From the NCBI GenBank assembly GCA_963844965.1, contig CAWJQC010000007.1, positions 1 through 64,000 of the forward strand: a stretch of 64,000 bases of DNA, read 5' to 3'. Below the pieces are notes generated by a model that was given only the letters and a program-made list of their open reading frames with translations, was not told where the DNA came from and made no database searches. This stretch comes from an uncultured bacterium (GTDB lineage Bacteria > Patescibacteriota > Minisyncoccia > UBA6257 > 2-01-FULL-56-20). This document shows positions 1 through 64,000 of this stretch, piece after piece (within the stretch, counting starts at the first letter, position 1; each line of letters starts with the position of its first letter). Position numbers and translations under genes: made by a program.

Positions 1-1160
1 TAAAGGATAGGTTTCTTTAGACAGTGATTCGACGGCTTTTTGCCGTTTTTTTTCGTTAAGCCGCAATCTTCTCGGCAAACACGGACGGCGGCATCTTGAG
101 GGCGGAGTGGATCCGCGTGTGGTTGTACTGCCACAAGGTGCTGTAGATCTCCGCCACGAGCTCGCCGAAGTTCCCGAACCGGTTGGGATCACCGAGGTCA
201 ATCTTGAACTTGTCATAGAACGATTCCTGGTAGCCGTTTTCCCATGGGGTACCGGGCCGCGACCGCGAGATCTGATGCCACAGTCCCCCAGTGTATCGGT
301 GAACGCTCGTGCCTTGTACTCGCTGCCGTTGTCCGAATGGAAGATGACCGGATGCGGATGGTGGAAAAGCGCGTTGGCCAGGGTCTGTATCGTGAGGGGC
401 GATCCTTTCCGCAACGCCACATGGACGCCCATCAATCGTCTCGTGAAAAGATCGAGTATCGTGGACACGTACACTTTCTTGCCGCGATACAGGAACTCCG
501 TGAAATCGGTTGCCCAGACGTGGTTCGCGTACGAGGGCATGATGGCAAGTAAGAGGTTCGGAAAGGCCCGCGATGCCTTTGATTTCCGGTATTTCCTGCC
601 TCGCCTCCGGTACGGCCTTATGCCGAAGATTCGCATGACGCGCTGCGCTCGCGGACGGCTCACGCCCAGAGCTTGTCCCAAGCGCCGGGAACCGTATGCC
701 GGATGGCGCTGCAATTCTTCTTCCATGCGGATCTTGAGCGCCCAATCTTTCTTGTTCTGCCGTGATACGTAGTAGAGCGATGCCCGCGAGACGCCCATGG
801 CCCGCGCCATGGCGGACTTGTTCCGCTTTTCCGTCAATTCTTTTTTGGGCCTGGGAGAGCTTCACGGTGAGCTCGCCCACCACTTCAAACAGCTCCCTGT
901 TCTGCTTCTGGAGACGGCTGAACTCGCCCCAGGAAGGGACGCCCGATGCTCCTGCGCCTAGCCAATTGTAGATGGTGGACTCGTGCAAACCGTGGTCCTT
1001 CGCAGCCTGCGCTACGGGGACTCCTTCTTCCTTCACCCGGCGGAGGATGTCCGCCTTCACTTCCTTCGCAATCCGATGCCCTTTTTTGTTGCTCATGACA
1101 CAATGGTAGTTTGTTTCGACCTTTGTGTCTAAATTATCCTATCCGGGTCAATCTCCGGCA
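1..1160 (-). mobile_element. IS3-family insertion sequence, copy 1 (one end lies at the window edge; degenerate)
   Basis: About 99% identical to the 1155-bp elements at 41399-42553 and 45773-46927. Shares the termini TGTAAAGGATAGG... / ...ATCCTATCCGGGTCA. Ends at 1160. Confidence 0.8.
56..1096 (-). pseudogene. IS3 transposase OrfA-OrfB, fused and internally out of frame (degenerate)
   Basis: Compared with copies 2 and 3 it has T6 instead of T7 at the slippery A7G site (about 841-846) and a second 1-nt deletion near 280. The resulting 346-aa ORF reads the HSDNGSEY/DDE core in the wrong frame and rejoins the OrfB frame only for the last ~75 aa. Confidence 0.6.
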
Positions 1161-1277
1161 TTTTGTTCTTCGGCGTGCCGCTTGAGGAACTCATGTTCGC
1201 CTTCGGTCTTGGTTTCCTTTGGTCGAGCGTGTACGAACATGTCGCATGGCGTAAACTAATAACAAGATAAAAATATC

Positions 1278-3797
1278 ATGGATCACAATCATCACAACAA
1301 TTCAAAAACCGGCGCAAAGTTTTACCAATGTCCCGAATGCGGGTTGCACTATAAAGATGAAAGAATTGCGAAACAATGCGAAACATGGTGCAGGGAACAT
1401 AAGAGCTGCAACCTCGAGATTACGGGCCATGCGGTCGAAAATCAAAAGGATGCAGCGACTCCGAATTGTTCCTGCGGCGAGGAATGTTTGTGCTGCAATG
1501 CAGAAACCCTTGCCGCTACCTGCGGATGCGAAATGGAAGCGAAGCAGTTTGAATACCATATGAGCGAATCATGCTGCCACGGCGATCATGAAGAAAAGAA
1601 AAAAGAAGATAAAAAAATGGCTATGTCTGAAGCAACAAACGAAACTATCTACACCTGTCCGATGCATCCCGAAGTCCGGCAAAACGGGCCGGGCAAATGT
1701 CCCGGCTGCGGTATGGACTTGATTCCTGAAAAGAAAAAAGCGGCGAGGCATGATATGGAATCCATGAGCCATGACATACAGAAGATGAGCCATATGGATC
1801 ACGAGGCAGCGATGACGAGTCCTCAGATGGCGAAACAGATGGAGAAAGACATGCGACGCAGGTTTTGGATCTCGTTCCTACTTTCGATCCCAATCTTCCT
1901 TTACTCGCCAGTAGGCACAGCAGTATTCAAAGTCGCTCTACCAAGCCCTATCCCAATCAACTGGCTTTTATTGATCCTTACGACGCCAATCGTTTTCTGG
2001 ACAGGTTCGATTTTCATAACCGGAACATATTACTCGCTCAAAGCGAAGAAATTAAACATGGCCGTCCTGATTGCGACAGGTGTTTTGGCAGCATATCTCT
2101 TCAGTGTCCTTCTCACGGTTATCGGGAGCACCGACACATTCTATGAAGCGGCGGCGCTCCTCGTAACCTTTGTCCTCTTCGGCCATTGGATGGAAATGAA
2201 ATCACGCCGAGGCACCTCGGAATCTCTGCGGGCGCTATTCGACCTCGTGCCGCCTAAGGCGACCGTTATCCGCGACGGCAAGGAACTTGTTATTCCCAGC
2301 GCTGAGATCGTGCATGACGACATCGTGATGCTCCGTCCCGGTGACAAAGTGCCCGTTGACGGCGTGGTCACGGAAGGCGAAAGCGCAATAGACGAGTCGC
2401 TCGTTACCGGCGAATCCATACCGGTTACGAAAAAAATTGGCGACAAGGTTACGGGCGGATCGGTGAACCAGACCGGAACCCTGAAATTCAAGGCGACGCA
2501 GGTAGGATCAGAAACCGTGCTCGCGCAGATTATTAAACTTGTTGAGACCGCCCAGAATTCTAAAGCGCCGGGCCAGCGGCTCGCAGACCGTGCCGCCGGA
2601 TGGCTCGTCATTCTTGCGGTCGGTTCAGGCATCGCCACGTTCCTCGGCTGGTACTTCGGGGTACGTGCAGGATTTCTTACCGCGCTCACTTTTGCAATCT
2701 CCGCCGTCGTGATCGCATGTCCGGATGCTTTGGGACTCGCAACCCCGACCGCCGTTGCCGTCGGCACCGGCATTGGCGCAAAACACAATATTCTCATCAA
2801 GGATGCGGCGACACTTGAAAATACCTCGAAGCTCAACGCAATCGTGCTCGACAAGACGGGGACGCTGACCGAAGGAAAGCCGAAAGTAACCGACATTGTT
2901 GCCTTAAACGGCTTCGGAGAAGCAGATGTTCTGCGATACGAAGCAAGTGTCGAAAATAGCTCTAACCACCCCATCGCCAAAGCGATCGTCGATGAAGCAA
3001 AACGGCGCAGTATTCCCACCGTAGAAGTTTCCCAATTCGAATCGGTTTCAGGACACGGTCTCAAGGCGACTGTTCTCGGCAAGCGCGTGCTCGCCGGAAA
3101 CGAGCGGCTGATGGCAGCGAACGGGGTGACTGTGGAATCAGCCCGTACAACGCTTGAGAAGCTTGCGCGAGAAGGTAAGACCTTGAGTCTTCTCGCCATC
3201 GACGGGAAAATAGTCGGTATCATCGCTGTCGCCGATACCGTGCGGCCGAACGCGAAAGAGGCGATCCGCAAACTTCAAGAGATGGGCATTGAAGTCGCGA
3301 TGATCACGGGCGACCACAAAATTGTCGCCGAAGCGGTCGGCAAGGAACTTGGCATCAATCGCGTTTTCGCGGAAGTTCTGCCGGAGGAGAAGGCCAGTTA
3401 TGTGAAAAAACTTCAGGAAGAAGGAAAATTCGTCGCGATGGTAGGCGACGGCGTGAATGATGCACCTGCTTTGGCGCAATCTGACATCGGCATCGCAATC
3501 GGGGCAGGTACCGATGTTGCGATTGAGACGGGCAATATCGTCCTTATGAAATCCGACCCGTCCGACATCGTGGCCGCCATTCGTTTGAGTAAGGCCACGG
3601 TTGTGAAAATGAAACAGAACCTCTTTTGGGCTGCGATCTATAATGTGTCTGCAATCCCCGTCGCGGCAGGCGTCTTCGCCGGATGGGGCGTTACGCTCCG
3701 GCCGGAAATCTCGGCTCTTCTCATGTCCGCGTCGTCGATTATCGTTGCTACGAATGCGGTGTTGTTGAAACGAGTGGAAAAGAAATTAACCGCATAA
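1278..3797 (+). CDS. copA: P1B-type heavy-metal (copper-like) translocating ATPase with a Cys/His-rich N-terminus
   Basis: Carries the DKTGTLT phosphorylation motif, the GDGVNDAPAL hinge, a TGES-like actuator and 8 predicted TM segments. The N-terminus has CxxC-rich segments and a CPMHPEV...CPGCGMDL metal-binding motif. The membrane motif is IACPD (CPx-type). Confidence 0.88.
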   Translation: MDHNHHNNSKTGAKFYQCPECGLHYKDERIAKQCETWCREHKSCNLEITGHAVENQKDAATPNCSCGEECLCCNAETLAATCGCEMEAKQFEYHMSESCCHGDHEEKKKEDKKMAMSEATNETIYTCPMHPEVRQNGPGKCPGCGMDLIPEKKKAARHDMESMSHDIQKMSHMDHEAAMTSPQMAKQMEKDMRRRFWISFLLSIPIFLYSPVGTAVFKVALPSPIPINWLLLILTTPIVFWTGSIFITGTYYSLKAKKLNMAVLIATGVLAAYLFSVLLTVIGSTDTFYEAAALLVTFVLFGHWMEMKSRRGTSESLRALFDLVPPKATVIRDGKELVIPSAEIVHDDIVMLRPGDKVPVDGVVTEGESAIDESLVTGESIPVTKKIGDKVTGGSVNQTGTLKFKATQVGSETVLAQIIKLVETAQNSKAPGQRLADRAAGWLVILAVGSGIATFLGWYFGVRAGFLTALTFAISAVVIACPDALGLATPTAVAVGTGIGAKHNILIKDAATLENTSKLNAIVLDKTGTLTEGKPKVTDIVALNGFGEADVLRYEASVENSSNHPIAKAIVDEAKRRSIPTVEVSQFESVSGHGLKATVLGKRVLAGNERLMAANGVTVESARTTLEKLAREGKTLSLLAIDGKIVGIIAVADTVRPNAKEAIRKLQEMGIEVAMITGDHKIVAEAVGKELGINRVFAEVLPEEKASYVKKLQEEGKFVAMVGDGVNDAPALAQSDIGIAIGAGTDVAIETGNIVLMKSDPSDIVAAIRLSKATVVKMKQNLFWAAIYNVSAIPVAAGVFAGWGVTLRPEISALLMSASSIIVATNAVLLKRVEKKLTA

Positions 3798-4146
3798 CTA
3801 TAAAGGTCGGAAGCAATCCAAAAAACAACTATGCTTTCACTTAAACGATACGGATGGCTCTGCGTGCTGGGCATCGAGGTGTTCTATATAATTTGCATGA
3901 TCTACCGCACATTTCTCAACGGACCGATTGCTGATTTGCACGCATCGCTCTTCGAGCTTTTGCCTGGGTTCTCATGGACAGCGGGTGGGATCATCGTCGG
4001 CGCAATTGACTTCTTCGTCTTCGCGTGGATATTCGCGGCGTATATGGTTTGGATGCACAACACGAGCCTGAAGAAGTAGCACGGATTCGTCGCACGTATG
4101 AGTCAGCGATTATAAAATGCCCTCTATCGGGGCATTTTATGTTTCC

Positions 4147-4607
4147 TCACAATTTCTTTTCTTTGAACCATTGCCGGAAGGTCAAATCTTCCCACGCATG
4201 GCCGAACCAAAGAGCGAGAAAGACCAGAACATAGATGATTGCCGCACCGATGTCGGTCGATCCTGCGGTGTAGGGACCGCCAAATCCTTCGGCGGTAGAC
4301 CAGATTACAGACTCATCGCGATGCCGCCCCATGTTGTGATGCGTGAGAAAATTCCGAAGATGAGAGCAAGAGCGACAGCCGTTTCCGCAATCGCGACGAT
4401 AAGGGCAAAGAAGTGCGGATTTACCCCTACGACGTGGATCCAGAGATTGATCCAACTCCTTACAAGCGATGATTGGTTCTCGAGGTTCCCCGAAAGATAG
4501 TTCGTGAAATTAGAGAAGAAATCCGGTTGCCATTTGAAGTAGGCATCAATGCCCCAAATAGCGCCGAAGGCAATCCGTAGCCATGCGAATTTTCGTTGGT
4601 CGCTCAT
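4147..4607 (-). CDS. DoxX-like small membrane protein, apparently split by a 1-nt frameshift near 4305
   Basis: ORFs 4305-4607 and 4147-4455 together read as one ~150-aa hydrophobic protein (WGIDAYFKW ... VIWSTAEGFGG...). The junction is not in a homopolymer. Confidence 0.4.
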
Positions 4608-4621
4608 AACTCAATCCTACC

Positions 4622-5227
4622 TTACTTCATAGATTGCGACATTTCCGACTCCGATGGGATTATCGCGCATACGTCGCGATTTTGTATTCCGATGCTTACT
4701 TTCCGAATCGAAAAGAGGAGCAGGATAATTCCTGCAATGCCGAACTCCGCTCCATGGAGCGGAAGCAACGCAATCGCGCCGGATGCCCCAAAAAAAGACA
4801 GAATTGCAGCGCCGAAATATGATACCGCACGCCGTGCATCCGATACCGAAGATGCCGCTCGCAATGCCACTAAACTCCCCACGACGCCGCTCTTTGGCGC
4901 AGTAGAACGAATTGTTTTCCATTGGTAGGCGAGCATGGCAGCGTCGACGCCGAAAAGCAGCGAAAGGATTGCGATGGCCGCCACGGAGAGCGGCATGACG
5001 CTCGTCCCGACTCCCTCAAACAGCGCCCACAGCAACTGGGCTTTTGCGGAAATTGGGATTGCGGGATTCCCGATGAAGCTTGTGATAAGGCGGAAATTCG
5101 GGAGATACGTGGCGAACGCAAAGAGCATGGTGGCACAAACGGCGGCAAGAAAAACGTACCGCCAATTTGCGAAAACCTCTTGTAACGCAGTTGTGATGCT
5201 ATTTTTTCGCGGCATAGGAAACGACAA
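4622..5227 (-). CDS. hypothetical polytopic membrane protein
   Basis: 201-aa ORF with several hydrophobic helices and no recognisable motif. Confidence 0.45.
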   Translation of the reverse strand: MSFPMPRKNSITTALQEVFANWRYVFLAAVCATMLFAFATYLPNFRLITSFIGNPAIPISAKAQLLWALFEGVGTSVMPLSVAAIAILSLLFGVDAAMLAYQWKTIRSTAPKSGVVGSLVALRAASSVSDARRAVSYFGAAILSFFGASGAIALLPLHGAEFGIAGIILLLFSIRKVSIGIQNRDVCAIIPSESEMSQSMK

Positions 5228-5733
5228 TCTGGTCGTTGTCGTGCATGACAGTGTTCTGGTAGGTGTCCACCTTCGAGCCGCTAACTGTTACGTCAATGGT
5301 ATGGCTTGCGTCAGCCACGCTGTCCAAGATCTGGCTCTGGCTGAACGTCTTGCCCCACACCGCGAAGAAATCGCCGAGCGTGAAGTCGCGTGGTTCGGGC
5401 GACTCGATGTGAATCTTCCCACTTGCGTCATGGGTATGGATCGGATGCATACAGGTCAAACTCATGCCGATACCCGAAGGAATCGGCTGCTCCGCGCCGT
5501 TAATGACGATACTGCAAGTTCGGATGGATGTGGAACTGGGTGAGCGGATCGGTCGTGCAGCTCAGGGCCAGCTCGCGGGTGGTTTGCGTGGAAGCGGAAT
5601 GGTTGCCCCATAGTATCAGTCCCGCAAAGATCACGACGATGCCTCCCGCAATCCACCACCCCGAATGTGATTTTTTGTTATAAGGTTTGCTCCTCATGGT
5701 TGTTATGATCCGCAGATATCCGATGCATCCCAA
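5199..5733 (-). CDS. membrane-anchored His-rich protein (HIHP...HTHD motifs), apparently frameshifted
   Basis: ORF 5500-5733 (N-terminal TM, HIHPNLQ) and ORF 5199-5465 are contiguous in adjacent frames. The reading frame is open upstream of M5465 (..IVINGAEQPIPSGIGMSLTCMHPIHTHD..). Confidence 0.35.
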
Positions 5734-6413
5734 TACCCCGCAACCTGCTGGGAGTTGAACGTACCGTCAACGATCATCCTCTTGGCGATGCCCTCGTTCA
5801 CAAAGTAATGCCAGCACTTGCAGCAGCATGGCTTTTCCTTTGATATCGCATAAGCGTCATCAAAGATTTTTTGTTGGGCAGGAGTGAGGGTCGTCGCCTT
5901 ATCGTAGTCAATCCAGTATTTAGCCATGGCGACCGGCGTATGCATCGGGTCAAGCGGGATGTTCAGCATACTCTTATATGCTTGGAGTTTTACGAGGTTC
6001 GCGTGGTAATCAGCCGTGTCTTTCATGGCGCTGCAGCACTGGCCGCCGAGATAAAGCCCAGTCGTACTCGCAAGTAATCCGCCCGCCCCGCCGCAGCTTC
6101 CTGAATACGAGGGGACATTGGAAAGAAGGTTATCGACGTTCGCGCCGCAGGTGATGATCTGGCTGTCGAGATCGACAAGTTCGGGATCAACCGGCTTGGT
6201 CATGCCCGCGCTTTGCGTCATAAAGTTATTCTTCCCGGCTTCGGTCGGAATTTTCGCGTAGATCGCCGCGTCTGCTTCGAGCAGAGCCCTCTTCGAGCCA
6301 TGCAGCGAAAAGTATGCAATCGCACCTGCGATTACTACCGATCCGACAAGGATCACAAGCGGGAGCGCTCTTTTATTTTTCAGCTGTGATTTTGACCTCA
6401 TAGTCGTGGTCAT
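5703..6413 (-). CDS. Cys-rich secreted/membrane-anchored protein (GGQCCSAM, KPCCCKCWHY motifs)
   Basis: N-terminal TM anchor and unusual CC/CCC clusters. Its stop overlaps the start of the DsbA-like gene at 6413. Confidence 0.5.
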   Translation of the reverse strand: MTTTMRSKSQLKNKRALPLVILVGSVVIAGAIAYFSLHGSKRALLEADAAIYAKIPTEAGKNNFMTQSAGMTKPVDPELVDLDSQIITCGANVDNLLSNVPSYSGSCGGAGGLLASTTGLYLGGQCCSAMKDTADYHANLVKLQAYKSMLNIPLDPMHTPVAMAKYWIDYDKATTLTPAQQKIFDDAYAISKEKPCCCKCWHYFVNEGIAKRMIVDGTFNSQQVAGYWDASDICGS

Positions 6414-7189
6414 TATTTCCCCGTCAACGCCGCATCAATGACCACTTTGAACGCCGAGTAGGGCTGTGCACCCAGCACCTGCTGCCCGTTGATGAACACG
6501 GTCGGAGTTGAGTTCACGCCCGCTGCGCTCGCATCATTCTTCTGTTGTGCTACCAAGCTGGCATATTTATTGCCGTCGATACAGCCCGTGAACTGCGTCA
6601 TGTCGAGGCCGATTTGATTTGCGAGCTTCAAGAACAAGGTGCGGTTGAAGTACCCGTCATCTTCACCGCCGCCCTTTGCATCGTCGGCAACTTTTCCGGC
6701 GTACAAGGCATCGCTGTACGCCCAGCGTTTGTTTTGCTCTTGGGCACACTCGGCAGCTTGCGCCGCTGCCGTCGATTCAGGACCGAGAAAGGCGAAGTTC
6801 CTGAATACCATTTTTACCTTTCCCGTATTCACATAGTCAGTAATGATCTGCGGCTCTGTTTGCGAAAAGAAACGGCCACAGAATGGGCACTGGTAGTCGC
6901 CGTATTCGATGAGAGTTACGGGGGCGTTCTGATTTCCGAGAATGGCATCTCTCGCACCGAGTTGCATAACTTGCGAAGCGGAAACGGATGGTTGTGGAGC
7001 GGCGGTAGGCGAAGTAGTCCCGCCTGTCGTTCCGGCGGAAGTCGGCGCGCCCTTATAGGTTGCGGCAAAAACTACCGCTCCGCCGATTACGATTGCGGCG
7101 ATGAGGATTGAGATGGGAAGAAATTTATCTTTTTGTTTCACCTGCGCTGCGGCTTCCGGTTGATGGAGATGTTCTTGGTGGTGTTCCAT
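6413..7189 (-). CDS. DsbA-family thiol:disulfide oxidoreductase (thioredoxin fold)
   Basis: N-terminal TM, a Thr/Gly/Pro-rich linker, and the CPFC active-site motif in YQCPFCGRFF. Confidence 0.8.
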   Translation of the reverse strand: MEHHQEHLHQPEAAAQVKQKDKFLPISILIAAIVIGGAVVFAATYKGAPTSAGTTGGTTSPTAAPQPSVSASQVMQLGARDAILGNQNAPVTLIEYGDYQCPFCGRFFSQTEPQIITDYVNTGKVKMVFRNFAFLGPESTAAAQAAECAQEQNKRWAYSDALYAGKVADDAKGGGEDDGYFNRTLFLKLANQIGLDMTQFTGCIDGNKYASLVAQQKNDASAAGVNSTPTVFINGQQVLGAQPYSAFKVVIDAALTGK

Positions 7190-7272
7190 GATGTAAGTGA
7201 TACTTGATTTATATAACTAAAACAACAGCGCCGACCCGCGCCGCCTCGACAAGGCCATCGCAAATCAGCGAT

Positions 7273-7650
7273 TCAAAAAATCGGAGAAAGGCTGTAGATT
7301 TTCGGATGCATGATACCCCGACGCATGATTTCCAAGATAGGATTCCAGATTTGCGAGAGTGATTGAGTTCTGCCGCCTGAACCGTGAAATGGGTTTAACT
7401 TGGAGATACCTTTTTGAAAACTGGCGTACCAAACCGCGAATGCCGCGAGCAACGCAACGACCGAGAAAAGAAGCACTTTGCCCGCGGGGGTTTGAGGAAG
7501 AACGCTCAATAAGTTGGTGGAACCGCAACCATGTGTCGCTCCGCTATGCATCGGCATGGAGCCGGATGGCATAAAGCCGCAGGATAAAGAAATCGAAGCT
7601 ATGGCCACGAGACTTATAAAAGCCAGGATTTGAGGTGAATAGGTTCTCAT
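7273..7650 (-). CDS. small membrane protein with a Met/His-rich motif (MPSGSMPMHSGATHGCG)
   Basis: Signal/TM segment followed by an M/H-rich motif that resembles periplasmic Cu-binding sequences. The copper-binding role is inferred from context only. Confidence 0.4.
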   Translation of the reverse strand: MRTYSPQILAFISLVAIASISLSCGFMPSGSMPMHSGATHGCGSTNLLSVLPQTPAGKVLLFSVVALLAAFAVWYASFQKGISKLNPFHGSGGRTQSLSQIWNPILEIMRRGIMHPKIYSLSPIF

Positions 7651-7814
7651 GATCGCAACATTGTCATTTTATCAGGAGGGCGCAATTTTGAAAACAGCGA
7701 TTTTATCTTAGGTTCGAATCCTTGCGCCCCGCGACTTTTCGTCGCCTAATCTGTGTTTCAAAAAGATAGCAAAACCCGAGGCCGGAAGGTCTCTCGAACC
7801 GCTGCACTAACGGG

Positions 7815-7903
7815 CGGAGGCGAGAGGATTCGAACCTCTGCGGGGTTTTTTAGACCCCCACGGTTTAGCAAACCGTTGCCTTAAGCCACTCGGCCACGCC
7901 TCC
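7815..7903 (-). tRNA. tRNA-Ser (anticodon GCT)
   Basis: Reverse complement reads GGAGGCGTGGCCGAGTGG...CGGTTTGCTAAACCG...GGTTCGAATCC...CGCCTCCG. Long variable arm and a 7-bp acceptor stem. Confidence 0.85.
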
Positions 7904-7972
7904 ACGATTTACAAAAATATCATAACCCCAGAGCTTGTTTAAATCAAATTTTTCTGGTAGCATTTACGAACG

Positions 7973-9481
7973 ATGGCAAAAATAGCGAACGAAAAGAGAT
8001 TGTCGCCGCGGCCGCCGATAGTGGTCGTTGTGGGGCACGTTGACCACGGGAAGACGACGCTTTTGGATTATATCCGGAAGAGTAGTTATAACGCCAAAGC
8101 CGCCTCGCCAGCGGCGGGCGAGCCTCGCTCGGTTGCCGAGCGGGAGGCCGGCGGAATCACGCAGGCGGTTGGAGCGTATGAAATTTCGCGCAACGGCAGG
8201 AGGATAACGTTCATAGACACGCCGGGACACGAGGCATTTTCCAAGATGCGTTCACGCGGTGCGGAGATCGCGGACTTGGCGATTTTGGTTATTGCTGCCG
8301 ATGAGGGAGTGAAGCCGCAAACAAAAGAAGCGATTGAGATCTTGAATTCGGCGAAGACGCCGTTTGTCGTCGCGATAAACAAAGTGGATAAAACCGGCGG
8401 AAATGTTGAGAAGGCGGCGAACGACCTTGCGGCCGCGGGCGTGTATCTTGAAGGCCGCGGCGGGCAGGTGAGCTTCCACGGGATTTCCGCGAAAACCGGC
8501 GAGGGAGTGAGCGAACTTCTGGATCTGGTACTCCTTGCCACCGATGTGGAAAATTTGACGTACGATCCGGCGGCGCCCACTTCCGGTTACGTGCTTGAGG
8601 TGCGCCACGATTCGCGCCGCGGTACGGAAGCCACAATGATCGTAAAAGACGGCGTTTTGAGAAAAGGGTCGGAAATTTATACCAAGAGCGCCAAGGGTAA
8701 GGCAAAGATTCTGGAAGATTTTTTGGGCAATGCTGTCACGGAACTTTCGCCGTCGGCGCCGGCCCTCGTGGTCGGTTTTGAAAATCCGCCGCAGGTGGGC
8801 GAGATTTTTTCCACGGATCCGTCCGCGGTCGCCGCTGTTCCGGAGCGTCAGGCGATTGCAGCGAAGAAGCTAGCCGTAGCGGACAAGGAGAAAGCGACGC
8901 TTAATTTGATACTCAAGGCGGCGGACGCCGGTTCGCTTGAGGCATTGTCAGCCGTTATCAAATCGCTTCCCAAGGGAGAGAAGACCATTGATGTTGTTTA
9001 CGAGTCGGTCGGCAACATTACGGACGGCGATGTTAAAAGCGCGATCGCGAACGGTGCCGCGATAATCGGTTTCAAAAATAAGGTTGATAAAGCGGCGAAA
9101 AATCTGGCGCAGGCGCAGGAAGTAAAGATCATAACTTCCGAAATTATTTACGACTCGGTGAAAGCCGTTGAGGAATTTTTGGCCACGCTCGGGAAACCGG
9201 CGGTTTTGGGAGAATTGGAGGTACTCGCGGTTTTTAATCAGGAAAAATTGGCAAAACAGCTTATCGGCGGCCGCGTCGCTTCCGGTGTTATACGGAATAA
9301 AGCGGCCTTTGAAGTCGCGGACACCGCGGGCGGCGGGAAAACGACGGCAATGGGCAGGATTTTGAGCATGCGCGAAAAGAAAAGCGAATTGACACAGGCC
9401 GAGCAGGGTGAGGAAGTGGGATTGTACGTTAATTACGGCTCGCCGATAAAAGTAGGCGACAGGTTGGTTGTGAGGAAATAA
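7973..9481 (+). CDS. infB: translation initiation factor IF-2 (short form)
   Basis: G-domain motifs GHVDHGKTTLLD and DTPGHEAF, plus NKVDK. Domain order matches IF-2. Confidence 0.9.
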   Translation: MAKIANEKRLSPRPPIVVVVGHVDHGKTTLLDYIRKSSYNAKAASPAAGEPRSVAEREAGGITQAVGAYEISRNGRRITFIDTPGHEAFSKMRSRGAEIADLAILVIAADEGVKPQTKEAIEILNSAKTPFVVAINKVDKTGGNVEKAANDLAAAGVYLEGRGGQVSFHGISAKTGEGVSELLDLVLLATDVENLTYDPAAPTSGYVLEVRHDSRRGTEATMIVKDGVLRKGSEIYTKSAKGKAKILEDFLGNAVTELSPSAPALVVGFENPPQVGEIFSTDPSAVAAVPERQAIAAKKLAVADKEKATLNLILKAADAGSLEALSAVIKSLPKGEKTIDVVYESVGNITDGDVKSAIANGAAIIGFKNKVDKAAKNLAQAQEVKIITSEIIYDSVKAVEEFLATLGKPAVLGELEVLAVFNQEKLAKQLIGGRVASGVIRNKAAFEVADTAGGGKTTAMGRILSMREKKSELTQAEQGEEVGLYVNYGSPIKVGDRLVVRK

Positions 9482-9509
9482 GGAAAGTCGCAAGACGCGC
9501 AAAAATAAA

Positions 9510-9839
9510 ATGAATTATCGTCCGCTCCGCGTTCAGAAGCTGATACGCGAGGAATTATCCAAAATCATCATCCGCGAACTGGAGTTCGGCGGCGCGCTTG
9601 CCACCATCACGGAAGTCACCGTTGATAAAAAATTGGAAACAGCGGAGGTCAGCGTAAGCGTCATGCCGGCCGGCGCCGCAGCAAAAGTTCTGAAAACGCT
9701 AACCGCGAACACCCCGCGCCTCCAGCATCTTTTAATGAAGAAGATCAATATCAAACCGATGCCCAGGATTCATTTTGAAATAGATTACGGCTTGGAGAAC
9801 GCCGCGATCGTGGAGAAAAGATTATTGGAAAGCGAGTAG
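9510..9839 (+). CDS. rbfA: ribosome-binding factor A
   Basis: 109 aa with RbfA-like sequence and its position directly downstream of infB. Confidence 0.8.
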   Translation: MNYRPLRVQKLIREELSKIIIRELEFGGALATITEVTVDKKLETAEVSVSVMPAGAAAKVLKTLTANTPRLQHLLMKKINIKPMPRIHFEIDYGLENAAIVEKRLLESE

Positions 9840-9938
9840 CCAGCTCCAACGCTATCGGCGTTTTCGCGTAGCGGCAAGAAAAAACCGCACCCCGGCGTGA
9901 GGTGCGGTTGCGGAATTGTTATCCTCGCGTTCACGGAT

Positions 9939-10250
9939 TCAGTTCCAGACGATAGTGACGTTGTGGTACCCCTGGGCGGCATTGCGGATAGTATCGCGGA
10001 TAATGCATTCTATCTTTCTCATGTCCTTTTCCAGGATCAACTTAGCTCTGCCACTTGATTTTTCTTCTCGCGGTCCGCAGATATTGACGACCCTCAGTGT
10101 TCCGCCTTTGGTTTTGGCCTGGCGAACCGCGGATTCAATTTCCTCTTTTATCTCATGGACCATTTCTTCCGGCACGTAATTCTGTCCGCAGGGGAACGTC
10201 CATGGCTTGAATTTTAGGTGCAATTCACACGAGCCGTTTTTTCCATCCAT
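9939..10250 (-). CDS. hypothetical protein
   Basis: 103-aa ORF with no recognisable motif. Confidence 0.3.
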   Translation of the reverse strand: MDGKNGSCELHLKFKPWTFPCGQNYVPEEMVHEIKEEIESAVRQAKTKGGTLRVVNICGPREEKSSGRAKLILEKDMRKIECIIRDTIRNAAQGYHNVTIVWN

Positions 10251-10411
10251 CGGCGCCTCCCGGAAAAATTGCCGCGTTTTGCGTTTGTTGGCTGGTTAGA
10301 ACATAACATGAATCGGATTTTTTATGCAATGAGACCTGCCTCTTGCTCCATATCTGGAAGCGGCGAGGATTGAAAAAGGATTATCAGTGAGTGATAATTA
10401 TATAAAGCAAA

Positions 10412-10780
10412 GTGATGCGATCAAATAAAGTTGAACAGCTCAAAAAGCCGGAAGTTAACGCGCCAGAATTGCTGTCCGTTATTGATTCACTTAAGTACGA
10501 ATCATACGAAACGTTTTCCTATAACGGCTCGAATTACTTAATCATTCCGTTAGATCAAAATGATATTGAGAGCAACGATGACGAAGCATGGTTTGCGGCA
10601 TCAACCGCAATAAGCGGCTGGGATATATACATCTTAACGTCGCTTCCGGCCGAGGAGCGTAGAAGGAAAATGTTCCACGAGGTTTTGGAGTGTTACCTTA
10701 TCGAACATGGATTAAGTAGGAAAGATGCTCACGATATGTCCCGAATTGAGGAAGAAAAACTTTTCGGACAACGTAAGTAG
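10412..10780 (+). CDS. hypothetical protein
   Basis: 122-aa ORF. Confidence 0.3.
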   Translation: MMRSNKVEQLKKPEVNAPELLSVIDSLKYESYETFSYNGSNYLIIPLDQNDIESNDDEAWFAASTAISGWDIYILTSLPAEERRRKMFHEVLECYLIEHGLSRKDAHDMSRIEEEKLFGQRK

Positions 10781-11523
10781 TCAAAGAGATTCGAGATTGA
10801 AGAAAACGGGCTCAGGGGGTAATATTCTTGTGTGGCTTGGCAAGCCCTGTCTGCGCCGATGCTTCCGCCGACGCTAAAATTTTGGCGGACAAGTCGGCGG
10901 GCAGGCGAGTAGCCCCGCAGAACAGCAAAGCTGTCTACGGGGTAAATAAGGCAGGGGTCTGCCCCGCTGGCAAACGGCGGCGCGGTGGCGAAGAAGTAAA
11001 CGCGGCGGTCTGCAAAACCGCTATGCGAGGGTGCGAATCCCTCCCGCGCCTCAAAGAATCTTAGCTGGAATTTTGGGCAGTGTTTTTTATGAAAATCATT
11101 TGACGGCGGACGGCGCCCACGGTCAATCCACAGTTTTTGCGATTGCTTTTTTATCCCGCGGATTTATTGTTAAGGTAGAATTTTATTTTGATAGTGGGAG
11201 AATTTTTTATGGCTATTCCAGTCAGGGGTAGCGACGGCAGGATTTACTATCCGGTAGAATACGGCAAAGATGGCAAGGTGAATATATTGGGATTGCCGGC
11301 GGGCGAGAATCCGATGGATTACGAAGTAGAAGAAGCGATTGTTGAGTTGCTTGCGATGGGCAGTGGTACACACGTGGCGGTTAAGGCGGATGACGTGAGC
11401 GGTTGCGAAAGACGCGACTGGCACGACAAGGGCGGAATTGCGAAAAATTAGCGGCGGCTTCATTGCGTTGGAGCCGCTTTTTGTTGTAATATTGTTGTGC
11501 GAAGCATTGTTTCGGCATGTATG

Positions 11524-11606
11524 GGGCGAGTGGCGGAATGGCAGACGCGCAGGACTCAAAATCCTGTGATCGCAAGGTCGTGAGGGTTCGACTCCCTCCT
11601 CGCCCA
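11524..11606 (+). tRNA. tRNA-Leu (anticodon CAA)
   Basis: GGGCGAGTGGCGGAATGG...CAGGACTCAAAATCCTG...GGGTTCGACTCCCTCCTCGCCCA. Long variable arm. Confidence 0.85.
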
Positions 11607-11613
11607 CAAAGGC

Positions 11614-12085
11614 TTGTCTTATCCTTTGCCAAAACTTTTTGTTTTTGGTAATTTGAAGTCAGTTAAATTTGAGGAGGCGCGCATGGCTGAGCGAAGGGAA
11701 GAATACATATATCCCCACAGGGAGTATGAATCCGATTGCAAAAGAATCGCGGAGTGGGCGAGGGATAAAGGTTTCAAAAGCATATTTGGCGTGTGCAGGG
11801 GTGGCTGGACCCCGGCTGTCAGATTGTCGCACCTTCTGGGTTTGCCAATAGTCAGGTTTGAAAATAAAATTACTAAAGATACGCTGATCATTGAAGAATC
11901 TTATACATGATGGCAACACGATGCGGCGGCTGCTCCGGAAAATCGGCGGCAGCCATCGAATCGCAGTTCTTTTTTATAAAGAAGGAACTAAGCCAAGGCC
12001 AGATTTCTACGCGCGCAAGTGGACAATGTGGGTGCGTTTTCCGTGGGAAACGGAAGAGTCGTCGCGCTACGACGGCACGATTTAG
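11614..12085 (+). pseudogene. hpt: hypoxanthine/guanine phosphoribosyltransferase, split by a 1-nt frameshift
   Basis: ORF 11614-11910 ends ...DTLIIEESYT. ORF 11891-12085 continues LIHDGNTMRRLL...DFYARKW...FPWE. Joined, they give the PRT-type I motif (LIIEE..DGNTM). The junction is not in a homopolymer. Confidence 0.55.
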
Positions 12086-12347
12086 GTTGATTCGAGCTCC
12101 AAGCCGGGGGCTCGTTTTTTATCAGCAAGCTCCACGGTTGCTTTCCCTTTGTGGGCGAGGTGGGAATCTCACGTCGCGAGTCGCTATACAGCAACTCGCT
12201 CCCTCACAACCCTCGGTTTTGAGTAATTTCCTACACGGGAGGAACCTCATACTTTCCTCCCGACCCCTTCTTTGGTTCGACTCCCACCGCGATAGGATGA
12301 AATTTGTGATATGCGAAACATATCACAAATTTTACTGTGGGCGAGGT

Positions 12348-12433
12348 GGGAGTCGAACCCACATGAGGAGTAACCCTCACAACATTTTAAGTGTTGCGCG
12401 TATACCATTCCGCCACTCGCCCGTCGTGCTTTC
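12348..12433 (-). tRNA. tRNA-Leu (anticodon TAA)
   Basis: Reverse complement reads GGGCGAGTGGCGGAATGGTA...CAACACTTAAAATGTTG...GGGTTCGACTCCCACCTCGCCCA. Confidence 0.85.
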
Positions 12434-12475
12434 GTGATTGATTATGCAATAAATTTGGGCTAAAATCAATTTATA

Positions 12476-13295
12476 ATGGCGCGGGTAATTTCTATCTGCA
12501 ATCAGAAAGGCGGTGTCGGGAAAACCACCACGGCCGTTAACCTCGGCGCATATTTGGCGGCATACGGCAAGAGGACACTTCTTGTTGATTTTGACCCGCA
12601 GGCGAACGCGAGTTCTGCCGTCGGGCACGATTATACGGATACAGGTCCGAGCGTTTATCACGGAATTTTGGGCGAGGCGAAGCCGGATGAAGTCGTGAAA
12701 CCGACCCAACTTTTCAATTTTCACTACATTCCTTCCGCGCAGCATCTGGCCGGAGCGCTGATTGAGCTCGTGAATGTTCCCGAGCGGGAATATTTCTTGC
12801 GGAAATTTTTGAACAACCTGCGGCACAAGTACGACTATATTCTGATTGACCTGCCGCCGTCCCTGAATTTGCTCACCGTGAACGGCCTAGTGGCCTCGGA
12901 CGAGGTCCTGATTCCCATACAGGCGGAATATTATTCGCTGGAGGGGCTGGGGCAGATTCTTGAACACCGTGAATCTCGTGAGAGATAATTTGCGGCATCC
13001 GTTGCGGGTTGCCGGAGGTTTGGTTACAATGTATGACAAGCGCGAACATTTGAGCCGCGAAGTAGCTAAGAATCTCCGCCGCCATTTTCCACACAAGGTT
13101 TTTGAGACAGAAATCCCGCGGAGTGTCGCTCTGGCCGAAGCTCCGAGTTTCGGGAAGCCGATAATTTTGTATCGTCCCGATTCGCCCGGCGCCACGGCCT
13201 ACCGCGCGCTCGCGGAGGAAATTATTTCGCAGGAGAAAGAAATAATATCCGAGCAAGGAACGGTCGCCAGTGAAAATTTCGGAAATCTTGTATGA
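12476..13295 (+). CDS. parA: ParA/Soj partition ATPase, split by a 1-nt insertion near 12960
   Basis: Walker A KGGVGKTT in ORF 12476-12988. The C-terminal half (NLVRDNL...VFETEIPRSVALAEAPSFGKPI) is in the +1 frame, ORF 12960-13295. Confidence 0.75.
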
Positions 13296-13719
13296 GTGTG
13301 ATACTAATATACAAATGCATGCGAATGATACAAATAATACGAATAAGATAATTTATCCCGAATTATCTTATACAATCGTCGGCGCTTGTTTCAGCGTTCA
13401 CAACAATCTTGGCAGGTATGCGCGGGAAAAGCAGTATTGTGACGATTTGGCGAAAAGATTTAAAGAAATTAGACTGCCGTTCAGGAGAGAATTAACAGTT
13501 GGTGGTACGGGGAATATAATAGATTTTTTGGTTGATGATAAAATTATTTTGGAAATCAAGGCTAAGCGGTTGCTTGCTAAAGAAGACTATTTTCAAATCC
13601 AGCGTTACTTGCAGGCGTTGAATATCAAGCTAGGCTTATTGATTAATTTTCGCGACAAGTATTTGAAACCCGCAAGGATAGTAAAAATAGATACCAAGAC
13701 AAAAGAAAGATTTGTATAA
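13270..13719 (+). CDS. GxxExxY-family protein (PD-(D/E)xK-like)
   Basis: HNNLGRYAREKQY...GLLINF architecture typical of the GxxExxY family. Confidence 0.6.
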   Translation: MKISEILYECDTNIQMHANDTNNTNKIIYPELSYTIVGACFSVHNNLGRYAREKQYCDDLAKRFKEIRLPFRRELTVGGTGNIIDFLVDDKIILEIKAKRLLAKEDYFQIQRYLQALNIKLGLLINFRDKYLKPARIVKIDTKTKERFV

Positions 13720-13764
13720 TTCGTATCATTAGTACAATTAGTATATTGGTATCATTACATTATT

Positions 13765-14952
13765 ATGCTTGGCAAAGGACTTGAATCATTAATACCCCCG
13801 CACCAGAGCTCTGACGAGCACGGTATGGGGCAGGCCCCGCAACAGTCGCATGGAAGCGGCGACGGGCAACCCCAGTCGGATTTTCCGAACGATGAGGTGG
13901 TTTTGACGCCGTACGATGAAGCGGCGGCCACTACCCCACCAGTTCCAGTAGATCCGCAGCCGGTAAATCCCGCGCCCGCCTTCGCTCCTGAAGAGCTACG
14001 GCGAGGCGAGCCCGCCTCCACTAGTGAAGAGTTCCGGCAGAGCGAGCCCGCTGAAGGCGACTTCCGTTCAAAAATCAGAATAAATCTCCCCGAAGAAAAA
14101 AGAGGAAGAATAGCCCCATCAAGACCCGAAGAGGATTATGTTTTTCATATTGAAGTTTCCAAAATAAAAGCCAATCCGGCACAACCACGCAGGGATTTCA
14201 ACGAGGCGGGAATCAGGGAATTGGCACTGTCCATACGTGAATTCGGTTTTCTCCAGCCGCTCGTCGTCTCAAAAATAGAAAAAGAAACGGCGACGGGGAT
14301 TGATGTTGAGTATCAGCTCATCGCCGGCGAACGGCGCCTGCTTGCCGCGAAAATGCTAGGCTTGGAGATGGTGCCGGCGATCATCCGCAGGGTGGATTTG
14401 GAACGCGAAAAACTGGAATTGGCGGTGGTGGAAAATATCCAGCGTGAGGATTTGAATCCAATTGAGAAAGCAAGAGCGCTCGCGCGGCTTCAGGACGAAT
14501 TTCGCATGACGCAGCGGGAGATCGCGGCGAAGCTCGGCAAATCGCGGGAAGTCGTGGCGAACAGCGTGCGGCTCCTCGGCTTGCCGACATACGCGCAGGA
14601 GGCGCTCATAAAAGGACAAATTACGGAAAGCCACGGGCGGTTTCTTCTCGCGATTGATGACCAGGCGGCGCAGAAAAAATTGTTTGACGATATGCTGGCG
14701 CGGCATTTGACCATGCGGGAACTCAGAGAGCGCGTGCAGATGTCGAGAAGTAGGGGGCAAGAAGTAAGAAGTAAGGAAAACAGTGCGAACTTGACGCCGG
14801 AAATGAAAATGATGGAAGAGAAGTTGTCGGCAGAACTTGGGACGCCGGTGAAAATAGAAAAAGGAGCGAACACCGGCAAAATCACGATTACGTTTTACTC
14901 GGAGGAGGAATTGGAAAGTATCGTGCGAAAAATCGGAAAAGAAGAAGGTTAG
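13765..14952 (+). CDS. parB: ParB/Spo0J partition protein with a long Pro/Glu-rich N-terminal extension
   Basis: ParB box LIAGERRLLAAKMLGLEMVPAII and an HTH region. Sits downstream of parA. Confidence 0.85.
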   Translation: MLGKGLESLIPPHQSSDEHGMGQAPQQSHGSGDGQPQSDFPNDEVVLTPYDEAAATTPPVPVDPQPVNPAPAFAPEELRRGEPASTSEEFRQSEPAEGDFRSKIRINLPEEKRGRIAPSRPEEDYVFHIEVSKIKANPAQPRRDFNEAGIRELALSIREFGFLQPLVVSKIEKETATGIDVEYQLIAGERRLLAAKMLGLEMVPAIIRRVDLEREKLELAVVENIQREDLNPIEKARALARLQDEFRMTQREIAAKLGKSREVVANSVRLLGLPTYAQEALIKGQITESHGRFLLAIDDQAAQKKLFDDMLARHLTMRELRERVQMSRSRGQEVRSKENSANLTPEMKMMEEKLSAELGTPVKIEKGANTGKITITFYSEEELESIVRKIGKEEG

Positions 14953-15025
14953 GAGTTCGGATACTAGCCCGTAACCACGATATACATTTCGTAGGATAAA
15001 CTTTCAGAGATTACTAAATAAAGAT

Positions 15026-15811
15026 ATGGAACTAGATAATTTTCAAAAAAGTTTATTAAAGCATATAGAAAATTTTCGCAGAGTTTTAGCGACACCTTCT
15101 GGCGACTGGTCAGTTAAGGGTTTTATTGATATTGCAAAAAACATTTATACAATTTCAGTAGATACCAAAGTAGTATCTAAAATTATTGAATTGATGATGT
15201 TTCCTGTATTACAGAAATTCGCAAAGGAAAACAATTTTGAAATGACTTTTTGTGCAGAACAAAATCATTATCCAGATGTTACTTTTATAACAAAAGATAA
15301 GCGAAAAATTGCCCTCGATCTTAAAAGTACCTATCGAAAAAATCATGATGTAGTTTCGGGATTTACACTTGGAGCGTTTACTGGTTATTTCCGTTTTCGC
15401 GATTCAAATAAAAATATCACCTTTCCCTACAAAGAATATGATAAGCACTATATTCTCGGCATTATTTATACCCAACAGGGAGAATTGATTGACGAAAATA
15501 AAGTTTATATGATTGATGATTTAGAAGATATTTTATCGGTCGTCAAAGATTTTGATTTTCTTGTTCAAGAAAAATATAAAATCGCTAAAGATAGGCCGGG
15601 TAGCGGAAATACAAAAAATATCGGCTCTTGTGTGAAAATTAACGAGCTTAAAGAAGGCAGGGGGCCGTTTTCAAAACTCGGAGTTAAAATATTTGACGAT
15701 TTCTGGATGAATTATATGACCTTGGAAATGGCACGAAACGCAAAATTAAAGCGGCCGCCATACTCTAATCTCAAAGAGTATTTGAAATATCGCAACATAA
15801 AGAATATTTAA
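15026..15811 (+). CDS. type II restriction endonuclease, EcoRV-like
   Basis: Recalled similarity to R.EcoRV: SVDTKVVSKIIEL.., QNHYPDVTF (EcoRV QNHYPDFTL), RKIALDLKSTY (EcoRV KKIAIDIKTTY, D/K catalytic residues), GSGNTKNIGS. Confidence 0.7.
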   Translation: MELDNFQKSLLKHIENFRRVLATPSGDWSVKGFIDIAKNIYTISVDTKVVSKIIELMMFPVLQKFAKENNFEMTFCAEQNHYPDVTFITKDKRKIALDLKSTYRKNHDVVSGFTLGAFTGYFRFRDSNKNITFPYKEYDKHYILGIIYTQQGELIDENKVYMIDDLEDILSVVKDFDFLVQEKYKIAKDRPGSGNTKNIGSCVKINELKEGRGPFSKLGVKIFDDFWMNYMTLEMARNAKLKRPPYSNLKEYLKYRNIKNI

Positions 15812-15813
15812 CC

Positions 15814-16896
15814 ATGCAAATCGTGAAGCAACAGCAATCCCAATTATTCAACGAAATGCCAACGAAAAATGCTGGCGTTTTGCCATCTACTCGTTATCAG
15901 GGGAGTAAATATAAAATTCTCAAATGGATTGATTACTGCACAAAAGACTTAGATTTTGATTCAGTCCTCGATGCCTTTGGCGGAACTGGTTGTGTCGGCT
16001 ATATGTATAAGAAAAATGGTAAGCAAGTTTTTTATAACGACTCCTTAAAATTCAATCATTACGTTGGGCTTGCTTTAATAGAAAATAAAAATACTACCTT
16101 GAACGATAATGATTTGGATTTAATCTTAAAGAAAAATCCGAAAGTAAAATATCCTTCTTTTATCTACGACACGTTTCACGATATTTATTTCACCGACGAG
16201 GAGAATAAGTGGCTTGATGTGGTCGTAACAAATATTAGAAACATTAAAGATAAATATAAAAGGGCCTTGGCGTATTATGCTTTATTTCAATCCTGCATAA
16301 TTAAGCGGCCATACAATTTATTTCATAGGAAAAATCTATATATAAGAACAGCAGAGGTAGAAAGGAGTTTCGGCAACAAAAAAACATGGGATACTCCGTT
16401 TGAGAATCATTTTCTCAAGTTTGTTGAGGAAGCAAACAGTGCCGTGTTTGATAATGGCAAAAAAAATCAAGCAGTCCATTCAGATATTTTCGGCCTAACC
16501 ATTCCGAAAATTGACCTTGTTTATATTGATACGCCATATATTTCTGAAAAAGGTGTGGGCGTAAATTATTTTGATTTCTATCATTTTTTGGAGGGCATTG
16601 TTTTTTATGATGAATGGCCGAAACTGATTGATGAAAATTCAAAACATAAAAAAATAAAGAACGGAAAAAATGAATGGTGTAATAATGGTGAGATACACGG
16701 TGCTTTTGAGCGACTGTTCGATAAATTCAAAAAATCAATTTTGGTCGTTTCCTATCGTGATGATGGAATTCCGACAATCTTGGAACTGGTAAATATGCTC
16801 AAAAATCATAAGAAGTCCGTTGAAATAAAAAAAATAGATTATAAATACGTTTTAAGTAGTGGCAACTCTAAAGAGGTTTTGATTATAGCGAAATAA
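15814..16896 (+). CDS. Dam-family (D12 class) N6-adenine DNA methyltransferase, cognate to the EcoRV-like endonuclease
   Basis: Motif I DAFGGTGCVG and motif IV DTPY (DPPY-like). Starts 3 nt after the endonuclease stop. Low GC content. Confidence 0.8.
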   Translation: MQIVKQQQSQLFNEMPTKNAGVLPSTRYQGSKYKILKWIDYCTKDLDFDSVLDAFGGTGCVGYMYKKNGKQVFYNDSLKFNHYVGLALIENKNTTLNDNDLDLILKKNPKVKYPSFIYDTFHDIYFTDEENKWLDVVVTNIRNIKDKYKRALAYYALFQSCIIKRPYNLFHRKNLYIRTAEVERSFGNKKTWDTPFENHFLKFVEEANSAVFDNGKKNQAVHSDIFGLTIPKIDLVYIDTPYISEKGVGVNYFDFYHFLEGIVFYDEWPKLIDENSKHKKIKNGKNEWCNNGEIHGAFERLFDKFKKSILVVSYRDDGIPTILELVNMLKNHKKSVEIKKIDYKYVLSSGNSKEVLIIAK

Positions 16897-16914
16897 ATTA
16901 GTATTATTACACTT

Positions 16915-17175
16915 ATGCAGTGTTATATTATTTCATTTCAAACATCCCTCTCTGATAAAACGGGACTAGAGAGTGCCATAAAATCTTATGGCACGTGGGC
17001 AAAAATCACACCAAATACTTGGGCGGTGGTTTCTGATAGGCCCGCAAAAGATATTAGGGATCATATTCTTTCAAATTTGGCACAGGGAGATCGTCTTATG
17101 GTTGTTCGTTCGGGGACGGAGGCTGCGTGGAGCAACGCCATCGCTAGTAACGATTGGCTAAAAAAGAATTTGTAA
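16915..17175 (+). CDS. hypothetical protein
   Basis: 86-aa ORF inside the AT-rich island. Confidence 0.3.
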   Translation: MQCYIISFQTSLSDKTGLESAIKSYGTWAKITPNTWAVVSDRPAKDIRDHILSNLAQGDRLMVVRSGTEAAWSNAIASNDWLKKNL

Positions 17176-17588
17176 TTATGCCAAACGAGAACGAACAAAT
17201 TTCAGGGGGAGTAAAGATCAATCGAGCAAAACTTGGTTCAATTTCTCTGTATGATGTCACGGAAGACGAACTAGGCTTGTTAGAGCGCGGATCGCCAGCT
17301 TCAACTTACCTTAATTTCGCGATCGGACTTCTATCAATCGGAATTTCTTTTTTCATTAGTATTTTTTCAACCAAAATCGAAGATATAAAGGTTTATGCAG
17401 TATTTTGGGTTATTGCGCTTGTAACTACAATTGGCGGGATTGTACTTTTCGTAGTGTGGCGTCAAGCGAATAAATCAGCCGAAAATGTGATACAGAGGAT
17501 AAAGAACAGAATGAGTCCTGCTACACCTAGTTCTAATACCGCTCCGGTTGCTGGGCAAGAATCAAGTTCCCGGGCAGAAAATAATTAA
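17154..17588 (+). CDS. hypothetical membrane protein
   Basis: 144 aa with 2 TM helices. Confidence 0.35.
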   Translation: MAKKEFVIMPNENEQISGGVKINRAKLGSISLYDVTEDELGLLERGSPASTYLNFAIGLLSIGISFFISIFSTKIEDIKVYAVFWVIALVTTIGGIVLFVVWRQANKSAENVIQRIKNRMSPATPSSNTAPVAGQESSSRAENN

Positions 17589-17727
17589 TCGCCGCTAAAA
17601 ATTCTGTCCGGCCGAGCGAGGGCGCGGCGGAAGGGGGATGTAGGGGAATTCCGCCGCATCCGAGCGTCAGAAATCAGCGTCAGGATTTTCGCGAAAAAAA
17701 ATTCGGATTTTGTTTGGGATAGACAGC

Positions 17728-17808
17728 TTATGTCAATTTGTAGCTAATTTCCCTTACTCCTCTGATTTGTCTCAATTTGAAAATCAGTTTCTCTATTTTT
17801 TGCTTGCC
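17728..17808 (-). repeat. relA 3'-end repeat, copy 1 (encodes ..KQKIEKLIFKLRQIRGVREISYKLT*)
   Basis: An 81-nt paralog of the relA C-terminal codons plus stop. It differs from the true gene end mostly at synonymous sites. Confidence 0.8.
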
Positions 17809-18040
17809 CGGTAGTAGTTCTGCGATATTATTCACCCCAATTCGGAGCAGTTTCTCGTTGCCAACTTTGGTAGAATAATAAGTTGACCAAGCCCTCGGAG
17901 CTTAATCGTGGACAATCCGAATTGCAATCGCAGAATCACTACTGGGCTTATCGGTTGCGGCGATTTTAGTGCGGTTGACGGGCTTTTAACGGCAGTTTAG
18001 TATTATAAAAGCGTGTTATTTGGTGTGGATGGGGAGGTGA

Positions 18041-18277
18041 ATGATGTGCCAGGCCGACAGCGAAAAGACCGAACAAGAGCAAACAAAGATAGCGGAAAGA
18101 AAAGCTCTGGGATATTTGCGGGAGCACCCCGGTGCCGTGAGGCGGGATTTCTTGGTGGAATATCTCAGATTTGAGGGCGTGCCGGACCTCGTGGCGCGAG
18201 CCGCACTGAGGAATCTTGTCGACGAGAGGAAGGTTCTGTCAACGGAAAGCGGTCTGGAAATAAAATTGTCGCAGTAG
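18041..18277 (+). CDS. hypothetical protein
   Basis: 78-aa ORF between repeat copies 1 and 2. Confidence 0.3.
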   Translation: MMCQADSEKTEQEQTKIAERKALGYLREHPGAVRRDFLVEYLRFEGVPDLVARAALRNLVDERKVLSTESGLEIKLSQ

Positions 18278-18442
18278 GGGCTGGAAATCAGCCCCGTTTT
18301 TGTTTTCGTGGATGATGTGGAACTTGTCTTATATCGTACAATCGTTCAATATAAGACAGATTCGTTAAATCGCCTTGCAGCTTGTCCCAATCACGCCTTT
18401 CGCCCGCTTCAGTTTCAGAATTGACCTACCGACCGCCGGTTT

Positions 18443-18742
18443 TCAATAAGGCGAGGGGTTGGATTGGACGAGCGCGAAGTAACTCGCGGCATCATCACAA
18501 TCATTTTCTTGCATTTCCTCTATTATCATATTGAGCACCCCCCCATCTTCAATTGACAATATGTGTTCTGACGCGCCTTGATTATGCTTATTAATATGGG
18601 CTTCATGAACAAATTGCAGTGGTTCATCCGGTGCGATGCGGACATAATTAAAACCCGCTTTCTTAAAAAGTTCGATGGCTTCTTTCGCCTCGGTTCTGTG
18701 ATGTTCGCCTTCGTCAGCGGGTAATGATTCGTGGTTAATCAT
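18443..18742 (-). CDS. hypothetical protein
   Basis: 99-aa ORF. Confidence 0.3.
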   Translation of the reverse strand: MINHESLPADEGEHHRTEAKEAIELFKKAGFNYVRIAPDEPLQFVHEAHINKHNQGASEHILSIEDGGVLNMIIEEMQENDCDDAASYFALVQSNPSPY

Positions 18743-18949
18743 ATAAAGAAGCGACTTCGTAAATTCACCTTATATTTTACATTTTATCTGTCGTTGTCAA
18801 TAGCGCGATGGTTTAGAGTTTTTGCGTGAATTACCATACCAAACAAGAGTTTGGCTTAGATGGATTATGTGTCGCTCCTCGTTTGATATTGGGATGAGCC
18901 TTGCCGAACGGTGATGTCTGGAAGCTTTGACGGGATGTAGCGGTTATTT

Positions 18950-19028
18950 ATCATCAAATCAATTTGTAGCTAATTTCTCTTACTCCTTTTATTTGTTTCA
19001 ATTTGAAAATCAGTTTTTCTATTTTCTG
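18950..19028 (-). repeat. relA 3'-end repeat, copy 2 (encodes KQKIEKLIFKLKQIKGVREISYKLI*, identical peptide)
   Basis: Encodes the same 25-aa peptide and stop as relA, with several synonymous nucleotide differences. Confidence 0.8.
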
Positions 19029-19105
19029 CTTGTCTGCGACGCACTTGACCTTATCTGATTCATATATTATTATGTCAGTTAGCAAAATTCACTTGGAGGG
19101 CTTGG

Positions 19106-19717
19106 GTGATAAGCAGATTCCTGTTGCTTTCGCATCAGATTCTCGTATTGGGTTGCGTTTCCGCCGTCGGAAGCATTGCGTACGTAATTTCTAACTGGTG
19201 GACGGCAAGGAAATATGAGGACCGAGGCGTGCCTGGCCGGTATTTTGCCGTCTATTTTTTTACGGCGGTGATTACCGTGCCCGCCACCGAAGAGTTGATT
19301 TGTAGACTACCGTTGCCTATTGCATTCAGCGGTATTTCTGCCGGAGCTTGGGCGGGCATCGTGTTGACGGGCATTGTGTTCGGGCTAGTTCATTACCCCA
19401 AGGGTTTTAGAAAAGACAGAGAAGATGCAGTTTCAATAGGTGGAAACGCCAAATTAACTGATTGGTTCTCAAAACCGATCATGGGAAATAAGTGGCTGCC
19501 ACCGAAATCGTTCGTTCTCAGGGCTTTCTTGGGAGTAATGTGCGGCTATTGCGCCATTAGACTCCAGTCCCTGTACGCGGCATTTGCCGTCCACGCGTTA
19601 TGGAATTCAGTAATGTGGGTCCCGTTGGCGGCGCTGATCTGTTCTTATATGCTGCGCATCAAGGTGAAGGAGTATTTCAGGCATCGGCGTTCTAGAAATT
19701 TTGAGCTGCAACACTAA
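19106..19717 (+). CDS. CPBP-family (CAAX/Abi) intramembrane metalloprotease
   Basis: Motifs ATEELICRLPL (EExxxR), GLVHYPKG and AVHALWNS (HxxxN). Confidence 0.7.
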   Translation: MISRFLLLSHQILVLGCVSAVGSIAYVISNWWTARKYEDRGVPGRYFAVYFFTAVITVPATEELICRLPLPIAFSGISAGAWAGIVLTGIVFGLVHYPKGFRKDREDAVSIGGNAKLTDWFSKPIMGNKWLPPKSFVLRAFLGVMCGYCAIRLQSLYAAFAVHALWNSVMWVPLAALICSYMLRIKVKEYFRHRRSRNFELQH

Positions 19718-19734
19718 GTTGCGGCTCTTATTTT

Positions 19735-19813
19735 TTATATCAGCTTATAACTAATCTCCCTCACTCCTTTAATTTGTTTCAATTTGAAAATCAGCTTTTC
19801 TATTTTTTGCTTG
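19735..19813 (-). repeat. relA 3'-end repeat, copy 3 (the actual gene end)
   Basis: Last 25 codons plus stop of the relA ORF. Gene-proximal member of the three-copy repeat family. Confidence 0.8.
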
Positions 19814-21453
19814 TTAACAATTACGCATTCAATCTTGCTCACGGAAAAACGGCCGCCGGCGATATTTTGCGTGTTGAAGTCGCTGATGTTTACATGAGAA
19901 CGCGCTATTGTCGTGGAGAAATCTTTTATGAGGCCGACGCGGTCGTCGGCAACGATGCGGAGTTCGGTCCTTGTCGGCAATCTTGAGCGCTTTCCCAGGA
20001 TGTTCTTCGCTCTGAGCGACGCCCTGATGTGTTCGCGGGCCATTGAGGTTTTGACGAACTTCAGCCAGTCCTCCGACGGCTTTTTGTTTTTTTGCGTCAT
20101 GATTTGCACCAGGTCGCCGGACTTGAGTTTGTGGTTTAACGGAACGAGCTGGTTGTTTACCTTTGCGCCGGCGCAGGAGTTGCCGATTTCGCTGTGAATT
20201 TGGTAGGCGAAATCTACCGGCGTGGCGTCCGCCGGCAGATCAATGACATCGCCTCTCGGCGTGATTACGAAGATGCGCTTTTTGAAAAAGTCAACTTTCA
20301 TCGCCCGCAGAAATTCTTCTGGGTCTTCGGCGCGTTTTTCCTCGCTGCGGTTCGTGATGGCGGCGGAGAGCCAGTTCTTCAGCTGTTCCACCCATCTCAG
20401 TTCCTCGGAGAGGTGTTTTTGCGGTATTTTTTCGCCGCGCCTTGATTGTTCGTAGAGCCAGTGGGCGGCGATGCCGTTTTCGTTCTCCTCATGCATCTCT
20501 TTCGTGCGGATCTGGAACTCAATTATTTTTTCCTCCGGCCCGATGACGGTCGTGTGCAAACTCCTGTAGCCGTTCGGCTTCGGCATGGCGATATAGTCCT
20601 TGATGCGTCCGGGGAGAGGTGGCCAGGCGTGGTGGATAGCGCCGAGGGCGGCGTAGCATTCCGAAACGTTGCTCACGATGATACGCATGGCGACGAGATC
20701 GTAGACGTTCTCTATTTCCATATCGCGCTCCAAAAGCTTGTGATATAAGCTCGCGTAGCGTTTCGCCCTGAAATCAATGGAGATGGGCGTGAGATTGTTT
20801 TCTTTGAGTATCGCCTCCACCGCCGGTTTTATCTTTTTCAGGTACTCCAGCCGTTTTTCGTATTTTTCCTCAACGGTCTTGTGCAGCCACTCCGATTCGC
20901 GCGGATGAATATAGGGAAAAGCGAGGTCGCGAAGTTCGCCCGACAGGTTCTGCATGCCGAGGCGATAGGCGAGCGGCGCATAGATCTCGTCCGTTTCAAG
21001 CGCGATTCTCTTTTGTTTGATGGGCGGCAGGGCGGCGAGCGTTTTCATGTTGTGTAGCCGGTCGGCAAGTTTTATGAAAACGACCCTCAGGTCCTTGCTC
21101 AGCGCGAGTATCATTTTGCGGAGGTTTTCTATTTTGCTTTCCACGCCGCGGTATTTAATAAGGCCGAGTTTCGTGACTCCATCAACGAGGAAAGCGATGT
21201 CCGGGCCGAACTCGCGCCGCACGTCGTCAATGGTTATGCCCGTGTCCTCAACCGTGTCGTGCAGGAGTCCCGCGGCTATCGTGGTTTCGTCAAGATGCCA
21301 CTGGTTCAGGGTTTCGGCGGTGGCCAAGGGATGCGTGAGATACAGCTCGCCACTCTCGCGCTTTTGCTTCGCATGCGCTTTTTCGGCAAATTTATACGCT
21401 TTGGCTATCACGCCGTCGGGATAGGTTTTTATTATCTCCTTGATTGTCATCAT
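19735..21453 (-). CDS. relA: bifunctional (p)ppGpp synthetase/hydrolase, RelA/SpoT family
   Basis: HD domain (HDTVEDT), a nucleotidyltransferase RelA/SpoT domain, then TGS and C-terminal ACT-like regions. 572 aa. Confidence 0.9.
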   Translation of the reverse strand: MMTIKEIIKTYPDGVIAKAYKFAEKAHAKQKRESGELYLTHPLATAETLNQWHLDETTIAAGLLHDTVEDTGITIDDVRREFGPDIAFLVDGVTKLGLIKYRGVESKIENLRKMILALSKDLRVVFIKLADRLHNMKTLAALPPIKQKRIALETDEIYAPLAYRLGMQNLSGELRDLAFPYIHPRESEWLHKTVEEKYEKRLEYLKKIKPAVEAILKENNLTPISIDFRAKRYASLYHKLLERDMEIENVYDLVAMRIIVSNVSECYAALGAIHHAWPPLPGRIKDYIAMPKPNGYRSLHTTVIGPEEKIIEFQIRTKEMHEENENGIAAHWLYEQSRRGEKIPQKHLSEELRWVEQLKNWLSAAITNRSEEKRAEDPEEFLRAMKVDFFKKRIFVITPRGDVIDLPADATPVDFAYQIHSEIGNSCAGAKVNNQLVPLNHKLKSGDLVQIMTQKNKKPSEDWLKFVKTSMAREHIRASLRAKNILGKRSRLPTRTELRIVADDRVGLIKDFSTTIARSHVNISDFNTQNIAGGRFSVSKIECVIVNKQKIEKLIFKLKQIKGVREISYKLI

Positions 21454-21500
21454 AGCTTATGATAGCCTACTTGCAGCTTTTATAAAACTTAAGGGGGCGG

Positions 21501-22565
21501 ATGATGGCAAACCATTTCTTGCGTGAGACGCTGGGATCCATAGGCGCGGTGCTGCCGGATTTCAGGCACGTAAGAGTTGACTGGGAAAGACTGAATTTTG
21601 TCGCGGAGGAGAACGCGCTTATGGATTACGATTTGCCGTGCTGGGATTTTTCCGGATGCTATCCGCAGTCCGACGAAGCGGCCCTCTCGCATTTTTTCTG
21701 GGGGAACGTGATAAATTTCTGTTTTGATCACTCGCGGGGCAACGGGGACGGCGAACTACTTAAGTTCAAAGTTCGCAACTGTGACGGAAAAATTATATCC
21801 GGTTCTTTCGGGATGCAATCCTGCTTTTACAGGACCTACAAAGAGTTGCCGATTACGACGGAAGATTTGAAAGCGCGGATTGGCACGTTTTCCAAGTTTG
21901 AGGAAATGTTCCGGGGAGTGGATTCTTCAATGCCGCTTCTCAGTCAACGCTGGGAAATGCTCAATGAAGCTATCGTGGTACTTGAAAATAGGTTCGGCGG
22001 GCAAGTGCAGAACTTACTTGAAGAAGGGTGCTACAGGGCTTTTGGCGAAGGCGGGGGGACGCAGCCGGGCATGGTGGAGTTGCTGGTTGATTACTTTCCT
22101 AACGCTTTTGGAGACGATAAGTTTATAGATTACAAGGGATGTTTTAATCCGCCCGGAAAAGCATTTTACTTTTACAAACGGGCACAGCTTTTTGTGATGA
22201 TGTATCATGGGCGCGCCCTGAGATCAGGCGGAAAACTTAAGTCCATTGATGGTATTGAAGAGATCGGTCCGCTCGTAGATTATATCATTCCCAAACGATA
22301 CGTCGCGGACAGCGTGCTTGTGTACGGCGACGAGCTTCGCGAGAAAATTGAAAGAGCATTGCCGATTGAAAGACACAGTAGGGAAGTGCTTGAAATTCGG
22401 CTCGGAACATACCTGGCCTTTTGGAAAGAGCTTGAGATAATAAATAAGATAAGAGCGATGGGCTGCATCGAGCCGATTCATGTCGGGCATCTTGACTATC
22501 GCAGATTCAGCCGCAGCGATGGCGGTAAATTTAAGCACTATTTTTGTCCTTGCACCGATTGCTGA
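21501..22565 (+). CDS. conserved hypothetical protein (possibly DUF2419/queuosine-salvage-like; tentative)
   Basis: 354 aa with a WGNVINFCF motif and a C-terminal HYFCPCTDC. The family assignment is from memory and is weak. Confidence 0.4.
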   Translation: MMANHFLRETLGSIGAVLPDFRHVRVDWERLNFVAEENALMDYDLPCWDFSGCYPQSDEAALSHFFWGNVINFCFDHSRGNGDGELLKFKVRNCDGKIISGSFGMQSCFYRTYKELPITTEDLKARIGTFSKFEEMFRGVDSSMPLLSQRWEMLNEAIVVLENRFGGQVQNLLEEGCYRAFGEGGGTQPGMVELLVDYFPNAFGDDKFIDYKGCFNPPGKAFYFYKRAQLFVMMYHGRALRSGGKLKSIDGIEEIGPLVDYIIPKRYVADSVLVYGDELREKIERALPIERHSREVLEIRLGTYLAFWKELEIINKIRAMGCIEPIHVGHLDYRRFSRSDGGKFKHYFCPCTDC

Positions 22566-22669
22566 TTTTATTGGGCAGGGCGCTTCTTCGGAGGCGCTTT
22601 TTTGTTTTGTAAGCGCAAGATGCAAAAATCAGAATGTAGAATTGGTACAATTTTGTTATACTTTTAAAT

Positions 22670-22969
22670 ATGAATAAATACCAAAAAGAAGTGGACGAGT
22701 GGTTCAAAAAAGAAGGGTGGCAGTATTGGGAACCGCTAGCCATAACAGCCCGTTTATTTGAAGAAGGAGGCGAATTTGCCCGTCTTATCAATCACATCTA
22801 TGGCTCCAAGAAAAAGAAACCCGATGAGCGAAAGCAGGATATAGAGGAAGAGATCGGAGATATAATTTATACTCTTATTTGCTTTGCGAATGAGAACGGG
22901 ATAGATCTTGATGTCGCAATCCGCAAAAGTTTGGATAAGGTTGTAAAAAGAGACAAAGATCGATATTAA
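22670..22969 (+). CDS. MazG-like nucleotide pyrophosphohydrolase
   Basis: EEGGEFARL ... EEIGDIIYTL motif pair of the all-alpha NTP pyrophosphatases. Confidence 0.65.
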   Translation: MNKYQKEVDEWFKKEGWQYWEPLAITARLFEEGGEFARLINHIYGSKKKKPDERKQDIEEEIGDIIYTLICFANENGIDLDVAIRKSLDKVVKRDKDRY

Positions 22970-25257
22970 TCCGATTTCACTTTAGATTTTGCCGCGCGCG
23001 GTTTACTTTTTTTCTCATTATCGTTTTTCTTCTCTTCTCCCTTAGCCTTCCACGCTTCAAATAATGCCGCGAGTTCGGCTTCGCTCTCCGGTTTTTTGTT
23101 GGCGATGAAAGTGCACTCCGGATAGCGCGTGCAGGCGTAGAACGGCCGGCCGCGTCCACGCGATTTTTTCTCCACAATGTCGCCGATTTTGCAGTTGGGG
23201 CACTTGAAACCGGTTTTGTTCCAGATTTTCATTACGCCTTTGCAATTCGGGTAGTCGCTGCAGCCGAGGAAGAAGCCGAAGCGGCCGCGCCGCACGGTCA
23301 TCGGTTTTCCGCAGATCGGGCAACACTCGTCTTTCGTTTTTTCCTCAAGCTCCCTGATCTTCGCCGCCTCCTCGGGCATTGGGAGTGTTACCTTGCTTTC
23401 CGGGTCGGGGCAGGCAAGGAATTTTCCGTTCCTGCCGAACTTTATGAGCATCGGTTTGCCGCAGTGCGGGCAGGGAGTTTCGGAAATCTCAACCTGTTTT
23501 TCCACGGCTTTTTCTTTTTCTTCCAGATTTTTTTTGAAAGGGACGTAAAATTCGCGGATGACGGGAACCCATTTGGTCTTTCCTTCGGCGATCTCGTCCA
23601 GCTCTTCTTCCACGTGCGCCGTAAATTTGATGTCCACGATTTCCGGGAAATGTTCCACGAGCAGATCGTTTACGAGCGTGCCGATTTCCGTCGGGTGGTA
23701 TTTTTTTTCTATCTTTTCCACATAGCCGCGTTCCTGTATGGTTGAAAGAGTCGGCGCGTACGTTGATGGGCGGCCGATGCCGTCGGCTTCAAGCGCCTTT
23801 ATGAGCGTGGCGTCCGTGTAGCGCGGCGGCGGTTCGGTGAAATGTTGCAGCGGCAGGAGTTCTTTGAGCGTCAGTTTCTCGCCGATTTCTAGCGGCGGAA
23901 GCGTATTTTCTTCCTCCCCGTTTTCATCGCCTTTTTCCGTGTAAATTTTCATAAAGCCGTCAAATTTCACGCTGACTCCTCTTGCGCGGAAAAGATATTT
24001 GCCGTCGCGCTTGTCCGCCATAGCTTTCTCGTCCGCCGAAGTTTTAACGAAGGCGGAAGCGGCGGTGGAGGCGCCGATTGTCGCGCGCGTTTCTTCAAGA
24101 AGCGCGGCCTGCATCTGAGAAGCAAGCGTGCGTTTATAGATGAGGTCGTAAAGTTTCGTCTGACCACGGTCGCGGAGACCGATGGCATCCGGTGTTTTTC
24201 CGAAATCGGTTGGTCTTACGGCTTCGTGCGCTTCTTGCGCGCCCTTGGATTTATTCGTATAAACACGTGGCGCGGCGAGGGCGTAGTTCACTCCGAAGCG
24301 CTCCGTGATTACGGCGCGTGCCTGGGCTAAGGCGGAGGTCGCGAGATTCAGGCTGTCCGTTCTCATATAAGTTATAAAACCCTCTTCGTAAAGTTTTTGG
24401 GCGATGACCATCGTTTGTTTTGCCGAAAAACCGAAACGCCGCGCCGCTTCCTGCTGCAGGGTTGAGGTCGTGAAGGGAGGAGCGGGGACGCGTGTCATTT
24501 CTCTGGTTTCAACGCCGTAAACCGCGTAATCCGCGCCTTTAAGTCCGGAAATTATTTTTTGCGCTTCCGTTTCGCTCGCCACGTCCATTTTTCCGAGATT
24601 CTTTCCGTCAACGAAATAAAGCGTTGCGCGAAACGGCTTTGGCACTTTGCGTTTTACTCCGCTTTTCATGAAATCCGCTTCAATCGTCCAGTATTCTTCT
24701 TTCTTGAAATTTTGGATTTCGCGTTCGCGCTCAACGACCAGGCGCATGGCCACGCTTTGCACGCGCCCAGCGGATAGGCCATAGCGTATTTTTCTCCAGA
24801 GAAACGGCGAGAGTTCGTATCCCACAAGCCGGTCCAAAACCCGCCGCGCCTGCTGGGCGTCAACGAGGTTTATGTCAATATCGCGCGGACTCGCGAGCGC
24901 GTCTTTTATGGCGGGTTTGGTGATCTCATGGAATGCTATCCGTTCGTATTTCTTTTCCTTCCCAAGTTCAAGCGCCTGGACAAGGTGCCAAGCGATAGCT
25001 TCTCCTTCGCGGTCTTCGTCTGTCGCGAGAATAACCATTTCGGCTTTTGCCACGTTTTTCTTGAGCGTTTCGACCACCCCGTGTGCCTTTTTAGGTATCA
25101 CATATGTCGGCTTGAAATCGTGTTTTACGTCAATGCCCAGTTTGCTTTTCGGAAGGTCGCGGAGGTGACCATAAGAGGACTCAACGAGATATTCTCTGCC
25201 GAGGAACTTTGAGATAGTCTTTGCCTTAGTTGGAGATTCTACTATTACAAGGTTCAT
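22966..25257 (-). CDS. topA: DNA topoisomerase I
   Basis: N-terminal Toprim (LVIVESPTKAKTI), the topoisomerase IA core, and C-terminal zinc-ribbon repeats (C..C..C..C). Confidence 0.95.
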   Translation of the reverse strand: MNLVIVESPTKAKTISKFLGREYLVESSYGHLRDLPKSKLGIDVKHDFKPTYVIPKKAHGVVETLKKNVAKAEMVILATDEDREGEAIAWHLVQALELGKEKKYERIAFHEITKPAIKDALASPRDIDINLVDAQQARRVLDRLVGYELSPFLWRKIRYGLSAGRVQSVAMRLVVEREREIQNFKKEEYWTIEADFMKSGVKRKVPKPFRATLYFVDGKNLGKMDVASETEAQKIISGLKGADYAVYGVETREMTRVPAPPFTTSTLQQEAARRFGFSAKQTMVIAQKLYEEGFITYMRTDSLNLATSALAQARAVITERFGVNYALAAPRVYTNKSKGAQEAHEAVRPTDFGKTPDAIGLRDRGQTKLYDLIYKRTLASQMQAALLEETRATIGASTAASAFVKTSADEKAMADKRDGKYLFRARGVSVKFDGFMKIYTEKGDENGEEENTLPPLEIGEKLTLKELLPLQHFTEPPPRYTDATLIKALEADGIGRPSTYAPTLSTIQERGYVEKIEKKYHPTEIGTLVNDLLVEHFPEIVDIKFTAHVEEELDEIAEGKTKWVPVIREFYVPFKKNLEEKEKAVEKQVEISETPCPHCGKPMLIKFGRNGKFLACPDPESKVTLPMPEEAAKIRELEEKTKDECCPICGKPMTVRRGRFGFFLGCSDYPNCKGVMKIWNKTGFKCPNCKIGDIVEKKSRGRGRPFYACTRYPECTFIANKKPESEAELAALFEAWKAKGEEKKNDNEKKSKPRAAKSKVKSD

Positions 25258-25402
25258 TTTGGTGGTTATTGTTTTTGTCCCGATTTTTTCAAAATTTTCA
25301 ATTTTGTAAAAAATCGTGGATCCTCGATAAATCTATCCCGACAAAGTCGCGGATGATTTATCGGGACTTTGGTTGGTGATTCAACGATGACGAGGTTCAT
25401 TG

Positions 25403-26434
25403 TTATAAAGTATAACATCCATCGCCGGTTTCTTTTACGATGTTCTTAATTATAAGATATGTGAGCGCGCGGTTCGCCTCCGAGACGGATAGATTAGTCG
25501 TTCCCAGTATTTTGTCAATACCGGCAGGTTTTGAAAATTTTTTAAGCGCTTCGTAAATTTTTTGTTCCTCCGGAGTTTCGAAATCTTTTATCAAAATGCT
25601 TTCCGCACCGGTTTCGATATTGAAAGCCTCCAAAATATCTTCGGCCTTGGTGACGAGTTCGGCGCCACTTCTTATGAGACGATTTGAGCCGATGTAGTTT
25701 GGGTGGGAAATCGGTCCCGGCACCACGAAAACCTGGCGGTTTTGGTCCAGCGCGTGATGGGCGGTCACGAGCGCGCCGGAATTTTCCGGCGCCTCCACCA
25801 CCAGTACGCCCTCGGCGAGGCCGCTTACGATCCGGTTGCGTTCAAGAAATCTGTATGGGAGCGGCCGCGTATCTGGAGGATATTCGGAAATGATCGCGCC
25901 GCCCGCCGACAATATTTTTCTGGCCAGCCGCTCGTTCGTGCGCGGGTAAACGTGATTTAGGCCGTTACCCAAGACGGCGACGGTTTTGCCTTTTGCCTCA
26001 AGGCATCCCTCGTGCGCGGCGGCGTCGATCCCGAGAGCCAGGCCGCTTATTATGGAAAATCCGCGCTTGGCAAGTTCGGCAGCGAATTTCCTGGCCAATT
26101 CTCTACCCTCAATCGTCGCTTTTCTCGTGCCGACAATCGCGATGGTTCTCGCGTCTTTCGGCGGCATAGTTCCGAGGATGTACAGACCGAATGGCGGCTG
26201 GGGGATTTCTTTAAGAAGCGGGGGATAGCCCGGCGAGTCGCGGAGCGTTAACTTTATGTCAGCCTTTTCCATTATTTCCCACTCTTTTGCGGGATTCGGC
26301 GCCACTTTTCCCGCCACGGCCGATTCTCGCCAGGCGGTTTCCCAATCGGGAAATTTATTTTTTAGCGCCTCAAGTTTTTTGTAGTCGCTTTCAAGCGCGA
26401 TGTTAACCGCGTTGTAGAATAATTCTTCCTGCAT
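25403..26434 (-). CDS. dprA: DNA processing protein DprA/Smf
   Basis: Rossmann-like GTRKAT...ISGLALGIDAAAH motif region. Confidence 0.85.
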   Translation of the reverse strand: MQEELFYNAVNIALESDYKKLEALKNKFPDWETAWRESAVAGKVAPNPAKEWEIMEKADIKLTLRDSPGYPPLLKEIPQPPFGLYILGTMPPKDARTIAIVGTRKATIEGRELARKFAAELAKRGFSIISGLALGIDAAAHEGCLEAKGKTVAVLGNGLNHVYPRTNERLARKILSAGGAIISEYPPDTRPLPYRFLERNRIVSGLAEGVLVVEAPENSGALVTAHHALDQNRQVFVVPGPISHPNYIGSNRLIRSGAELVTKAEDILEAFNIETGAESILIKDFETPEEQKIYEALKKFSKPAGIDKILGTTNLSVSEANRALTYLIIKNIVKETGDGCYTL

Positions 26435-26811
26435 CCCAGTAGAGGAATTTCGAATATTAATTTAGTAGTTCCGACTGTGTCATAATATTGTCGCGAAACA
26501 TTGATTGTGTTGATAATTTTTGCTAGTTAGGGAAACTCTTGTTCGAAATTCCCTGCCTGCCGGCAGGTTCTACTGGGCATAGTTTAGTTTAGAATAATAT
26601 ACGCAATCGGTGGCAAGTCAATTACTGTTATCGGTGGAATTTTTGAAAAGAAAAAAGCGGCCGTTGTTTGGATCGCGACCGCTCACCGCTTTTGGCCGGA
26701 TTGTCCAGCTACTCGCTGAATTTTTTCAGCGCTTCTTCTTCTGTCTTGCAGGAATCAAACATAGTAGCACCAAGGAGATTCAGTATCCGAAGTTTTTCGC
26801 ACACATGCCCG

Positions 26812-27072
26812 TCAGGGCAGGCGAGCTCTTAATTTCCCGCCGTTTTCCTTGATAGACATAAGAACCGAAATAAGCATGCCAATACCGCCGGAATCAACAC
26901 CAGTCAAATCTTTGAAGTTAAGTAGTAAATTTCTGCAATTCTCGGCCAAGAGGTCCGTGACAACTTCTCTTAAAGCTCTCGTGGCGTCGCCTGTAAAGCC
27001 TGCAAATAAGTTTCCTTGGCAGTCGATGACTGTAACATCGCCAACAACCTTGCGGACGTTTATCCTAAACAT
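26812..27072 (-). CDS. STAS-domain protein (anti-sigma-factor antagonist-like)
   Basis: 86 aa with SpoIIAA-like ..VIDCQG...LTGVDSGGIGML. Confidence 0.45.
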   Translation of the reverse strand: MFRINVRKVVGDVTVIDCQGNLFAGFTGDATRALREVVTDLLAENCRNLLLNFKDLTGVDSGGIGMLISVLMSIKENGGKLRARLP

Positions 27073-27152
27073 GATTCCTCCTTCCTCCAGTGGTTTCGGC
27101 TTTCAACTACACCGATGCCATTGTAAACGCTCTGTCAATTTTTGTCAATTAG

Positions 27153-27710
27153 TTGGGGTTTTGTTACAATAAAATTACGATGCTCAACCGCTTCAGGAGA
27201 GGATTAATCGTAAGCGCAATAATCATTGTCGGTTCGTTTTTGATTTCTGGAGTGGTACTTTACTTAATGGCCGGCGATTTGCGGTTTCAAGTTCAGAAGA
27301 TCGGGGAGGCACAGGCGGCGATATTGAACAGCCGCATTGTTCTTGATTCACTCTCGGCGCTGAAAGAAGATCTTGCCCAAGCCTCGGATTACAGCCAGGC
27401 TATGGATAAAATTTTAGTGCCGCAGGACCAGCTGTTGGATTTCGGGAAATGGCTTGACCAACTGGCTCGCGCGTACCAAATCCAATTAAACTTCTCTTTT
27501 GGCGGCGAACCGGTATCTCCGCAGGCGGGCTCACCCGGTTATTATAATTTCTCGTTGGAACTCAACGGCGACCTGAACAATATTATGGATTTTGTGAAAG
27601 ACGTGGAGTATAGATCGCCGCGGTTTTTAACGGTTTTTGATAGTCTTGATTTGAGCAATAAAGACGGCAGTTACGAGGTCTCGGCGAATGGACGGGTTTT
27701 CTTCAAATAG
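27153..27710 (+). CDS. hypothetical membrane-anchored protein
   Basis: 185 aa with an N-terminal TM. Confidence 0.35.
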   Translation: MGFCYNKITMLNRFRRGLIVSAIIIVGSFLISGVVLYLMAGDLRFQVQKIGEAQAAILNSRIVLDSLSALKEDLAQASDYSQAMDKILVPQDQLLDFGKWLDQLARAYQIQLNFSFGGEPVSPQAGSPGYYNFSLELNGDLNNIMDFVKDVEYRSPRFLTVFDSLDLSNKDGSYEVSANGRVFFK

Positions 27711-28110
27711 AGGTCGGCCGTGATATATTAAGATTTTACGATAAAGTTACCGGCATGCGAAAATTTTTTAATAAACATCCAGAATTTACGCTTGCAGTTA
27801 TAGCTGCGGTATTTTTGATAATCATGGCCGCGTCCTACGTTTGGGGCGTCACGACGATTGTCACCAACGTGAGCAAGGCGACCAGTGTCGGAGAGGAAAA
27901 GATTCCGCAGGCTGGATTTGATATCCAAGGAGCCGCCGGTCTGGACTTAAAGGGGCTTATTCGTTAAAATCGGCTTTTGCGGGCATCTTAGCTTGCCCCG
28001 CCAAATTTTTGAAAGCGCCTTTAGGGCCGACGCTTGCGAGTCGGCCTCCCGACACCGACCAATGTCGGTCGTCGGGACTCAGTGGTAAGAATATTTTACA
28101 ACCAATTAAT

Positions 28111-28182
28111 GCGTCCTTAGCTCAGTGGCAGAGCGCTTGCATGACACGCAAGAGGTCGCAGGTTCAATCCCTGCAGGACGCA
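28111..28182 (+). tRNA. tRNA-Val (anticodon GAC)
   Basis: GCGTCCTTAGCTCAGTGGCAGAGCG CTTGC ATGACAC GCAAG ..GCAGGTTCAATCCCTGCAGGACGCA. Confidence 0.85.
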
Positions 28183-28329
28183 CACAGCAGTGACAGGTGT
28201 TTCACGACCGCGTCAGCCGACTCTTTCGCGCGACCGCGAGAGCCGACCCAGTTGGACGGAATCATCTTCACATACAAAATACCGTCGCAGAATTGCGGCG
28301 GTATTTTGTATTTCGGCTTCGCCTTTTCG

Positions 28330-29673
28330 CTATGCCGTTTCCTTCGGCATCAAGCTGATCACTCTATTCTTGAGCATCAGTCGGCTCTTGAGGTTCGACA
28401 ACAATTCCCGTTTTTCCGTGATCGTTCCTTCGGTCAGGATATATATCGCATAGGACTTAGCATCGAACGTCTCCGGCTCGGCGTTCTGCTCCCGGCTCTT
28501 GCCCAAGGCAATCCTTCGGAACTTGTTGTACCGCGTGATCTCGTCCTTGAATTTCTGCTTGATGCCAAGCTCGTTCATATCTAAGGTGTCCAGCATGGCA
28601 ATGATCTGTTCGATGATTTCCTCCTCCTTGATGTATCCACACTGGCAATTCACGTCACGTTTCTTTGTGCAGCCGTAATAAACGTATCGATGGGTATTGC
28701 CGTTTTTCTGGTATTTCCACTTCTCGGACGCAGTGATTCCTGACCCACACAAGCCGCAGGTTATCAATTTCGTGAAGGCGAATTCCTTGTCGTTTTTGAC
28801 CTCGCTCCGCTTCAGCTGCTCGCGCGCCCGGTCAAAGAGTTCTTTCGTGATAATTGGCGTATGCTGCCCCGTATACCAGTTTCCCGACCCCTCCGGGAAT
28901 TCAAAGACGCCGTAGTAGAAGGTTTTCTGCAGGATGATAAAGATGTTGGATAACGAGAGGTACTTCCCGTTCGTCGTCTTGAATTTTAGATCATTCTTGA
29001 GCCACAGGTAGAGACGCCGTCCCGACCACTGATCATTCGCCACCTTCTCAAACATCTGGCGGATGACGGGAGCTCGAACTGGATCCACGATCACCTCGCA
29101 GGGCTTGTCCTTGCGCTTTTCGTTCAGGTATCCCGTCGGCGCGATGGATGGCCGCAATCCCTGCTCGCAACGTGTTCGCAACCCTCGCTTCACGTTTTCC
29201 GATTTGTTGTCGTTCTCAAGTTTCGCTGTCGAACACAGAATCATCAGCATAAACTTCTCGCTTGGGTTGTTCGTAAATTTCTGACTGAAGGTTCTGATTT
29301 CGATTAAGAGTTTCTGGTCCATGAGATCGACGAGCGAACCGAGATCACCAGCATTGCGGCTAAGACGGTCCGGTGCCCACGTAAGGATGCCGTTGAATTT
29401 GCCATCTTTGATATCTTTGAGGAGACTATTGAATACCTCACGCTGGCCGACGGCTTTCGCGGAGTGCGATTCCTTCCTTATCTCCACGATCTCAAGTCCG
29501 TCGCGCTCGGCGACCCGGGTCATCTCCTTGATTTGCGAATCAATACTCAGGACTTGTTGCTCCTCAGATTCCGTTGATTTTCTTGCGTATAAACAGTATG
29601 CGACCTTTATGGGAAGCGGTTGATTGGTTGAGGTCGCCGCTCCCACCGACCCCTTGATTAGGTTTGTCATCAA
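28330..29673 (-). CDS. large serine recombinase (integrase)
   Basis: N-terminal resolvase catalytic domain (YARKSTESEEQ..S.), a recombinase domain and a zinc ribbon (CGLCG...C.C). Lies about 150 nt from tRNA-Val. Confidence 0.85.
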   Translation of the reverse strand: MMTNLIKGSVGAATSTNQPLPIKVAYCLYARKSTESEEQQVLSIDSQIKEMTRVAERDGLEIVEIRKESHSAKAVGQREVFNSLLKDIKDGKFNGILTWAPDRLSRNAGDLGSLVDLMDQKLLIEIRTFSQKFTNNPSEKFMLMILCSTAKLENDNKSENVKRGLRTRCEQGLRPSIAPTGYLNEKRKDKPCEVIVDPVRAPVIRQMFEKVANDQWSGRRLYLWLKNDLKFKTTNGKYLSLSNIFIILQKTFYYGVFEFPEGSGNWYTGQHTPIITKELFDRAREQLKRSEVKNDKEFAFTKLITCGLCGSGITASEKWKYQKNGNTHRYVYYGCTKKRDVNCQCGYIKEEEIIEQIIAMLDTLDMNELGIKQKFKDEITRYNKFRRIALGKSREQNAEPETFDAKSYAIYILTEGTITEKRELLSNLKSRLMLKNRVISLMPKETA

Positions 29674-29831
29674 GACAAGAGATGATGCGAACCCACGAGG
29701 GCGTCCAGGATGGTCGAGTTGATAACTGATGGGTCGCTACAAGGCTATGAAGGAGCGAGGAAGGCAAGTTGATTGATTTAGCGAGATGCTGAATGCCATA
29801 TTCGGAGAGAAAAAACTGCTGGAGTTTACAA

Positions 29832-30308
29832 TTATTTTTTTGGAAAAAGTCCAGCCATTATAACCACAATCACAAGGGCTGGAGAAATTATCTTCAGGCC
29901 CCAAATCGATATCAGAAAAACAGTAAGAGAGGACAGGCCCGGATTTCCCGCCCCAACCGCGTTTAAAAACGCCATCACGAGAACAAACAAAAAGAAAATG
30001 GTGAATGTCAGTATGTTAATTAACGCGTAAAATAATTGCGAGATTTTGTTTTTAAATAAATCGAAGAAAATATATGCCAATAAATAAGTAATAACAGTCC
30101 ACGAGGTACCGAGAACCATTTTGTCCGCCTCAGACCTGTTATAGATATTAGAAAAATTATATATTAGGCCGACAAAAAATATAGAAATTACGACCAAAAA
30201 CTGTAGCCTATTTCCAATCTCTAAAAGACCAGCTCTATTTGGCGCCCTCGTCGCAAGCTTTCTAATTTTACGCCACAGATTTTTATTCATGGTTTCGGCC
30301 CAAGCCAT
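29832..30308 (-). CDS. hypothetical polytopic membrane protein (AT-rich)
   Basis: 158 aa with 4 TM helices in a low-GC segment. Confidence 0.4.
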   Translation of the reverse strand: MAWAETMNKNLWRKIRKLATRAPNRAGLLEIGNRLQFLVVISIFFVGLIYNFSNIYNRSEADKMVLGTSWTVITYLLAYIFFDLFKNKISQLFYALINILTFTIFFLFVLVMAFLNAVGAGNPGLSSLTVFLISIWGLKIISPALVIVVIMAGLFPKK

Positions 30309-30544
30309 GTTAAATAATTACGCCCAAATTTTACTCCGCTGGCAATAAAAAACAAGGCCGCTGCGGTCGGCGGCAGTTGGCTTATTTTTCCCACGGCACC
30401 GGCCTTTGTAGGATGTGCATTGGTTTGAAATCCGTCATCGCGGACTATTACATAACAGTGCCATCTGTGCGGCCCCCTTCAGAATTATCGATTTTATGCT
30501 ATTATAACGATAACAACTGAATATGCCTAAACCTCGCCACCGGC

Positions 30545-30670
30545 GGGGCATGGCACGAAAACCGGTCGGGGATAGAGAGCCCATCGTTTGGGAGCACCCT
30601 GACCGGTCGCATGCCGAAAGGTATGTGGGTGGCGCAAGCCATCGCCCAGCGGTGGGCTTTGTGGTTTCGC
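30545..30670 (+). ncRNA. unclassified structured RNA-like element, copy A (paralog of 40685-40807)
   Basis: About 70% identical to copy B. GAAA and GCAA tetraloop hairpins show compensatory changes between copies (catgcc/ggtatg vs tatctc/ggggtg; tggc/gcca vs tccc/ggga). Ends in GGGCTTT. The strand is assumed. Confidence 0.4.
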
Positions 30671-30701
30671 TACTGGCATAAAAATAAAACCGGTCAGGGT
30701 T

Positions 30702-32175
30702 ATGCCTAATAAACTATATTTTGGAGACAATTTAGATATTCTCCGAAACAAAATCGCCGATAGCTCGGTTGATTTAATTTATCTAGACCCGCCATTTCAG
30801 AGTGGCAAAAACTACAATCAAATTTTTCGTCCCGAAGAAGGCGAAATTCAAGGCGCAACCGCACAGATTCAAGCATTTGAAGACACATGGCAGTGGGGCC
30901 CCGAAGCAGAGAAAAACTACAACGGACTTATTGTGGGCGAAATCAATAAAGAGAAACCAAGTCAGAAACTGATTGACCTCATCAAGGCGATGCGTAGCTA
31001 TCTTGGCGAAGTGCCAATGATGGCATATCTCTCTATGATGGCTCCGAGGTTGCTCGAGATGCGTCGCGCACTAAAGAATACCGGCAGCATCTATTTGCAT
31101 TGCGACCCGACGGCAAGCCACTACCTCAAACTCCTTATGGACGCTATCTTCGGCCCAGAGCATTTTAGAAACGAAATCATCTGGCGCATCGGTTGGGTGT
31201 CCGGCTACAAGAACTCAGAAGCTAGGCTGGATTCGAAATCACGACACGCTCCTCTACTACACGAAATCAGACGAGTTTACGTTCAACAAGGAATATATAC
31301 CCTACCCGCCGGATTATGTCAGACGTGACGGCAAGAAACCCGAAGGGAAAGGCATCCCGATTGAGGATACGTGGAACTGCAATTCAGCCGATGTTCTCAA
31401 CTCCATCATGATCATGAGTTTTTCCACCGAGAAGGTGGGCTACCCGACTCAAAAACCAGAAAAACTTTTAGAGAGAATTGTTAAGGCGAGCTCAAATAAG
31501 GGTGACGTCGTTTTGGATCCATTCTGCGGCTGCGGCACTACAGTCGCCGTCGCTCAAAAACTCGGGCGGCAATGGGTCGGGATAGACATAACGTACCTTG
31601 CCATTGATGTTATAGCAAAGCGATTAGAAAAAAGTGGGTACAAAAAGGGCGATGACTTTGAAATCGATGGCGAACCGAAGGATGTTTATTCCGCAGAAAA
31701 GTTGGCCCAGCAAAAACCATTTCAATTCCAATTCTGGTGCATTGCCAAGATCAATGCGACACAATCAGCAATGAAATCGGGCGATCAGGGTATAGACGGC
31801 ATCATCAATTTTGTTGACTTCACAAAAAAGGACAAGGCGGGTAAGGGCATAGTCCAGGTTAAGGGAACCCAAACAGTTAATCCGTCAATGGTGCGCGATC
31901 TTAAGGGCACAATTAAAAGCCAGGAGGCAGATTTCGGCATTCTTATAACGCTTAAACCACCCACGCACGGCATGATCACGGAGGCGGGAAAAGAGGGTTA
32001 TTATGAATACACCTACGTACCAAATACTCCGCCGCAGAAGATACCGAGGATTCAGTTCTTGACTGCCGAAGATCTGTTCAAAGATCCATTGCCCATCAAG
32101 CTTCCTCCAGCCGTCATTTCGCCCTTCAAGAAGCCCGCTATCGAAGCCATAAAAGAAGAAAGGGGCCTGTTCTAG
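30702..32175 (+). CDS. N6/N4 DNA methyltransferase fused to a C-terminal Mrr-cat-like nuclease domain, split by a frameshift near 31210
   Basis: DPPF motif ([11 protein letters not shown]) in ORF 30702-31328. The +1 frame continues ...[19 protein letters not shown]... into ORF 31408-32175, which carries [23 protein letters not shown]. The C-terminus resembles an Mrr catalytic domain: [10 protein letters not shown]...IVQVKG...DFGILITL. Confidence 0.75.
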
Positions 32176-32264
32176 GTTTTGAAAATCAAACCCCAACCGA
32201 AACGAGAATTTAAATATAAAAAATACCGAATACCAATATTCCAACAGCTCAACTCCCAAAGTCC

Positions 32265-33137
32265 CTATTCACGAGAGAAAACAACCTGAGGGCGGAACCC
32301 CAAGTCGTCGTCCCGTGCGGCAGGGCCATCCCAGTACACGTCGGAGAGGCCACCGTAGCCTGAGCTGCCGCCATCGAGGCGCCTCGCGCCCTTCTGGTAA
32401 GAATCTTCAAACCATTCCCAGGTATTGGTATCGCCCCACTCGGGGTGATAGGCGTTGCCGATGAAGTTCCATTCAATGGCTCGCGGCAGGCGGAGACACT
32501 CTTCGGGCACGTCCATTGCCTCCGCTATGGCTTTTTTCACTTCCGGCTTGTTCAGCTCGTCCCAGGAGATGTTGAAGCGGGAGCCTTTCGTCTCAAAGTC
32601 CGTAATAATCTTCTTTTTCCTCAAGTCCTCCAAGACGGGTCTGAGAACGTCGTCCTTATATATTTGCTTGCCGCTCTCGTACTTCGGCTTCCCGCGGGTG
32701 TCGACGAGAATCCAGGAGGCGGGGAGCTTCAGGGCGTCCTTCGGCAAATCGTCCTTTTTAACATCGGCATAAAATTCAATTCCCCAACCATCGGCATATT
32801 TTTTGCCCGGCTTCTTTTTCCAACCAGGCAAATCGCGCTCTTCTGTTAGTTCTTCATCGGGCAAGTAATGGAGCTCGAAGCCCATTTCCTTCCACTTCTC
32901 GTATCGTTCGGGTGTGATTTCTTCCGGCAGCGGTGGAACCTCAACGTCGTAGCCGAAGAATTCCCTGAGTTTCTCGGTTTCCTGTTCCATTAGTTCCCTG
33001 AACTCTGCCGAGGATTCGGGCGCTTTCCTTTTCTCCTTCTCCGCCTCGCCCAATGCTTTTTCCACCTTCTTCTGGACGGTGGTTTTGTACTGGTCGGGGT
33101 TATACTCTTCGTAGATTTTGTAACCGGGGAAGGGCAT
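32265..33137 (-). CDS. DGR target protein 3 (C-terminal C-type-lectin/FGE-like variable domain)
   Basis: Paralog of 36921-37799 and 37889-38737. C-terminus reads WEWFEDSYQKGARRLDGG...GFRPQVVFSRE and contains VR3. Confidence 0.8.
   Translation of the reverse strand: MPFPGYKIYEEYNPDQYKTTVQKKVEKALGEAEKEKRKAPESSAEFRELMEQETEKLREFFGYDVEVPPLPEEITPERYEKWKEMGFELHYLPDEELTEERDLPGWKKKPGKKYADGWGIEFYADVKKDDLPKDALKLPASWILVDTRGKPKYESGKQIYKDDVLRPVLEDLRKKKIITDFETKGSRFNISWDELNKPEVKKAIAEAMDVPEECLRLPRAIEWNFIGNAYHPEWGDTNTWEWFEDSYQKGARRLDGGSSGYGGLSDVYWDGPAARDDDLGFRPQVVFSRE
32285..32390 (-). repeat. DGR variable repeat VR3
   Basis: 106-nt match to the TR at 36576-36681 with 10 mismatches, all at TR adenines (coding sense). 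Confidence 0.85.
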
Positions 33138-33142
33138 GGGGG

Positions 33143-35164
33143 TTATAAGTCTTTAGTATATTGAAGAATAACTTTTTGAACGGCCCGCGGCAATTTATTG
33201 ATGTCTTCAATGACTTCCGCGTCGGGCTTGTAGGTTTCTTTCACAGCGGCCCCAGATTCCGTCATCCCGAGTCCCAAAACAATCACTCCTTTCTCGCGAA
33301 GGGCTTTGAGATTTTTTTGAACAAGCTCCGCGTTTTCGCTTTCGCCGTCCGAGAGCACCACGATTACCTTGCGCCTTATCTTTTCTCGAATCTGTCGCTC
33401 GTCTTCTGGCGTCAACGATTTCAATACCTCATCAAGCGATAGATAATCCGGCGTTCCGCCGCCCGCGTTGTGCATTTTCTTCCAAATTGCGATGCGGTCT
33501 TTTTCCGATAGGTCTGGCGAGAGTTTTTTGAGTTCAGCGTCCCCGAAGTCGCCGAACGCTCTCGTTTCGGTTCTCACGCCCAAGCCAACCGGCGTACCGC
33601 TTTCGTACTCGGCCTCCTCAATTTCTTTTTGGAAATCCGCAAGCGATTCCAAGAAGAGAAGCTTGCTCTTCCGGTCCATTTCCAATTTTGATCCCTCGTT
33701 CATGGAACCGGACAGGTCGTTGATCAGGGTCATGTCAAGCGCACCGTATCCTTCCTCCTCCCGTTCTTTGCGCTCGACTTCTCGGAATGCCCTCGGCTCG
33801 CCGCCGCTTTTTGATTCAATGTACGCTTCCGCGATCGCGCCACCTTCTATTTCCTCTCCTTCCCTCTGAAGTTGTGGCCGCACTTTCCAGCGCCGCCGCA
33901 ATCTCCTTGTCACCACTTGTTTGAACACTTCTCGGAGTTCGGCGATGAGCGGTGCGATTTCTTTATATTCATTCCGATAGCCAATTATGTCCTCAGGGCT
34001 TACATTATGCTCTTTGGCCCACTGTTCAAGGATGCTTTGATCAAGCGACGGCATTCCGCCCCGTTCTTTCACGATCGTCTCCATTGTTTTCATGATTTTC
34101 TCCTCGTCTTTCGCGGATAACGGCTCGGGGTGCACATCTTCGTAAGTTTTATATTGCTTCTTGAAATTTTTTTCCGCTTCTTTTCGCGCCGCGCTCTCGC
34201 TCCCCTTATCTTTTTTCTTGTCTTTCTCTTTCCCGCCCTCTTCCTCTTTGCCCTTGCCGGCCTCGGCTTCTTTTTTCTTTTTGAATTTGTCCCACCATTT
34301 TTTATCCTGCTTTTGCTCGCCTTGTCCCCCCTGCCCTTCTTGAGGTTGGCCTTCTCCGGCCTCTTCCTGCCCCTTCCCTTTTTTACCCTTACCTTTCTGC
34401 GTTTCTTTCTCCAGGTCCTTGCGATAGAGCTCCATATAAACCGGCTCGACAACCTGGCGCATAAGCCTGAAGCGATCGCGCGGCTCTATCGTAGGAGTGG
34501 TTACGAGATCCAAAATATCCGTCTTGTCGCCGCCGAAGCTTCTGAGCTTATCGAGCGCTTCTTGGGCTTCGGGACCCACCATAACCTTTTCATCGGGGAC
34601 CATCATCTGACGTATAAAGCCGTAGACGAACTGGACGTGGGCCGCCAGTTCTTGTTCTTGCCCGGTCTTCGGGTCTTCCAGGCGTCGGTAGTCCGTCGCC
34701 GGAAACATTTTCTCTTTATATAAAGTTCGGCGCGTCTCCTCCAAAAATGGTAGTTCGGCGACGATACGCCGATTACCAAGCACATCTTCAAAAATATTAT
34801 GAAGGATGTGGAGCTGCGGTTTTTGCTGGCTGTATCGCTTCGCTTCTTTGAGTATGAACTCGGGGTCTCTCAAGAGCTCGCCGTAATGAGCCATAAGTTC
34901 GTGGGTTGTCGCAAAAAGGGTTTCTTTGAGATTGTAGCCGCGCTCGATAAAAAAGTTAGGATCGTAAATTAGCCGACGGTTTTCAAAATCGAACGCCCAG
35001 CCGTTATTGCCCCTATCAAGCGTGATATCGCCGCGCATGCCGTACGCGCCGAGAATCTCGCCCTCTCTATCGAAAAACGCTTCAATTTCGGATGGCGGCG
35101 CCTCCTTTTTCTCAGCGAGGACGGTATTCTCCTCTGGCGGTTTTTCTGGCGAGAATTTAGTCAC
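33143..35164 (-). CDS. vWA-domain protein with a highly charged Lys/Glu/Gly-rich central region
   Basis: C-terminal von Willebrand A domain with the MIDAS motif DLSGSM. Confidence 0.75.
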   Translation of the reverse strand: MTKFSPEKPPEENTVLAEKKEAPPSEIEAFFDREGEILGAYGMRGDITLDRGNNGWAFDFENRRLIYDPNFFIERGYNLKETLFATTHELMAHYGELLRDPEFILKEAKRYSQQKPQLHILHNIFEDVLGNRRIVAELPFLEETRRTLYKEKMFPATDYRRLEDPKTGQEQELAAHVQFVYGFIRQMMVPDEKVMVGPEAQEALDKLRSFGGDKTDILDLVTTPTIEPRDRFRLMRQVVEPVYMELYRKDLEKETQKGKGKKGKGQEEAGEGQPQEGQGGQGEQKQDKKWWDKFKKKKEAEAGKGKEEEGGKEKDKKKDKGSESAARKEAEKNFKKQYKTYEDVHPEPLSAKDEEKIMKTMETIVKERGGMPSLDQSILEQWAKEHNVSPEDIIGYRNEYKEIAPLIAELREVFKQVVTRRLRRRWKVRPQLQREGEEIEGGAIAEAYIESKSGGEPRAFREVERKEREEEGYGALDMTLINDLSGSMNEGSKLEMDRKSKLLFLESLADFQKEIEEAEYESGTPVGLGVRTETRAFGDFGDAELKKLSPDLSEKDRIAIWKKMHNAGGGTPDYLSLDEVLKSLTPEDERQIREKIRRKVIVVLSDGESENAELVQKNLKALREKGVIVLGLGMTESGAAVKETYKPDAEVIEDINKLPRAVQKVILQYTKDL

Positions 35165-35201
35165 GTTGTTTTGTTTATTATACCGCTTATACGCAAAAAA
35201 A

Positions 35202-36278
35202 TCAAATGATTTTCTTTATCATTTCCAGCCGCACCCCGCGAGACCGAGAATGCTTCACGAGCCCCAAATACGAGATGAAAGAATCTTTATTGAAACCGTT
35301 ATCCAATTTTTGGAGCATTCTCCGTTTTGTTTTTGTGCGCAAAATGCGGTGATGCGGAAAACAAACAAATCCGAGAAAATCTACGCCCTGATGATATTTT
35401 CTTATGGAAACTTTTTTGGGGTGCAGCTCGAGTTTGAGGTTTGCGTTAAGAAAATCGCTGATTTTTTCGATGTAGCTCGACAGAAGTTCCTTGTCCCTGT
35501 CCAAAATCACGAAATCATCGCAATAGCGCATATAATATTTTGCCCGCAAGATCGTTTTTACGAATTGATCGAGCTCATTCATGTAGATATTCGCGAAGAG
35601 TTGGCTCGTAAGGTTGCCGAGCGGCAACCCCTTGCCAGCTTCTTTGCTGAAACTGTCGATAATTATTTGGAAAAGGCTGAGGGCGCGCGGATCTTGTATT
35701 CGCCGCGCAAGAAGATTCTTCAATATCCCGTGGTCAATGGAGTTGAAAAAACTTTTGATGTCGCACTTCAGGGCCCAAACTGTTTTCGTGTTGTTTTTGG
35801 ATAATTTCCAGCCAAATTTGTGCAAGCGCTCGAGCGCGGCGTGAGCCCCCTTCTCGTCCCGGCAAGCGTAAGAATCAAAAATGAAGCGCAGATCGAATAT
35901 CGGCTCGATCACCCTGACGATCGCGTGATGTAAAACCCGGTCGCGAACCGGTGCTTTGTGGATGTGTCTTTTCTTCGGATCGAACACAAAAAACGATTTA
36001 TACGCGCCATGTTGATATTTTCCGTCCTTTAGCGTATAATGCAGGCAGAAAAGGTTATCTTCAAGATTGCGGGAAAATTCCATCACTTCCAGCTTCCGCG
36101 ATTTACCTCGTAAAAACTCATACCATGCAAACAACAAATTATTAGATGAAATAATGTTTTCATACACAACATGACTATCCAAACCGTCCCCGATAGAATG
36201 TTGGACCTCCCTATTTTCCATAAAACATACGATTTTATTATTGTATTTTCCAATTACGTCGTTAAGTTTCCCAAACAC
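35202..36278 (-). CDS. diversity-generating retroelement reverse transcriptase
   Basis: RT motifs including YMRYCDDFVIL (YxDD). The DGR hallmark LPLGNLTSQLFANIYM ([ILV]GxxxSQ) replaces the QGxxxSP of group II and retron RTs. 358 aa with no maturase or endonuclease domains. Confidence 0.88.
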   Translation of the reverse strand: MFGKLNDVIGKYNNKIVCFMENREVQHSIGDGLDSHVVYENIISSNNLLFAWYEFLRGKSRKLEVMEFSRNLEDNLFCLHYTLKDGKYQHGAYKSFFVFDPKKRHIHKAPVRDRVLHHAIVRVIEPIFDLRFIFDSYACRDEKGAHAALERLHKFGWKLSKNNTKTVWALKCDIKSFFNSIDHGILKNLLARRIQDPRALSLFQIIIDSFSKEAGKGLPLGNLTSQLFANIYMNELDQFVKTILRAKYYMRYCDDFVILDRDKELLSSYIEKISDFLNANLKLELHPKKVSIRKYHQGVDFLGFVCFPHHRILRTKTKRRMLQKLDNGFNKDSFISYLGLVKHSRSRGVRLEMIKKII

Positions 36279-36551
36279 GATCGCTTCACTCTCGGCGCGA
36301 GGATAGAAAACACCGCCGTCGAACTCTTAATGCTTATCATGCGGGCGAATTACGGGCAAGCCGTAGCGCGCGTCGGTTTTTTAAACGAAGGAAGTATCCT
36401 GCTCGATATGCTCAAGGTATTCGTGCGGCTCGCGAAGGATAAGAAAGCTATACACCCGAATCAGTATTTAATGCTCGAGGAACGGTTGCAGGAAATAGGC
36501 CGCATGCTCGGCGGTTGGATAAAGTCCTCAAGTGCAAAAAGACCCGTGTGA
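36171..36551 (+). CDS. avd: Avd-like four-helix-bundle protein (DGR accessory variability determinant family)
   Basis: FPKHDRFTLGARIENTAVELLMLIMRAN and LEERLQEIGRMLGGWI match the four-helix-bundle/Avd family. Lies opposite to the RT. A probable later start at M36198. Followed by a hairpin terminator at 36536-36566. Confidence 0.65.
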   Translation: MTIQTVPDRMLDLPIFHKTYDFIIVFSNYVVKFPKHDRFTLGARIENTAVELLMLIMRANYGQAVARVGFLNEGSILLDMLKVFVRLAKDKKAIHPNQYLMLEERLQEIGRMLGGWIKSSSAKRPV

Positions 36552-36575
36552 GCGGGTCTTTTTGTGAGATACGAT

Positions 36576-36681
36576 CTGAGGGCGGAACCCCAAGTTGTCG
36601 TTCCGTTCGGCAGGGTCATCCCAGTTCACGTTGGAGAGGCCACCGTTGTCTGAGTTGCCGCCATCGAGGCGCCTCGTGCCC
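36576..36681 (-). repeat. DGR template repeat (TR)
   Basis: 106 nt. Coding-sense translation is Asn/AAC-rich (..GNSDNGGLSNVNWDDPAERNDNLGFRPQ). It is the invariant partner of VR1-3, and every VR difference maps to a TR adenine. Confidence 0.88.
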
Positions 36682-36920
36682 GGTCCCAAGCCCATCTGTG
36701 TCCCAAACCATCCAAGGCAGCGGCAATTCGCAGAAAGCGTCTTGCCTGTATAAATATGGAGCGGTATTCCTTTGTTTAAAGGAAATCCGCATAAGTTTGG
36801 AGCACGTCGTTTCTCTCGTTTGTTGGGCGAACCGACGATCCGTAGATCCGGCTACATTAGCCCGCATAAAAAATTTACACCGAAATGCCCAAAGGAGCAA
36901 CAGCCCAATCCCCAAAGTTC

Positions 36921-37799
36921 CTACTCACGAGAGAAAACAACCTGAGGGCGGAACCCCAAGTCGTCGTTCCGTCCGGCAGGGCCATCCCAGTCCACGTGGG
37001 AGAGGCCACCGCGGCCTGAGTGGCCGCCATCGAGGCGCCTCGCGCCCTTTTGGTAAGAGTCCTCGAACCATTCCCAGGTATTCGTCTCACCCCACTTGGG
37101 ATAATAAAGATTTCCCATATAGTTCCATTCAATAGCTCTTGGAAGTCTCAGGGATTCGGGCGGAACGTCGAGTGCCTCCGCGATGGCTTTTTTCACTTCC
37201 GGCTTGTTCAGCTCGTCCCAGGAGATATTATAGCGAGAGTTCTTGACTTTGAAATCCGTGATTATCTTTTTCTTTCTCAAATCCTCAAGTGTCTCTGCCA
37301 GTATGTCTTCGGCATATTTTTGTTTGCCGTCTTGATAGTTGGGCTTTTCGCGGCTGTCCACGAGAATCCACGAGGCAGGTAGTTTGAGGGTGTCTTTCGG
37401 AAGATTGCCGTTCTTTACCTCGTCAAAAAACTCGATACCCCAACTCTTATCCGGAGTGTATCGCGTGCCCGGCTTCTTTTTCCAACCAGGCAAATCGCGC
37501 TCTTCTGTTAGCTCTTCATCGGGCAAGTAATGAAGTTCAAGCCCCATTTCTTTCCACTTTTCGTATCGTTCTGGTGTGATTTCTTCCGGCAGCAGTGGAA
37601 CCTCAACGTCGTAGCCGAAGAATTCCCTGAGTTTCTCGGTTTCCTGCTCCATTAGTTCCCTGAACTCTGCCGAGGATTCGGGTGCTTTCCTTTTCTCCTT
37701 CTCCGCCTCGCCCAATGCTTTTTCCACCTTCTTTTGAACGGTGGTTTTGTACTGGTCGGGGTTATACTCTTCGTAGATTTTGTAACCGGGGAAGGGCAT
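36921..37799 (-). CDS. DGR target protein 1
   Basis: 292 aa, paralog of targets 2 and 3. VR1 lies at its 3' end. Confidence 0.8.
   Translation of the reverse strand: MPFPGYKIYEEYNPDQYKTTVQKKVEKALGEAEKEKRKAPESSAEFRELMEQETEKLREFFGYDVEVPLLPEEITPERYEKWKEMGLELHYLPDEELTEERDLPGWKKKPGTRYTPDKSWGIEFFDEVKNGNLPKDTLKLPASWILVDSREKPNYQDGKQKYAEDILAETLEDLRKKKIITDFKVKNSRYNISWDELNKPEVKKAIAEALDVPPESLRLPRAIEWNYMGNLYYPKWGETNTWEWFEDSYQKGARRLDGGHSGRGGLSHVDWDGPAGRNDDLGFRPQVVFSRE
36942..37047 (-). repeat. DGR variable repeat VR1
   Basis: 10 mismatches to the TR, all at TR adenines. Confidence 0.85.
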
Positions 37800-37888
37800 G
37801 GTGTCAAATGAATGGTCTTATTTGTTTATTGTTATAAAATTTTTTTTGAAAGCCTACCAAAGAAACAAGAGAACAATTGTCAAAGTTC

Positions 37889-38737
37889 CTACTCACGAGA
37901 GAAAACAACCTGAGGGCGGAACCCCAAGCTGCCGAGCCGCTCGGCAGGGTCATCCCAGTCCACGTGGGAGAGGCCACCGAGGCCTGAGCCGCCGCCATCG
38001 AGGCGCCTCGCGCCCTTTTGGTAAGAATCTTCAAACCATTCCCAGGTATTGGTATCGCCCCACTCGGGGTGATAGGCGTTGCCGATAACGTTCCATTCAA
38101 TCGCTCGCGGCAGGCGGAGACACTCTTCGGGCACGTCCATTGCCTCCGCTATGGCCTTTTTGACTTCGGGCTTATTCAGTTCGTCCCAGGAGATGTTGAA
38201 GCGGGAGCCTTTCGTCTCAAAGTCCGTAATAATCTTCTTTTTCCTCAAGTCCTCTAAGACGGGTCTGAGGACGTCGTCCTTATATATTTGCTTGCCGCTC
38301 TCGTACTTCGGCTTCCCGCGGGTGTCGACGAGAATCCAGGCGTCGGGGAGCTTAGCAGCATCGGCAGGGATTTCGTTCGCCTCTAAGCGGCCATAAAACC
38401 AATCTCCAGGTTTCTTTTTCCACCCCGGGAAAGCGGCATCCTTCCTCATCTCTTCCGGGGGAAGGTAGTGCAATTCAAAACCCATCTCTTTCCATTTTTC
38501 ATAACGCTCGGGGGTAACTTCATCGGGTAAGGGCGGGACTTCAACCTCATGACCGAAGAAAGTGCTGAGAGATTCTGTCTCGCGATCTACCAGTTCCCGG
38601 AATTCCGCTGATTCCGGCGTCATTCTCCCTTTCTCCTTCTCCGCCTCGCCCAGTGCTTTTTCCACCTTCTTCTGGACGGTGGTTTTGTACTGGTCGGGGT
38701 TGTACTCTTCATAGATTTTGTAGCCGGGGAAGGGCAT
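37889..38737 (-). CDS. DGR target protein 2
   Basis: 282 aa paralog. The N-terminal 200 aa are ~80% identical to targets 1 and 3. Confidence 0.8.
   Translation of the reverse strand: MPFPGYKIYEEYNPDQYKTTVQKKVEKALGEAEKEKGRMTPESAEFRELVDRETESLSTFFGHEVEVPPLPDEVTPERYEKWKEMGFELHYLPPEEMRKDAAFPGWKKKPGDWFYGRLEANEIPADAAKLPDAWILVDTRGKPKYESGKQIYKDDVLRPVLEDLRKKKIITDFETKGSRFNISWDELNKPEVKKAIAEAMDVPEECLRLPRAIEWNVIGNAYHPEWGDTNTWEWFEDSYQKGARRLDGGGSGLGGLSHVDWDDPAERLGSLGFRPQVVFSRE
37900..38005 (-). repeat. DGR variable repeat VR2
   Basis: 13 mismatches to the TR, all at TR adenines. Confidence 0.85.
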
Positions 38738-38742
38738 CGGAA

Positions 38743-40419
38743 TTATTCTTTACCTTGCCACGCACGTAGGGTCTTCGCCGCGAGTCCAGGCACCTTGAAA
38801 TCTTCCGGCTTGGTGTCTTTGAAGAATTTATTCGCCATAAAGACGCGGATCATGTTTTCCCTGTCTTTGCTCGCGCGTCCGCTGATTTCCGCCTTATGGA
38901 AGAACTCGCGGAGAACCACGTTTCCGAGCGGATCTTTGAAGCCGCCGGCCTTCCACGCCTTCATAATTTCAATCTGGTCCTTCAAGGTGATGACGAGTTC
39001 TCGAAACGCAAGGCGGTCGCTCTTTGACAAGCTTTCTTCCGCGCCCTCCCGCACCGAGAGCGTGAAATCTTCCTGAATTTTGCGGCAGGCGGCGGCAAAG
39101 CGCTTCAGCTCATCAACTTTTTGCCCTGCTTCCGCTTCGCTCCATTGAATGTTGCCGTGGCGGTCGGCGAGAACGGCGGTCAAAATCTGCAACGTTTCCG
39201 GAGCGATATACTGCCCTTCTTTATTTTTCTTGCCGAGGTCCAAGTAATGTATTTCCCGCGCCCCTGCGCCTCCGATGAAGCGGCGAAGGGTCGCGACGTC
39301 CAGCTCATAGCGCTGCTTATATCGTTCTGATTTCAAGTTTGCCGTTGCCATAATCGGCGCGCGGATCGGAATTTCTTCCCCGGTCACCGGATGCTTCCAT
39401 GCGTCGCCGACGCGTTTCTGAAGAAGATCGTGCAAGATCCCCGCGAATTCGTGGGGCATAAGGTTGACTTCGTCCAAGATCACCGGGCGTCCTTCTTTTT
39501 GCGCCTTTACGAATTCGGAATAGTCAAAAACCGTCTCGCCCCCTTTGAGCCCTCGGCTCCCTATGATTTGTGATTCTTTGATTTGTTCTTGAATGGGGAT
39601 TAGGGCTGGGTCTCTCCTTAAGTATCTTTCGGAAATATATTTTGCAAGCTGCGACTTTCCGGAACCGGTTTCGCCCTGGAAAAGAACCGGCGCACCCTGC
39701 ATCAAATCCGGAAGTATGGCTCGGATCAATTCCGTACGCGATTCCGTTTCGGCGAAGCTGTAACGTTCGAGGTCGCGCTGCATGCGTCTGATTCCTCGCC
39801 GCTCCAACATATCAATCGTTTCGGGGTCCAATTCAAACTTCTGTAATCTTTCTTGAAGCTCAATCTTCCGAGCCGCCATGTTCGCCAATTTCTTGCGTTC
39901 AATCGGACCGGGCGCTCGCCCCACTTTCTCGAAAAGCATCTGGAGCTTTTCTTCGGCAGAAGTTATTGCGCCAAGTTCTTTCTCCGCATGTTCGTATTCT
40001 AACGCTTTTGCGAGCGTCTGTTTTTGTCTTTCAAATTTTTCTTTGTAAGCACGCAGCACTTCTGGATTGCTTGCTAATTCTTTTATACGAGCGTCGTATT
40101 CGTGAAGCGTGGTTTCCTGAAATTCCGCTAATTCTGGATCGAGCGAAAGAGCCTCAAGATGTGCGGCCATTTCTTTTTCGCCTTTGGCTTTGAGATCGGC
40201 GAGTTCCGTTTTGCTTTTCACGCCCCAGGCCTCATTCACATGTTTTGCGACCTCCGCGCGAGAAGCCGAAAACTCGGCGAGTTCGCTGACTCGCGATTCT
40301 AATTCTTCAGGCGACAGGGTTTTTTCTTTTTTCCCGGATTTTTGCGCGCCCTCCTTCTCAAGAACGATTTCGGGGGTAGTTTTTACCTCGGGAACATGTG
40401 GTATTTTTTCTGGGGACAT
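38743..40419 (-). CDS. MoxR-like AAA+ ATPase with a long N-terminal coiled-coil region
   Basis: Walker A GETGSGKSQLA, Walker B VILDEVN and a sensor region. It sits immediately upstream of DGR target 2 on the same strand. Confidence 0.75.
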   Translation of the reverse strand: MSPEKIPHVPEVKTTPEIVLEKEGAQKSGKKEKTLSPEELESRVSELAEFSASRAEVAKHVNEAWGVKSKTELADLKAKGEKEMAAHLEALSLDPELAEFQETTLHEYDARIKELASNPEVLRAYKEKFERQKQTLAKALEYEHAEKELGAITSAEEKLQMLFEKVGRAPGPIERKKLANMAARKIELQERLQKFELDPETIDMLERRGIRRMQRDLERYSFAETESRTELIRAILPDLMQGAPVLFQGETGSGKSQLAKYISERYLRRDPALIPIQEQIKESQIIGSRGLKGGETVFDYSEFVKAQKEGRPVILDEVNLMPHEFAGILHDLLQKRVGDAWKHPVTGEEIPIRAPIMATANLKSERYKQRYELDVATLRRFIGGAGAREIHYLDLGKKNKEGQYIAPETLQILTAVLADRHGNIQWSEAEAGQKVDELKRFAAACRKIQEDFTLSVREGAEESLSKSDRLAFRELVITLKDQIEIMKAWKAGGFKDPLGNVVLREFFHKAEISGRASKDRENMIRVFMANKFFKDTKPEDFKVPGLAAKTLRAWQGKE

Positions 40420-40684
40420 ATTATTGCAATTATAGTAGCAAGGCCTTTATTTCTCAAGACTTTCGATTGTTTCCATGATACCATAATAATATAACTGCGT
40501 CAAGTCGCGCGTTTTCGTTCCCGAACGACCCCTGCTCTATCCTCAAAAACCTTGTCAGGGTCTAACTACGAAGGCCCCTTCGCAAGTCCTCTGATCTAAG
40601 TTAGGGTGGATGCAAAGGTCGAAAAATCGTATAATCTCATTAACAACTGAATAACCTCAAAGGCAGAGCCGTAACCCTCGCGAA

Positions 40685-40807
40685 AAATCGTGCGGCATGG
40701 CTCGAAATCCGTCCTCGGTAGAAAGCTCCTAGTCAGAGCACCGGGGACGGTCATATCTCGAAAGGGGTGTGGGTCCCGCAAGGGATCGCTGGCTGGGAGC
40801 TTTTTAT
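40685..40807 (+). ncRNA. unclassified structured RNA-like element, copy B (paralog of 30545-30670)
   Basis: Same hairpin architecture as copy A with covarying stems. Ends GGGAGCTTTTTATTT, which looks like a terminator. Confidence 0.4.
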
Positions 40808-40860
40808 TTCGGTCGATCTCTCGCTGGCACATTAGTAAATAATTAACAAAAAATAAAAAT

Positions 40861-41421
40861 ATGGAAGAGCAAACAAAGAAATGCAGGGAGTGCAAGTCGG
40901 ACATTCCGGCTGGCGCCAAGCGATGTCCCAGCTGCCGAGCGGATCAAAGGAACTGGTTGATGCGCCATAAAGCCTTAACTGTCGTGGTGATATTTATAGC
41001 GCTCATTATCATAGCCATGGTTGCTGGTAGTAATAGCAATAACCCTAAACAGGTCGGCAATAACAGCCAGCCAGTCCCATCATCCCAAGAGCAGACGTTC
41101 AAGGTCGGCGATCACGTCCAGATGGGAAGCGATATCATAACGGTGAACAGCGCGGAGTTTTCGAGCGGTACAGAATTCGCAAAGCCAGCCGCTGGGAACA
41201 CCTGGTTAGACGTCAATCTGACGATACAAAACACGGACAACGCCCAGCAGTATATAACGACCATGGGACAGATGTTTGTTAAGGATTCCGACGGCAACAG
41301 TTACAACGTTTCGCCCACGGACAAAGAATTACAAAATCCATCGCTTGGCATGGACGGCCCGATTCTTGCCAACAGCAAAAAGACCGCTTGGGTAGGGTTT
41401 GTAAAGGATAGGTTTCTTTAG
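40861..41421 (+). CDS. zinc-ribbon/TM/DUF4352-like protein; its last 6 codons lie inside an IS3 terminus
   Basis: N-terminal CxxC...CxxC, one TM, then a beta-rich extracellular domain. The C-terminal ..VKDRFL* is encoded by the IS3 end TGTAAAGGATAGGTTTCTTTAG. Confidence 0.55.
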   Translation: MEEQTKKCRECKSDIPAGAKRCPSCRADQRNWLMRHKALTVVVIFIALIIIAMVAGSNSNNPKQVGNNSQPVPSSQEQTFKVGDHVQMGSDIITVNSAEFSSGTEFAKPAAGNTWLDVNLTIQNTDNAQQYITTMGQMFVKDSDGNSYNVSPTDKELQNPSLGMDGPILANSKKTAWVGFVKDRFL

Positions 41422-41456
41422 ACAGTGATTCGACGGCTTTTTGCCGTTTTTTTTCG

Positions 41457-42239
41457 TTAAGCCGCAATCTTCTCGGCAAACACGGACGGCGGCATCTTGA
41501 GGGCGGAGTGGATCCGCGTGTGGTTGTACTGCCACAAGGTGCTGTAGATCTCCGCCACGAGCTCGCCGAAGGTCCCGAACCGGTTGGGATCACCGAGGTC
41601 AATCTTGAACTTGTCATAGAACGATTCCTGGTAGCCGTTTTCCCATGGGGCACCGGGCCGCGACCGCGAGATCGTGATGCCACAGTCCCCCAGTGTATCG
41701 GTGAACGCTCGTGCCTTGTACTCGCTGCCGTTGTCCGAATGGAAGATGACCGGATGCGGATGGTGGAAAAGCGCGTTGGCCAGGGTCTGTATCGTGAGGG
41801 GCGATCCTTTCCGCAACGCCACATGGACGCCCATCAATCGTCTCGTGAAAAGATCGAGTATCGTGGACACGTACACTTTCTTGCCGCGATACAGGAACTC
41901 CGTGAAATCGGTTGCCCAGACGTGGTTCGCGTACGAGGGCATGATGGCAAGTAAGAGGTTCGGAAAGGCCCGCGATGCCTTTGATTTCCGGTATTTCCTG
42001 CCTCGCCTCCGGTACGGCCTTATGCCGAAGATTCGCATGACGCGCTGCGCTCGCGGACGGCTCACGCCCAGAGCTTGTCCCAAGCGCCGGGAACCGTATG
42101 CCGGATGGCGCTGCAATTCTTCTTCCATGCGGATCTTGAGCGCCCAATCTTTCTTGTCCTGCCGTGATACGTAGTAGAGCGATGCCCGCGAGACGCCCAT
42201 GGCCCGCGCCATGGCGGACTTGTTCCGCTTTTCCGTCAA
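41457..42239 (-). CDS. IS3 transposase OrfB (DDE integrase core)
   Basis: HSDNGSEY and PWENGYQESF motifs. 260 aa. Confidence 0.9.
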   Translation of the reverse strand: MTEKRNKSAMARAMGVSRASLYYVSRQDKKDWALKIRMEEELQRHPAYGSRRLGQALGVSRPRAQRVMRIFGIRPYRRRGRKYRKSKASRAFPNLLLAIMPSYANHVWATDFTEFLYRGKKVYVSTILDLFTRRLMGVHVALRKGSPLTIQTLANALFHHPHPVIFHSDNGSEYKARAFTDTLGDCGITISRSRPGAPWENGYQESFYDKFKIDLGDPNRFGTFGELVAEIYSTLWQYNHTRIHSALKMPPSVFAEKIAA

Positions 42240-42499
42240 TTCTTTTTTTGGGCCTGGGAGAGCTTCACGGTGAGCTCGCCCACCACTTCAAACAGCTCCC
42301 TGTTCTGCTTCTGGAGACGGCTGAACTCGCCCCAGGAAGGGACGCCCGATGCTCCTGCGCCTAGCCAATTGTAGATGGTGGACTCGTGCAAACCGTGGTC
42401 CTTCGCAGCCTGCGCTACGGGGACTCCTTCTTCCTTCACCCGGCGGAGGATGTCCGCCTTCACTTCCTTCGCAATCCGATGCCCTTTTTTGTTGCTCAT
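42236..42499 (-). CDS. IS3 transposase OrfA (HTH)
   Basis: 87 aa. Overlaps orfB at AAAAAAAG, the -1 frameshift site. Confidence 0.9.
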   Translation of the reverse strand: MSNKKGHRIAKEVKADILRRVKEEGVPVAQAAKDHGLHESTIYNWLGAGASGVPSWGEFSRLQKQNRELFEVVGELTVKLSQAQKKN

Positions 42500-42531
42500 G
42501 ACACAATGGTAGTTTGTTTCGACCTTTGTGT

Positions 42532-43794
42532 CTAAATTATCCTATCCGGGTCAATGGTTAAGTCGCAGAATGCCGGTTCCAATTCGACCGTATAGACCCG
42601 GCGCTTAAGTTGTTCACCTGCAATCAGCGTGCTGCCGCTGCCGCAAAAGCTGTCCAAGATAATGTCTCCCGGACGGCTGCACCTGCGGATCGCTTTTTCA
42701 TGGAGCGCTGGCGGCTTGGACGTAGCGTGCTGATATTCGTTGCCCGCGAGTCGCTTCACGAGCCAGATGTCAAGCAAATCCAGGATGTCGTCAATGAGCC
42801 TGTTGCCCGTGGAGAGTTCCTTGTTCTGGATCTCGTTGAGCGACTGGAGGCCCTTCGCGAGATACGGCTTGCCGCGGACGCCGTAGACGGCGGGTTCATA
42901 GCACTTCGAGAAAGCGACCTCGGGAGTGGGGTTCTGGCCGTTTTTAATCCAGAGGCAGACGCGCTTGTTTTCAAGGCCGAGTTCCGCGTAGAGTGTCTGC
43001 AGGAGCCAGATATAACGCTGGTCGCACCAATAAAAGACATGCATATCGTCTTTCGCGACGGCGAGGGCGTTTACGAGGCTCTTCCGGAGAAACTCTTTGT
43101 ACTCGTCGTCAGTCCGCGTGTCGTTGACGCTACCGCCGTAGTTGGCATGTCCGCCGACGCCCTTCGCATAATCCACGCCGCCCTTCAGGTTATAGACCGG
43201 ATCGGAATAAATGACGGATGCCTTCTCGCCGCCAAAAAGCTTTTTGAGGACGGCGGGGTCTGTTGAATCGCCGCAAGCTAATTTATGAGGGCCTAGCGAG
43301 AATATGTCGCCGAGCTTTGTTTTCGGTTTTTTGATCTTGGCGAGCTCGCGTTCGACATTGAACTCATCGTCCTGAACTTCCGCGATGTCGTCCCAGAGGT
43401 GCGACAGCTCTTCGTCTTTAAATCCGATTTCAAGCAATAGCTCGGTGTCGAAGGTGCGTAATAGCTCGTATGACCAGTCTCCGCGCACGGCATTTGAGGT
43501 GAGCAAGTATTGCTCAAACTCGTGTTTCGTCAATTTCCGGTTCGGCACGCGCACTTCTATTTCTTCGCTCCCTCGGCCAAGGAGCTGAAGGGCCTTCAAC
43601 CTTTGATGACCAGCTATGATCGTGCCGTCCGTGTCGATCGCGGGAAGTTCTACGACGTTGAATTTCGTCAGGCTCTTCTTAAGGGCCTCGAGCTGAGCCT
43701 CGCCGATGGTGCGGGGATTTTTGGAAAACGGGACGAGTGAGTTAATCGCTCTCTTCTCCGTGTGCCAGATTAGCGATATGTGTTTTCTAGCCAT
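42532..43794 (-). CDS. ParB-like nuclease domain fused to an N6/N4 DNA methyltransferase
   Basis: N-terminal ParB/Srx-like (..AGHQRLKAL..), then DPVYNLKG (DPPY-like) and FCGSGSTLIAGEQL. The last ~7 codons (..DPDRII*) are encoded by the IS3 terminus. Confidence 0.8.
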   Translation of the reverse strand: MARKHISLIWHTEKRAINSLVPFSKNPRTIGEAQLEALKKSLTKFNVVELPAIDTDGTIIAGHQRLKALQLLGRGSEEIEVRVPNRKLTKHEFEQYLLTSNAVRGDWSYELLRTFDTELLLEIGFKDEELSHLWDDIAEVQDDEFNVERELAKIKKPKTKLGDIFSLGPHKLACGDSTDPAVLKKLFGGEKASVIYSDPVYNLKGGVDYAKGVGGHANYGGSVNDTRTDDEYKEFLRKSLVNALAVAKDDMHVFYWCDQRYIWLLQTLYAELGLENKRVCLWIKNGQNPTPEVAFSKCYEPAVYGVRGKPYLAKGLQSLNEIQNKELSTGNRLIDDILDLLDIWLVKRLAGNEYQHATSKPPALHEKAIRRCSRPGDIILDSFCGSGSTLIAGEQLKRRVYTVELEPAFCDLTIDPDRII

Positions 43795-44054
43795 TGTTGA
43801 TAATTTTTAATTTGTTCGACGACATAACGACTGCATTCCCACCCGACCGATTTTTCCTCTGACCATTCACGAAGGGTTGACAACGTGACATCAGTCGAGA
43901 TCGCAAACGCTTTTATCTGCTCCGGCGTCGCGTCGCGTACGGCGGCCCGCCAGTGGATGAATGCCGAGCGTCGCGCCAGTTCGTCGTATTTTCCGCGCCG
44001 GATGACGATCGGTTCCCGTGCCGTCGGCACTTTTTCGGGGCTTAGATATTGCAT
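43770..44054 (-). CDS. hypothetical protein
   Basis: 94-aa ORF in the IS-flanked cargo. Confidence 0.35.
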   Translation of the reverse strand: MQYLSPEKVPTAREPIVIRRGKYDELARRSAFIHWRAAVRDATPEQIKAFAISTDVTLSTLREWSEEKSVGWECSRYVVEQIKNYQQWLENTYR

Positions 44055-44168
44055 ATAAATGTAAATTTATTTTTCGACTCTTTGCCTCATGAAAAATTTG
44101 AGGCATGACCGTTCGGTCATACCTCTATCGAAGCACAAGCTCCTGTGGATATTCGGGAAAAAAGTAGA

Positions 44169-45098
44169 CTACTCTTTCCCGAAGCGCTTATCCCTCAATT
44201 CCTGCAGCAACCGGGCCGCCTCGGCGATTCGCTTGCCATCAGGCTTCCCTTTGATAAGTTTTTGCTCTATGGCGGTCTTGGCGAGTTCGTCGAGGGTGGT
44301 GTGGTAATACGCGCCGCGCTCGTTATTCTCGGCGTGATCCCAATGGTCGCGGTCTCCCATGACCCACTGCTCAATGGTCAATTTGTTATCGATGTCTTTA
44401 ATGGGATTAAACTTAGCGAGGCGGCGCTTGCCCCAGTAGGTGAGATAGCGTTTAAGTTCCTCGAAGTCTTCGTCGGTAAGTTGAGCATATACGTTTACGG
44501 GCACATACCGCATATCTTTCGATCGCGCGCCCGGCGGCCATGCGCCACCCTGAAAACTGCTCATGGGGGCGTTAATACTCCCGTTCAAAATATATTGCTG
44601 AATAAACCAGCCGAAGTGTTCCGGCGCGTTGAATCGTGCCGCGATATAGCGTGGCATTTCATGGAGATAATAGCTTGGGTTTTTGAAGTTCAGCATCTTC
44701 CGGCGTAGTTTCGCAGCATCGAAATCTTTCTGCGCTTTTTCTCGGTCTTGTGCAGTGGCGTTTTTGTCTCGCGATAACTCATAACAGACCTTCCGGCACT
44801 TCTCGATTTCGGCGTTTGCGTCGCGCTCGCTTTTCTGGAATTCGAGGGAATCCAAGACTGCTTCGGAGCGTTCCAGAAGGCAGTCGCCCCATCCAACGTG
44901 TCGCTTGTCATTTTTATCAGTGGGGATATCGAGAAATTCCCGCGCTTCCGCGACGAACTCTTGGAACGGCTTGTGGGAAATGAGCAGCTTCATCATGTCG
45001 AGATTCTTCCTGTGGGATGGAAATTTGCCGTTCAGCCATCCCGTCGCCATTCTCTTGGCCGGAGACTTTTTCTTTGTTTTACGTTTCGCTTTGGGCAT
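44169..45098 (-). CDS. hypothetical protein (basic N-terminus)
   Basis: 309-aa ORF in the cargo with no recognisable motif. Confidence 0.45.
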   Translation of the reverse strand: MPKAKRKTKKKSPAKRMATGWLNGKFPSHRKNLDMMKLLISHKPFQEFVAEAREFLDIPTDKNDKRHVGWGDCLLERSEAVLDSLEFQKSERDANAEIEKCRKVCYELSRDKNATAQDREKAQKDFDAAKLRRKMLNFKNPSYYLHEMPRYIAARFNAPEHFGWFIQQYILNGSINAPMSSFQGGAWPPGARSKDMRYVPVNVYAQLTDEDFEELKRYLTYWGKRRLAKFNPIKDIDNKLTIEQWVMGDRDHWDHAENNERGAYYHTTLDELAKTAIEQKLIKGKPDGKRIAEAARLLQELRDKRFGKE

Positions 45099-45147
45099 TG
45101 TAAGCTAATGGTAATTCCCTAGTTTTGGAAAAGCAATTTACCTCATT

Positions 45148-45795
45148 ATGGATAAAGAAAAGCAAGAACAAGAAATTGAAGAGACTGCGTCGACAAATCA
45201 ATCCAAGAAGCCACGCAAATTAAAAGCGCGTTTACTGCGCCTTTATTACCTCGCCGTTTGGAACAGTACCCTCCGCAAAGATCGCTGCGTACAGTGGTTT
45301 CGGCGATATGCGCACGCCCTACGCGAAATTTTTATCTTAATAGTCACGATCGTTGCGGCTTGGTCTATCACGCAATTCATCGACATTTCTTCAATTTCGA
45401 CGAATAACTTGGCGAGTTGTTTTGTCGCGGTTGGTGCGATGATCGGTGGCGTCATAGCCATCGTGTTTTCGCTCTCGATTTTTGCCCAGCAAAGCAGCGC
45501 CGATCTTTATTCATCCCAGTATTTCGAGGTGTATGCCCACGATTGGAAAGAGAAGATGACGTATTCGTTAATTGTGCTCATAACGATTGCGTTCTTCGTC
45601 GGCGGAATCATTTTTTACGGCAACGCGAACTTGGCCACGGTCTATAAGTATGTCGGTGTGTATGCATCGCTGATCTTAATAGGAACCGTCTTCATTTTGG
45701 TCGATTGGCAGTACCGAAACGTAACGTCGAAGGCTAATCCCATTAAAGCGCTCAACTTTCTCGAAAGGCAATCTGACCCGGATAGGATAATTTAG
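45148..45795 (+). CDS. hypothetical membrane protein; its C-terminal ..DPDRII* is encoded by the IS3 terminus
   Basis: 215 aa with 4 TM helices. The stop lies 22 nt inside IS3 copy 3. Confidence 0.45.
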   Translation: MDKEKQEQEIEETASTNQSKKPRKLKARLLRLYYLAVWNSTLRKDRCVQWFRRYAHALREIFILIVTIVAAWSITQFIDISSISTNNLASCFVAVGAMIGGVIAIVFSLSIFAQQSSADLYSSQYFEVYAHDWKEKMTYSLIVLITIAFFVGGIIFYGNANLATVYKYVGVYASLILIGTVFILVDWQYRNVTSKANPIKALNFLERQSDPDRII

Positions 45796-45827
45796 ACACA
45801 AAGGTCGAAACAAACTACCATTGTGTC

Positions 45828-46091
45828 ATGAGCAACAAAAAAGGGCATCGGATTGCGAAGGAAGTGAAGGCGGACATCCTCCGCCGGGTGAAGGAAGAAG
45901 GAGTCCCCGTAGCGCAGGCTGCGAAGGACCACGGTTTGCACGAGTCCACCATCTACAATTGGCTAGGCGCAGGAGCATCGGGCGTCCCTTCCTGGGGCGA
46001 GTTCAGCCGTCTCCAGAAGCAGAACAGGGAGCTGTTTGAAGTGGTGGGCGAGCTCACCGTGAAGCTCTCCCAGGCCCAAAAAAAGAATTGA
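45828..46091 (+). CDS. IS3 transposase OrfA
   Basis: Identical to the orfA at 42236-42499. Confidence 0.9.
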   Translation: MSNKKGHRIAKEVKADILRRVKEEGVPVAQAAKDHGLHESTIYNWLGAGASGVPSWGEFSRLQKQNRELFEVVGELTVKLSQAQKKN

Positions 46092-46870
46092 CGGAAAAGC
46101 GGAACAAGTCCGCCATGGCGCGGGCCATGGGCGTCTCGCGGGCATCGCTCTACTACGTATCACGGCAGGACAAGAAAGATTGGGCGCTCAAGATCCGCAT
46201 GGAAGAAGAATTGCAGCGCCATCCGGCATACGGTTCCCGGCGCTTGGGACAAGCTCTGGGCGTGAGCCGTCCGCGAGCGCAGCGCGTCATGCGAATCTTC
46301 GGCATAAGGCCGTACCGGAGGCGAGGCAGGAAATACCGGAAATCAAAGGCATCGCGGGCCTTTCCGAACCTCTTACTTGCCATCATGCCCTCGTACGCGA
46401 ACCACGTCTGGGCAACCGATTTCACGGAGTTCCTGTATCGCGGCAAGAAAGTGTACGTGTCCACGATACTCGATCTTTTCACGAGACGATTGATGGGCGT
46501 CCATGTGGCGTTGCGGAAAGGATCGCCCCTCACGATACAGACCCTGGCCAACGCGCTTTTCCACCATCCGCATCCGGTCATCTTCCATTCGGACAACGGC
46601 AGCGAGTACAAGGCACGAGCGTTCACCGATACACTGGGGGACTGTGGCATCACGATCTCGCGGTCGCGGCCCGGTGCCCCATGGGAAAACGGCTACCAGG
46701 AATCGTTCTATGACAAGTTCAAGATTGACCTCGGTGATCCCAACCGGTTCGGGACCTTCGGCGAGCTCGTGGCGGAGATCTACAGCACCTTGTGGCAGTA
46801 CAACCACACGCGGATCCACTCCGCCCTCAAGATGCCGCCGTCCGTGTTTGCCGAGAAGATTGCGGCTTAA
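46088..46870 (+). CDS. IS3 transposase OrfB
   Basis: Identical to the orfB at 41457-42239. Confidence 0.9.
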   Translation: MTEKRNKSAMARAMGVSRASLYYVSRQDKKDWALKIRMEEELQRHPAYGSRRLGQALGVSRPRAQRVMRIFGIRPYRRRGRKYRKSKASRAFPNLLLAIMPSYANHVWATDFTEFLYRGKKVYVSTILDLFTRRLMGVHVALRKGSPLTIQTLANALFHHPHPVIFHSDNGSEYKARAFTDTLGDCGITISRSRPGAPWENGYQESFYDKFKIDLGDPNRFGTFGELVAEIYSTLWQYNHTRIHSALKMPPSVFAEKIAA

Positions 46871-46929
46871 CGAAAAAAAACGGCAAAAAGCCGTCGAATC
46901 ACTGTCTAAAGAAACCTATCCTTTACAGG

Positions 46930-47675
46930 GCACGGAATATGGCGAAGGCGGTCATCTTGTCATCCCGACGCTTTCATCGCGGCCGCACCATCATCCACGC
47001 GAACTCGACCGAGCGGTCATTGGCCGCATCCTTGCACTTCGCAGCGAACGGGACCAATGCGCGGAGATCGTCCATCACCGGCTAGAAGAGGAAAAGATTG
47101 CCGTTAGCCTTTCGTCCGTGAAGCGTACACTCAAACGCCACGGTATCACGCGATATTCAAAATGGAAGAAGTGGCACCAGTATCTTCCGCGTCCCATGCC
47201 CACAAAGCCAGGCATATTGGTTGAGATCGATTCAATGCAAGAAGGTATTGCCATGGACCACCTCCATGCGTACGCCTTGATCGACGTATGTTCCCGTTGG
47301 GCGTGGGCATGGCCAGCCGCCCAGGTCTCAAGCCGCTTAAGCGCACGGTTCGTCCAGCAAGCGCAAGCGGCAGCTCCGTTTCCTTTCGTCACAATCCAAT
47401 CCGACCGTGGCGGGGAGTTTTCAAAATGGTTTACCAAGGTCATCGAGCATCAGGGATTTTCACATCGCCACTCGCGCGTACGGACGCCAACAGATAACAG
47501 CCATGTGGAACGGTTCATCCAAACGCTTCAGCGGGACTGTTTACGACGTATCCCTAACACTCTTGCCGCGTGGCGCAAGGAGATTCCCGATTTTCTTCAC
47601 TACTACAATACCGAACGGCCGCACATGGGACTTGATATGAAAACGCCCGTCGAGTGGTTAGAAGCTATTGATTAG
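46930..47675 (+). CDS. IS481-like DDE transposase (integrase core); the N-terminus is apparently truncated by the adjacent IS3 insertion
   Basis: HTH-like LSSVKRTLKRHGI, then a DDE core (..IQSDRGGEF.., ..NTERPHMGL..). No start codon lies between the IS3 end (46927) and the HTH. The ORF track fuses it to an antisense IS3 frame (ORF 46503-47675). Confidence 0.6.
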
Positions 47676-47691
47676 AAAGCATCACCGCGGG

Positions 47692-48129
47692 CTAAAGCCC
47701 GCGGCTTGTGTTCGGCTCCTGTTCCCACTGGTTTCTGATATATTCTCTCATCGCTTTTTCGTTTTGACGGCCAACGGTTTCGGCAAAGTAACCATCCTGC
47801 CACAAGCTGTCTCCCCAGAGGAATTCTTCCAGCTCGGGAAATTCTTTTCTGACAGCCCTGGACGTACCGCCTTTGAGATAAAACACCGCTTTGGCAACCG
47901 TCAGGGTAGCAGGAATTTGAAGCAATAGATGGACATGGTCGGGCATTATCTGCGCTTCATGGATGAACCATTTATTCATCTTGGCGGCTTGAAAGAACAA
48001 TGTCTTGAGTCGCCCGACCATGTCCCCTCGCAGTATCGAGCGGCGGTACTTTGGGCAGAAAACAACGTGGTACAAACATCGCGTATAGCTGTGGTTGCTT
48101 GGCCAGAATCCAGAGGGCATTATCTTCAT
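47692..48129 (-). CDS. tnpA: IS200/IS605-family transposase TnpA (HUH Y1)
   Basis: YHVVFCPKYRR, HUH motif DHVHLLL and catalytic Y in ..GYFAETVG. 145 aa. Confidence 0.85.
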   Translation of the reverse strand: MKIMPSGFWPSNHSYTRCLYHVVFCPKYRRSILRGDMVGRLKTLFFQAAKMNKWFIHEAQIMPDHVHLLLQIPATLTVAKAVFYLKGGTSRAVRKEFPELEEFLWGDSLWQDGYFAETVGRQNEKAMREYIRNQWEQEPNTSRGL

Positions 48130-48581
48130 TATCGCACCGGCAGAAACCAGTGGGAACAGGCAAATAAGCCCTCCGCCCCTCGCTTCGCTCGGGGCTACGG
48201 GGTCGCCTTATCCTCGGCCTAAAGGCCGGGGCTTGCGGCGGAGCGGGTCAAATGAGAAACCTCCCACATGCCTCTTTTTTGCCCCAAATGCCCCAAATGA
48301 TCACCGACCGCGGTGCTTCAGGAGCTGGCAAAGCATCTCAAAATGCTTTATATTTCCGTCATAGCCCCGCGACCAGGGTGCTTCGGAAAGGAGTGGAAGG
48401 GTAATCATCAAAATCCCTCAATAACCTTGTGAAACCTCGCTAGGAATACACCCTTAAAAGTTCGACACCGCACGGGGGGCAGGCAGGCCTCCAAGGCGCA
48501 CACCATCGTGGCTCTTGCTTCTGGCTCTGCGGGGGTTTAAGCTATTCGTAGTCCTATTTTTATTTTTACACGGAGACATGA

Positions 48582-49235
48582 TTGCTGAAAGATCCAAGGA
48601 TTCTGAGGCCGGCTCCTCCGAGCGTTTTGATTTGGGACATTGGCGGAGTGCTTATAAGGTATAGAAATCTTTGGGAAGATGGTGAGTTTGTGGGCAACTG
48701 TGCCTGCGGAGTTGCCGAGATAGAGAGGTTCTTTACCAGCTACCCATTTTTTCTCTGCGAGGAGAGTAAAATAAGCGACGCGGAATTATTCGGATTGGTC
48801 AAAGAACAACTTGGGTACAAGTTCGATCTTGGAAAGTTCGCTGTTGATTTCTGCGAATGCTGCCGTTTTGAGTTGGACAGGGAAGTATTCAAACTTTTCT
48901 TGTATATAAAGGTGAAATATGCCGACGTGACGACGCTGTGGGCGCTGAGTAACGTGAATAAAATCCATTATGATTACTTTCGGAAGCTATATCCCGGGCT
49001 CTATGCTAATTTTTCCGAACTTTTTCTGTCTTTCGAAATGGGAGCGAGAAAGCCAGATTTGGCAATCTATGAGAGAATGTGCGGGATGGGCGGAGTTAGT
49101 TATTCCGACTGCCTGCTTATTGATGATAACCCGGAAAACGGCGTTGCGCCGAAGCAACTCGGCATGGGGTTCGTACATTTTGAAAATTCTAGACGGTTGA
49201 GGTTGGCGCTTGCGGTTCGCGGCATCGTGATTTAA
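48582..49235 (+). CDS. HAD-superfamily hydrolase
   Basis: Motif I WDIGGVL and motif IV LIDDNPENG. Confidence 0.55.
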   Translation: MLKDPRILRPAPPSVLIWDIGGVLIRYRNLWEDGEFVGNCACGVAEIERFFTSYPFFLCEESKISDAELFGLVKEQLGYKFDLGKFAVDFCECCRFELDREVFKLFLYIKVKYADVTTLWALSNVNKIHYDYFRKLYPGLYANFSELFLSFEMGARKPDLAIYERMCGMGGVSYSDCLLIDDNPENGVAPKQLGMGFVHFENSRRLRLALAVRGIVI

Positions 49236-49554
49236 TCCCCCCCAGTCGTTCTTCGGCGGGGGATTTTGATTTTTATCATTGCTTTGGTATTATTTGATTT
49301 GTGCGGAACGCCGATTCTGCCTTCGTTCTGAATTTTTGGGTGTGTAGTTCAGTGGCACCCCGTAGCAAAATTTGGGCACATAGTTCAGCTTGCCCCGCCA
49401 AATTTTACCAGTTAGTAAAATTTGGCGGGGTGAAGTAGAACGTCCCGATATTTGCAAAATTTTCAATTTTGCTAAAATATCGAGGATCCGCGATTTTGCT
49501 TTTCTGTCGCACCGAAAGCAAAATCGGGACTGTCCTGACCCCGCACCAAATTAT

Positions 49555-49626
49555 GCGCGTGTAGCTCAGTGGTAGAGCACAGTCCTGATAAGACTGGGGT
49601 CGATGGTTCAATTCCATCCACGCGCA
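49555..49626 (+). tRNA. tRNA-Ile (anticodon GAT)
   Basis: GCGCGTGTAGCTCAGTGGTAGAGCA CAGTC CTGATAA GACTG ..GGTTCAATTCCATCCACGCGCA. Confidence 0.85.
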
Positions 49627-49649
49627 CATCATAATTGGTGCGGGGCAAG

Positions 49650-49717
49650 TAAGACAGACCTGCCTGCCGGCAGGCAGGGGTCGAAGGTTCGATTCCTTCT
49701 GTGCCCACCAAAAACAT
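49650..49717 (+). pseudogene. tRNA-like 3' half with a genomically encoded CCA (pseudo-tRNA fragment)
   Basis: ..GGGGTCGAAGGTTCGATTCCTTCTGTGCCCACCA has a T-arm and acceptor 3' strand. The matching acceptor 5' strand GGGCACA occurs about 340 nt upstream at 49374. No canonical anticodon arm is present. Confidence 0.3.
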
Positions 49718-49728
49718 AATTACAGCTC

Positions 49729-50472
49729 ATGTCGGAACCCGAAATTATCTATCAAGACGAGAATTTTCTGGCGGTCAACAAGCCGGCAGGCCTGCTGGTT
49801 CACAAGGCGCGAATTACCAATTACCAATTACCAATTACCAATGAGCCCACCTTGGTTGATTGGCTGCTTAAGAAATATCCTGAGATAAAAAACGTAGGCG
49901 ATGACCCCGAGACGCGACCAGGGATTGTTCATCGGCTGGATAAGGATACTTCCGGCGTGATGCTCGTGGCGAAAAACCAAAAATATTTTGAGTATCTGAA
50001 GTCGCTTTTCCAGAGACATGAAGTTAAAAAAACCTACCTGGCGGTGGTGGCGGGAGAATTGCGGCCGAGAGCGGGGGTTATAAGCAAGCCGATTGGCATT
50101 AAAAGCGGGACGACGAAACACAGCGTTCACTCCAAAAAGTTTTTAAAGGATGCGGTCACGGAGTATGGGGTCGTAAAATCGCTGAAATTGGATAGCGGTC
50201 GCGGTGAGGAGCGGGGATTTTCTCTGGTGGAAGTATGGCCCAAGACCGGCAGGACGCACCAAATCCGAGTGCATTTCGCGAGCATCGGGCACCCGGTCGT
50301 CGGCGACTTGCTCTATGGTCCCAAAAAGCAGCCAGAGTGGGCAACTCGTCTCATGCTTCACGCGCTATCTTTGGAATTTGCCGCGGCCGAAGGCAAGGTG
50401 TTGAAGATAGAGGCGGAGCCACCCGAAGAGTTCACTAAGTTTGCTGAAGTTGCGAGGTTGAAGGGCGGATAA
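49729..50472 (+). CDS. rluA: RluA-family pseudouridine synthase
   Basis: Catalytic HRLDKDTSGVML motif. Contains an (AATTACC)x4 heptamer repeat at 49813-49842. Confidence 0.85.
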   Translation: MSEPEIIYQDENFLAVNKPAGLLVHKARITNYQLPITNEPTLVDWLLKKYPEIKNVGDDPETRPGIVHRLDKDTSGVMLVAKNQKYFEYLKSLFQRHEVKKTYLAVVAGELRPRAGVISKPIGIKSGTTKHSVHSKKFLKDAVTEYGVVKSLKLDSGRGEERGFSLVEVWPKTGRTHQIRVHFASIGHPVVGDLLYGPKKQPEWATRLMLHALSLEFAAAEGKVLKIEAEPPEEFTKFAEVARLKGG

Positions 50473-50566
50473 GAGTTCTGAGCTGGGCTCTGTTTGCGAC
50501 CCGGAAAAAGAGGCGGTCTGTGCATAACTCCCGCCGCCGGATTTGATATAATTAAATTCTAAGACA

Positions 50567-52177
50567 ATGTCTGATACGCCCGGTTTCATAGGGGGAGCTA
50601 TGCGCAAGGGTCTTCTTGTTGCCCTATTGGCCTTCATTGTGCTCGCCGGTCTGACCATCTCGATCGGCTTGTATTATTATCGATTTATAAATCAGCAGCT
50701 TACTTTGAGCGTTTACAATCACCGGCTGGTTGTCGCGAGCCTGACCGCATCCGGAATCAAGTTGAAATTGGACCATCTTGAGGGGATCGCGATATCTTTC
50801 GCGGCGCAGGACGACATGCGCGCAGAAATTATTGGCGGCAGATGGGAAGACGCCATGGCTAAGGCCGAGGACCTCTCCAACAGCCCAGATTTTTATGATT
50901 ACTACATAGACAGAACCTTATTGGTGGACGCCTCGGGAGCCATAAGAGCTGCCTATCCGCTCCTTAGCGGAACCATGGGTTTGCCCAAGTCAAATTTTAA
51001 GGAGTGGAGCGTTCCCCTTGAGAACGGGCAGGCCGCGTATGTTTCCGATGTCTATGAAAGGTCCGTCTCCCCGCGGATTAATGTCGTTGACGTCGTCGCG
51101 CCGGTTGCGGCGCACTCCGTTATTTACGGCTTCGTCGTTCTGCAGGTGCCCATCAATGAATTTTCCGATTTCGGCCAGGATACCGACATCAGCTCCAACG
51201 GTTTTGCCTACATAGTTGACAGGAAGGGTCAGATTGTATATCACCCGAAATATTCTTCCGTCGGTCCCATTGTTGACTATTCGGAGGTGCCGGCTGTGCA
51301 AAAATTGCTCAGCGGCGAAACCGGAATCGGAATTTTATCCAATCCGATTGAGAGAACGGAGAGAGTGTCGGCTTACGAATTGGTGCCGACATACGGGTGG
51401 GGCGTTGTGTCCGTGGAGCCGACCGCGGACGCGTTTGAGGCGCGGAATAGCATTTTGCACCAGATTTTGCTGGCCATTTCGGTTTTATGCGCATCAGAGC
51501 TTTTCCTGGCGATTTTCATTTTTTGGCTGGTTACGAGGTCCGAGAGAAGCAAACCGAACGCGGGATACGCGAGACAATTTCCGAAGACGCCGCCGAGGGC
51601 CAGCGGAGGGTTCACGCTGATAGAACTTTTGGTCGTTATCGCCATTATCGCCGTTTTGTCCATAGTCGTCATCCTGACCCTTAATCCGACGGAACTTCTG
51701 CGCCAGGCGAGGGATTCCGACAGGATTTCGGATCTCTCCATAATAAAGAGCGCCATTTCTATTTATTTGGTAGACCTGCGCAATCCGATTATCGCTTCCT
51801 CTACGGAATACTGCTACGAATCGGTCTTGGCAGCGAACGTCACCACTACCTACAGCACTTGGTTTCCCTCAATCCCACTCGGCAATGCGACTACTTCTCC
51901 GCAAGCTACCTACAGAAATATTGACGGCACGGGCTGGATTCATGTGAACTTTACCCAAATCAGCGCCGGCACGCCCTTCGGCCAGCTTCCGATCGACCCC
52001 TTGAATAACGCACAGTATATGTATATGTATGTAGGCAGTTCCACGCAGTCCACATTCAAACTCGCTACGGATATGGAAAGTTCAAAGTACGGCAATGGCG
52101 GAGCAGCGGACGTTGAGTCAAAAGACGGCGGCACTGACCCGAATAAATACGAAGCCGGAAGCAATCTCAATTTGTAG
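50567..52177 (+). CDS. in-frame fusion: TM/Cache-like periplasmic domain/TM followed by a type IV pilin (prepilin motif GFTLIELLVVIAIIAV)
   Basis: Residues 1 to about 330 are 2 TM helices flanking a Cache-like domain. Residues from about 345 are a pilin paralogous to 52349-52954 and 53262-53888, with no intervening stop or start codon. Confidence 0.55.
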   Translation: MSDTPGFIGGAMRKGLLVALLAFIVLAGLTISIGLYYYRFINQQLTLSVYNHRLVVASLTASGIKLKLDHLEGIAISFAAQDDMRAEIIGGRWEDAMAKAEDLSNSPDFYDYYIDRTLLVDASGAIRAAYPLLSGTMGLPKSNFKEWSVPLENGQAAYVSDVYERSVSPRINVVDVVAPVAAHSVIYGFVVLQVPINEFSDFGQDTDISSNGFAYIVDRKGQIVYHPKYSSVGPIVDYSEVPAVQKLLSGETGIGILSNPIERTERVSAYELVPTYGWGVVSVEPTADAFEARNSILHQILLAISVLCASELFLAIFIFWLVTRSERSKPNAGYARQFPKTPPRASGGFTLIELLVVIAIIAVLSIVVILTLNPTELLRQARDSDRISDLSIIKSAISIYLVDLRNPIIASSTEYCYESVLAANVTTTYSTWFPSIPLGNATTSPQATYRNIDGTGWIHVNFTQISAGTPFGQLPIDPLNNAQYMYMYVGSSTQSTFKLATDMESSKYGNGGAADVESKDGGTDPNKYEAGSNLNL

Positions 52178-52348
52178 ATATATTTGCAAATGTGTCTTCG
52201 CGCGCTACTTCCCGCACCTCCTCAGGACGGGTTTTCGGTTATCCACAGAGGCGGTTATGAAGACGTGAGCGGTTTGTTACAATTAAGATTGTTGGTATTA
52301 GCAAAACGAAAAAGGTCGATTTGACGCGATGTTTAGTGTGAAATAAAC

Positions 52349-52954
52349 ATGTCAAAGAAAACCAATAAAGGTTTTACGCTCGTTGAGCTTCTGGTTGTTA
52401 TCGCCATTATCGCCGTAATGTCCATAGTCGTCATTTTGACCCTTAACCCGGCGGAACTTCTGCGCCAGTCAAGGGATTCCAACAGAATTTCGGATATGGC
52501 GACGCTTAAGAGCGCGATGTCGCTCTACCTCGCGGATGTGAACGCGCCGTACCTCGGGACAAGTACCTGGTGTTATCAGGATGTAAGCGCGGCAAACGCC
52601 GCTACCGCGGGCACGAGCTCGAATTCCTGCAATGCTACGTTCGGTAATAATCCCGCCACAAATGCCGTGAGCAATGTGGCTTCTCCGAGGAATGTGGACG
52701 GCACGGGCTGGATTCCGGTTAATTTCTCCAAAATCAGCTCCGGCGCTCCGTTCGGCCAGCTTCCGATTGACCCCCTGGACAATGATGCGTTGCACCTGTA
52801 TCTCTACAAGACATCGAGCACGCTTCTCACTTTCCACATTGCAGTAAAGATGGAAAGCGCGAAGTACAGCTATCCTTCAGCCACCAATATTGAGGGTACC
52901 GATGGCGGCACCTCGCTTACCGAGTATGAAGTTGGAAATAATTTGAGCTTGTAA
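52349..52954 (+). CDS. type IV pilin
   Basis: Class III signal MSKKTNKG|FTLVELLVVIAIIAV. Conserved upstream motif GGTCGATTTGACGCGAT. Confidence 0.85.
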   Translation: MSKKTNKGFTLVELLVVIAIIAVMSIVVILTLNPAELLRQSRDSNRISDMATLKSAMSLYLADVNAPYLGTSTWCYQDVSAANAATAGTSSNSCNATFGNNPATNAVSNVASPRNVDGTGWIPVNFSKISSGAPFGQLPIDPLDNDALHLYLYKTSSTLLTFHIAVKMESAKYSYPSATNIEGTDGGTSLTEYEVGNNLSL

Positions 52955-53261
52955 CGTCTGCGGACGGCAAGCCAGTCCGATTCTTGGCTTAAGAACGTGA
53001 GCGCTCCGACCAAAGTCGGAGCGCTCACGTTTCTGCGTTGCCAGAACATCGTTCCGACCGCGGAAATATGCGGCGGCTCGGTTTCTGAGGCCGGCTCCAT
53101 CTTTGCTTTCGTTGATTTGCGCGAGCGGTATGGCCATAAATTGGGCTTTTGGGTTATCCACAGAGCATTCTGCGGATAAGGGGGAGATTTGCTATAATGT
53201 ATTTGTTGGTATTAACCAAACAAGAAAGGTCGATTTGACGCGATATTCACACAAAACGAAT

Positions 53262-53888
53262 ATGTCAAAGAAAACCAGCAAAGGTTTTACACTTATTGAA
53301 CTTTTGGTCGTTATTGCCATTATCGCCGTCTTGTCCATAGTCGTCATCTTGACCCTTAACCCCGCGGAACTCCTGCGTCAGGCGAGGGATTCCAACAGAA
53401 TTTCGGATATGTCCGTGGCGAAGAGCGCGATTTCGCTCTACCTCGCGGACGTGAGCTCGAATATCTCTATCGGGAGCACAACACCGTTCGTATACTGCTA
53501 TGAGGATGTTTCTGCGGCAAATGCGACCACTAATGGCACTACTTCGGCGAGTTGCAAAAGTGGTGTGGCAGGCGCAGAAACGTTTGCGAGCGACATAAGC
53601 TCCTCTAGCAACGCGGTTACTCCCAGAAACGTTGACGGCACGGGCTGGATTCCGGTTAACTTCACTAAAATCAGCTCCGGCGCGCCAATCGGTCAGCTTC
53701 CGGTTGACCCGTTAGATAATGACGGCATGCACATGTACCTCTACAGAACGAGTTCAACCCTCGTTTTCAAGATGGCGACAAAGATGGAAAGCTCTAAGTA
53801 CAGCAAGGGCGGCGCAGGTGACGTTGAGTCAACCGATGGCGGCACTAATACTGGCATGTATGAATCGGGAACCAATTTGAGTTTGTAG
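53262..53888 (+). CDS. type IV pilin
   Basis: MSKKTSKG|FTLIELLVVIAIIAV. Same upstream motif as the 52349 pilin. The ORF-track start at 53103 is probably an upstream extension. Confidence 0.85.
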   Translation: MSKKTSKGFTLIELLVVIAIIAVLSIVVILTLNPAELLRQARDSNRISDMSVAKSAISLYLADVSSNISIGSTTPFVYCYEDVSAANATTNGTTSASCKSGVAGAETFASDISSSSNAVTPRNVDGTGWIPVNFTKISSGAPIGQLPVDPLDNDGMHMYLYRTSSTLVFKMATKMESSKYSKGGAGDVESTDGGTNTGMYESGTNLSL

Positions 53889-54127
53889 TATGTAGGCGTG
53901 TGAAAGTTTGTCCCGGCGGTTTGTCCCACAAGGGGAGCGCTCCGACTTTGGTCGGAGCGCTCCTTTGTGTTTTTGGCCGTGAAGCCGTATTTTGTTATGA
54001 TTAAGGAGTAATCGCCGATGATGCGAATCCTGGCCCATTTTCACCAAACCTCCAGCGAGGTAAACAGATAATACCGACGAGGATTCGCATTATTGAATGA
54101 AAATTCGCGTTATTAGCGAACACTCTT

Positions 54128-55843
54128 ATGAGGACGCCCTTGCCGCCGCTACAACTTAAAAAGGCGCTTATGGCCGATAACCTGATCACGGCCGAGAGAT
54201 TTGACGAACTTCTCGGGGAAGCCGAGAGGAAAGACCAGAACATACTTGATGTTCTTGTTTCCGAGAAGATCGCGAGCTACGGGTTTTTGGGCGATATGGT
54301 GGCGAAGATCTTGGGAGTTGAACGTGTGGATTTCGCGGCGAAATCCACTGACAGGCAAACCGTGCAGATGCTTCCGGAAGACGTCGCGCGGCAGCGGCAG
54401 GTGATAGTCTTTGACCGCGAGCCGAACGGGACACTGGACGTAGCCATGACAGATCCTTCCGACCTGGAAACCATAGAATTTCTGACCCAGCGCTTTAAGG
54501 TGGAAATCAGGCCGTTTCTCGCCACGGCGGACGATTTGAACCGCGGCTTCGCGGTGTACGGCTATGAACTCGGCCAGGATTTCAAAAAATTGATTGAGGA
54601 AAATATCAAGGCCTCGCTTACGAGCCGCGCCGGAACAATAGAGGAAGCGGCGTCTCAATTGCCGATTGTCGGCATCGTGGACAACATCTTGTCCTACGCG
54701 ATGGCTTCCAGGGCGTCGGATATCCACATTGAAATATTTGAAGAGGCGACCCTCATCCGCTACAGGATTGACGGGATTTTATACGAGATCATGAGCATCG
54801 CCAAGGCGGTGCATCCGGCCATTGTCGCGAGAATTAAACTCCTCTCCGGCCTCAAAATTGACGAGCACGTGAAACCGCAGGACGGCCGTTTCCGCCACCA
54901 GATTGTCGGCGATATCATTGACGTCAGGGTTTCGGTGATGCCGACCTACTTCGGAGAGAAGGTGGAAATGAGATTATTGGAAGCCGCGCAGAAGCCGCTT
55001 TCGTTGGAAGAACTGGGGATCGAGCGGGAAACCGCGAAGATCATTTCTGACAATCTCGGCAACACTTTCGGAATGATACTTTCGTGCGGGCCGACCGGTT
55101 CGGGAAAAACGACCACGCTGTACGCTGTGATGAACATAATCAACAAGCCGCAGATTAACGTCGTGACGATTGAAGATCCGATTGAATATAACATGCGCTA
55201 TGTGAATCAGACGCAGATCAATCCGCAGGCGGGAATAACTTTTGCCTCCGGTCTCAGAGCGATACTCCGCCAGGACCCGAACGTTATCATGGTCGGCGAG
55301 ATCAGGGATTCGGAAACCGCGGAAATAGCCGTGCAAGCCGCGATCACAGGCCACCTTTTGTTGTCGTCTTTGCACACCAACGACGCGCTTACTGCCATCC
55401 CGCGCCTCTTTGACCTGAAGGTGCAGCCGTTTCTTGTATCTTCCGTCCTGAATTTGATAATTGCCCAGCGGCTGGTTAGAAGAATTTGCCAAAGTTGCGT
55501 GTGCTCCTATGACGCCGGTCCGGAGGTGGGTCGGATTATCGCCGAGCAGTTCAAAGAGTCCGGCATCTCCAAAGAGGTCATAAGAGTTCCCAAAACGTTG
55601 TATAGGGGCAAAGGTTGTGCCGCTTGCGGCATGACAGGATACAAGGGACGGCTGGGAATTTTTGAGATATTCGCCGTTGATGATAAAATTAGGAAGATTA
55701 TGAATGATTCAGACTTTGACTTTGACAAGCTCCGCGCGGCGGCGCGCGAGCGCGGCATGAGAACGATTTTTGAGGACGGTCTCGACAAAGCGGAATTGGC
55801 CATTACGACCCTGGAAGAGGTGTTGAGGGTGGTGCAGGAATAG
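54128..55843 (+). CDS. pilB: type IV pilus assembly ATPase PilB (GspE family)
   Basis: N-terminal T2SSE_N domain, Walker A GPTGSGKTTTLYA and a CxxC...CxxC tetracysteine. Confidence 0.9.
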   Translation: MRTPLPPLQLKKALMADNLITAERFDELLGEAERKDQNILDVLVSEKIASYGFLGDMVAKILGVERVDFAAKSTDRQTVQMLPEDVARQRQVIVFDREPNGTLDVAMTDPSDLETIEFLTQRFKVEIRPFLATADDLNRGFAVYGYELGQDFKKLIEENIKASLTSRAGTIEEAASQLPIVGIVDNILSYAMASRASDIHIEIFEEATLIRYRIDGILYEIMSIAKAVHPAIVARIKLLSGLKIDEHVKPQDGRFRHQIVGDIIDVRVSVMPTYFGEKVEMRLLEAAQKPLSLEELGIERETAKIISDNLGNTFGMILSCGPTGSGKTTTLYAVMNIINKPQINVVTIEDPIEYNMRYVNQTQINPQAGITFASGLRAILRQDPNVIMVGEIRDSETAEIAVQAAITGHLLLSSLHTNDALTAIPRLFDLKVQPFLVSSVLNLIIAQRLVRRICQSCVCSYDAGPEVGRIIAEQFKESGISKEVIRVPKTLYRGKGCAACGMTGYKGRLGIFEIFAVDDKIRKIMNDSDFDFDKLRAAARERGMRTIFEDGLDKAELAITTLEEVLRVVQE

Positions 55844-55980
55844 TTCCGGTAATTTCTAAATCCTAATATCTAATTTCTAAATAAATCCCAATTTTACAAT
55901 GGACAATATCAAAACTTTTTGAATTTTGGATTTGGAACGTTGAACATTGTTTAGAAATTAGATATTAGAAATTTTAAAAC

Positions 55981-57190
55981 ATGCTCTATCGTTACGTCGC
56001 GGCGGATAAGGGGGGCAGGGTTCACGAGTCGCAATTGGATGCCGACAACTTGAATCAGGTTCTCCAGTACTTGGCCGGGCACGAACTCCAACCAATCTCG
56101 GTTAAGCCCCTCGGAGAAGCGCATGCGACCGCGTGGCACTTTTTTGGCAAGAAGATTTCCACGACGGACAAGGTTTTTTTAACTAAATACTTGGCCCTGA
56201 TGCTGCGGGTGGGGACCGATTTGCTGTCGGCCATTAATATTCTGATCCAGGACTTTGATAAGCCGGCGGTGAGAAATTTTCTTCTGGAAGTAAGGGATAA
56301 TCTGACCCGCGGCCGCCAGTTTTACACCGCGTTTGAGGCGCACGAAGACGTTTTTTCCCCGGCTCTCGTCAATATGATAAGGGCGGCGGAGGCTTCCGGG
56401 AATCTCCAGCAGACCATGGAGGATTTGAGCGTCAGTTTGGGTCGTGACGCCGAGCTCGGTGGGCGTATAAAGTCGGCGCTTATCTATCCGATAATCCTGC
56501 TTTCACTTTCTTCCGTGATCATAGTTTTTTATGGTGACCTACGCGCTGCCCAAGGTTGCCAAGGTTTTCACGGATAGTGGCATAAAACCGCCGATTTTTT
56601 CGCGAATTGTGTTTACGGTCGGCCTCTTTGTGGGAGATCATATAATTGTGATTTGCATTTTGCTTGTAGGCACGATAGTGGGCGTCATTTACGCTTATCT
56701 CAAAACCGTTATCGGGAGGCGCGTGATTAATCGCGTGCTTTTCGGTTTGCCCCTCATTAAGAAGATTTACAGCGAACTCGCGATTCAGCGGCTTGCCTCC
56801 ACGATGGGTTCGCTTATGAAGGCCGGCCTGCCGATTACAGAAAGCATTAAAGTCGCCGCAAGGACTGTCGGCCTTGACGAATACCGCTTTCAGCTGGAGC
56901 GCGTTGCCGATGGAATCACCAAGGGGCTTACACTTGGGGAGGCGTTCAAACGCGAGGTTGTTTTTCCCAAGACGGTGGTCAATTTGATTGCCATATCGGA
57001 GAAAGCCGGTCACCTTGAAGAAGTTTTGGCGACGCTCGCGGATTTTTACGCGTCTAGCGTTGATAACGGGATAAAGGCCATTGTGTCCCTGCTCGAGCCG
57101 GTTCTCTTGCTGACCATGGCCCTGTTTGTGGGAATATTAGCGGTTGCGATTATCGTGCCGATTTATCAGCTGACAAGCAACATCAGTTAA
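55981..57190 (+). CDS. pilC: type IV pilus platform protein PilC (GspF family), split by a T6 homopolymer frameshift at about 56530
   Basis: Two GspF repeats, ORFs 55981-56577 and 56531-57190. Removing one T restores ..IIVFMVTYALPKVAKVF. Confidence 0.8.
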
Positions 57191-57354
57191 TTTGAAACGA
57201 AATTCACTTCAAATATCCGGATAAGACATGTATTTTGACGCGCTTAGGCCGAAAACATCACAGAGAAAGTTTGTTCCCGCATCGGGGCGGGGATTCACCC
57301 CCACGCCAGAAACGGGAAGTTTTGGGTATCCAATGTCCGCGGCCCGTCTCCCGT

Positions 57355-57819
57355 TCGGTGCGGGGGTTCACGATGATAGAGGCAATCGTTTGCATCGGTA
57401 TATTGGCAGTTATCGGGACGGCTACTATTCTTTCGCTTTTATCCAGGCGTAGCCAGACCGATCTCACCACTACGGCTCAGAAAATCGCGGCGCTGCTCCG
57501 TGAGGCGCAGAGTCGTTCGGCCGCCGTGGAAGGAGGCGTGGCTTGGGGCGTGTATTTCGCGAATCCGACGACCACGCAGCCGTTCTACGCCATCTTCAGC
57601 AATGTTTATGGGACGTCCACCGTGAAGGGTTTGTACCTGCTGCCCAATACGGTAAGTTTTTCCGCAGCAACGGTCACGTCCGGTTCTTCGACGCAAATTA
57701 TTTTCGGAAACGTTTCGGGCCTTCCCGCCGCTTCATTCAGTGTCGGCATATTTGTCACGTCTAATCCAAATCAGTCGTCAACCATAAGTGTCGCTACCTC
57801 GGGGTTGGTGAATTATTGA
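57355..57819 (+). CDS. minor pilin/pseudopilin (GTG start, MRG|FTMIEAIV)
   Basis: Prepilin cleavage motif and N-terminal hydrophobic helix. The ATG-initiated ORF at 57235 would give an implausible 45-aa leader. Confidence 0.6.
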   Translation, partial: SVRGFTMIEAIVCIGILAVIGTATILSLLSRRSQTDLTTTAQKIAALLREAQSRSAAVEGGVAWGVYFANPTTTQPFYAIFSNVYGTSTVKGLYLLPNTVSFSAATVTSGSSTQIIFGNVSGLPAASFSVGIFVTSNPNQSSTISVATSGLVNY

Positions 57820-57893
57820 AGGCGCGAAAGTCACAATCTCAGCAGGAGAACGCGGCTCCGATTTTTGGACCGACTTGATGTTATAATAAAAGC

Positions 57894-58550
57894 GTGGGGA
57901 ATTTTCTGCTTTCCATTTTCCGCCCTCTGCTATTTGCGAAGCGGGGGCAGTCATTGATTGAGATTCTGGTTGCCGCCTCTGTCGGCGCTGTTTTGATCAT
58001 GGCAGCCGCTTCTCTGATTGCTCCGGCATTGAGAATTAATACCGAAACAATTCAGGAACAGACGGCTGCCGCGCTGGCCAAGGGGCTTTTGGACAATGTG
58101 AGCGTTTGGGCGGACGGCAACTGGCACAATATTGCCAACCTTTCCACAAGTTCCGCGTATCATTATTATCTGAACGCTTCGGGCTCGCCATTTTCGTCTT
58201 CCGCCGGTGATGACAGCATCGTGGTGGCTACAACGACATATAAAAGGTTTTTTTATGTTGACGATGTTTGCCGCGACGGCGGCGGGAATATCGCCTCACC
58301 GCCATGCAGCGGCCCGCCCTATTACGATCCTTCCACGAAGAAGATCACCGTCGGCTACAGCTGGCCGAATGCCACGACGGCCACCATATCGGCCTATCTC
58401 ACGAGGAACTCCGATATGGTCTTTATGCAAACCGATTGGTCCGGCGGGCCTAACCAGGCGGGGCCGATTACAAACGCCAACTCACAGTTCGCTTCTTCAA
58501 CCCCGAATATTAATTATGCCTCGAGTGGGGCCATATATTTAAATCTGTAG
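57894..58550 (+). CDS. minor pilin (prepilin-type N-terminus KRG|QSLIEILVAA)
   Basis: Class III signal-like N-terminus. 218 aa. Confidence 0.6.
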   Translation: MGNFLLSIFRPLLFAKRGQSLIEILVAASVGAVLIMAAASLIAPALRINTETIQEQTAAALAKGLLDNVSVWADGNWHNIANLSTSSAYHYYLNASGSPFSSSAGDDSIVVATTTYKRFFYVDDVCRDGGGNIASPPCSGPPYYDPSTKKITVGYSWPNATTATISAYLTRNSDMVFMQTDWSGGPNQAGPITNANSQFASSTPNINYASSGAIYLNL

Positions 58551-58583
58551 CCGGACCAGTCCTTCGCTTCAGGCCGCAATCCA

Positions 58584-59510
58584 ATGCTCAAAGATCTTAT
58601 GAGATTATTTAAAAACATTTCCGGCGCGGCGATTGGTTTCGCTTTCGTCTGCATCGTTTTATACTTAACGACGCTCACGGTTTCGGCTAGTCCGAATATC
58701 AGCTCCACGTATCCAAATTACTGGGGATGGAACGATGTGATGGGGTGGATAGATTTTTACGACACCAAGACCATCAATATTGGTTCAAATCAGACAACCA
58801 CGGGCTATGCCGGTTCTTCCGCCGGTTATATTTCTCTTGATTGCGCGACTACGTACAGCGGAAATATTTGCGGCACGAGCAACTACGGTGTTTACAATCC
58901 CGGCAACGGCAATCTCACCGGCTGGGGCTGGAACAATACTTACGGCTGGATAAGTTTTGATTGCCACAATAACGGCGGCTGCGGCAGCGGGCCAAGTTCG
59001 TCAACTTATCAGGTTGAAATCAATCCGGCTACCGGCGATTTCGGCGGCACCAATACCGTGGATTTTGCCTGGAACGATATTGTTGGCTGGATAAGTTTTA
59101 ACTGTTCCGATTATGGCGGTTGCGGAACCTCGATTTTTAAGGTGAATACAACGTGGCAGTCCACCTCTACCAGTGGCTATCTTGACTCCACTACCTACGA
59201 CACCGGAGTCGCCGGCGGTGCGGAATTGAACTCCATTGTCTGGCAGGGACCGTCGCTGCCGGCGGGGACGGCAGTGAGATTTCAAATTGCGGCGAGCAGC
59301 ACTCCGAACGGACCGTGGAATTTTATCGGTCCCGACGGAACCGGAAATGGTTACTATGTGGGTTTGGGGGCGCCTGGCTCATCCATCCAACTTGACTACG
59401 TTTTACACAATAACCAGCGATATTTCCGTTACCGCGTGATTTTGGTGTCGGACCAGACGCAAAAATTGACCCCGACCGTAAACAGCATCAGTGTCAATTG
59501 GAGCCCATGA
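58584..59510 (+). CDS. secreted Trp/Gly-rich repeat protein in the pilus cluster (possible tip/adhesin component)
   Basis: Signal/TM segment, then repeats WNDVMGWIDF / WNNTYGWISFDC / WNDIVGWISFNC. Confidence 0.45.
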   Translation: MLKDLMRLFKNISGAAIGFAFVCIVLYLTTLTVSASPNISSTYPNYWGWNDVMGWIDFYDTKTINIGSNQTTTGYAGSSAGYISLDCATTYSGNICGTSNYGVYNPGNGNLTGWGWNNTYGWISFDCHNNGGCGSGPSSSTYQVEINPATGDFGGTNTVDFAWNDIVGWISFNCSDYGGCGTSIFKVNTTWQSTSTSGYLDSTTYDTGVAGGAELNSIVWQGPSLPAGTAVRFQIAASSTPNGPWNFIGPDGTGNGYYVGLGAPGSSIQLDYVLHNNQRYFRYRVILVSDQTQKLTPTVNSISVNWSP

Positions 59511-59592
59511 AATTAATAAACAGTAGGTAGTAGGTGGTAAGTAGTAATTGGCGAATAAAAAACCGCGAATGCGTTATAATTAGATAACGAAC

Positions 59593-60024
59593 ATGGCCCT
59601 ACTACCTACTACTTACTACCCGCTACCTACCCATAGGGGGCAGGCGGCCCTGGCCCTGGTTCTTATAATCGGCGGGACAATAGTGACCGTCTCCTTAACT
59701 CTCGCGATCCTCACCACCTCCTTCGTCAATTCCGCTTACGGCTTCAGTGTTTCCGAGAGGGCAGAGGCGGTTGCTTCATCCGGAGCGGCGGATGCACTTG
59801 TGCGGCTTTTGCGCAATAAAGATTTCTCGTCTCCCGGTGGTTATTCGGTTAACGTTGGCAGCGACTCGGCTTGGGTAACCGTGAGCAACGGTTCGCCGAT
59901 TGCCGGTGAAGTTACTATAATCTCAAAAGCTACGGCTTCCACGCGCCAACGGACAACTACCGTTATCGCAGCCAGAAGTTCTACGAGCAGCCTTATAACC
60001 GTAGTTTCTAGGATACAGTCCTGA
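59593..60024 (+). CDS. minor pilin-like protein (RG|QAALALVLIIGG)
   Basis: Prepilin-like N-terminus. 143 aa. Confidence 0.5.
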   Translation: MALLPTTYYPLPTHRGQAALALVLIIGGTIVTVSLTLAILTTSFVNSAYGFSVSERAEAVASSGAADALVRLLRNKDFSSPGGYSVNVGSDSAWVTVSNGSPIAGEVTIISKATASTRQRTTTVIAARSSTSSLITVVSRIQS

Positions 60025-60040
60025 AGATTAATTTGAAGAC

Positions 60041-61554
60041 ATGGCAATAAATTTTAAATATTACGCAGGAAAAATATTGTCCGCTCTGAGGATTAAGACC
60101 TTCGTGGGCGGCTTGGAGGTTTCCGATTCGGTGATGCGCTTCGCGTATTTTGACGGAAGGACGTGGCGTTTGGCTGGCGTGCGCCTCGAACCGGGCATAA
60201 TCGATGGCGGCAAGATAAAAAACCGCGACGGTTTCATTTCGGCCCTGCAGGCGCTCAAGTCCCAGATTTTCAGCGGTCACGATTTAAAAAGAGGGCCAGC
60301 GTCATTGTTTCTTTGAGTTCCATCGGCATTTACAGCCAGGTATTCAGCTTGCCGATTATAGAGGGGGAAAATCTGGAGAAGGCCATCCAACTTAATGTTC
60401 AGATGGTTTCTCCGATTGAGGCCTCGCAGGCTTACTCCGGTTGGCAGAAGGTCGGCGAGGATAAGGCCTCTTTGCGCCTTGAAATTTTGAGCGCTTTCGT
60501 GGACAAATCGGTGATTGACGAACTTAATCAGGCGCTTTTTGACGGCGGCTTTGTCGCCGCAGCGGTTGATTCGCGGGCGTTGTCTCTCGCTCGTCTTTTC
60601 CGGGAGGAAGGGATTGGTTTTGACGAGAACAAGTCCTACGTGCTTCTGAGCATTGACAGTTCCGGCATGGATTTTTTGATAATCAGGCGTAGCCAACTTT
60701 ATTTTGAATATTTTAGCCCCTGGCGCGAGGCCGCGGACGAGAAAGGCGAAATACAAATCTCTTCATTCAATGCCGCAATCACACGCAATCTTCACCGCGT
60801 TATGAATTTTTACAGTCAGCACTGGCCGGAACCCCTGGAGGGCGTTATACTTTCCGCGACCGCGCTGGTTGACGAGACGAAGAAGGTCGTTGCCGAAAAT
60901 TTCTCGCTCCCGGTGAGGGAATTGCGGCTAAGCATGGACCAATCAATAGGTCCGGAATGGTTCGTCGCCCTGGGGTGTGGACTGCGGGGTGTGAAGCCGA
61001 GGGGCGCCGATAAAGAAGTGAGTTTGCTGGGGATCGGCGCCGCAGAGGAGTTTTATCGCGAACAGCTGATTGGATTCATGAGTTTTTGGCGCTTGCTTGT
61101 GCCACTCGTGCTCGGTTTACTTGTTGTATCGTTTTTCTTGTCGGATTTATTCCTGATTCAGACGCGTCATTCTCTCGAGGCGCGAGCGCTGCCCACTTTT
61201 TCAGGCGAGCAAACAAAAGAGTATTCTACGCTCGCGGCGCAAGCCGATGACTTCAACCGCTCAGTTAAGCTGATTGAGAGTGTCCAGAGTTCACTTTTTT
61301 CGGATGGTAAGCTTTGGGATAAAATTTCTGGAATTATGGCTACCGCCGGGGTAAAACCAGACCACCTTTCTTTCCAGGGCATTAATTCGCCGGTTGCTTT
61401 GAGCGGTACCGCCAAATCAGAGGATCAGGTTATGGCCTTCAAATCCGCATTGGCGAACGATCCAGAATTCGGCGGGGTTAATTTGCCGATTTCAAACATT
61501 GAAACCAACCCCGAAGGAGTTTCTTTTTCCCTTACCTTTAACATAAATCACTAA
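60041..61554 (+). CDS. pilM: PilM actin-like protein fused to a PilN-like TM/coiled-coil C-terminus, split by an A5 homopolymer frameshift at about 60285
   Basis: ORFs 60041-60316 and 60163-61554. Adding one A gives ..HDLKKRASVIVSL... A C-terminal TM (FWRLLVPLVLGLLVV) is followed by a PilN-like region. Confidence 0.7.
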
Positions 61555-61571
61555 AGGACGGTTCGGGCTGT

Positions 61572-62181
61572 TCAGCTGCCGGCGAGACCGATATCTTCGG
61601 CAGCTTTTTTGACAGCCCGAGCCAGCAGTTCGGAGTTCTCCTTCCCGATTTTCTTTAAGACGAATTCCCCAGCCTTTTTTCTTGTTCCTAGTCCAACACC
61701 ATCCAGATGCTCCACTCTTATGCCAATACGCAAGCGCCACAGTTTTTTTGTGCCCAGACGGCTGATTATGGATTCAACTCCTTTGTGGCCGGCCGAGCCG
61801 CGGTTCCAGGACAACTTCGTGCGGCCGATCTCGAGAATCGCTGTCGTCGTGTATGACAAGGATTTCTTCGGGTCGGAGGTTGAAATAGTGGAGCGCCTTC
61901 TCTGCCACCGCACCGGATTCGTTCATAAAGGTCAAGGACTTGATCCAGACGAGCCTTTTCCCCCTGCAATATTCAAAGGACCTTCCGACTCTTTTCGTGG
62001 CAGCTGCTTCTTTGGTGTGATTCCGGCGCAGCCAATCAACAGCGCTGATACCGACATTGTGATAGGTGTTTTCGTATTCGGCCGCGGCATTTCCGAGTCC
62101 GATTATGGCTTTGATAGACGAGGCATCCCATTGTTTTTCACCCTCGGAGCTCGGAGCTTGATTCGATCCTTTTTTAGTCAT
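61572..62181 (-). CDS. pth: peptidyl-tRNA hydrolase, split by a 1-nt frameshift
   Basis: N-terminal IIGLGNAAAEYENTYHNVG..VIHDDSD in ORF 61774-62181. C-terminal ..GSAGHKGVESIISRLGTKKLWRLRIGI.. in ORF 61572-61913. Confidence 0.75.
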
Positions 62182-62227
62182 ATAATGTAGTATAACGCTG
62201 CGGGGAAAAAATTAGAAATTTTTTATA

Positions 62228-62779
62228 TTGATGCGCCAATTTTTCGCTTCGGTTTTGGAGGTTTTCGAGGTCGCCCTCGTTGCCGTGGGCGCCGTCTTTG
62301 TGATCCGAAGCTTTTTGGTCCAGCCGTTTCTTGTAAGCGGCTCAAGCATGGTCCCGAATTTCAAGAACGGCGATTATCTTCTCGTGGACGAGCTGACCTA
62401 TCGCTTTCGTCCGCCGGAGCGCGGCGAAGTGATCGTTTTCCGGTACCCGAACGATCCGTCAACATACTTTATCAAACGCATCGTCGGCCTTCCGGGTGAG
62501 CGAATTGTGATTAAAGACGACAAAATTATGGTTTATAACCAAACGACCACTGGCGGTTTCGTTTTGACGGAAGATTATCTGCCCAAGTCGATTTACACGA
62601 ACGGCGATGAAGAATTCAAATTAAAAGATGATCAGTATCTGACGCTGGGGGATAATCGTTCGCTCAGTTTTGATTCGCGAAGCTGGGGACCTCTTCCCAA
62701 GAACGATATTGTTGGCCTTGTGCGCTTGCGGCTTTGGCCCCTACCGGATTTCCAGGCGTTCGCGGCGCCGCAATACTAA
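62228..62779 (+). CDS. lepB: signal peptidase I
   Basis: GSSMVPNF (catalytic Ser), KRIVGLPGE, GDNRSLSFDSRSWG. Confidence 0.85.
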   Translation: MMRQFFASVLEVFEVALVAVGAVFVIRSFLVQPFLVSGSSMVPNFKNGDYLLVDELTYRFRPPERGEVIVFRYPNDPSTYFIKRIVGLPGERIVIKDDKIMVYNQTTTGGFVLTEDYLPKSIYTNGDEEFKLKDDQYLTLGDNRSLSFDSRSWGPLPKNDIVGLVRLRLWPLPDFQAFAAPQY

Positions 62780-62890
62780 ATTAAACTTACGAAAATACGA
62801 AAATATACGAAAATATGAAAGGAAACGAGGATTCATTTTTTTCGTACGTTCGTACAATTTCGTACTTTCGTAAGGGTGAGCAGAAGCGAA

Positions 62891-64000
62891 CATGAAAAAC
62901 AAATCCAAAAACAAGGAAACGCCGAAGATGTTCCAAGCGCCGAAGGGGATGCATGATGTTTTGCCCCACGACCAGCCGTACTGGGAGAGAATTGAATCTG
63001 TCGTGAAAGATGCGGCGCGGTACTTTAATTTCCAGAGGATTGAGCCGCCGATTTTGGAGGATGCCGATTTGTTTAAGAAGACCACTGGCGAGGACAGCGA
63101 CATTGTTCAGAAAGAAATGTATACCCTAAGGACAAAAGGCGGCGATTTGCTGGCGCTACGGCCGGAATATACGCCGTCAATCTGCCGCGCCTATTTGGAA
63201 CACGGACTCTCGCGCCTTGGTCAGCCACAGAAGCTTTTCCATTTCGGCCCGGTTTTTCGCCATGACCGCCCGCAGCTCGGCCGGTTCCGGCAGTTCACCC
63301 AATTTGGCTTTGAGATTCTTGGCGGTCCGAACGATCCGATTTACGACGCGCAAGTGATTTTGATTTACAACACCATCCTTGAGGATTTGAAAATAAAAAA
63401 TACATTATTGAAAATAAATTCAATAGGGTGCAAGGTTTGCCGGCCCCTCTATAAGAAACAGTTGCAGAACTATTACAAAAATCACGAGAAAGAATTGTGC
63501 GCTGATTGTGCGAGGCGCCTGAAAACTAACCCATTGCGCCTTCTTGATTGTAAAAACGAGAACTGCGAGAAATTGAAGAGTAAGGCGCCGAATTTCCTGG
63601 ACAAACTGTGCGCCACCTGCGGCAAACACTTCAGAGAGGTGTTGGAATATTTGGATGAGCTTAACATTCCATACACTCTTGATAACCAGCTCGTTAGGGG
63701 GCTTGATTACTACAGCCGGACGGTTTTTGAAATTTACGCGGACGGCGTCGGCAGCGATGTCGGCGCTTTGCCTGCTGGCGGACGCTACGATTATCTGATG
63801 GAATTTTTGGGCGGGCGCCTCACGTTCGCGGTGGGAGCCGCTTGCGGCGTTGAACGATTGATCGCCGTTATGAAGCTGCGCGAGATTGGTTTGCAGCCGA
63901 AGATTATGAAACGGATTTTTCTGGCGCACGCCGGGGACTTGGCAAAACGAAAGGCGCTAAAGTTGATGAAAACTTTGGAATCAGAGGGGATTCCGGTGGT
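62891..64000 (+). CDS. hisS: histidyl-tRNA synthetase (3' partial, runs off the window) with a Cys-rich insertion
   Basis: HisRS motifs ..GMHDVLP.., ..LRPEYTPSICRAY.., ..GGRYDYL... Insertion CKVCRP..CADCARR..C..C..CATC. Confidence 0.85.

Follow-up and report, generated by a model that had tools for sequence, protein, structure and literature searches.

LOOT RNAs in a Patescibacteria accessory region as candidate two-state leaders of downstream genes

Two related elements on the plus strand of a 64,000-nt stretch of Patescibacteria DNA (the window), referred to below as copy A and copy B, are genuine structured RNAs and ordinary, high-scoring members of the already catalogued LOOT family (RF03000). 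A comparison of approximately 190 LOOT homologues suggests, at slightly better than even odds in our judgement, that a LOOT RNA is a bistable, cis-acting leader of the next gene downstream, combining a terminator with a Shine-Dalgarno switch. LOOT would then be neither a free-standing sRNA nor an attachment site.

Rfam cmscan matched copy A with 89.6 bits (E 1e-15) and copy B with 83.0 bits (E 4e-14), the gathering score of the family being 46.4. Both matches were full-length (model positions 1-121), and no third copy was found in the whole window at E<=1. An extended model, R1, scored the copies at 136.6 and 115.2 bits, respectively. The elements are therefore not supported as novel, a match to a known Rfam family being what a preliminary description of this DNA had named as counting against it. 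Five helices, the CCUAAAC, GCAUGG and AAAA nucleotides, the GAAA and GNRA loops, length and Patescibacteria host range are common to the family and the window copies; the elements themselves do not differ from it, only their description does. The family is pictured in Rfam 14 (PMC7779021 Fig. 1), and the motif goes back to the Weinberg/Breaker ZWD alignments (Weinberg et al. 2017; PMC5737381). Rfam lists LOOT as 'Gene; sRNA' with Patescibacteria/CPR hosts, whereas the genomic context here points to a cis-acting leader. The 121-nt Rfam model stops at helix P5 and omits a 5' ACAAYTNAATA leader, a 3' tail whose helix with the P3 loop covaries, and a U-tract, although some of these features may already be part of the original family description.

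The two copies lie in direct orientation, 10.1 kb apart, and are 69% identical over the Rfam span and 66% over the span used in the preliminary description, which had given ca. 70%. Both copy regions fold far better than shuffled sequences (z of -4.9 and -5.6; 0/200 shuffles as good). Two GNRA-capped stems with pairing-preserving changes had been pointed out, and these are P4 and P5 of the model, exactly as described: P4 is CGCAUGCC-GAAA-GGUAUGUG in copy A and CAUAUCUC-GAAA-GGGGUGUG in copy B, while P5 is GGUGGC-GCAA-GCCAUC and GGUCCC-GCAA-GGGAUC, respectively. Among 80 distinct homologues, 94% of the proposed pairs were standard, versus 68.5% in shuffled and 34-45% in slid controls, and 40/49 pairs had changed on both sides. 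The earlier proposal that selection acts on RNA structure, rather than on a protein or through a recent duplication, is thus borne out. The homologue sets were gathered by patterns fixing GGCATGG or YATGG, the P4 GAAA loop and stem lengths, and therefore represent only part of the family. While the elements first described are real, the start positions assigned to them (30545 and 40685) left out the first 21 nt, so that P1 lacked its 5' strand and the tetraloop receptor its CCUAAAC half. Revised positions are given in Table 1.

Table 1. Positions in the window of features associated with LOOT copies A and B
Feature	Position	Strand	Basis or details
Large serine recombinase, upstream of and divergent from copy A	28330..29673	-	Pfam Resolvase + Recombinase + Zn_ribbon_recom
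Promoter-like site, copy A	30478..30505	+	TTCAGA, 16 nt, TG-TATTAT; consensus scan 9/12, extended -10
5' leader motif ACAACTGAATA, copy A	30513..30523	+	identical in both copies; outside Rfam model
LOOT copy A core	30524..30643	+	cmscan RF03000, R1 model
Copy A P1	30524-27/30552-55
Copy A receptor loop			UAAA/CAU
Copy A P2	30532-48
Copy A P3 basal	30562-71/30597-606
Copy A P4	30608-27		GAAA loop
Copy A P5	30628-43		GCAA loop
Copy A seg1 (P3 apical strand and loop; pairs with 3' tail)	30576..30591	+	duplex energy, covarying columns
Copy A 3' tail (30645-30660) and U-tract TTTGTGGTTT (30658-30667)	30645..30667	+	scan: terminator-like
Copy A Shine-Dalgarno-bearing mimic of J/P3-5', AAAACCGGTCAGGG	30686..30699	+	compare AAAACCGGTCGGGG at 30558-30571
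Copy A cargo: N6/N4 DNA methyltransferase in two ORFs (30702-31328 and 31408-32175)	30702..32175	+	Pfam
Copy B -10 box TATAAT (40630-35) and leader motif ACAACTGAATA (40643-53)	40630..40653	+	direct repeat family D4
LOOT copy B core	40667..40787	+	cmscan RF03000, R1 model
Copy B seg1 UAGAAAGCUCCUAGUCAG, P3 apical region	40719..40736	+	duplex with own tail
Copy B 3' tail CUGGCUGGGAGCU and U-tract TTTTTATTT (40801-40809)	40789..40809	+	duplex, covariation, fold
Copy B seg3 CTCTCGCTGGC, can pair with tail, U-tract in loop	40818..40828	+	local fold
Copy B cargo: 186-aa zinc-ribbon / transmembrane / DUF4352 protein	40861..41421	+	PF11611, E 1e-15

The internal loop between P1 and P2, CCUAAA(C)...(G)CAUGG, is an 11-nt GAAA-tetraloop receptor, with A.C to G.U covariation. 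The canonical receptor sequence is CCUAAG...UAUGG (PMC11381326), and it was found exactly in 8/117 LOOTs. Receptor positions 6/7 were A..C in 105 sequences, G..U in 8, A..U in 3 and G..C in one, the last being a spurious register. The receptor of group I/II introns, RNase P and some riboswitches is the same motif, and P4 of LOOT is capped by GAAA in the Rfam consensus; the common LOOT form, however, has A.C where the canonical one has G.U, and the P4 loop is presumed to dock on it.

A helix of 12-18 bp can form between the apical strand of P3 (seg1) and the 3' tail, with the U-tract directly after it; the gggNcttt block noted earlier at the 3' end of the elements is real and corresponds to the 3' strand of this helix plus the U-tract. 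The mean duplex energy of seg1 with its own tail was -26.2 kcal/mol, versus -17.1 with foreign and -13.4 with shuffled tails (n=74), and the effect was replicated in metagenome loci (-26.7 for own tails versus -18.1; n=114). In the window, seg1 of copy A pairs with its own tail at -28.4 kcal/mol and with that of copy B at -16.0, while the 18-bp duplex of copy B reaches -30.9 kcal/mol, compared to -17.1 with the tail of copy A. The long-helix columns were 92% paired, and 10/12 pairs had changed on both sides (for example, UA 38, CG 34 and UG 6 at one pair, and GC 22, CG 20, AU 19, UG 12 and UA 4 at another). T columns right behind the helix are at least 90% conserved. A short local apical stem of P3 covaries with seg1 as well, and the tail of copy A is also able to fold into a local hairpin, GCCCAGCGGTGGGC.

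In nested folds of 177 LOOTs, the mean energy was -53.0 kcal/mol with the tail kept single-stranded and -55.3 kcal/mol with the 5' strand of P3 blocked; at least 10 seg1:tail pairs were present in the latter fold in 175/177 LOOTs. In such folds the long helix is nearly isoenergetic with P3. By nested minimum energy, copy A takes the Rfam fold and copy B the long seg1:tail helix.

A -10 box and TAACAACTGAATA are conserved upstream of both cores (30510-30523 and 40640-40653), with a 13-nt insert (40654-66) between leader motif and P1 in copy B. Of 83 cases among relatives, 62 have a TAnnnT box whose end lies 4-9 nt ahead of the leader motif (18/83 at a control offset), and ACAAYT occurs 9-26 nt upstream of P1 in 83/172 relatives (2/172 in a control window). 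In Saccharibacteria a small hairpin separates the leader motif from the -10 box, and the motif thus lies within the RNA; in copy A it is probably at or near the transcription start. The nearest downstream ORF was co-oriented in 74/74 genome and 96/102 metagenome loci (170/176 in total), its start usually lying 0-60 nt past a point 20 nt beyond the tail end. In the window, copy A does precede the methyltransferase gene, as first described, but does not abut it, ending ca. 35 nt before the ATG (30702). The placement of copy B before the DUF4352 gene is confirmed, the element ending ca. 50 nt before the ATG (40861) with its U-tract present.

The Shine-Dalgarno-bearing mimic of copy A is a perfect complement of the P3 3' strand (30597-30606; duplex -23.1 kcal/mol) and ends 2 nt ahead of the ATG. 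A strong complement of the P3 3' strand abuts the start codon in ca. 10% of 175 relatives, versus 1% of swapped controls; the same test with the P3 5' strand gave 1% and 1%. Where present in relatives, the mimic always abuts the start codon, copy A being the clearest case. It is absent from copy B (-9.3 kcal/mol), and its restriction to ca. 10% of loci counts against a cis-switch. Behind the U-tract of copy B, seg3 can pair with the tail (GCUGGC.GGGAG with CUCUC GCUGGC, -15.5 kcal/mol). Such third-segment pairing was seen in about half of the relatives and is weakly specific (own -12.5 versus swapped -10.4, median rank 25/71), which likewise counts against the switch.

The downstream genes are diverse. 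The two methyltransferase ORFs of copy A match the N-terminal and C-terminal halves of PF01555 separately, and the second also carries an Mrr_cat domain (PF04471). The cargo protein of copy B has a transmembrane-like segment beginning at residue 32, and its homologues at two other loci (L042 and L056) are LOOT-led too. The 63 cargo proteins contained 27 Pfam families, most proteins having none, and 44/63 had a transmembrane-like segment. The absence of a shared pathway is unusual for a metabolite riboswitch.

According to the reading we favour, each LOOT would be transcribed from its own promoter as a 5' leader, of the methyltransferase in copy A and of the zinc-ribbon/DUF4352 membrane protein in copy B. 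In the native fold, P3 would be closed, presumably via the P4 GAAA loop docked on its receptor; the tail would be free, allowing read-through by RNA polymerase, and the P3 3' strand would be unavailable. In the alternative fold, the tail would invade seg1, the long helix and U-tract would constitute an intrinsic terminator, and P3 would probably be opened. When copy A is read through in this state, its Shine-Dalgarno region, a duplicate of the P3 5' strand, could be masked by the released P3 3' strand. A third segment behind the U-tract, in those LOOTs that have one, such as copy B, may capture the tail and fix the leader in its read-through form. A ligand, a protein, Mg2+ or the speed of transcription might be what tips the balance between the folds.

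That LOOT is instead a free-standing, trans-acting sRNA, i.e., a ca. 150-nt transcript ending at the U-tract and targeting, for example, a protein or other RNAs, is possible but doubtful; the downstream gene would then be incidental or expressed by leaky read-through only. The promoter-like site, the strong terminator-like end, occasional tandem or nearby copies (L064, L065 and the window) and a compact fold whose tetraloop-receptor contact suggests a stable particle are all in line with it, as are the Rfam type and the functionally unrelated downstream genes, two observations that also count against a cis-switch. However, co-oriented genes starting a few tens of nucleotides past the tail leave little room for another promoter, and neither the recurrent Shine-Dalgarno-bearing copy of the P3 5' strand at start codons nor two near-isoenergetic folds both under covariation fit a trans-acting RNA well. 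LOOT may also have a dual role, with the terminated RNA functioning in trans besides its cis action. P3 and the long helix are, moreover, topologically compatible as a pseudoknot, and covariation would be the same in either case, which counts against the switch and would suit a static pseudoknotted aptamer or protein platform, where a bound ligand or protein decides termination (an OFF-type riboswitch or protein-dependent attenuator). We consider such a platform unlikely, even though both helices covary strongly and the junction nucleotides (CCUAAAC, GCAUGG, AAAA) are highly conserved: the linkers between P3 and seg1, ca. 1 and 4-5 nt around a helix of 13-18 bp, seem too short for the two to coexist, and alternative partners are implied both by the Shine-Dalgarno mimic and by the apical stem that P3 forms locally. 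Neither point is decisive. A catalytic or polymerase-modifying RNA, such as a ribozyme that trims the cargo mRNA by self-cleavage or a processive antiterminator of the put type, is very improbable. A conserved core, a tertiary contact and a variable context on phages and integrative elements would suit it, and such a variable mobile distribution is common to small ribozymes and HK022 put RNA; yet there was no match to an Rfam ribozyme or other family even at E<=1, no conserved candidate cleavage site was found, and a covarying terminator-like helix is unexpected under either model.

The preliminary description also left room for an attachment-site or boundary role of the direct repeats around the segment holding the methyltransferase, a diversity-generating retroelement (DGR) and an AAA+ gene. 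On this view, the large serine recombinase nearby would have generated the repeats or would act on them as the limits of that segment. Copy A is indeed one gene away from this recombinase, the 3' end of whose gene faces a tRNA-Val (28111-28183), and the 28-49 kb region is all accessory DNA, with IS copies, IS200, a second methyltransferase and the DGR. Many genomes have a recombinase gene beside LOOT: in 58/197 cases (28/77 genome and 30/120 metagenome loci), the same short locus held a homologue of large serine recombinases, in 42 of them upstream and divergent, as at copy A. These associations and the direct orientation of the copies notwithstanding, the boundary role is already largely refuted, and we regard it as scarcely credible. 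The copies share only 66-69% identity, and they differ in a compensatory manner at the RNA level that includes strand-specific G.U pairs; neither tail fits the P3 loop of the other copy, and each copy precedes its own co-oriented gene. A single LOOT was present in 100/100 metagenome and ca. 73/76 genome loci, some LOOTs have no recombinase nearby, true LOOTs also occur on a contig that bears a terminase and on another, inovirus-like one that carries a rolling-circle Rep, and no repeat of the tRNA-Val 3' end marking a far boundary was found. Thus, of the two arrangements the earlier text had set side by side, homologues do not normally bracket mobile DNA, but they do precede genes; what survives of the boundary idea is that LOOT is strongly linked to integrative elements.

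The proposed cis-switch resembles several known systems. Some terminating riboswitches and attenuators pit a strand of the aptamer pseudoknot against a terminator. LOOT would share with these a promoter-proximal structured leader, two exclusive near-isoenergetic folds, one of which ends in a helix followed by a U-tract, a strand that serves both in an aptamer helix and as anti-Shine-Dalgarno, and occasional tandems. It differs in having no ligand or coherent regulon, its cargo being unrelated accessory genes, and in that the 5' strand of the terminator lies inside the P3 loop, ca. 75 nt upstream, with no separate expression platform. Phage P4 CI RNA and P1 c4 RNA are mobile-element leader RNAs in which RNA-RNA pairing leads to premature termination. 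As in LOOT, a single stretch of a leader on a mobile element has complementary partners both upstream and downstream of it, but LOOT has no sequence or structural similarity to them (the Rfam C4 family was unmatched), and its partners lie inside one molecule, matched copy by copy. Phage morons are autonomous promoter-gene-terminator units inserted in prophages. The LOOT unit would likewise travel on CPR mobile DNA (serine-recombinase elements beside tRNA genes, and phages) and drive variable, moron-like cargo genes. Its own promoter, single variable cargo gene, often membrane or secreted, and occurrence in prophage-like and integrative elements are all moron-like; no shared structured leader defines morons, however, whereas the conserved part of LOOT is the RNA.

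Both elements were returned by an Rfam cmscan search as untruncated matches to the LOOT family (RF03000; model positions 1 to 121 of 121). Copy A, which precedes a DNA methyltransferase gene, scored 89.6 bits (E 1e-15), and copy B, which precedes a gene for a zinc-ribbon/DUF4352 protein, scored 83.0 bits (E 4e-14), both above the gathering score of 46.4 bits. Apart from these two LOOTs and tRNAs, a permissive Rfam scan of the window (E<=1) yielded no family, and no third LOOT. The preliminary description had itself named an Rfam match to a known family as an outcome that would overturn it, and this is the outcome obtained. Its structural observations were borne out: two related plus-strand sequences are present (69% identical over the Rfam span, 66% over the span originally proposed), both regions fold far better than shuffled sequences (z -4.9 and -5.6), and the two stems it had picked out correspond to P4 and P5 (with GAAA and GCAA loops, respectively), where differences between the copies preserve pairing. 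The elements had, however, been started too late, missing the first 21 nt, which contain the 5' strand of P1 and the CCUAAAC motif. We conclude, with near certainty, that both elements are LOOT RNAs and ordinary members of a catalogued family; as the outcome of a scan this is little new, because it concerns an RNA family that is already known.

The Rfam entry for LOOT, a metagenome-derived RNA, goes back to the Weinberg/Breaker ZWD alignments (PMC7779021, Fig. 1); it was given two further covarying pairs in Rfam 15 (PMC11701678, Table 2), and the family has been cited for an unusual number of cross-covariations (PMC7657543). The main text of the Weinberg 2017 discovery paper does not mention it, and no function is assigned to it in the literature we searched. 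To collect relatives, a pattern of conserved LOOT positions was run on GTDB species genomes, yielding 78 loci, 76 of them true LOOTs; a second pattern, run on metagenomes, added at least 120 loci, and the first 100 of these all matched R1, an extended covariance model of LOOT, strongly and with one LOOT apiece. All homologue sets were collected by patterns in which some positions were fixed, and they cover only part of the family. The GTDB match in a Methylobacter MAG (L024 in our numbering of loci) had no R1 match and was discarded as a chance match, as was L001, the only match of a strict pattern in a first viral scan. IMG/VR contributed two true LOOTs. The first of the contigs encodes a ParB-methyltransferase and a large terminase (phrog_38, E 9e-84); the second (L080, IMGVR_UViG_3300025935_000087, 7341 nt) encodes a Zot-like ATPase and a rolling-circle Rep, carries a full LOOT at 5822-5964 (-) ahead of a 93-aa ORF, and is probably a filamentous (inovirus-like) phage of a CPR bacterium. 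A blastn comparison of copy A with the INPHARED phages gave no match in isolated phages.

Most LOOT-bearing MAGs have names within Patescibacteria (Levy-, Gottesman-, Woese-, Roizman-, Magasanik-, Nealson- and Saccharibacteria, Parcubacteria/Paceibacterota), and the rest have generic or other labels. High-scoring LOOTs were also seen on MAG contigs labelled, for example, Gammaproteobacteria, Sediminibacterium, Pseudomonadales, Burkholderiaceae or Pseudobdellovibrionaceae (L015, L018, L020, L046, L064, L069 and L072, and also L021, L049, L052 and L078), one of which is 840 kb long. Mislabelling or mis-binning of CPR sequences is the probable explanation; if it is not, LOOT extends beyond the CPR.

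Among 80 distinct sequences, the paired fraction was 91% for P1, 87% for P2, 98% for P3, 99% for P4 and 100% for P5, with most pairs changed on both sides; between the two window copies, P2 to P5 show changes that preserve pairing. A MAFFT-only alignment gave 84% for P3, an undercount relative to the model-based alignment that arises because stem lengths vary. All of the conserved unpaired features of LOOT (CCUAAAC, GCAUGG, an A-rich J1/3, and the GAAA and GNRA loops) are found in copy A. Copy B aligns to the model despite its variants CCGUAAC, in which a G is inserted, and AAAU. The CCTAAAC motif was at least 90% conserved in 76 sequences gathered without fixing it. The internal loop between P1 and P2, CCUAAA(C)...(G)CAUGG, is similar to the 11-nt GAAA receptor CCUAAG...UAUGG (PMC11381326). 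When R was admitted at position 6 and Y at position 7, a scan returned A..C in 105 cases, G..U in eight, A..U in three, and G..C in one, the last being in the wrong register; eight LOOTs thus carry the canonical receptor, and, judged from sequence, the A.C to G.U change is an isosteric exchange. The P4 loop is GAAA in the Rfam consensus (in our own homologue sets it was fixed by the search pattern), while the P5 loop varies at its second position. LOOT has the sequence hallmarks of a putative 11-nt tetraloop receptor together with a candidate partner GAAA loop.

The 13-16 nt that follow P5, referred to as the tail, show complementarity to seg1, which comprises the 5' strand and loop of the P3 apical region, and the pairing often reaches A-rich and U-rich flanks. 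Mean duplex energy was -26.2 kcal/mol with a LOOT's own tail, versus -17.1 with tails of other LOOTs and -13.4 with shuffled tails; the metagenome loci replicated this result (-26.7 own versus -18.1 foreign). In the window, each tail matches only its own copy (-28.4 and -30.9 kcal/mol for cognate pairs versus -16.0 and -17.1 for crossed ones). In the model-based alignment, the seg1:tail helix was 92% paired and 10 of its 12 pairs were changed on both sides (for example, UA 38, CG 34 and UG 6 at one pair, and GC 22, CG 20, AU 19, UG 12 and UA 4 at another). A U-rich run lies directly 3' of the helix, its first three columns being at least 90% T. A simple terminator scan scored copy A as terminator-like, through a local tail hairpin, and did not flag copy B, in which an 18-bp seg1:tail helix is followed by UUUUUAUUU. 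Helix and U-tract together have the form of an intrinsic (Rho-independent) terminator, at which transcription would be expected to end.

Two folds of similar energy are available to the RNA. Across 177 LOOTs, an Rfam-like fold with the tail kept single-stranded had a mean energy of -53.0 kcal/mol, while folding with the P3 5' strand blocked gave a mean of -55.3 kcal/mol, and at least 10 seg1:tail pairs in 175 of the 177. The nested minimum free energy structure was the Rfam fold for copy A and the long helix for copy B. The apex of P3 is closed locally by a 4-bp stem that likewise varies in step with seg1; it is 78% paired, and one of its pairs reads UA 34 / CG 23. Topologically, P3 and the long helix form a pseudoknot; because the linkers around the 13-18 bp long helix are only about 1 and 4-5 nt, we infer, by reasoning rather than as a result, that the two alternate and do not coexist. 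In roughly half of the loci, copy B included, a third segment after the U-run is able to pair with the tail and may trap it in read-through transcripts. Its specificity was weak (-12.5 kcal/mol for own versus -10.4 for swapped segments, median rank 25 of 71), and with own pairing just marginally above swapped it was rejected as a universal LOOT element.

Counting ORFs of at least 80 aa, the nearest one downstream shared the strand of LOOT in 74/74 genome loci and 96/102 metagenome loci (170/176 in total), and its start typically lay 0-60 nt beyond a point 20 nt past the tail end. The upstream gene was mostly divergent (48 versus 21 genome loci, 71 versus 25 metagenome loci). Sixty-three downstream proteins matched 27 unrelated Pfam families, among them SHOCT, DUF4352, PG_binding_1, G5, CHAP, N6_N4_Mtase, NucS_C, DUF559 and GIY-YIG; most had no match, the only trend was a transmembrane or signal-like segment in 44 of the 63, and no functionally coherent set that would point to a ligand was present among them. 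At the start codons of downstream genes, a strong complement of the P3 3' strand was found in about 10% of 175 loci, versus 1% in swapped controls; complements of the P3 5' strand showed no such excess at the same loci. The complement is a copy of AAAACC plus the P3 5' strand, with its purine-rich end serving as the Shine-Dalgarno sequence. The clearest case is copy A, where AAAACCGGTCGGGG (30558-30571) is mirrored by AAAACCGGTCAGGG (30686-30699) ahead of an ATG at 30702, and the P3 3' strand CCCTGACCGG (30597-30606) forms a duplex of -23.1 kcal/mol with the mimic. The N6/N4 methyltransferase that follows is split into two ORFs 80 nt apart, which carry the N- and C-terminal halves of PF01555, the second adding an Mrr_cat nuclease domain; the split may reflect a pseudogene, a frameshift or a true two-part enzyme.

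On the 5' side, both window copies have a -10 box and a common block, TAACAACTGAATA. In 83 of 172 relatives, the motif ACAAYT occurs 9-26 nt upstream of P1 (control window, 2 of 172), and in 62 of these 83 the end of a TAnnnT box precedes it by 4-9 nt (control, 18 of 83). The -10 box and the motif are separated by a small hairpin in Saccharibacteria, and the motif is therefore placed within the RNA. Inspection by eye revealed no convincing complementarity or covariation of ACAAYU with UUGU in the U-tract or with the P4 strand. A leader peptide starting at the conserved AUG of GGCAUGG was rejected, the frame being 48 codons long in copy A and just 11 in copy B. A further block, GGA(Y)GC(M)AAGGTCGA, is present about 5-10 nt upstream of the -10 box in copy B (40607-40629) and at L021, L027, L014 and L044; the LOOTs that share it with copy B adjoin serine recombinase genes, and an operator or an element of the -35 region are possible identities for it.

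Of the mechanisms considered, a bistable, promoter-proximal leader has the best support. The native fold, braced by the receptor, would keep the tail out of P3 and let polymerase read into the downstream gene, whereas invasion of seg1 by the tail would create a helix followed by the U-tract and terminate transcription; in members like copy A, the invasion would also free the P3 3' strand, which would then mask the Shine-Dalgarno sequence. On sequence grounds, LOOT would qualify as a riboswitch- or attenuator-like leader with an expression platform, because of the covarying helix with its U-tract, the nearly isoenergetic folds, and the anti-Shine-Dalgarno strand in about a tenth of loci, copy A included. 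A static pseudoknotted aptamer, in which P3 and the long helix persist together, is a rival reading that the topology would allow and the short linkers speak against; a ribozyme or a put-like antiterminator is another. Rfam types LOOT as 'Gene; sRNA', and a stable trans-acting sRNA, possibly alongside a role in cis, is a further rival. Typing as an independent small RNA gene, a matter of family annotation and not of the membership of the two copies, does not fit the data, because 170/176 loci have a co-oriented downstream gene and because Shine-Dalgarno mimics occur at start codons.

Tentatively, and with doubt still outweighing confidence, we propose that LOOT is not a trans-acting sRNA but a bistable 5' leader that resembles a riboswitch, belongs to a new class and is confined to CPR bacteria and the mobile elements they carry. 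In this proposal, the tetraloop-receptor-braced fold is the antiterminator, competing with the helix of P3 loop and 3' tail as the terminator; opening of P3 frees an anti-Shine-Dalgarno strand in some members; and the switch gates, upon a signal, the moron-like cargo of phages and serine-recombinase elements (envelope proteins, DNA methyltransferases, nucleases). The proposal predicts that termination at the U-tract depends on seg1:tail pairing, and that Shine-Dalgarno masking in copy A depends on the P3 3' strand. Both the anatomy beyond the Rfam model and the interpretation as a cis-leader are testable, moderately interesting and, as far as we have checked, new. LOOT is an orphan family, and gene regulation in CPR bacteria is almost uncharacterised; if it is a cis-switch, it would be among the few candidate regulatory RNAs of a very large, mostly uncultivated bacterial branch, and would mark accessory genes borne by mobile elements there. 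Adding the 3' tail and 5' leader to the family model could improve annotation.

LOOT is associated with mobile DNA. A homologue of the large serine recombinase of the window is present at 28/77 genome loci and 30/120 metagenome loci; it lies upstream and divergent, as at copy A, in 42 cases and directly upstream on the same strand in five. The window enzyme is 55-62% identical to those of four MAG loci (L057, L043, L014, L021). In several loci, a tRNA gene abuts the recombinase 3' end: tRNA-Val in the window, tRNA-Pro at L034 and tRNA-Leu at L029. The order tRNA, recombinase, LOOT is found at the latter two and probably at L002, L003, L006, L008, L012, L033, L036 and L061; this recurrence suggests that CPR bacteria harbour a family of integrative elements adjoining tRNA genes. 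tRNA genes occur in 22 of 60 loci, about three times a rough expectation based on typical CPR tRNA counts. LOOT clearly travels with serine-recombinase elements and phages.

Recombinases are thus often adjacent, yet adjacency alone is no proof that LOOT is their site, and the suggestion that the two copies act as attachment sites or boundary elements is contradicted by the data. Near-identical flanking repeats would be expected; the copies are too divergent (66-69%) and their differences are compensatory, which places the covariation at the RNA level. No repeat of the tRNA-Val 3' end that could mark the far boundary of an island was found in the window within three mismatches. A single LOOT per locus is the rule: a second one nearby is rare (L064, L065 and, degenerate, L013), and was seen at none of 100 metagenome loci. 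A tandem of two complete LOOTs (4058-4209 and 4311-4471, both -), separated by about 100 nt and each with its own ACAATT leader, precedes a single gene at L064; at L065 the two copies are 1.1 kb apart.

Features of the window around the two LOOT copies
Feature	Coordinates	Strand	Remarks
tRNA-Val, then 147 nt, then 3' end of large serine recombinase gene	28111-29673		
LOOT copy A	30524-30643	+	
Copy A methyltransferase, first ORF	30702-31328		
Copy A methyltransferase, second ORF	31408-32175		
DGR	32265-38737		
DGR variable repeats (VRs)	32281-32391, 36937-37047, 37905-38015		
DGR RT	35202-36278	-	
DGR template repeat (TR)	36571-36681		
VWA/AAA_5 pair			between the LOOT copies and out to tRNA-Ile
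LOOT copy B	40667-40787	+	
IS copies with rve-type transposase	41400-42553, 45774-46927		inverted; 1154 nt, 100% identical
Second N6/N4 DNA methyltransferase	42532-43794	-	flanked by the IS copies, with two unannotated genes
Further rve-family transposase gene	46503-47675		
IS200-type Y1 transposase	47692-48129		just before tRNA-Ile
tRNA-Ile	49555		

Accessory DNA fills the 10 kb that separates the copies and continues as far as tRNA-Ile, and the whole 28-49.5 kb stretch between the two tRNA genes looks like an accessory island. The LOOT copies do not delimit the accessory block; each heads its own predicted transcription unit inside it. The diversity-generating retroelement (DGR) has one template repeat and three variable repeats; its three target genes are paralogues (290, 292 and 282 aa), with a variable repeat at the 3' end of each, and mismatches between template and variable repeats fall at template adenines (gene strand). 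The IS pair and the second methyltransferase look like a composite transposon that begins right after the copy B cargo gene, and the further rve-family transposase gene overlaps the second IS copy.

Follow-up and report, generated by a model that had tools for sequence, protein, structure and literature searches.

A probable CPR-type diversity-generating retroelement with three target genes and a conserved RNA domain 5' of its template repeat

Genes and repeats of the locus

The locus occupies positions 32265-38737 of a 64,000-nucleotide stretch of DNA from an uncultured bacterium (GCA_963844965.1, CAWJQC010000007.1:1-64000; hereafter the window). It carries three target genes, each with a variable repeat (VR) matching a single template repeat (TR), together with genes for a reverse transcriptase (RT), a vWA-domain protein and Avd, the accessory variability determinant (gene avd), and is adjoined by an ATPase gene:

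32265-33137, minus strand: target gene 1 (290 aa), containing VR1; separated by ~4.2 kb from the TR and lying 5 nt downstream of the vWA gene
32286-32391, minus strand: VR1, 10 mismatches to the TR
33143-35164, minus strand: putative vWA-domain protein (673 aa), proposed partner of the AAA+ ATPase
35202-36278, minus strand: DGR reverse transcriptase (ORF of 358 aa as listed; Pfam RVT_1, E 2.6e-21)
36171-36551, plus strand: avd, likely start ATG 36198
36536-36563: strong hairpin containing runs of A and T, located between the avd stop codon and the 3' flank of the TR
36576-36681, minus strand: TR, 106 nt with 23 adenines
36921-37799, minus strand: target gene 2 (ORF of 292 aa), containing VR2
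36942-37047, minus strand: VR2, 10 mismatches to the TR
37889-38737, minus strand: target gene 3 (282 aa), containing VR3; paralogue of target gene 1
37910-38015, minus strand: VR3, 13 mismatches to the TR
38743-40419, minus strand: MoxR/NorQ-like AAA+ ATPase (558 aa), first gene of a conserved module

Gap-free comparison of the TR with the VRs reproduced the mismatch counts of the earlier note on this DNA, along with its positions for the TR and VR2; VR3 exists as claimed, but the coordinates listed here replace 37900-38005 for VR3 and 32285-32390 for VR1. Target gene 1 does lie beyond the RT and vWA genes, at a distance from the TR shorter than the 4.5 kb first reported. All 33 mismatches fall on a T of the plus strand, that is, on an adenine in the minus-strand sense of the TR, and the restriction to adenine seen by eye is thereby borne out (hypergeometric probabilities of 4e-8, 4e-8 and 7e-11 for VR1, VR2 and VR3). 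A BLASTN search of the whole window with the TR, which had been proposed as a check, matched the three VRs only. At least one VR is altered at 16 of the 23 TR adenines, and the VRs differ from one another at 8-13 of the 23; the first adenine, at TR position 5, is G in all three. The 83 non-A positions of the TR, by contrast, are unchanged in every VR (83/83), while in the 300 nt upstream of the VRs identity among the paralogues is just 74-96%, which argues for TR-driven homogenisation. At one related locus (L026), the assembled VR has 17 N opposite TR adenines.

TR adenines are distributed over codon positions 1, 2 and 3 as 8:13:2, and the Asn/AAC richness ascribed to the TR sense strand corresponds to six AAC codons; in the frame of the targets the TR translates as G T R R L D G G N S D N G G L S N V N W D D P A E R N D N L G F R P Q. 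Each VR sits at the 3' end of its gene, in a predicted fold that tolerates variation, and the TR adenines fall mostly in the first two positions of a codon. The TR and all VRs share a GC-rich 3' end, GGGGTTCCGCCCTCAG, resembling IMH/IMH* and putatively serving that role, past which the flanks diverge (GTTGTTTTCTCTCGTGAG after the VR, ATCGTATCTCAC after the TR). No GC-rich inverted repeat of the Bordetella/Legionella type follows the VRs, where 70 nt fold no better than shuffles (z -0.2 to +0.2). Such a repeat is not required in DGRs, since it is present downstream of the VR in only 34% of them (PMC5758913).

The target proteins end in the WEW...GFRP motif recognized earlier, and the C-type-lectin/FGE fold then suggested for them is supported by an AF2 model of target 1, which gives FGE/CLec matches; by structure prediction, the targets have an FGE-type C-type-lectin (CLec) fold. 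The family comprises 85 homologues, all from Patescibacteria and without a Pfam model; annotation of its members as FGE-type CLec DGR targets is now possible. TvpA, one of the targets of the Treponema denticola DGR, is a lipoprotein, whereas the targets in the window lack a signal peptide and are predicted to be cytoplasmic.

Reverse transcriptase, Avd and gene order

Conservation of the RT with its relatives begins at ATG 36221, from which the alignment implies a protein of 339 aa. The previously reported GNLTSQ motif is present as LGNLTSQ in the intact ORF, and the (I/L/V)GxxxSQ signature of DGR-clade RTs as LPLGNLTSQLFANIY. The best solved relative is the Bordetella bRT (8ub7, E 5e-46), in which IGSLTSQLFANVY aligns with LGNLTSQLFANIY of the window and YMDD with YCDD; group II and retron-type RTs reach only ~1e-20 or weaker, a separation of 25 orders of magnitude that agrees with the DGR affinity proposed before. 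One might nevertheless suppose that the RT is of the group II intron, retron or defence type and lies beside paralogues conserved in the ordinary way, given that the top NCBIfam match is the group II intron RT model TIGR04416 (E 6e-43). NCBIfam, however, contains no DGR RT model, which accounts for that ranking; the match scores 147 bits against a cutoff of 300, and retron and DRT models score far lower still (retron St85 RT, 56 bits against 235). Rfam searches matched neither intron RNA domains nor retron msr/msd families, an Avd equivalog adjoins the RT, and mismatches confined to adenine would arise by chance with P < 1e-7 per VR. A non-DGR reading is refuted by these results taken together, and we give it practically no credence.

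The only part on the opposite strand is avd, which overlaps the 5' end of the RT gene head to head, an antisense arrangement found at ~70 related loci. Its family assignment, made earlier, is confirmed by the NCBIfam DivGenRetAVD equivalog (88.6 bits, cutoff 80) and by Pfam bAvd (E 7.6e-21, 75.1 bits, cutoff 40). A sigma-70-like promoter occurs on the plus strand at 36012-36040 (11/12 matches), and a search for a promoter-like site for a separate TR transcript found none. The hairpin at 36536-36563, folded as DNA, has an energy of -16.4 kcal/mol (z -3.9) that was equalled by 0 of 200 shuffles; hairpins of other sequence occupy the equivalent site in L005, L007, L003 and the main clade, in which a T run follows on the TR strand. 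It is likely that this hairpin terminates the TR transcript, and it possibly serves as terminator for avd as well.

Read along the minus strand, the targets are followed by the TR (36681-36576) and the RT gene (36221-35202), with avd reversed between them (36198-36551, plus strand), and on this gene order the DGR is assignable to architecture B3. TR-(avd reversed)-RT makes up 90% of the CPR DGR set (Wu et al. 2018, PMC5758913), CPR RTs form a clade of their own (PMC8144416), and we detected the layout VR, spacer, TR, reversed avd, RT, with A-specific mismatches, at ~55 related metagenomic loci. The suggestion that the architecture is a less common one is therefore withdrawn: B3 is published, multi-target DGRs and non-adjacent targets are already known, and the locus is not unusual as a DGR. 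In common with the CPR B3 DGRs of Wu et al., it has TR, reversed avd and RT in this order and orientation, differences between TR and VR that are specific to A, a VR at the C-terminus, an association of CLec targets with an AAA ATPase, and a host from the same group; it differs in having a target beyond the RT and vWA genes, a separate ATPase gene, and a vWA gene inside the cassette. The CPR B3 DGRs of Paul et al. 2017, as they are cited in PMC5758913 and PMC10907252, are likewise known relatives. Homology extends to the Bordetella phage BPP-1 DGR (mtd-avd-TR-brt) in both RT, with the same motif, and Avd, and its target too is of CLec fold with a C-terminal VR; in the window, however, the targets are predicted cytoplasmic proteins rather than tail-fibre proteins, and the VRs lack a following GC hairpin. 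The Treponema denticola DGR carries an HRDC accessory gene (architecture C, PMC5758913) where the window has Avd.

The earlier reading as a complete DGR is upheld by the A-only mismatches, the bRT-like RT, the Avd model match and the predicted FGE-type fold. Judged from its sequence, the locus is in all likelihood a complete, chromosomal DGR of the CPR/Patescibacteria type that is probably active now or was until recently, an ordinary kind for these ultra-small bacteria, in which the tips of three sister proteins are rewritten. The steps of such rewriting can be outlined by homology to the Bordetella system. The TR would be transcribed from the minus strand, probably together with the upstream target genes, the transcript ending at the hairpin after the TR; a complex of RT and Avd would copy it into cDNA with misincorporation opposite adenines; and in all three paralogous genes the cDNA would take the place of the 3'-terminal 106-nt VR homologous to it. 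As a result, some 11-16 codons would be expected to be recoded, on the face with which a cytoplasmic FGE-type CLec domain binds its ligand.

The ATPase-vWA-target module

The ATPase matches Pfam AAA_5 (E 1.2e-17, 64.7 bits, cutoff 22), and its nearest solved sequences are the midasin AAA domains and NorQ. The vWA protein falls just below threshold for both VWA_CoxE (25.4 bits, cutoff 26.4) and VWA (21.8 bits, cutoff 23.8), contains a MIDAS-like DLSGS motif, and found no solved relative by sequence. The module, consisting of AAA5, targets, TR, (avd), RT and vWA, is conserved in relatives from Paceibacteria and Kaiserbacteria. ATPase orthologues lie upstream of target genes in L001/L006, L007/L048/L079 and L003/L008, and vWA orthologues after the RT in L005, L007, L021-L023 and L048, or after an RT remnant in L001; an extra target after the vWA gene is found in the window and L005. 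In L003 the ATPase is fused to the target domain, and the fused VR has 12/13 of its mismatches at A.

Genes of this kind beside a DGR are a context already described: among CPR targets the most frequent architecture is a fusion of AAA and CLec, and DGRs that diversify MoxR-vWA systems have been reported (PMC10907252, PMC7159879). Like the vWA-MoxR(-VMAP) systems (Kaur et al. 2020, PMC7159879; Doré et al. 2024, PMC10907252), the window holds a MoxR-like AAA+ ATPase, a putative vWA protein and a DGR-diversified CLec in one conserved neighbourhood, with variable proteins predicted to be cytoplasmic. Unlike those systems, it belongs to a CPR bacterium, whose RTs form a separate clade (PMC8144416), and its CLec stands alone (or is fused to the ATPase, as in L003) rather than being fused to vWA, which in the ternary systems usually carries an effector or FGS domain. 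A Pfam search of the seven cassette proteins and ten neighbouring ORFs found no VMAP protein, peptidase, TIR or other effector domain, and for want of a VMAP-type domain the locus should not be filed as a vWA-MoxR-VMAP ternary system. By analogy with the role proposed for DGR-carrying MoxR-vWA systems in other phyla, the targets are most likely variable binding or sensor subunits of an ATPase-vWA machine.

Two close relatives, L001/L006, retain the module with the RT reduced to 68 codons and with avd and TR lost, and cassettes of this kind do decay. Since these are also the nearest relatives, it may be asked whether the cassette in the window is itself a recently inactivated relic, in which the TR/VR pattern stems from past retrohoming, the VRs are frozen and the paralogues have become ordinary genes; the G shared by all three VRs at TR position 5 could reflect fixation, or selection. 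Yet RT, avd and TR are intact here, with catalytic motifs present, and the VRs continue to differ among themselves at A sites. The complete agreement with the TR at non-A positions in three genes whose flanks are up to 26% diverged also counts against a relic, because a long period of non-homing would bring non-A differences. We regard recent inactivation as quite unlikely.

Structured RNA 5' of the TR

The part of this analysis that goes beyond the earlier finding is a conserved folded RNA encoded directly 5' of the TR; besides the elements listed, this RNA domain holds a hairpin P2 and a helix P3:

36566-36574, minus strand: TR 3' flank, UCGUAUCUC, pairing at 8/9 positions with the primer-like strand
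36694-36830, minus strand: structured RNA domain, ~135 nt
36698-36708, minus strand: 3' strand of P1
36795-36805, minus strand: 5' strand of P1
36807-36815, minus strand: primer-like strand, GAGAAACGA

A covariance model (R1) built from 27 related loci, with the subfamily of the window left out, has a single match in the 64-kb window, at 36694-36830 and over its full length (21.1 bits, E 0.034); this copy is a divergent variant, scoring 21 bits against 31-111 bits elsewhere. The 20 pairs of R1 are 95.7% paired, compared with 71.7% in shuffles and 30-53% in slid controls, with double changes in 18; compensatory changes support 26/27 and 18/20 predicted pairs, and controls were clean. P1 itself (12 bp, 96% paired, 10 pairs with double changes) covaries within the subfamily of the window too, and its 3' strand ends just 5' of the TR, ~4-15 nt before it in aligned loci. 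The element complementary to the TR 3' flank keeps a constant distance of ~95-110 nt from the TR, and across the clade the primer-like strand matches its cognate flank at 11.7/16 positions versus 10.1/16 for non-cognate flanks, a difference reached by 0 of 20,000 permutations; within the subfamily of the window this duplex shows one compensatory change only. Rfam has no match in this region of the window even at E up to 5, nor in 20 + 6 related loci, and neither that database nor the literature searched contains this conserved structured RNA.

The Bordetella spacer forms consecutive pairings, one with the 3' end of the TR and the other with an upstream segment (Handa et al., bioRxiv 10.1101/2023.10.23.563531). 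The same principle appears here, in that one strand would form two adjacent duplexes, pairing in turn with 9-16 nt on the immediate 3' side of the TR and, through P1, with the segment just 5' of it, so that the TR is looped out between neighbouring duplexes by a single bridging strand as in the Bordetella DGR RNA. The order is permuted, however, with the bridging strand and most of the structured RNA lying 5' of the TR rather than 3'. A Bordetella-type spacer 3' of the TR is lacking; the ~50 nt that precede the terminator hairpin and antisense avd leave no room for one. By analogy, we infer that the 5' domain would be the functional equivalent of the Bordetella spacer RNA, supplying the primer strand, the stop duplex and the elements that bind RT and Avd. 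We go on to suggest, tentatively and with somewhat less than even confidence, that the DGR RNA of CPR-type (B3) elements, this one among them, is circularly permuted and that cDNA is cis-primed from a nucleotide upstream of the template. Such an RNA would comprise a hairpin that binds Avd/RT, strands for the primer and for the stop duplex, a short stem-loop, single strands rich in A and more helices.

An alternative is that this RNA is a regulatory or stabilising element (a 3' UTR structure, processing site or attenuator) and that priming occurs otherwise. The target gene upstream does have the domain in its 3' UTR at every locus, neither the Bordetella spacer nor any Rfam RT motif (RT-10 included) was found to resemble it in sequence, and the case for a spacer-like role is one of topology only. 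Pairing across the TR would make no sense for a UTR element, though; P1 stops just short of the TR and the adjoining strand co-varies with the TR 3' flank; a spacer placed 3' would have no space; and the elements follow one another as in the Bordetella spacer (hairpin, primer-like strand, stop-like strand, short stem-loop, A-rich single strand, helices). We find this alternative rather unlikely, if by no means negligible.

If the domain does act as a permuted spacer, it may have a further use. Recognition of the target site is an open step in DGR retrohoming. In the subfamily of the window, the primer-like strand ACGAGAGAAAC is complementary also to a conserved sequence just 3' of each VR, GTTTTCTCTCGT, and RNA attached to the cDNA may through this complementarity help to locate target sites.

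Considered as a DGR, the locus offers little that is new: CPR bacteria are a very large known reservoir of DGRs with such gene order, and DGR-diversified lectin-fold proteins beside AAA+/MoxR ATPases are already described. Its value lies partly in being intact and clean, with three targets and with ATPase, vWA protein and stand-alone variable proteins encoded by separate genes; because relatives show fused and decayed states of the module, it is a good system for asking what these cytoplasmic variable proteins bind. The RNA 5' of the TR is of interest for how general the Bordetella mechanism is and for the engineering of compact DGRs.

Template repeat, variable copies and DGR proteins

The interpretation of this locus as a diversity-generating retroelement (DGR) is supported, and the finding in the earlier note, of one template repeat (TR) serving three targets, is correct. 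Direct reading and in-register comparison place the TR where it had been put, with the minus strand as its sense strand, and a BLASTN search with the TR against the whole window matched three variable repeats (VRs) and found no fourth copy. Of the VR coordinates originally given, those of VR2 stood and those of VR1 and VR3 shifted by 1 and 10 nt, respectively.

36576-36681, minus: TR
32286-32391, minus: VR1, in target gene 1; 10 mismatches, all at TR adenines
36942-37047, minus: VR2, in target gene 2; 10 mismatches, all at TR adenines
37910-38015, minus: VR3, in target gene 3; 13 mismatches, all at TR adenines

The mismatch counts of these three 106-nt copies agree with those first reported, as does the confinement of mismatches to TR adenines (33/33), for which the probability by chance is 4e-8 to 7e-11 per VR (hypergeometric). 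There are 23 adenines in the 106 nt of the TR, distributed 8:13:2 over codon positions 1:2:3, and 16 of them vary in at least one VR. The sense strand is AAC-rich, as claimed, with six AAC codons in a sequence encoding GTRRLDGGNSDNGGLSNVNWDDPAERNDNLGFRPQ. Within their ORFs of 290, 292 and 282 aa the VRs span codons 249-284, 251-286 and 241-276, respectively. All 83 non-A positions are identical among the three VRs, whereas the 300 nt upstream of the VRs are just 74-96% identical among these paralogues, a pattern predicted by repeated overwriting from one template. A Bordetella-type hairpin downstream of the VRs was searched for in the window and was not found. The target proteins had no matches in Pfam, NCBIfam, PADLOC or PDB sequences, and their predicted FGE-type C-type lectin (CLec) fold is visible through structure prediction alone.

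Two further genes lie head-to-head beyond the TR:

35202-36278, minus: reverse transcriptase (RT), RVT_1; conservation with relatives begins at the ATG at 36221
36171/36198-36551, plus, opposite to RT: avd (accessory variability determinant), NCBI DGR-Avd equivalog and Pfam bAvd

The RT is of the DGR type, as had been proposed: its closest solved structure is the Bordetella DGR RT (8ub7, E 5e-46), compared with ~1e-20 or weaker for solved group II intron and retron-type RTs, and its motif LGNLTSQLFANIY aligns with IGSLTSQLFANVY of 8ub7. Scores against NCBIfam group II, retron and DRT models were all far under cutoff. The Avd-family assignment likewise holds, with 88.6 bits to the equivalog model (cutoff 80) and a passing score to bAvd. 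RT and avd share 24-51 nt of coding sequence, and so expression of the two genes may, judging from this arrangement, be mutually interfering. A near-consensus sigma-70-like promoter (36012-36040, plus; TTGATA, 17 nt, TATAAT; 11/12 matches) is predicted upstream of avd, within the RT coding sequence and antisense to it.

An ATPase-vWA-target module and its surroundings

On the minus strand the order of elements is AAA+ ATPase, target 3, target 2, structured RNA, TR, reversed avd, RT, vWA and target 1. Two of these genes have not been listed so far:

38743-40419, minus: AAA+ ATPase, AAA_5; nearest solved sequences NorQ and midasin
33143-35164, minus: vWA protein; Pfam scores slightly under cutoffs, with a DLSGS MIDAS-like motif

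The earlier note regarded one TR serving three targets, one of them distant, past RT and vWA, as a less common architecture. Synteny does not bear this out: in a tblastn comparison over loci retrieved through the target family and through the RT, the distant target belongs to a conserved layout.

Gene order at related loci (avd in brackets where reversed)
L005, Paceibacteria MAG: target, TR, (avd), RT, vWA, target; the contig begins within the first target
L007, Kaiserbacteria GW2011_GWA2_52_12: AAA5, target, target, TR, (avd), RT, vWA; RT 51% identical
L003/L008: AAA5::target fusion (887 aa), target, target, TR, (avd); A-mutated VRs 3/3
L001/L006, closest relatives, ATPase 90% identical: AAA5, target, RT remnant, vWA, target, target

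The gene order shared by these loci argues that ATPase, vWA and variable proteins form a single conserved unit. In L003 (6608-9271 and 9342-11689) the AAA_5 ATPase is itself fused with a target-type CLec domain whose VR is A-mutated; two nucleotidyltransferase/HEPN (MNT-HEPN-like) gene pairs are interspersed among the three target genes of this locus. The RT remnant of L001 (6722-7048) and L006 (6755-6958), 68 codons long, retains LGNLTSQ and YCDD, and the avd and TR of the cassette were not found in either locus, though ATPase, vWA and three targets remain. By their gene content these two loci are decayed DGRs, the variable regions of their targets presumably being frozen. Elsewhere in L001 there is a second TR/VR pair (VR 1912-2025, TR 2390-2503; A-site mismatches 20/29), its TR preceded by a strong match to the 5' RNA model described below (2282-2391, 89.9 bits); tblastn with the window's proteins detected no avd or RT adjacent to this pair.

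The cassette sits in a chromosomal region of unremarkable GC content that is rich in mobile and defence-type genes, including two IS3-type transposase genes with rve integrase-core domains:

28111-29673: tRNA-Val, then large serine recombinase
30524-30643, plus: LOOT RNA (Rfam RF03000)
30702-31328 and 31408-32175, plus: N6/N4 DNA methyltransferase, split
40667-40787, plus: LOOT RNA (Rfam RF03000)
41457-42239, minus: IS3-type transposase, rve domain, 260 aa
42532-43794: second methyltransferase, between the two inverted 260-aa ORFs, with two unannotated ORFs
46088-46870, plus: second 260-aa ORF, inverted relative to the first; an overlapping ORF (46503-47675, plus) has rve

In the split methyltransferase the second ORF fuses the C-terminal methylase part to an Mrr-type restriction endonuclease domain; the arrangement is that of a pseudogene broken by a frameshift or else of a gene using a programmed shift. 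A phage origin was ruled out, as the window has tRNA genes and no phage structural genes. The two LOOT copies score 89.6 and 83 bits, share ~77% identity and enclose a segment with the methyltransferase and the entire DGR/ATPase/vWA cassette. LOOT also occurs at L005 5473-5591 and L001 10998-11118, 115-150 nt downstream of the last target and in the targets' orientation, so that 4/4 copies seen in ~190 kb adjoin this cassette.

A structured RNA 5' of the TR

The non-coding sequence that separates the TR from the upstream VR is conserved clade-wide. RNAalifold predicted 27 pairs from 39 sequences, with compensatory changes in 26, and 20 pairs from 27 main-clade sequences, with compensatory changes in 18; in the latter alignment 95.7% of cells are paired, against 71.7% in column shuffles and 30-53% with slid partners (covariation score 0.82 vs 0.31). 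Read from 5' to 3', hairpin P0 is followed by an A-rich strand and then by the 5' strand of P1, a long-range helix of 12 bp. Next come the short stem-loop P2, the conserved single strand CGAAUAAGAU, helix P3, GGUG...GGAUGG and the P1 3' strand, which ends ~4-15 nt from the TR (4 in most loci).

A covariance model built with the window's subfamily (its close relatives, including L007 and L003) left out gave a single match in the 64-kb window, at 36694-36830 on the minus strand, over the full model (21.1 bits, E 0.034) and stopping 12 nt short of the TR. The same model matched 42 other loci at 31-111 bits, on the RT strand every time, and its matches end at the TR wherever a TR was mapped. Within the subfamily P1 covaries (CUCCAAAC/GUUUGGGA in the window, GCGCGAC/GUCGCGU in L007, CUGCGAU/AUCGCAG in L003), as does P3 (GGCAA/UUGCC vs AGCGG/CCGCU). 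Rfam 15 gave no matches for this region in the window and 26 related loci, permissive thresholds included, and no description of the domain was found in the literature searched. Just 5' of the modelled domain, at the main clade's P0 position, single-sequence folding predicts two small hairpins (36837-36862, minus), GGCUA-AUG-UAGCC and GAUC-UACG-GAUC, the latter with a UNCG-type loop.

36807-36815, minus: primer-like strand GAGAAACGA
36795-36805, minus: P1 5' strand
36698-36708, minus: P1 3' strand
36566-36574, minus: TR 3' flank UCGUAUCUC
36536-36563: hairpin after the TR

The A-rich strand abutting P1 is complementary to ~16 nt immediately 3' of the TR, and this element keeps a steady 95-110 nt from the TR across the clade. 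In an anchored ungapped test, which we take as the decisive one for cognate pairing, cognate partners pair at 11.7 of 16 positions vs 10.1 for non-cognate ones, a difference reached in 0/20,000 permutations; an earlier RNAduplex comparison over wide windows had reached only p = 0.007, owing to promiscuous pairing by GC-rich neighbours. The structure thus exists, and the TR is bracketed by two duplexes. The TR 3' flank is followed by a U-run hairpin and, after it, by the antisense avd, and the TR transcript would therefore have essentially no 3' spacer. A simple terminator scan did not pick up this hairpin, probably because its A/T runs lengthen the stem.

We also considered that the spacer element might chiefly repeat the VR flank in inverted form; this is true for the window's subfamily only, the clade-wide partner being the TR 3' flank. 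In that subfamily the region of the primer-like strand (36800-36832, minus; ACGAGAGAAAC) is complementary to the conserved VR 3' flank GTTTTCTCTCGT, which at 32268-32285, 36924-36941 and 37892-37909 forms the last codons of the targets. ACGAGAGAAAC pairs better with this post-VR sequence than with the TR's own flank, and a direct copy of the IMH-like GGTTCGCCC stands before the primer-like strand. The complementarity may reflect a common origin of TR and VR flanks, or may aid targeting.

According to cryo-EM, the Bordetella DGR spacer, which lies 3' of the TR, pairs successively with two segments: with the TR 3' end as a template:primer duplex (primer at Sp A56), and with the stretch immediately preceding the TR as the 'cPRT Stop' duplex, the TR being looped out between them; a short stem-loop, A-minor adenosines, a thumb ring and RT- and Avd-binding stem-loops follow in the spacer (bioRxiv 10.1101/2023.10.23.563531). 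The domain found here, in Patescibacteria (CPR), is alike in connectivity and element order but lies 5' rather than 3' of the TR, and on these grounds we propose to see in it a circularly permuted equivalent of the spacer. By this analogy the 5' domain would serve in priming, termination and protein binding. A permuted spacer also fits the published B3 gene order, in which the reversed avd, not a spacer, stands between TR and RT.

Place among known DGRs

The B3 architecture was defined as TR-(avd)-RT by Wu et al. 2018 and makes up 90% of their CPR set; the same study records multi-target DGRs and non-adjacent targets, with one target as the tendency in CPR DGRs (PMC5758913). In Roux et al. 2021 the CPR DGRs make up a separate RT clade (PMC8144416). 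Among 80 RT-related metagenomic loci, ~70 have avd antisense and head-to-head with RT, and ~55 of those have the TR directly before the antisense avd, with a VR 400-560 nt upstream and mismatches nearly all at A. This makes the window DGR a regular case within a large clade, and an ordinary representative of a known CPR DGR type. In one related locus (L026, 383-500) the assembled VR contains 17 N characters, each opposite a TR adenine; the assembler apparently saw several bases at these positions, a hint that the population there diversifies in situ.

DGR-diversified CLec/FGS domains are known from MoxR-vWA(-VMAP) systems (Doré et al. 2024; Kaur et al. 2020), whose working the window locus resembles at most in outline. 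We dropped the label of a VMAP-ternary system, since neither a VMAP nor an effector domain was found in the cassette proteins and neighbouring ORFs. The locus is of value as a tidy three-target example linked to an ATPase-vWA pair, and its relatives offer fused and decayed forms to set against it. Its study has also brought out a conserved structured RNA flanking the TR of this clade, one with no counterpart in Rfam or in the literature searched.

Follow-up and report, generated by a model that had tools for sequence, protein, structure and literature searches.

A DGR cassette of CPR bacteria that may furnish a midasin-like AAA+ ATPase and a MIDAS/zincin-like partner with exchangeable lectin subunits

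Introduction

DGRs are enriched in the CPR, and the role of their targets in these organisms is open because, as reported by Roux et al. (2021), such proteins typically lack a recognisable TM segment or other conserved domain. A stretch of 64,000 nucleotides from an uncultured Patescibacteriota bacterium (contig CAWJQC010000007.1, positions 1–64,000; hereafter the window) poses this question in a concrete form: three DGR targets are encoded beside a AAA+ ATPase and a vWA/MIDAS protein, and one may ask what these two proteins do with the diversified ones. The locus provides testable handles on the targets' role in the form of a defined set of partners, namely the ATPase and a protein that unites a MIDAS with a zincin-like domain.

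Organization of the locus

The cassette, from the ATPase gene to target 3, occupies 32265–40419 and lies on the minus strand except for avd. Its features are:

32265–33137, minus: DGR target 3 (T3), 290 aa, with VR3 at 32281–32391
33143–35164, minus: zincin-like/vWA protein, 673 aa (from domain boundaries and MIDAS residues)
35202–36278, minus: DGR reverse transcriptase (RT), 358-aa ORF from a GTG start (RVT_1 2.6e-21; PADLOC RT 5e-51)
36171–36551, plus: avd, 126 aa (Pfam bAvd 7.6e-21; NCBIfam DivGenRetAVD 88.6 bits, cutoff 80)
36530–36562, no strand assigned: perfect 12-bp hairpin with arms AAAAAGACCCGC...GGGTCTTTTT (from sequence and fold)
36571–36681, minus: template repeat (TR), 111 nt with 24 adenines (from the TR/VR alignment)
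36921–37799, minus: DGR target 1 (T1), 292 aa, with VR1 at 36937–37047
37889–38737, minus: DGR target 2 (T2), 282 aa, with VR2 at 37905–38015
38743–40419, minus: AAA_5 ATPase, 558 aa (Pfam AAA_5 E 1.2e-17, 64.7 bits against a cutoff of 22)
40429–40457, minus: sigma-70-like promoter match just upstream of the ATPase gene, TTGAGA-17-TATAAT (11/12), a consensus match only and the best in the region

The gene content and order of a preliminary description (ATPase, T2, T1, TR, avd, RT, vWA protein, T3) are recovered here with two amendments: avd, which had been placed on the minus strand with all the other genes, is on the plus strand and divergent from RT, and T3 falls outside the span of 33143–40419 formerly given for the block. 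The 5′ end of avd overlaps the annotated RT ORF, the likely true start of which, by comparison with homologues of 337–350 aa, is M20 at 36221. Gaps of only 5 nt separate the ATPase gene from T2 and the vWA gene from T3, and in both the window and the group-2 loci the vWA gene comes 37 nt after RT. The hairpin is stable, is followed by a T-run and sits between TR and RT, immediately 3′ of the TR and also 3′ of avd; its form suggests either a bidirectional terminator or a structural element of the DGR RNA. The antisense avd and this hairpin with its T-run mean that in the window the genes of the block do not form one operon.

The DGR itself is genuine. Each of the three VRs can be aligned with the TR over 111 nt, and of the 39 mismatches 36 (14 of 15 in the case of T2) coincide with an adenine of the TR, a base that accounts for 24 of its 111 positions (binomial P = 5e-21 for the adenine bias); RT and avd adjoin the TR, and the VR lies at the C-terminus of a C-type-lectin-fold target. 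The arrangement of avd and RT is the avd-reversed “B3” layout, which is credited with 90% of CPR DGRs in the figures of Wu et al. (2018), and CPR RTs are described as a separate clade by Dore et al. (2024) and Roux et al. (2021). The equivalent tagged proteins of other cassettes are likewise true DGR targets, with TRs displaying 11–17 adenine mismatches against 0–3 others.

Tagged, apparently cytoplasmic lectins

Modelling indicates that the target is a single FGE/CLec fold behind a 26-residue N-terminal tag and helices; in T1 these elements correspond to aa 1–26 (tag), aa 14–61 (helices) and approximately aa 62–292 (FGE-sulfatase/C-type-lectin fold). A separate target “N-domain” was rejected, as only the short conserved tag and then the helices precede the one FGE/CLec fold. 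The tag of T2 reads MPFPGYKIYEEYNPDQYKTTVQKKVE. T3 is a mosaic paralogue, T1-like over its first 450 nt and T2-like over the remainder.

The tag, MPF[EPK][AG]YK[IL]YxEYxPxxYKT, starts 53 target-slot ORFs from 32 sources (the window and 31 further loci), and it retains 58–77% identity where the remaining target protein has fallen to 21–25%, a level of conservation that tracks the identity of the ATPase (67–70%) and the vWA protein (62–65%). At conserved tag residues synonymous codon changes have accumulated: T1 and T2 differ in 5 of 26 codons and encode identical amino acids, and in the comparison with locus L036 12 of 20 codons have changed in this way; therefore, selection acts on the tag peptide. 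A search for the tag in loci of the fused type (AAA::target, see below) gave no match.

The targets had been said to lack obvious signal peptides and to possess a charged, E/K-rich N-terminus, and both statements hold: no signal peptide or TM segment is seen in them, their maximal Kyte-Doolittle score over 19 residues is 0.33–0.35 (a neighbouring membrane protein scores 3.04 on the same scale), and E and K make up 30–37% of the first 60 residues. More generally, no signal peptide, Tat motif or TM segment was found in any cassette protein of the window, and from their sequences all components look soluble and cytoplasmic. The target fold is not restricted to the AAA/vWA machine, since paralogues at L002, L003, L015–L023, L026–L030 and L032 form arrays without an ATPase, vWA or DGR in the available flank (10 kb), and one array paralogue, P0033, carries a Tat-like signal, SRRTFLKGAVAGAAMVVG.

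The ATPase and its MIDAS/zincin-like partner

The ATPase starts with some 230 aa of helical sequence, to which a AAA core at approximately aa 240–385 and a helical C-terminal region succeed. As it belongs to the AAA_5 group and finds its best PDB matches in midasin (4e-13) and NorQ (5e-7), it can be assigned to the MoxR clade in the broad sense; the earlier label “MoxR-like” is apt to that extent, the protein lying outside the MoxR-proper AAA_3 group. By the definition of Kaur et al. (2020) and Iyer (2004), proteins of the MoxR clade are marked by a distinctive helix-2 insert in the AAA+ core. The Walker A residues G249, G252, G254 and K255, the Walker B residues D316 and E317, and N361 are invariant in its stand-alone and fused homologues. 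Homologues of the ATPase fall into at least 95 clusters, at 49–92% identity.

The second partner, formerly described as a vWA/MIDAS protein, indeed has a complete MIDAS, and it displays in addition a zincin-like HExxH domain that had been overlooked. This domain is N-terminal (~aa 45–260, nt 34385–35032) and is followed by a K/E/G-rich linker (~aa 262–340), a helical region and the C-terminal vWA domain (~aa 476–673, nt 33146–33739). The window's vWA domain scores just below the Pfam cutoffs (VWA_CoxE 25.4 against 26.4; VWA 21.8 against 23.8); of 24 homologues, 22 have a VWA match at E ≤ 1, with 2.3e-9 as the best, and L010, the one homologue scored singly, is above the cutoff at 31.8 bits. 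The MIDAS residues D483, S485, S487, T571 and D606 are invariant in 24 sequences, one of them archaeal, and the HExxH motif is invariant among homologues. In L031 and P0137 a transglutaminase domain takes the place of the zincin-like domain on the vWA protein.

Conserved gene neighborhoods and fusions

Among the 18 metagenome loci that offer 5.5 kb or more of sequence upstream of the vWA gene, some of them near-duplicates of one another, RT, Avd and tagged or fused targets accompany the vWA gene in all 18 and the ATPase in 17. Every vWA-side neighborhood examined conforms to RT(−)|Avd(+)-AAA_5-target-vWA-target, and no further conserved gene was found in these cassette neighborhoods. The association is kept in three gene orders, i.e., that of the window and group-2 loci, that of the group-1 loci, where AAA-target-vWA-target form an operon with RT divergent, and RT-vWA-AAA in L110, and it persists down to about 30% vWA identity. 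In L042 the ATPase is missing, and a tagged target is present together with RT, Avd and the vWA protein.

In at least five independent assemblies the ATPase and the target are fused. These ORFs of approximately 890–1150 aa (L001/L007/L014, L010 from Kaiserbacteria, L024, L025 and L031) combine AAA_5 with one or two succeeding target domains; all match AAA_5, and the window ATPase recovers them by phmmer at 4e-22 to 8e-25. We conclude from the synteny in at least three gene orders, its persistence at such low vWA identity and the fusions that the AAA+/vWA pair is functionally tied to the targets. This upholds the tight linkage with the diversified proteins proposed in the preliminary description, which had also named operon breaks and targets free of AAA+/vWA genes as counter-evidence; both were found in part, in the antisense avd with the hairpin and in the paralogue arrays respectively, and the link stands.

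Flanking LOOT RNAs and a probable integration module

The surroundings of the cassette contribute the following features:

28111–28183: tRNA-Val, adjoining the serine recombinase gene
28330–29673, minus: large serine recombinase (Resolvase, Recombinase and Zn_ribbon_recom domains)
30524–30643, plus: LOOT RNA (RF03000), copy 1, 89.6 bits against a gathering score of 46.4, 5′ of methylase ORFs
40667–40787, plus: LOOT RNA (RF03000), copy 2, 83 bits, 5′ of a DUF4352 membrane-protein ORF

The cassette is situated between the two LOOT RNAs, which have structure and not sequence in common, and beside the tRNA and the recombinase, which probably constitute the integration module of a cassette-bearing island; the same pairing of serine recombinase and tRNA is seen in L033, L036 and L037. 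Other island-like elements are DNA methylases, a Mrr-like nuclease domain and IS copies, and L001 features HEPN/nucleotidyltransferase pairs. Related cassettes also carry LOOT and control loci do not, and its position beside the cassette supplies a first genomic context for this orphan Rfam family. The setting had been judged atypical of phage tail fibres, with which our results agree: the neighbors are housekeeping genes, methylases and recombinases rather than phage structural genes, and 2.9 million IMG/VR contigs yielded no relative of the vWA protein and only one of the ATPase.

A proposed mechanism and its alternatives

We propose, at what we judge to be an even chance, that the block is a member of a conserved, mobile, CPR-specific DGR cassette serving a three-part machine, in which the lectin is an exchangeable intracellular recognition subunit. 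The midasin/NorQ-like AAA_5 ATPase would be its motor or switch, and the soluble FGE/CLec proteins, with a ligand-binding face rewritten by the DGR, would be attached to it either through the 26-residue tag, as in the window, or by direct C-terminal fusion, as in the sister cassettes. The third part would be the protein that joins the vWA/MIDAS to the zincin-like HExxH domain. A diversified lectin could then bind an intracellular ligand that varies, the most plausible candidates being proteins or glycans of phages or other invaders, whereupon the ATPase and its MIDAS co-factor might use this binding to drive ATP-dependent remodelling or to activate the zincin-like domain, for which we infer a protease activity. 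So construed, the cassette would correspond, in the CPR, to those MoxR-vWA conflict systems whose sensors are DGR-diversified, and the natural fused and split versions predict a physical ATPase-lectin complex. The tag would be a short docking peptide that can be mutated or transplanted, and together with the ATPase it could serve as a modular scaffold for DGR-based binder evolution. Searches against PADLOC-DB v2 returned only weak P-loop-level matches for the ATPase (mad8 4.7e-6) and none for the vWA protein or the target; NCBIfam likewise gave weak matches far below cutoff for the ATPase and none for the other two.

A bolder extension, which we offer as a speculation with perhaps a modest chance of being right, would have the lectins act as exchangeable, constantly rediversified and tag-docked “antibodies” on a midasin-like AAA+ ring, with the MIDAS-zincin partner helping to remodel or cleave what they capture, so that a mobile, DGR-programmable intracellular machine provides an innate-adaptive hybrid form of immunity or surveillance where CRISPR is mostly lacking, with LOOT marking the borders or leaders of tRNA-integrating islands.

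Alternatively, the AAA_5/vWA pair, in the manner of NorQ/NorD, CbbQ/CbbO, RavA/ViaA or the ATV virus tail system, could fold, metallate, assemble or hand over the lectins and by any of these routes bring them to a surface structure, on which they would bind host cells, CPR bacteria being episymbionts. MoxR-clade ATPases with vWA partners are reported typically to be dedicated maturation or insertion factors (PMC9976466, PMC13036017), the systems listed by Kaur et al. (2020) include one for archaeal virus tail assembly, host-cell interaction is given as a possible role of clade-5F CPR/DPANN DGRs by Dore et al. (2024), citing Paul 2017, the family member P0033 has the Tat-type signal SRRTFLKGAVAGAAMVVG, and a requirement for MoxR1 in Tat export is reported for M. 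tuberculosis (PMC4810496). Against this, the window's cassette proteins are devoid of signal peptides, Tat motifs and TM segments, no secretion or pilus genes are conserved beside the cassette, the covalent joining of AAA and lectin implies partners that stay together for good, unlike a chaperone and its passing client, and the invariant HExxH domain is left unexplained. Display of the targets, as formerly suggested, is improbable because export signals and membrane segments are missing from every component and the fused forms would be awkward as export substrates. Accordingly we regard this alternative as unlikely and favor an intracellular recognition subunit over surface display, since all components look soluble and cytoplasmic.

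The ATPase and vWA protein might instead be accessories of retrohoming that act on the DGR process, for instance by reshaping the RT-Avd-RNA complex or the target DNA, and not on the target proteins. The unfailing company of RT and Avd (18 of 18 informative loci) and the 37-nt spacing of RT and vWA genes would suit this, as would the lineage-specific accessory genes that DGRs can carry according to Wu et al. (2018). We nevertheless deem it quite improbable: the ATPase is fused to the target and not to RT or Avd, the tag of the target is under protein-level selection, the group-1 operon unites AAA-target-vWA-target with RT divergent, and a Pfam search of the cassette proteins and vWA homologues detected no nucleic-acid-binding domain. 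Finally, that the genes merely co-travel on a tRNA-adjacent island with its serine recombinase, methylases and IS copies, as might be read from the unusual similarity (61–92%) of the ATPases and vWA proteins of CPR lineages that bear different names, a pattern suggestive of horizontal spread, is scarcely credible in the face of the fusions, the co-conservation of the tag, the 5-nt gaps and the retention of the set through several rearrangements.

Relationship to known systems

Among FGE-type DGR variable proteins, Treponema denticola TvpA is a surface lipoprotein; the targets in the window differ from it in having no export signal and in bearing an N-terminal tag that would link them to the ATPase. 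Closer in their machinery are midasin/Rea1, NorQ-NorD and CbbQ-CbbO, midasin and NorQ being the best solved relatives of the ATPase. In midasin a D/E-rich region precedes the MIDAS domain, and in the window a charged low-complexity linker likewise precedes the partner's complete MIDAS. Unlike these systems, which have a fixed substrate, the client here would be a hypervariable lectin; furthermore, the vWA partner has an extra zincin-like domain, and the ATPase has only one AAA module, extended by long helical regions.

Published accounts already exist of AAA-lectin fusions from CPR and of MoxR-vWA-DGR systems from other phyla, and in the literature searched we found no description of the split, “tagged” version. 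CLec fused to a AAA ATPase is the commonest CPR target architecture (Paul 2017, as cited by Dore et al. 2024), AAA/midasin-like motifs are noted in CPR DGR targets by Wu et al. (2018; category g1/UVR4), and Dore et al. (2024, PNAS) proposed that the lectin senses and the ATPase transduces. The window shares with these the phylum-level group, the avd-reversed layout, a homologous ATPase and the target fold family; it differs in that its ATPase and lectins are separate genes and its lectins are tagged. In the literature searched on such targets we found no mention of the zincin-vWA partner or the tag. Wu et al. were unable to settle whether such VRs sit in a lectin fold, which our model indicates.

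The ternary MoxR-vWA conflict systems with DGR-diversified FGS domains described by Kaur et al. (2020, eLife) and Dore et al. (2024), which have a VMAP (vWA-MoxR-associated protein) as third component, are another close parallel. In them, too, a MoxR-clade ATPase, a vWA protein and a peptidase-type domain accompany an FGE/CLec domain diversified by a DGR, and for several the sensors are predicted to be cytoplasmic. They differ in several respects: a Pfam search of the cassette proteins turned up neither a VMAP-type third component nor a recognised effector domain; the peptidase of the cassette is zincin-like and part of the vWA protein, where those systems have a trypsin or caspase in VMAP; and the effector or FGS is fused to the vWA in those systems, whereas the window lectin is separate and the sister-cassette lectin is fused to the ATPase. 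They are, moreover, reported to be enriched in multicellular bacteria, whereas the present host is a unicellular, ultrasmall CPR bacterium; CPR were excluded when Kaur et al. tested the relation to multicellularity statistically. If the lectins act as sensors, the range of MoxR-vWA conflict systems that use DGR-diversified ones would reach beyond multicellular bacteria to include the smallest cells known, and the proposed link of such systems to multicellularity would be weakened.

Organization of the cassette and its DGR

The cassette comprises six minus-strand ORFs separated by short gaps between 40419 and 32265, accompanied by an Avd gene, a template repeat (TR) and variable repeats (VRs) at the target 3′ ends:

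38743-40419, minus: ATPase, 558 aa (Pfam AAA_5, 1.2e-17)
37889-38737, minus: target T2, paralog of T1 and T3 (size range of the three, 282-292 aa)
36921-37799, minus: target T1, paralog of T2 and T3
36571-36681, minus: TR, 111 nt, matching the 3′ ends of T1, T2 and T3
36171-36551, plus (opposite to the other cassette ORFs): Avd, 126 aa (Pfam bAvd, 7.6e-21; NCBIfam DivGenRetAVD above cutoff)
35202-36278, minus: reverse transcriptase (RT; Pfam RVT_1, 2.6e-21)
33143-35164, minus: vWA protein, 673 aa (VWA_CoxE and VWA matches slightly under cutoff)
32265-33137, minus: target T3, paralog of T1 and T2

Across the three VRs, 36 of the 39 TR/VR mismatches fall at TR adenines, against a chance expectation of about 22% (P = 5e-21). 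Because of this bias, and because the TR matches all three paralogs, the DGR and the gene order proposed in the preliminary description are real, and each defining feature tested identifies the system as a DGR. The bracketed mention of avd in that order is correct if the brackets stand for the reverse orientation, the "B3" layout of 90% of CPR DGRs in Wu et al. 2018. The avd ORF and the annotated 5′ end of the RT gene overlap head to head (36171-36278), and would still do so by ~50 nt with an RT start at M20 (36221); in the related metagenome locus L034 not a single base separates the two start codons, and therefore each promoter must sit inside the other gene.

The best promoter-like site of the region (11/12), a consensus match only, lies directly upstream of the ATPase gene and a second (10/12) upstream of the vWA gene. 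Intergenic gaps of 5 nt separate the ATPase gene from T2 and the vWA gene from T3, while just past the TR lies a perfect 12-bp hairpin bordered by runs of A and T. The block is probably organized as at least two minus-strand units (ATPase-T2-T1-TR and RT-vWA-T3) plus the antisense avd.

Linkage of the targets, the ATPase and the vWA protein

Target homologs come mainly from Patescibacteria/CPR metagenome-assembled genomes, and close relatives such as the loci L006, L008 and L009 repeat the layout of the window. In fused-type loci, drawn from independent assemblies and more distant from the window than these relatives, AAA_5 is followed by the target domain in one polypeptide: L001/L007/L014 (887 aa), L010 (Kaiserbacteria, ~910 aa), L024, L025, whose fusion holds two target domains, and L031. 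Every neighborhood retrieved from the vWA-protein side displays the configuration RT(-)/Avd(+)-AAA_5-target-vWA-target. A metagenome scan from the vWA protein yielded 70 loci; in the 18 whose vWA gene has 5.5 kb or more of upstream sequence, some of them near-duplicates, we counted RT in 18/18, Avd in 18/18, the ATPase in 17/18 and targets in 18/18. The association holds at ~30% vWA identity (group 2: L070-L080), and a third gene order, RT-vWA-AAA in L110, indicates that it survives rearrangement. Thus, the synteny in 18 loci, the AAA-target fusions and the several gene orders bear out the earlier suspicion that the linkage is meaningful. The preliminary description had regarded operon breaks as an argument against it; formally such breaks are present in the antisense avd and the TR hairpin, but they do not overturn the link, since the fusion and synteny evidence weigh more. 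In the commonest cassette, AAA-target-vWA-target forms an unbroken co-directional run.

Many target paralogs also occur in arrays (L002, L003, L015-L023, L026-L030 and L032) whose available flanks contain neither a DGR nor an ATPase or vWA gene. One family member, P0033 (L003/L004, 7068-8051), carries a Tat-type signal, SRRTFLKGAVAGAAMVVG, away from DGR, ATPase and vWA genes, and therefore some lectin-family members are probably exported. Together, the arrays and this protein indicate that the fold family is broader than the machine. Locus L109 (10001-12934) encodes a divergent stand-alone ATPase (49% identity), and the 10 kb ahead of it contain no DGR. After the ATPase come two small paralogs with a common N-terminus of their own, different from the tag described below (MPQENLNxI...KxFEQKPE), and a GXGXG-type body; the same "tagged client" logic may apply here with a non-lectin client, a parallel that is suggestive but too weak to count. 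Finally, locus L005 (240-9373) combines a close target homolog and a vWA C-terminal fragment with a full cytochrome c oxidase operon (COX1-4). Such an operon is not expected in a CPR genome, and the contig could be a long-read assembly chimera or derive from a non-CPR host.

The target fold and a conserved N-terminal tag

A confident structure model of T1 (pLDDT 85.9, pTM 0.81) displays, from about residue 62 to the end, an FGE-sulfatase-type C-type lectin fold, with matches to CarF (9.5), PvdO (9.2), the DGR protein TvpA (8.6) and SUMF2 (8.5) and, lower down, Mtd (5.9) and TaqVP (5.5); ahead of it lie a poorly ordered N-terminus and two helices. Given the extent of this match, the separate "N-domain" previously assumed for the targets dissolves into a single lectin fold.

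A target alignment proved too diverse for scanning loci, and the HMM based on it missed the 267-275-aa proteins in the target slots of the group-1 cassettes, the commonest type, because the bodies of these proteins share only 21-25% identity with the window targets and have a different VR-type ending (…LGVCPxR). Following this miss, direct comparison revealed that only an N-terminal tag is common to both target sets, the first 26 residues being 58-77% identical between them. Its motif, MPF[EPK][AG]YK[IL]YxEYxPxxYKT, opens 53 target-slot ORFs from 32 sources (the window and 31 loci). The tagged proteins outside the window are true DGR targets, with 11-17 adenine mismatches versus 0-3 others against their own TRs, which lie on the RT strand directly past avd. 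Tag identity tracks that of the same-locus ATPase (67-70%) and vWA protein (62-65%), and the conserved tag residues show synonymous codon changes, so it is the peptide, rather than a DNA or RNA element, that is constrained. The fused-type loci yielded no match to the tag. Most simply, these sequence comparisons would mean that the tag takes the place of covalent fusion in linking the lectin to the ATPase. Alternatively, it may dock on the MIDAS, a reading that we retain because L042 has the tag and the vWA protein without the ATPase.

T3 is itself a mosaic, with 76-98% identity to T1 over its first ~450 nt and 93-98% identity to T2 over the remainder; the tag-coding first 90 nt are 93-98% identical across all three targets. 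This mosaic pattern points to recombination or gene conversion among the target paralogs.

The ATPase and the zincin-vWA protein

The best solved relatives of the ATPase are midasin AAA modules (4e-13) and NorQ (5e-7), so that it belongs to the dynein-midasin/CbbQ-NorQ part of the MoxR clade. Midasin itself has both an AAA ring and a MIDAS, the latter binding an acidic residue of the client. The Walker A, Walker B and sensor-1 residues of the ATPase do not vary among its homologs, whether stand-alone or fused. The vWA protein, which couples an N-terminal zincin-like HExxH domain to a C-terminal vWA domain, has a complete MIDAS, D483-x-S485-x-S487, T571 and D606 being invariant in a 24-sequence alignment that includes one archaeal member; Pfam VWA was matched by 22 of these 24. 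Its N-terminal domain has no Pfam match in the 24 members, even at E <= 1, so a PF13203/PF09967 (DUF2201) architecture was not confirmed. A profile of this domain recovered 513 representatives at the 50%-identity level from 1.84 billion proteins, mostly of 600-840 aa with the domain N-terminal. In two relatives (locus L031 and protein P0137), a transglutaminase core is added to, or replaces, the N-terminal domain. PADLOC and NCBIfam sequence searches with the ATPase, the vWA protein and a target gave no useful match.

A proposed intracellular machine

MoxR-clade ATPases and their vWA/MIDAS partners are known to grip and remodel specific clients (Kaur 2020), and MoxR-vWA conflict systems with DGR-diversified FGS/CLec domains have been described (Kaur et al. 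2020; Dore et al. 2024), for which Dore et al. 2024 argued that sensing falls to the lectin and transduction to the ATPase. That study, citing Paul et al. 2017, gives CLec fused to an AAA ATPase as the commonest CPR architecture. We propose, at what we judge to be an even chance, that the cassette encodes an intracellular machine, wherein the diversified lectin would choose a ligand inside the cell and the ATPase with its MIDAS-zincin partner would act on the captured ligand. A maturation or display chaperone, in line with the assembly or display envisaged previously, appears rather unlikely: as had been noted for the targets, no signal peptide was found, nor a hydrophobic segment, in any cassette protein, so export signals are absent, and AAA-target fusions exist. 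Even less probable is an accessory role of the ATPase and vWA protein in retrohoming, as the ATPase is fused to the target and not to the RT, and it is the targets that carry the tag. Hitch-hiking, set beside the synteny and the fusions, strikes us as hardly credible.

Probable island context and LOOT RNAs

A search of IMG/VR gave no vWA-protein relative and one ATPase relative, in agreement with the earlier remark that this is not a phage tail-fiber context; by the available test, the cassette appears not to be phage-borne. Its surroundings include:

28111-28183: tRNA-Val, on one side of the cassette
28330-29673, minus: large serine recombinase, adjoining tRNA-Val
30524-30643, plus: LOOT RNA copy 1 (RF03000, an orphan family; 89.6 bits)
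30702-31328 and 31408-32175, plus: N6_N4 DNA methylase split in two ORFs, the second half with an Mrr-like nuclease domain
40667-40787, plus: LOOT RNA copy 2 (RF03000; 83 bits)
41400-42553 and 45774-46926: IS3-like element, two 1154-bp copies, inverted, 100% identical
42532-43794: N6_N4 methylase between the IS copies, plus a 309-aa ORF without family match

The other side of the cassette features a DUF4352 membrane protein and the inverted IS pair around another methylase, an arrangement that resembles a composite transposon. A serine recombinase and a tRNA also flank the cassette in L033, L036 and L037, and this recurrence suggests that a tRNA-integrating island carries it. A search for att-like repeats of tRNA-Val gave only one match, a 20-nt exact direct repeat, AGCTTGCCCCGCCAAATTTT, at 27990-28009 and 49387-49406, 21 kb apart and enclosing the whole island; lying ~100-150 nt upstream of tRNA-Val and tRNA-Ile, it could be att-like or a common tRNA-leader element. 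The ATPase and vWA proteins are highly similar across differently named CPR lineages, which would fit horizontal spread on such an island.

The two LOOT RNAs bracket the cassette, and the family recurs beside related stand-alone-ATPase cassettes in L008 (10989-11109), L034 (1493-1613), L036 (12982-13102), L039 (twice, 4325-4441 and 12941-13061), L041 (9367-9487), L044 (2284-2405) and L064 (10581-10702), where it tends to sit immediately 3′ of the final target gene or 5′ of an ORF in the same orientation (methylase, DUF4352). Neither seven control CPR loci (139 kb) nor three fused-type loci contained it. That the two window copies are sequence repeats marking element ends was ruled out, as they have structure but not sequence in common.

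Comparison with known systems

The AAA-lectin link in CPR has already been published in its fused form, as Dore et al. 2024 and Wu et al. 2018 indicate, and CPR targets have been described as without recognizable domains (Roux et al. 2021). In the literature searched, we found no description of a zincin-vWA partner that constantly accompanies these DGRs, of the split ATPase with tagged targets, of these VRs being assigned to the FGE/CLec fold, or of the LOOT and island context. Unlike the VMAP ternary systems, in which the lectin is on the vWA protein, the window system lacks VMAP and does not carry its lectin on that protein. Hence, judged by its domain content, it is not a member of these systems, but by analogy it plausibly works like them.
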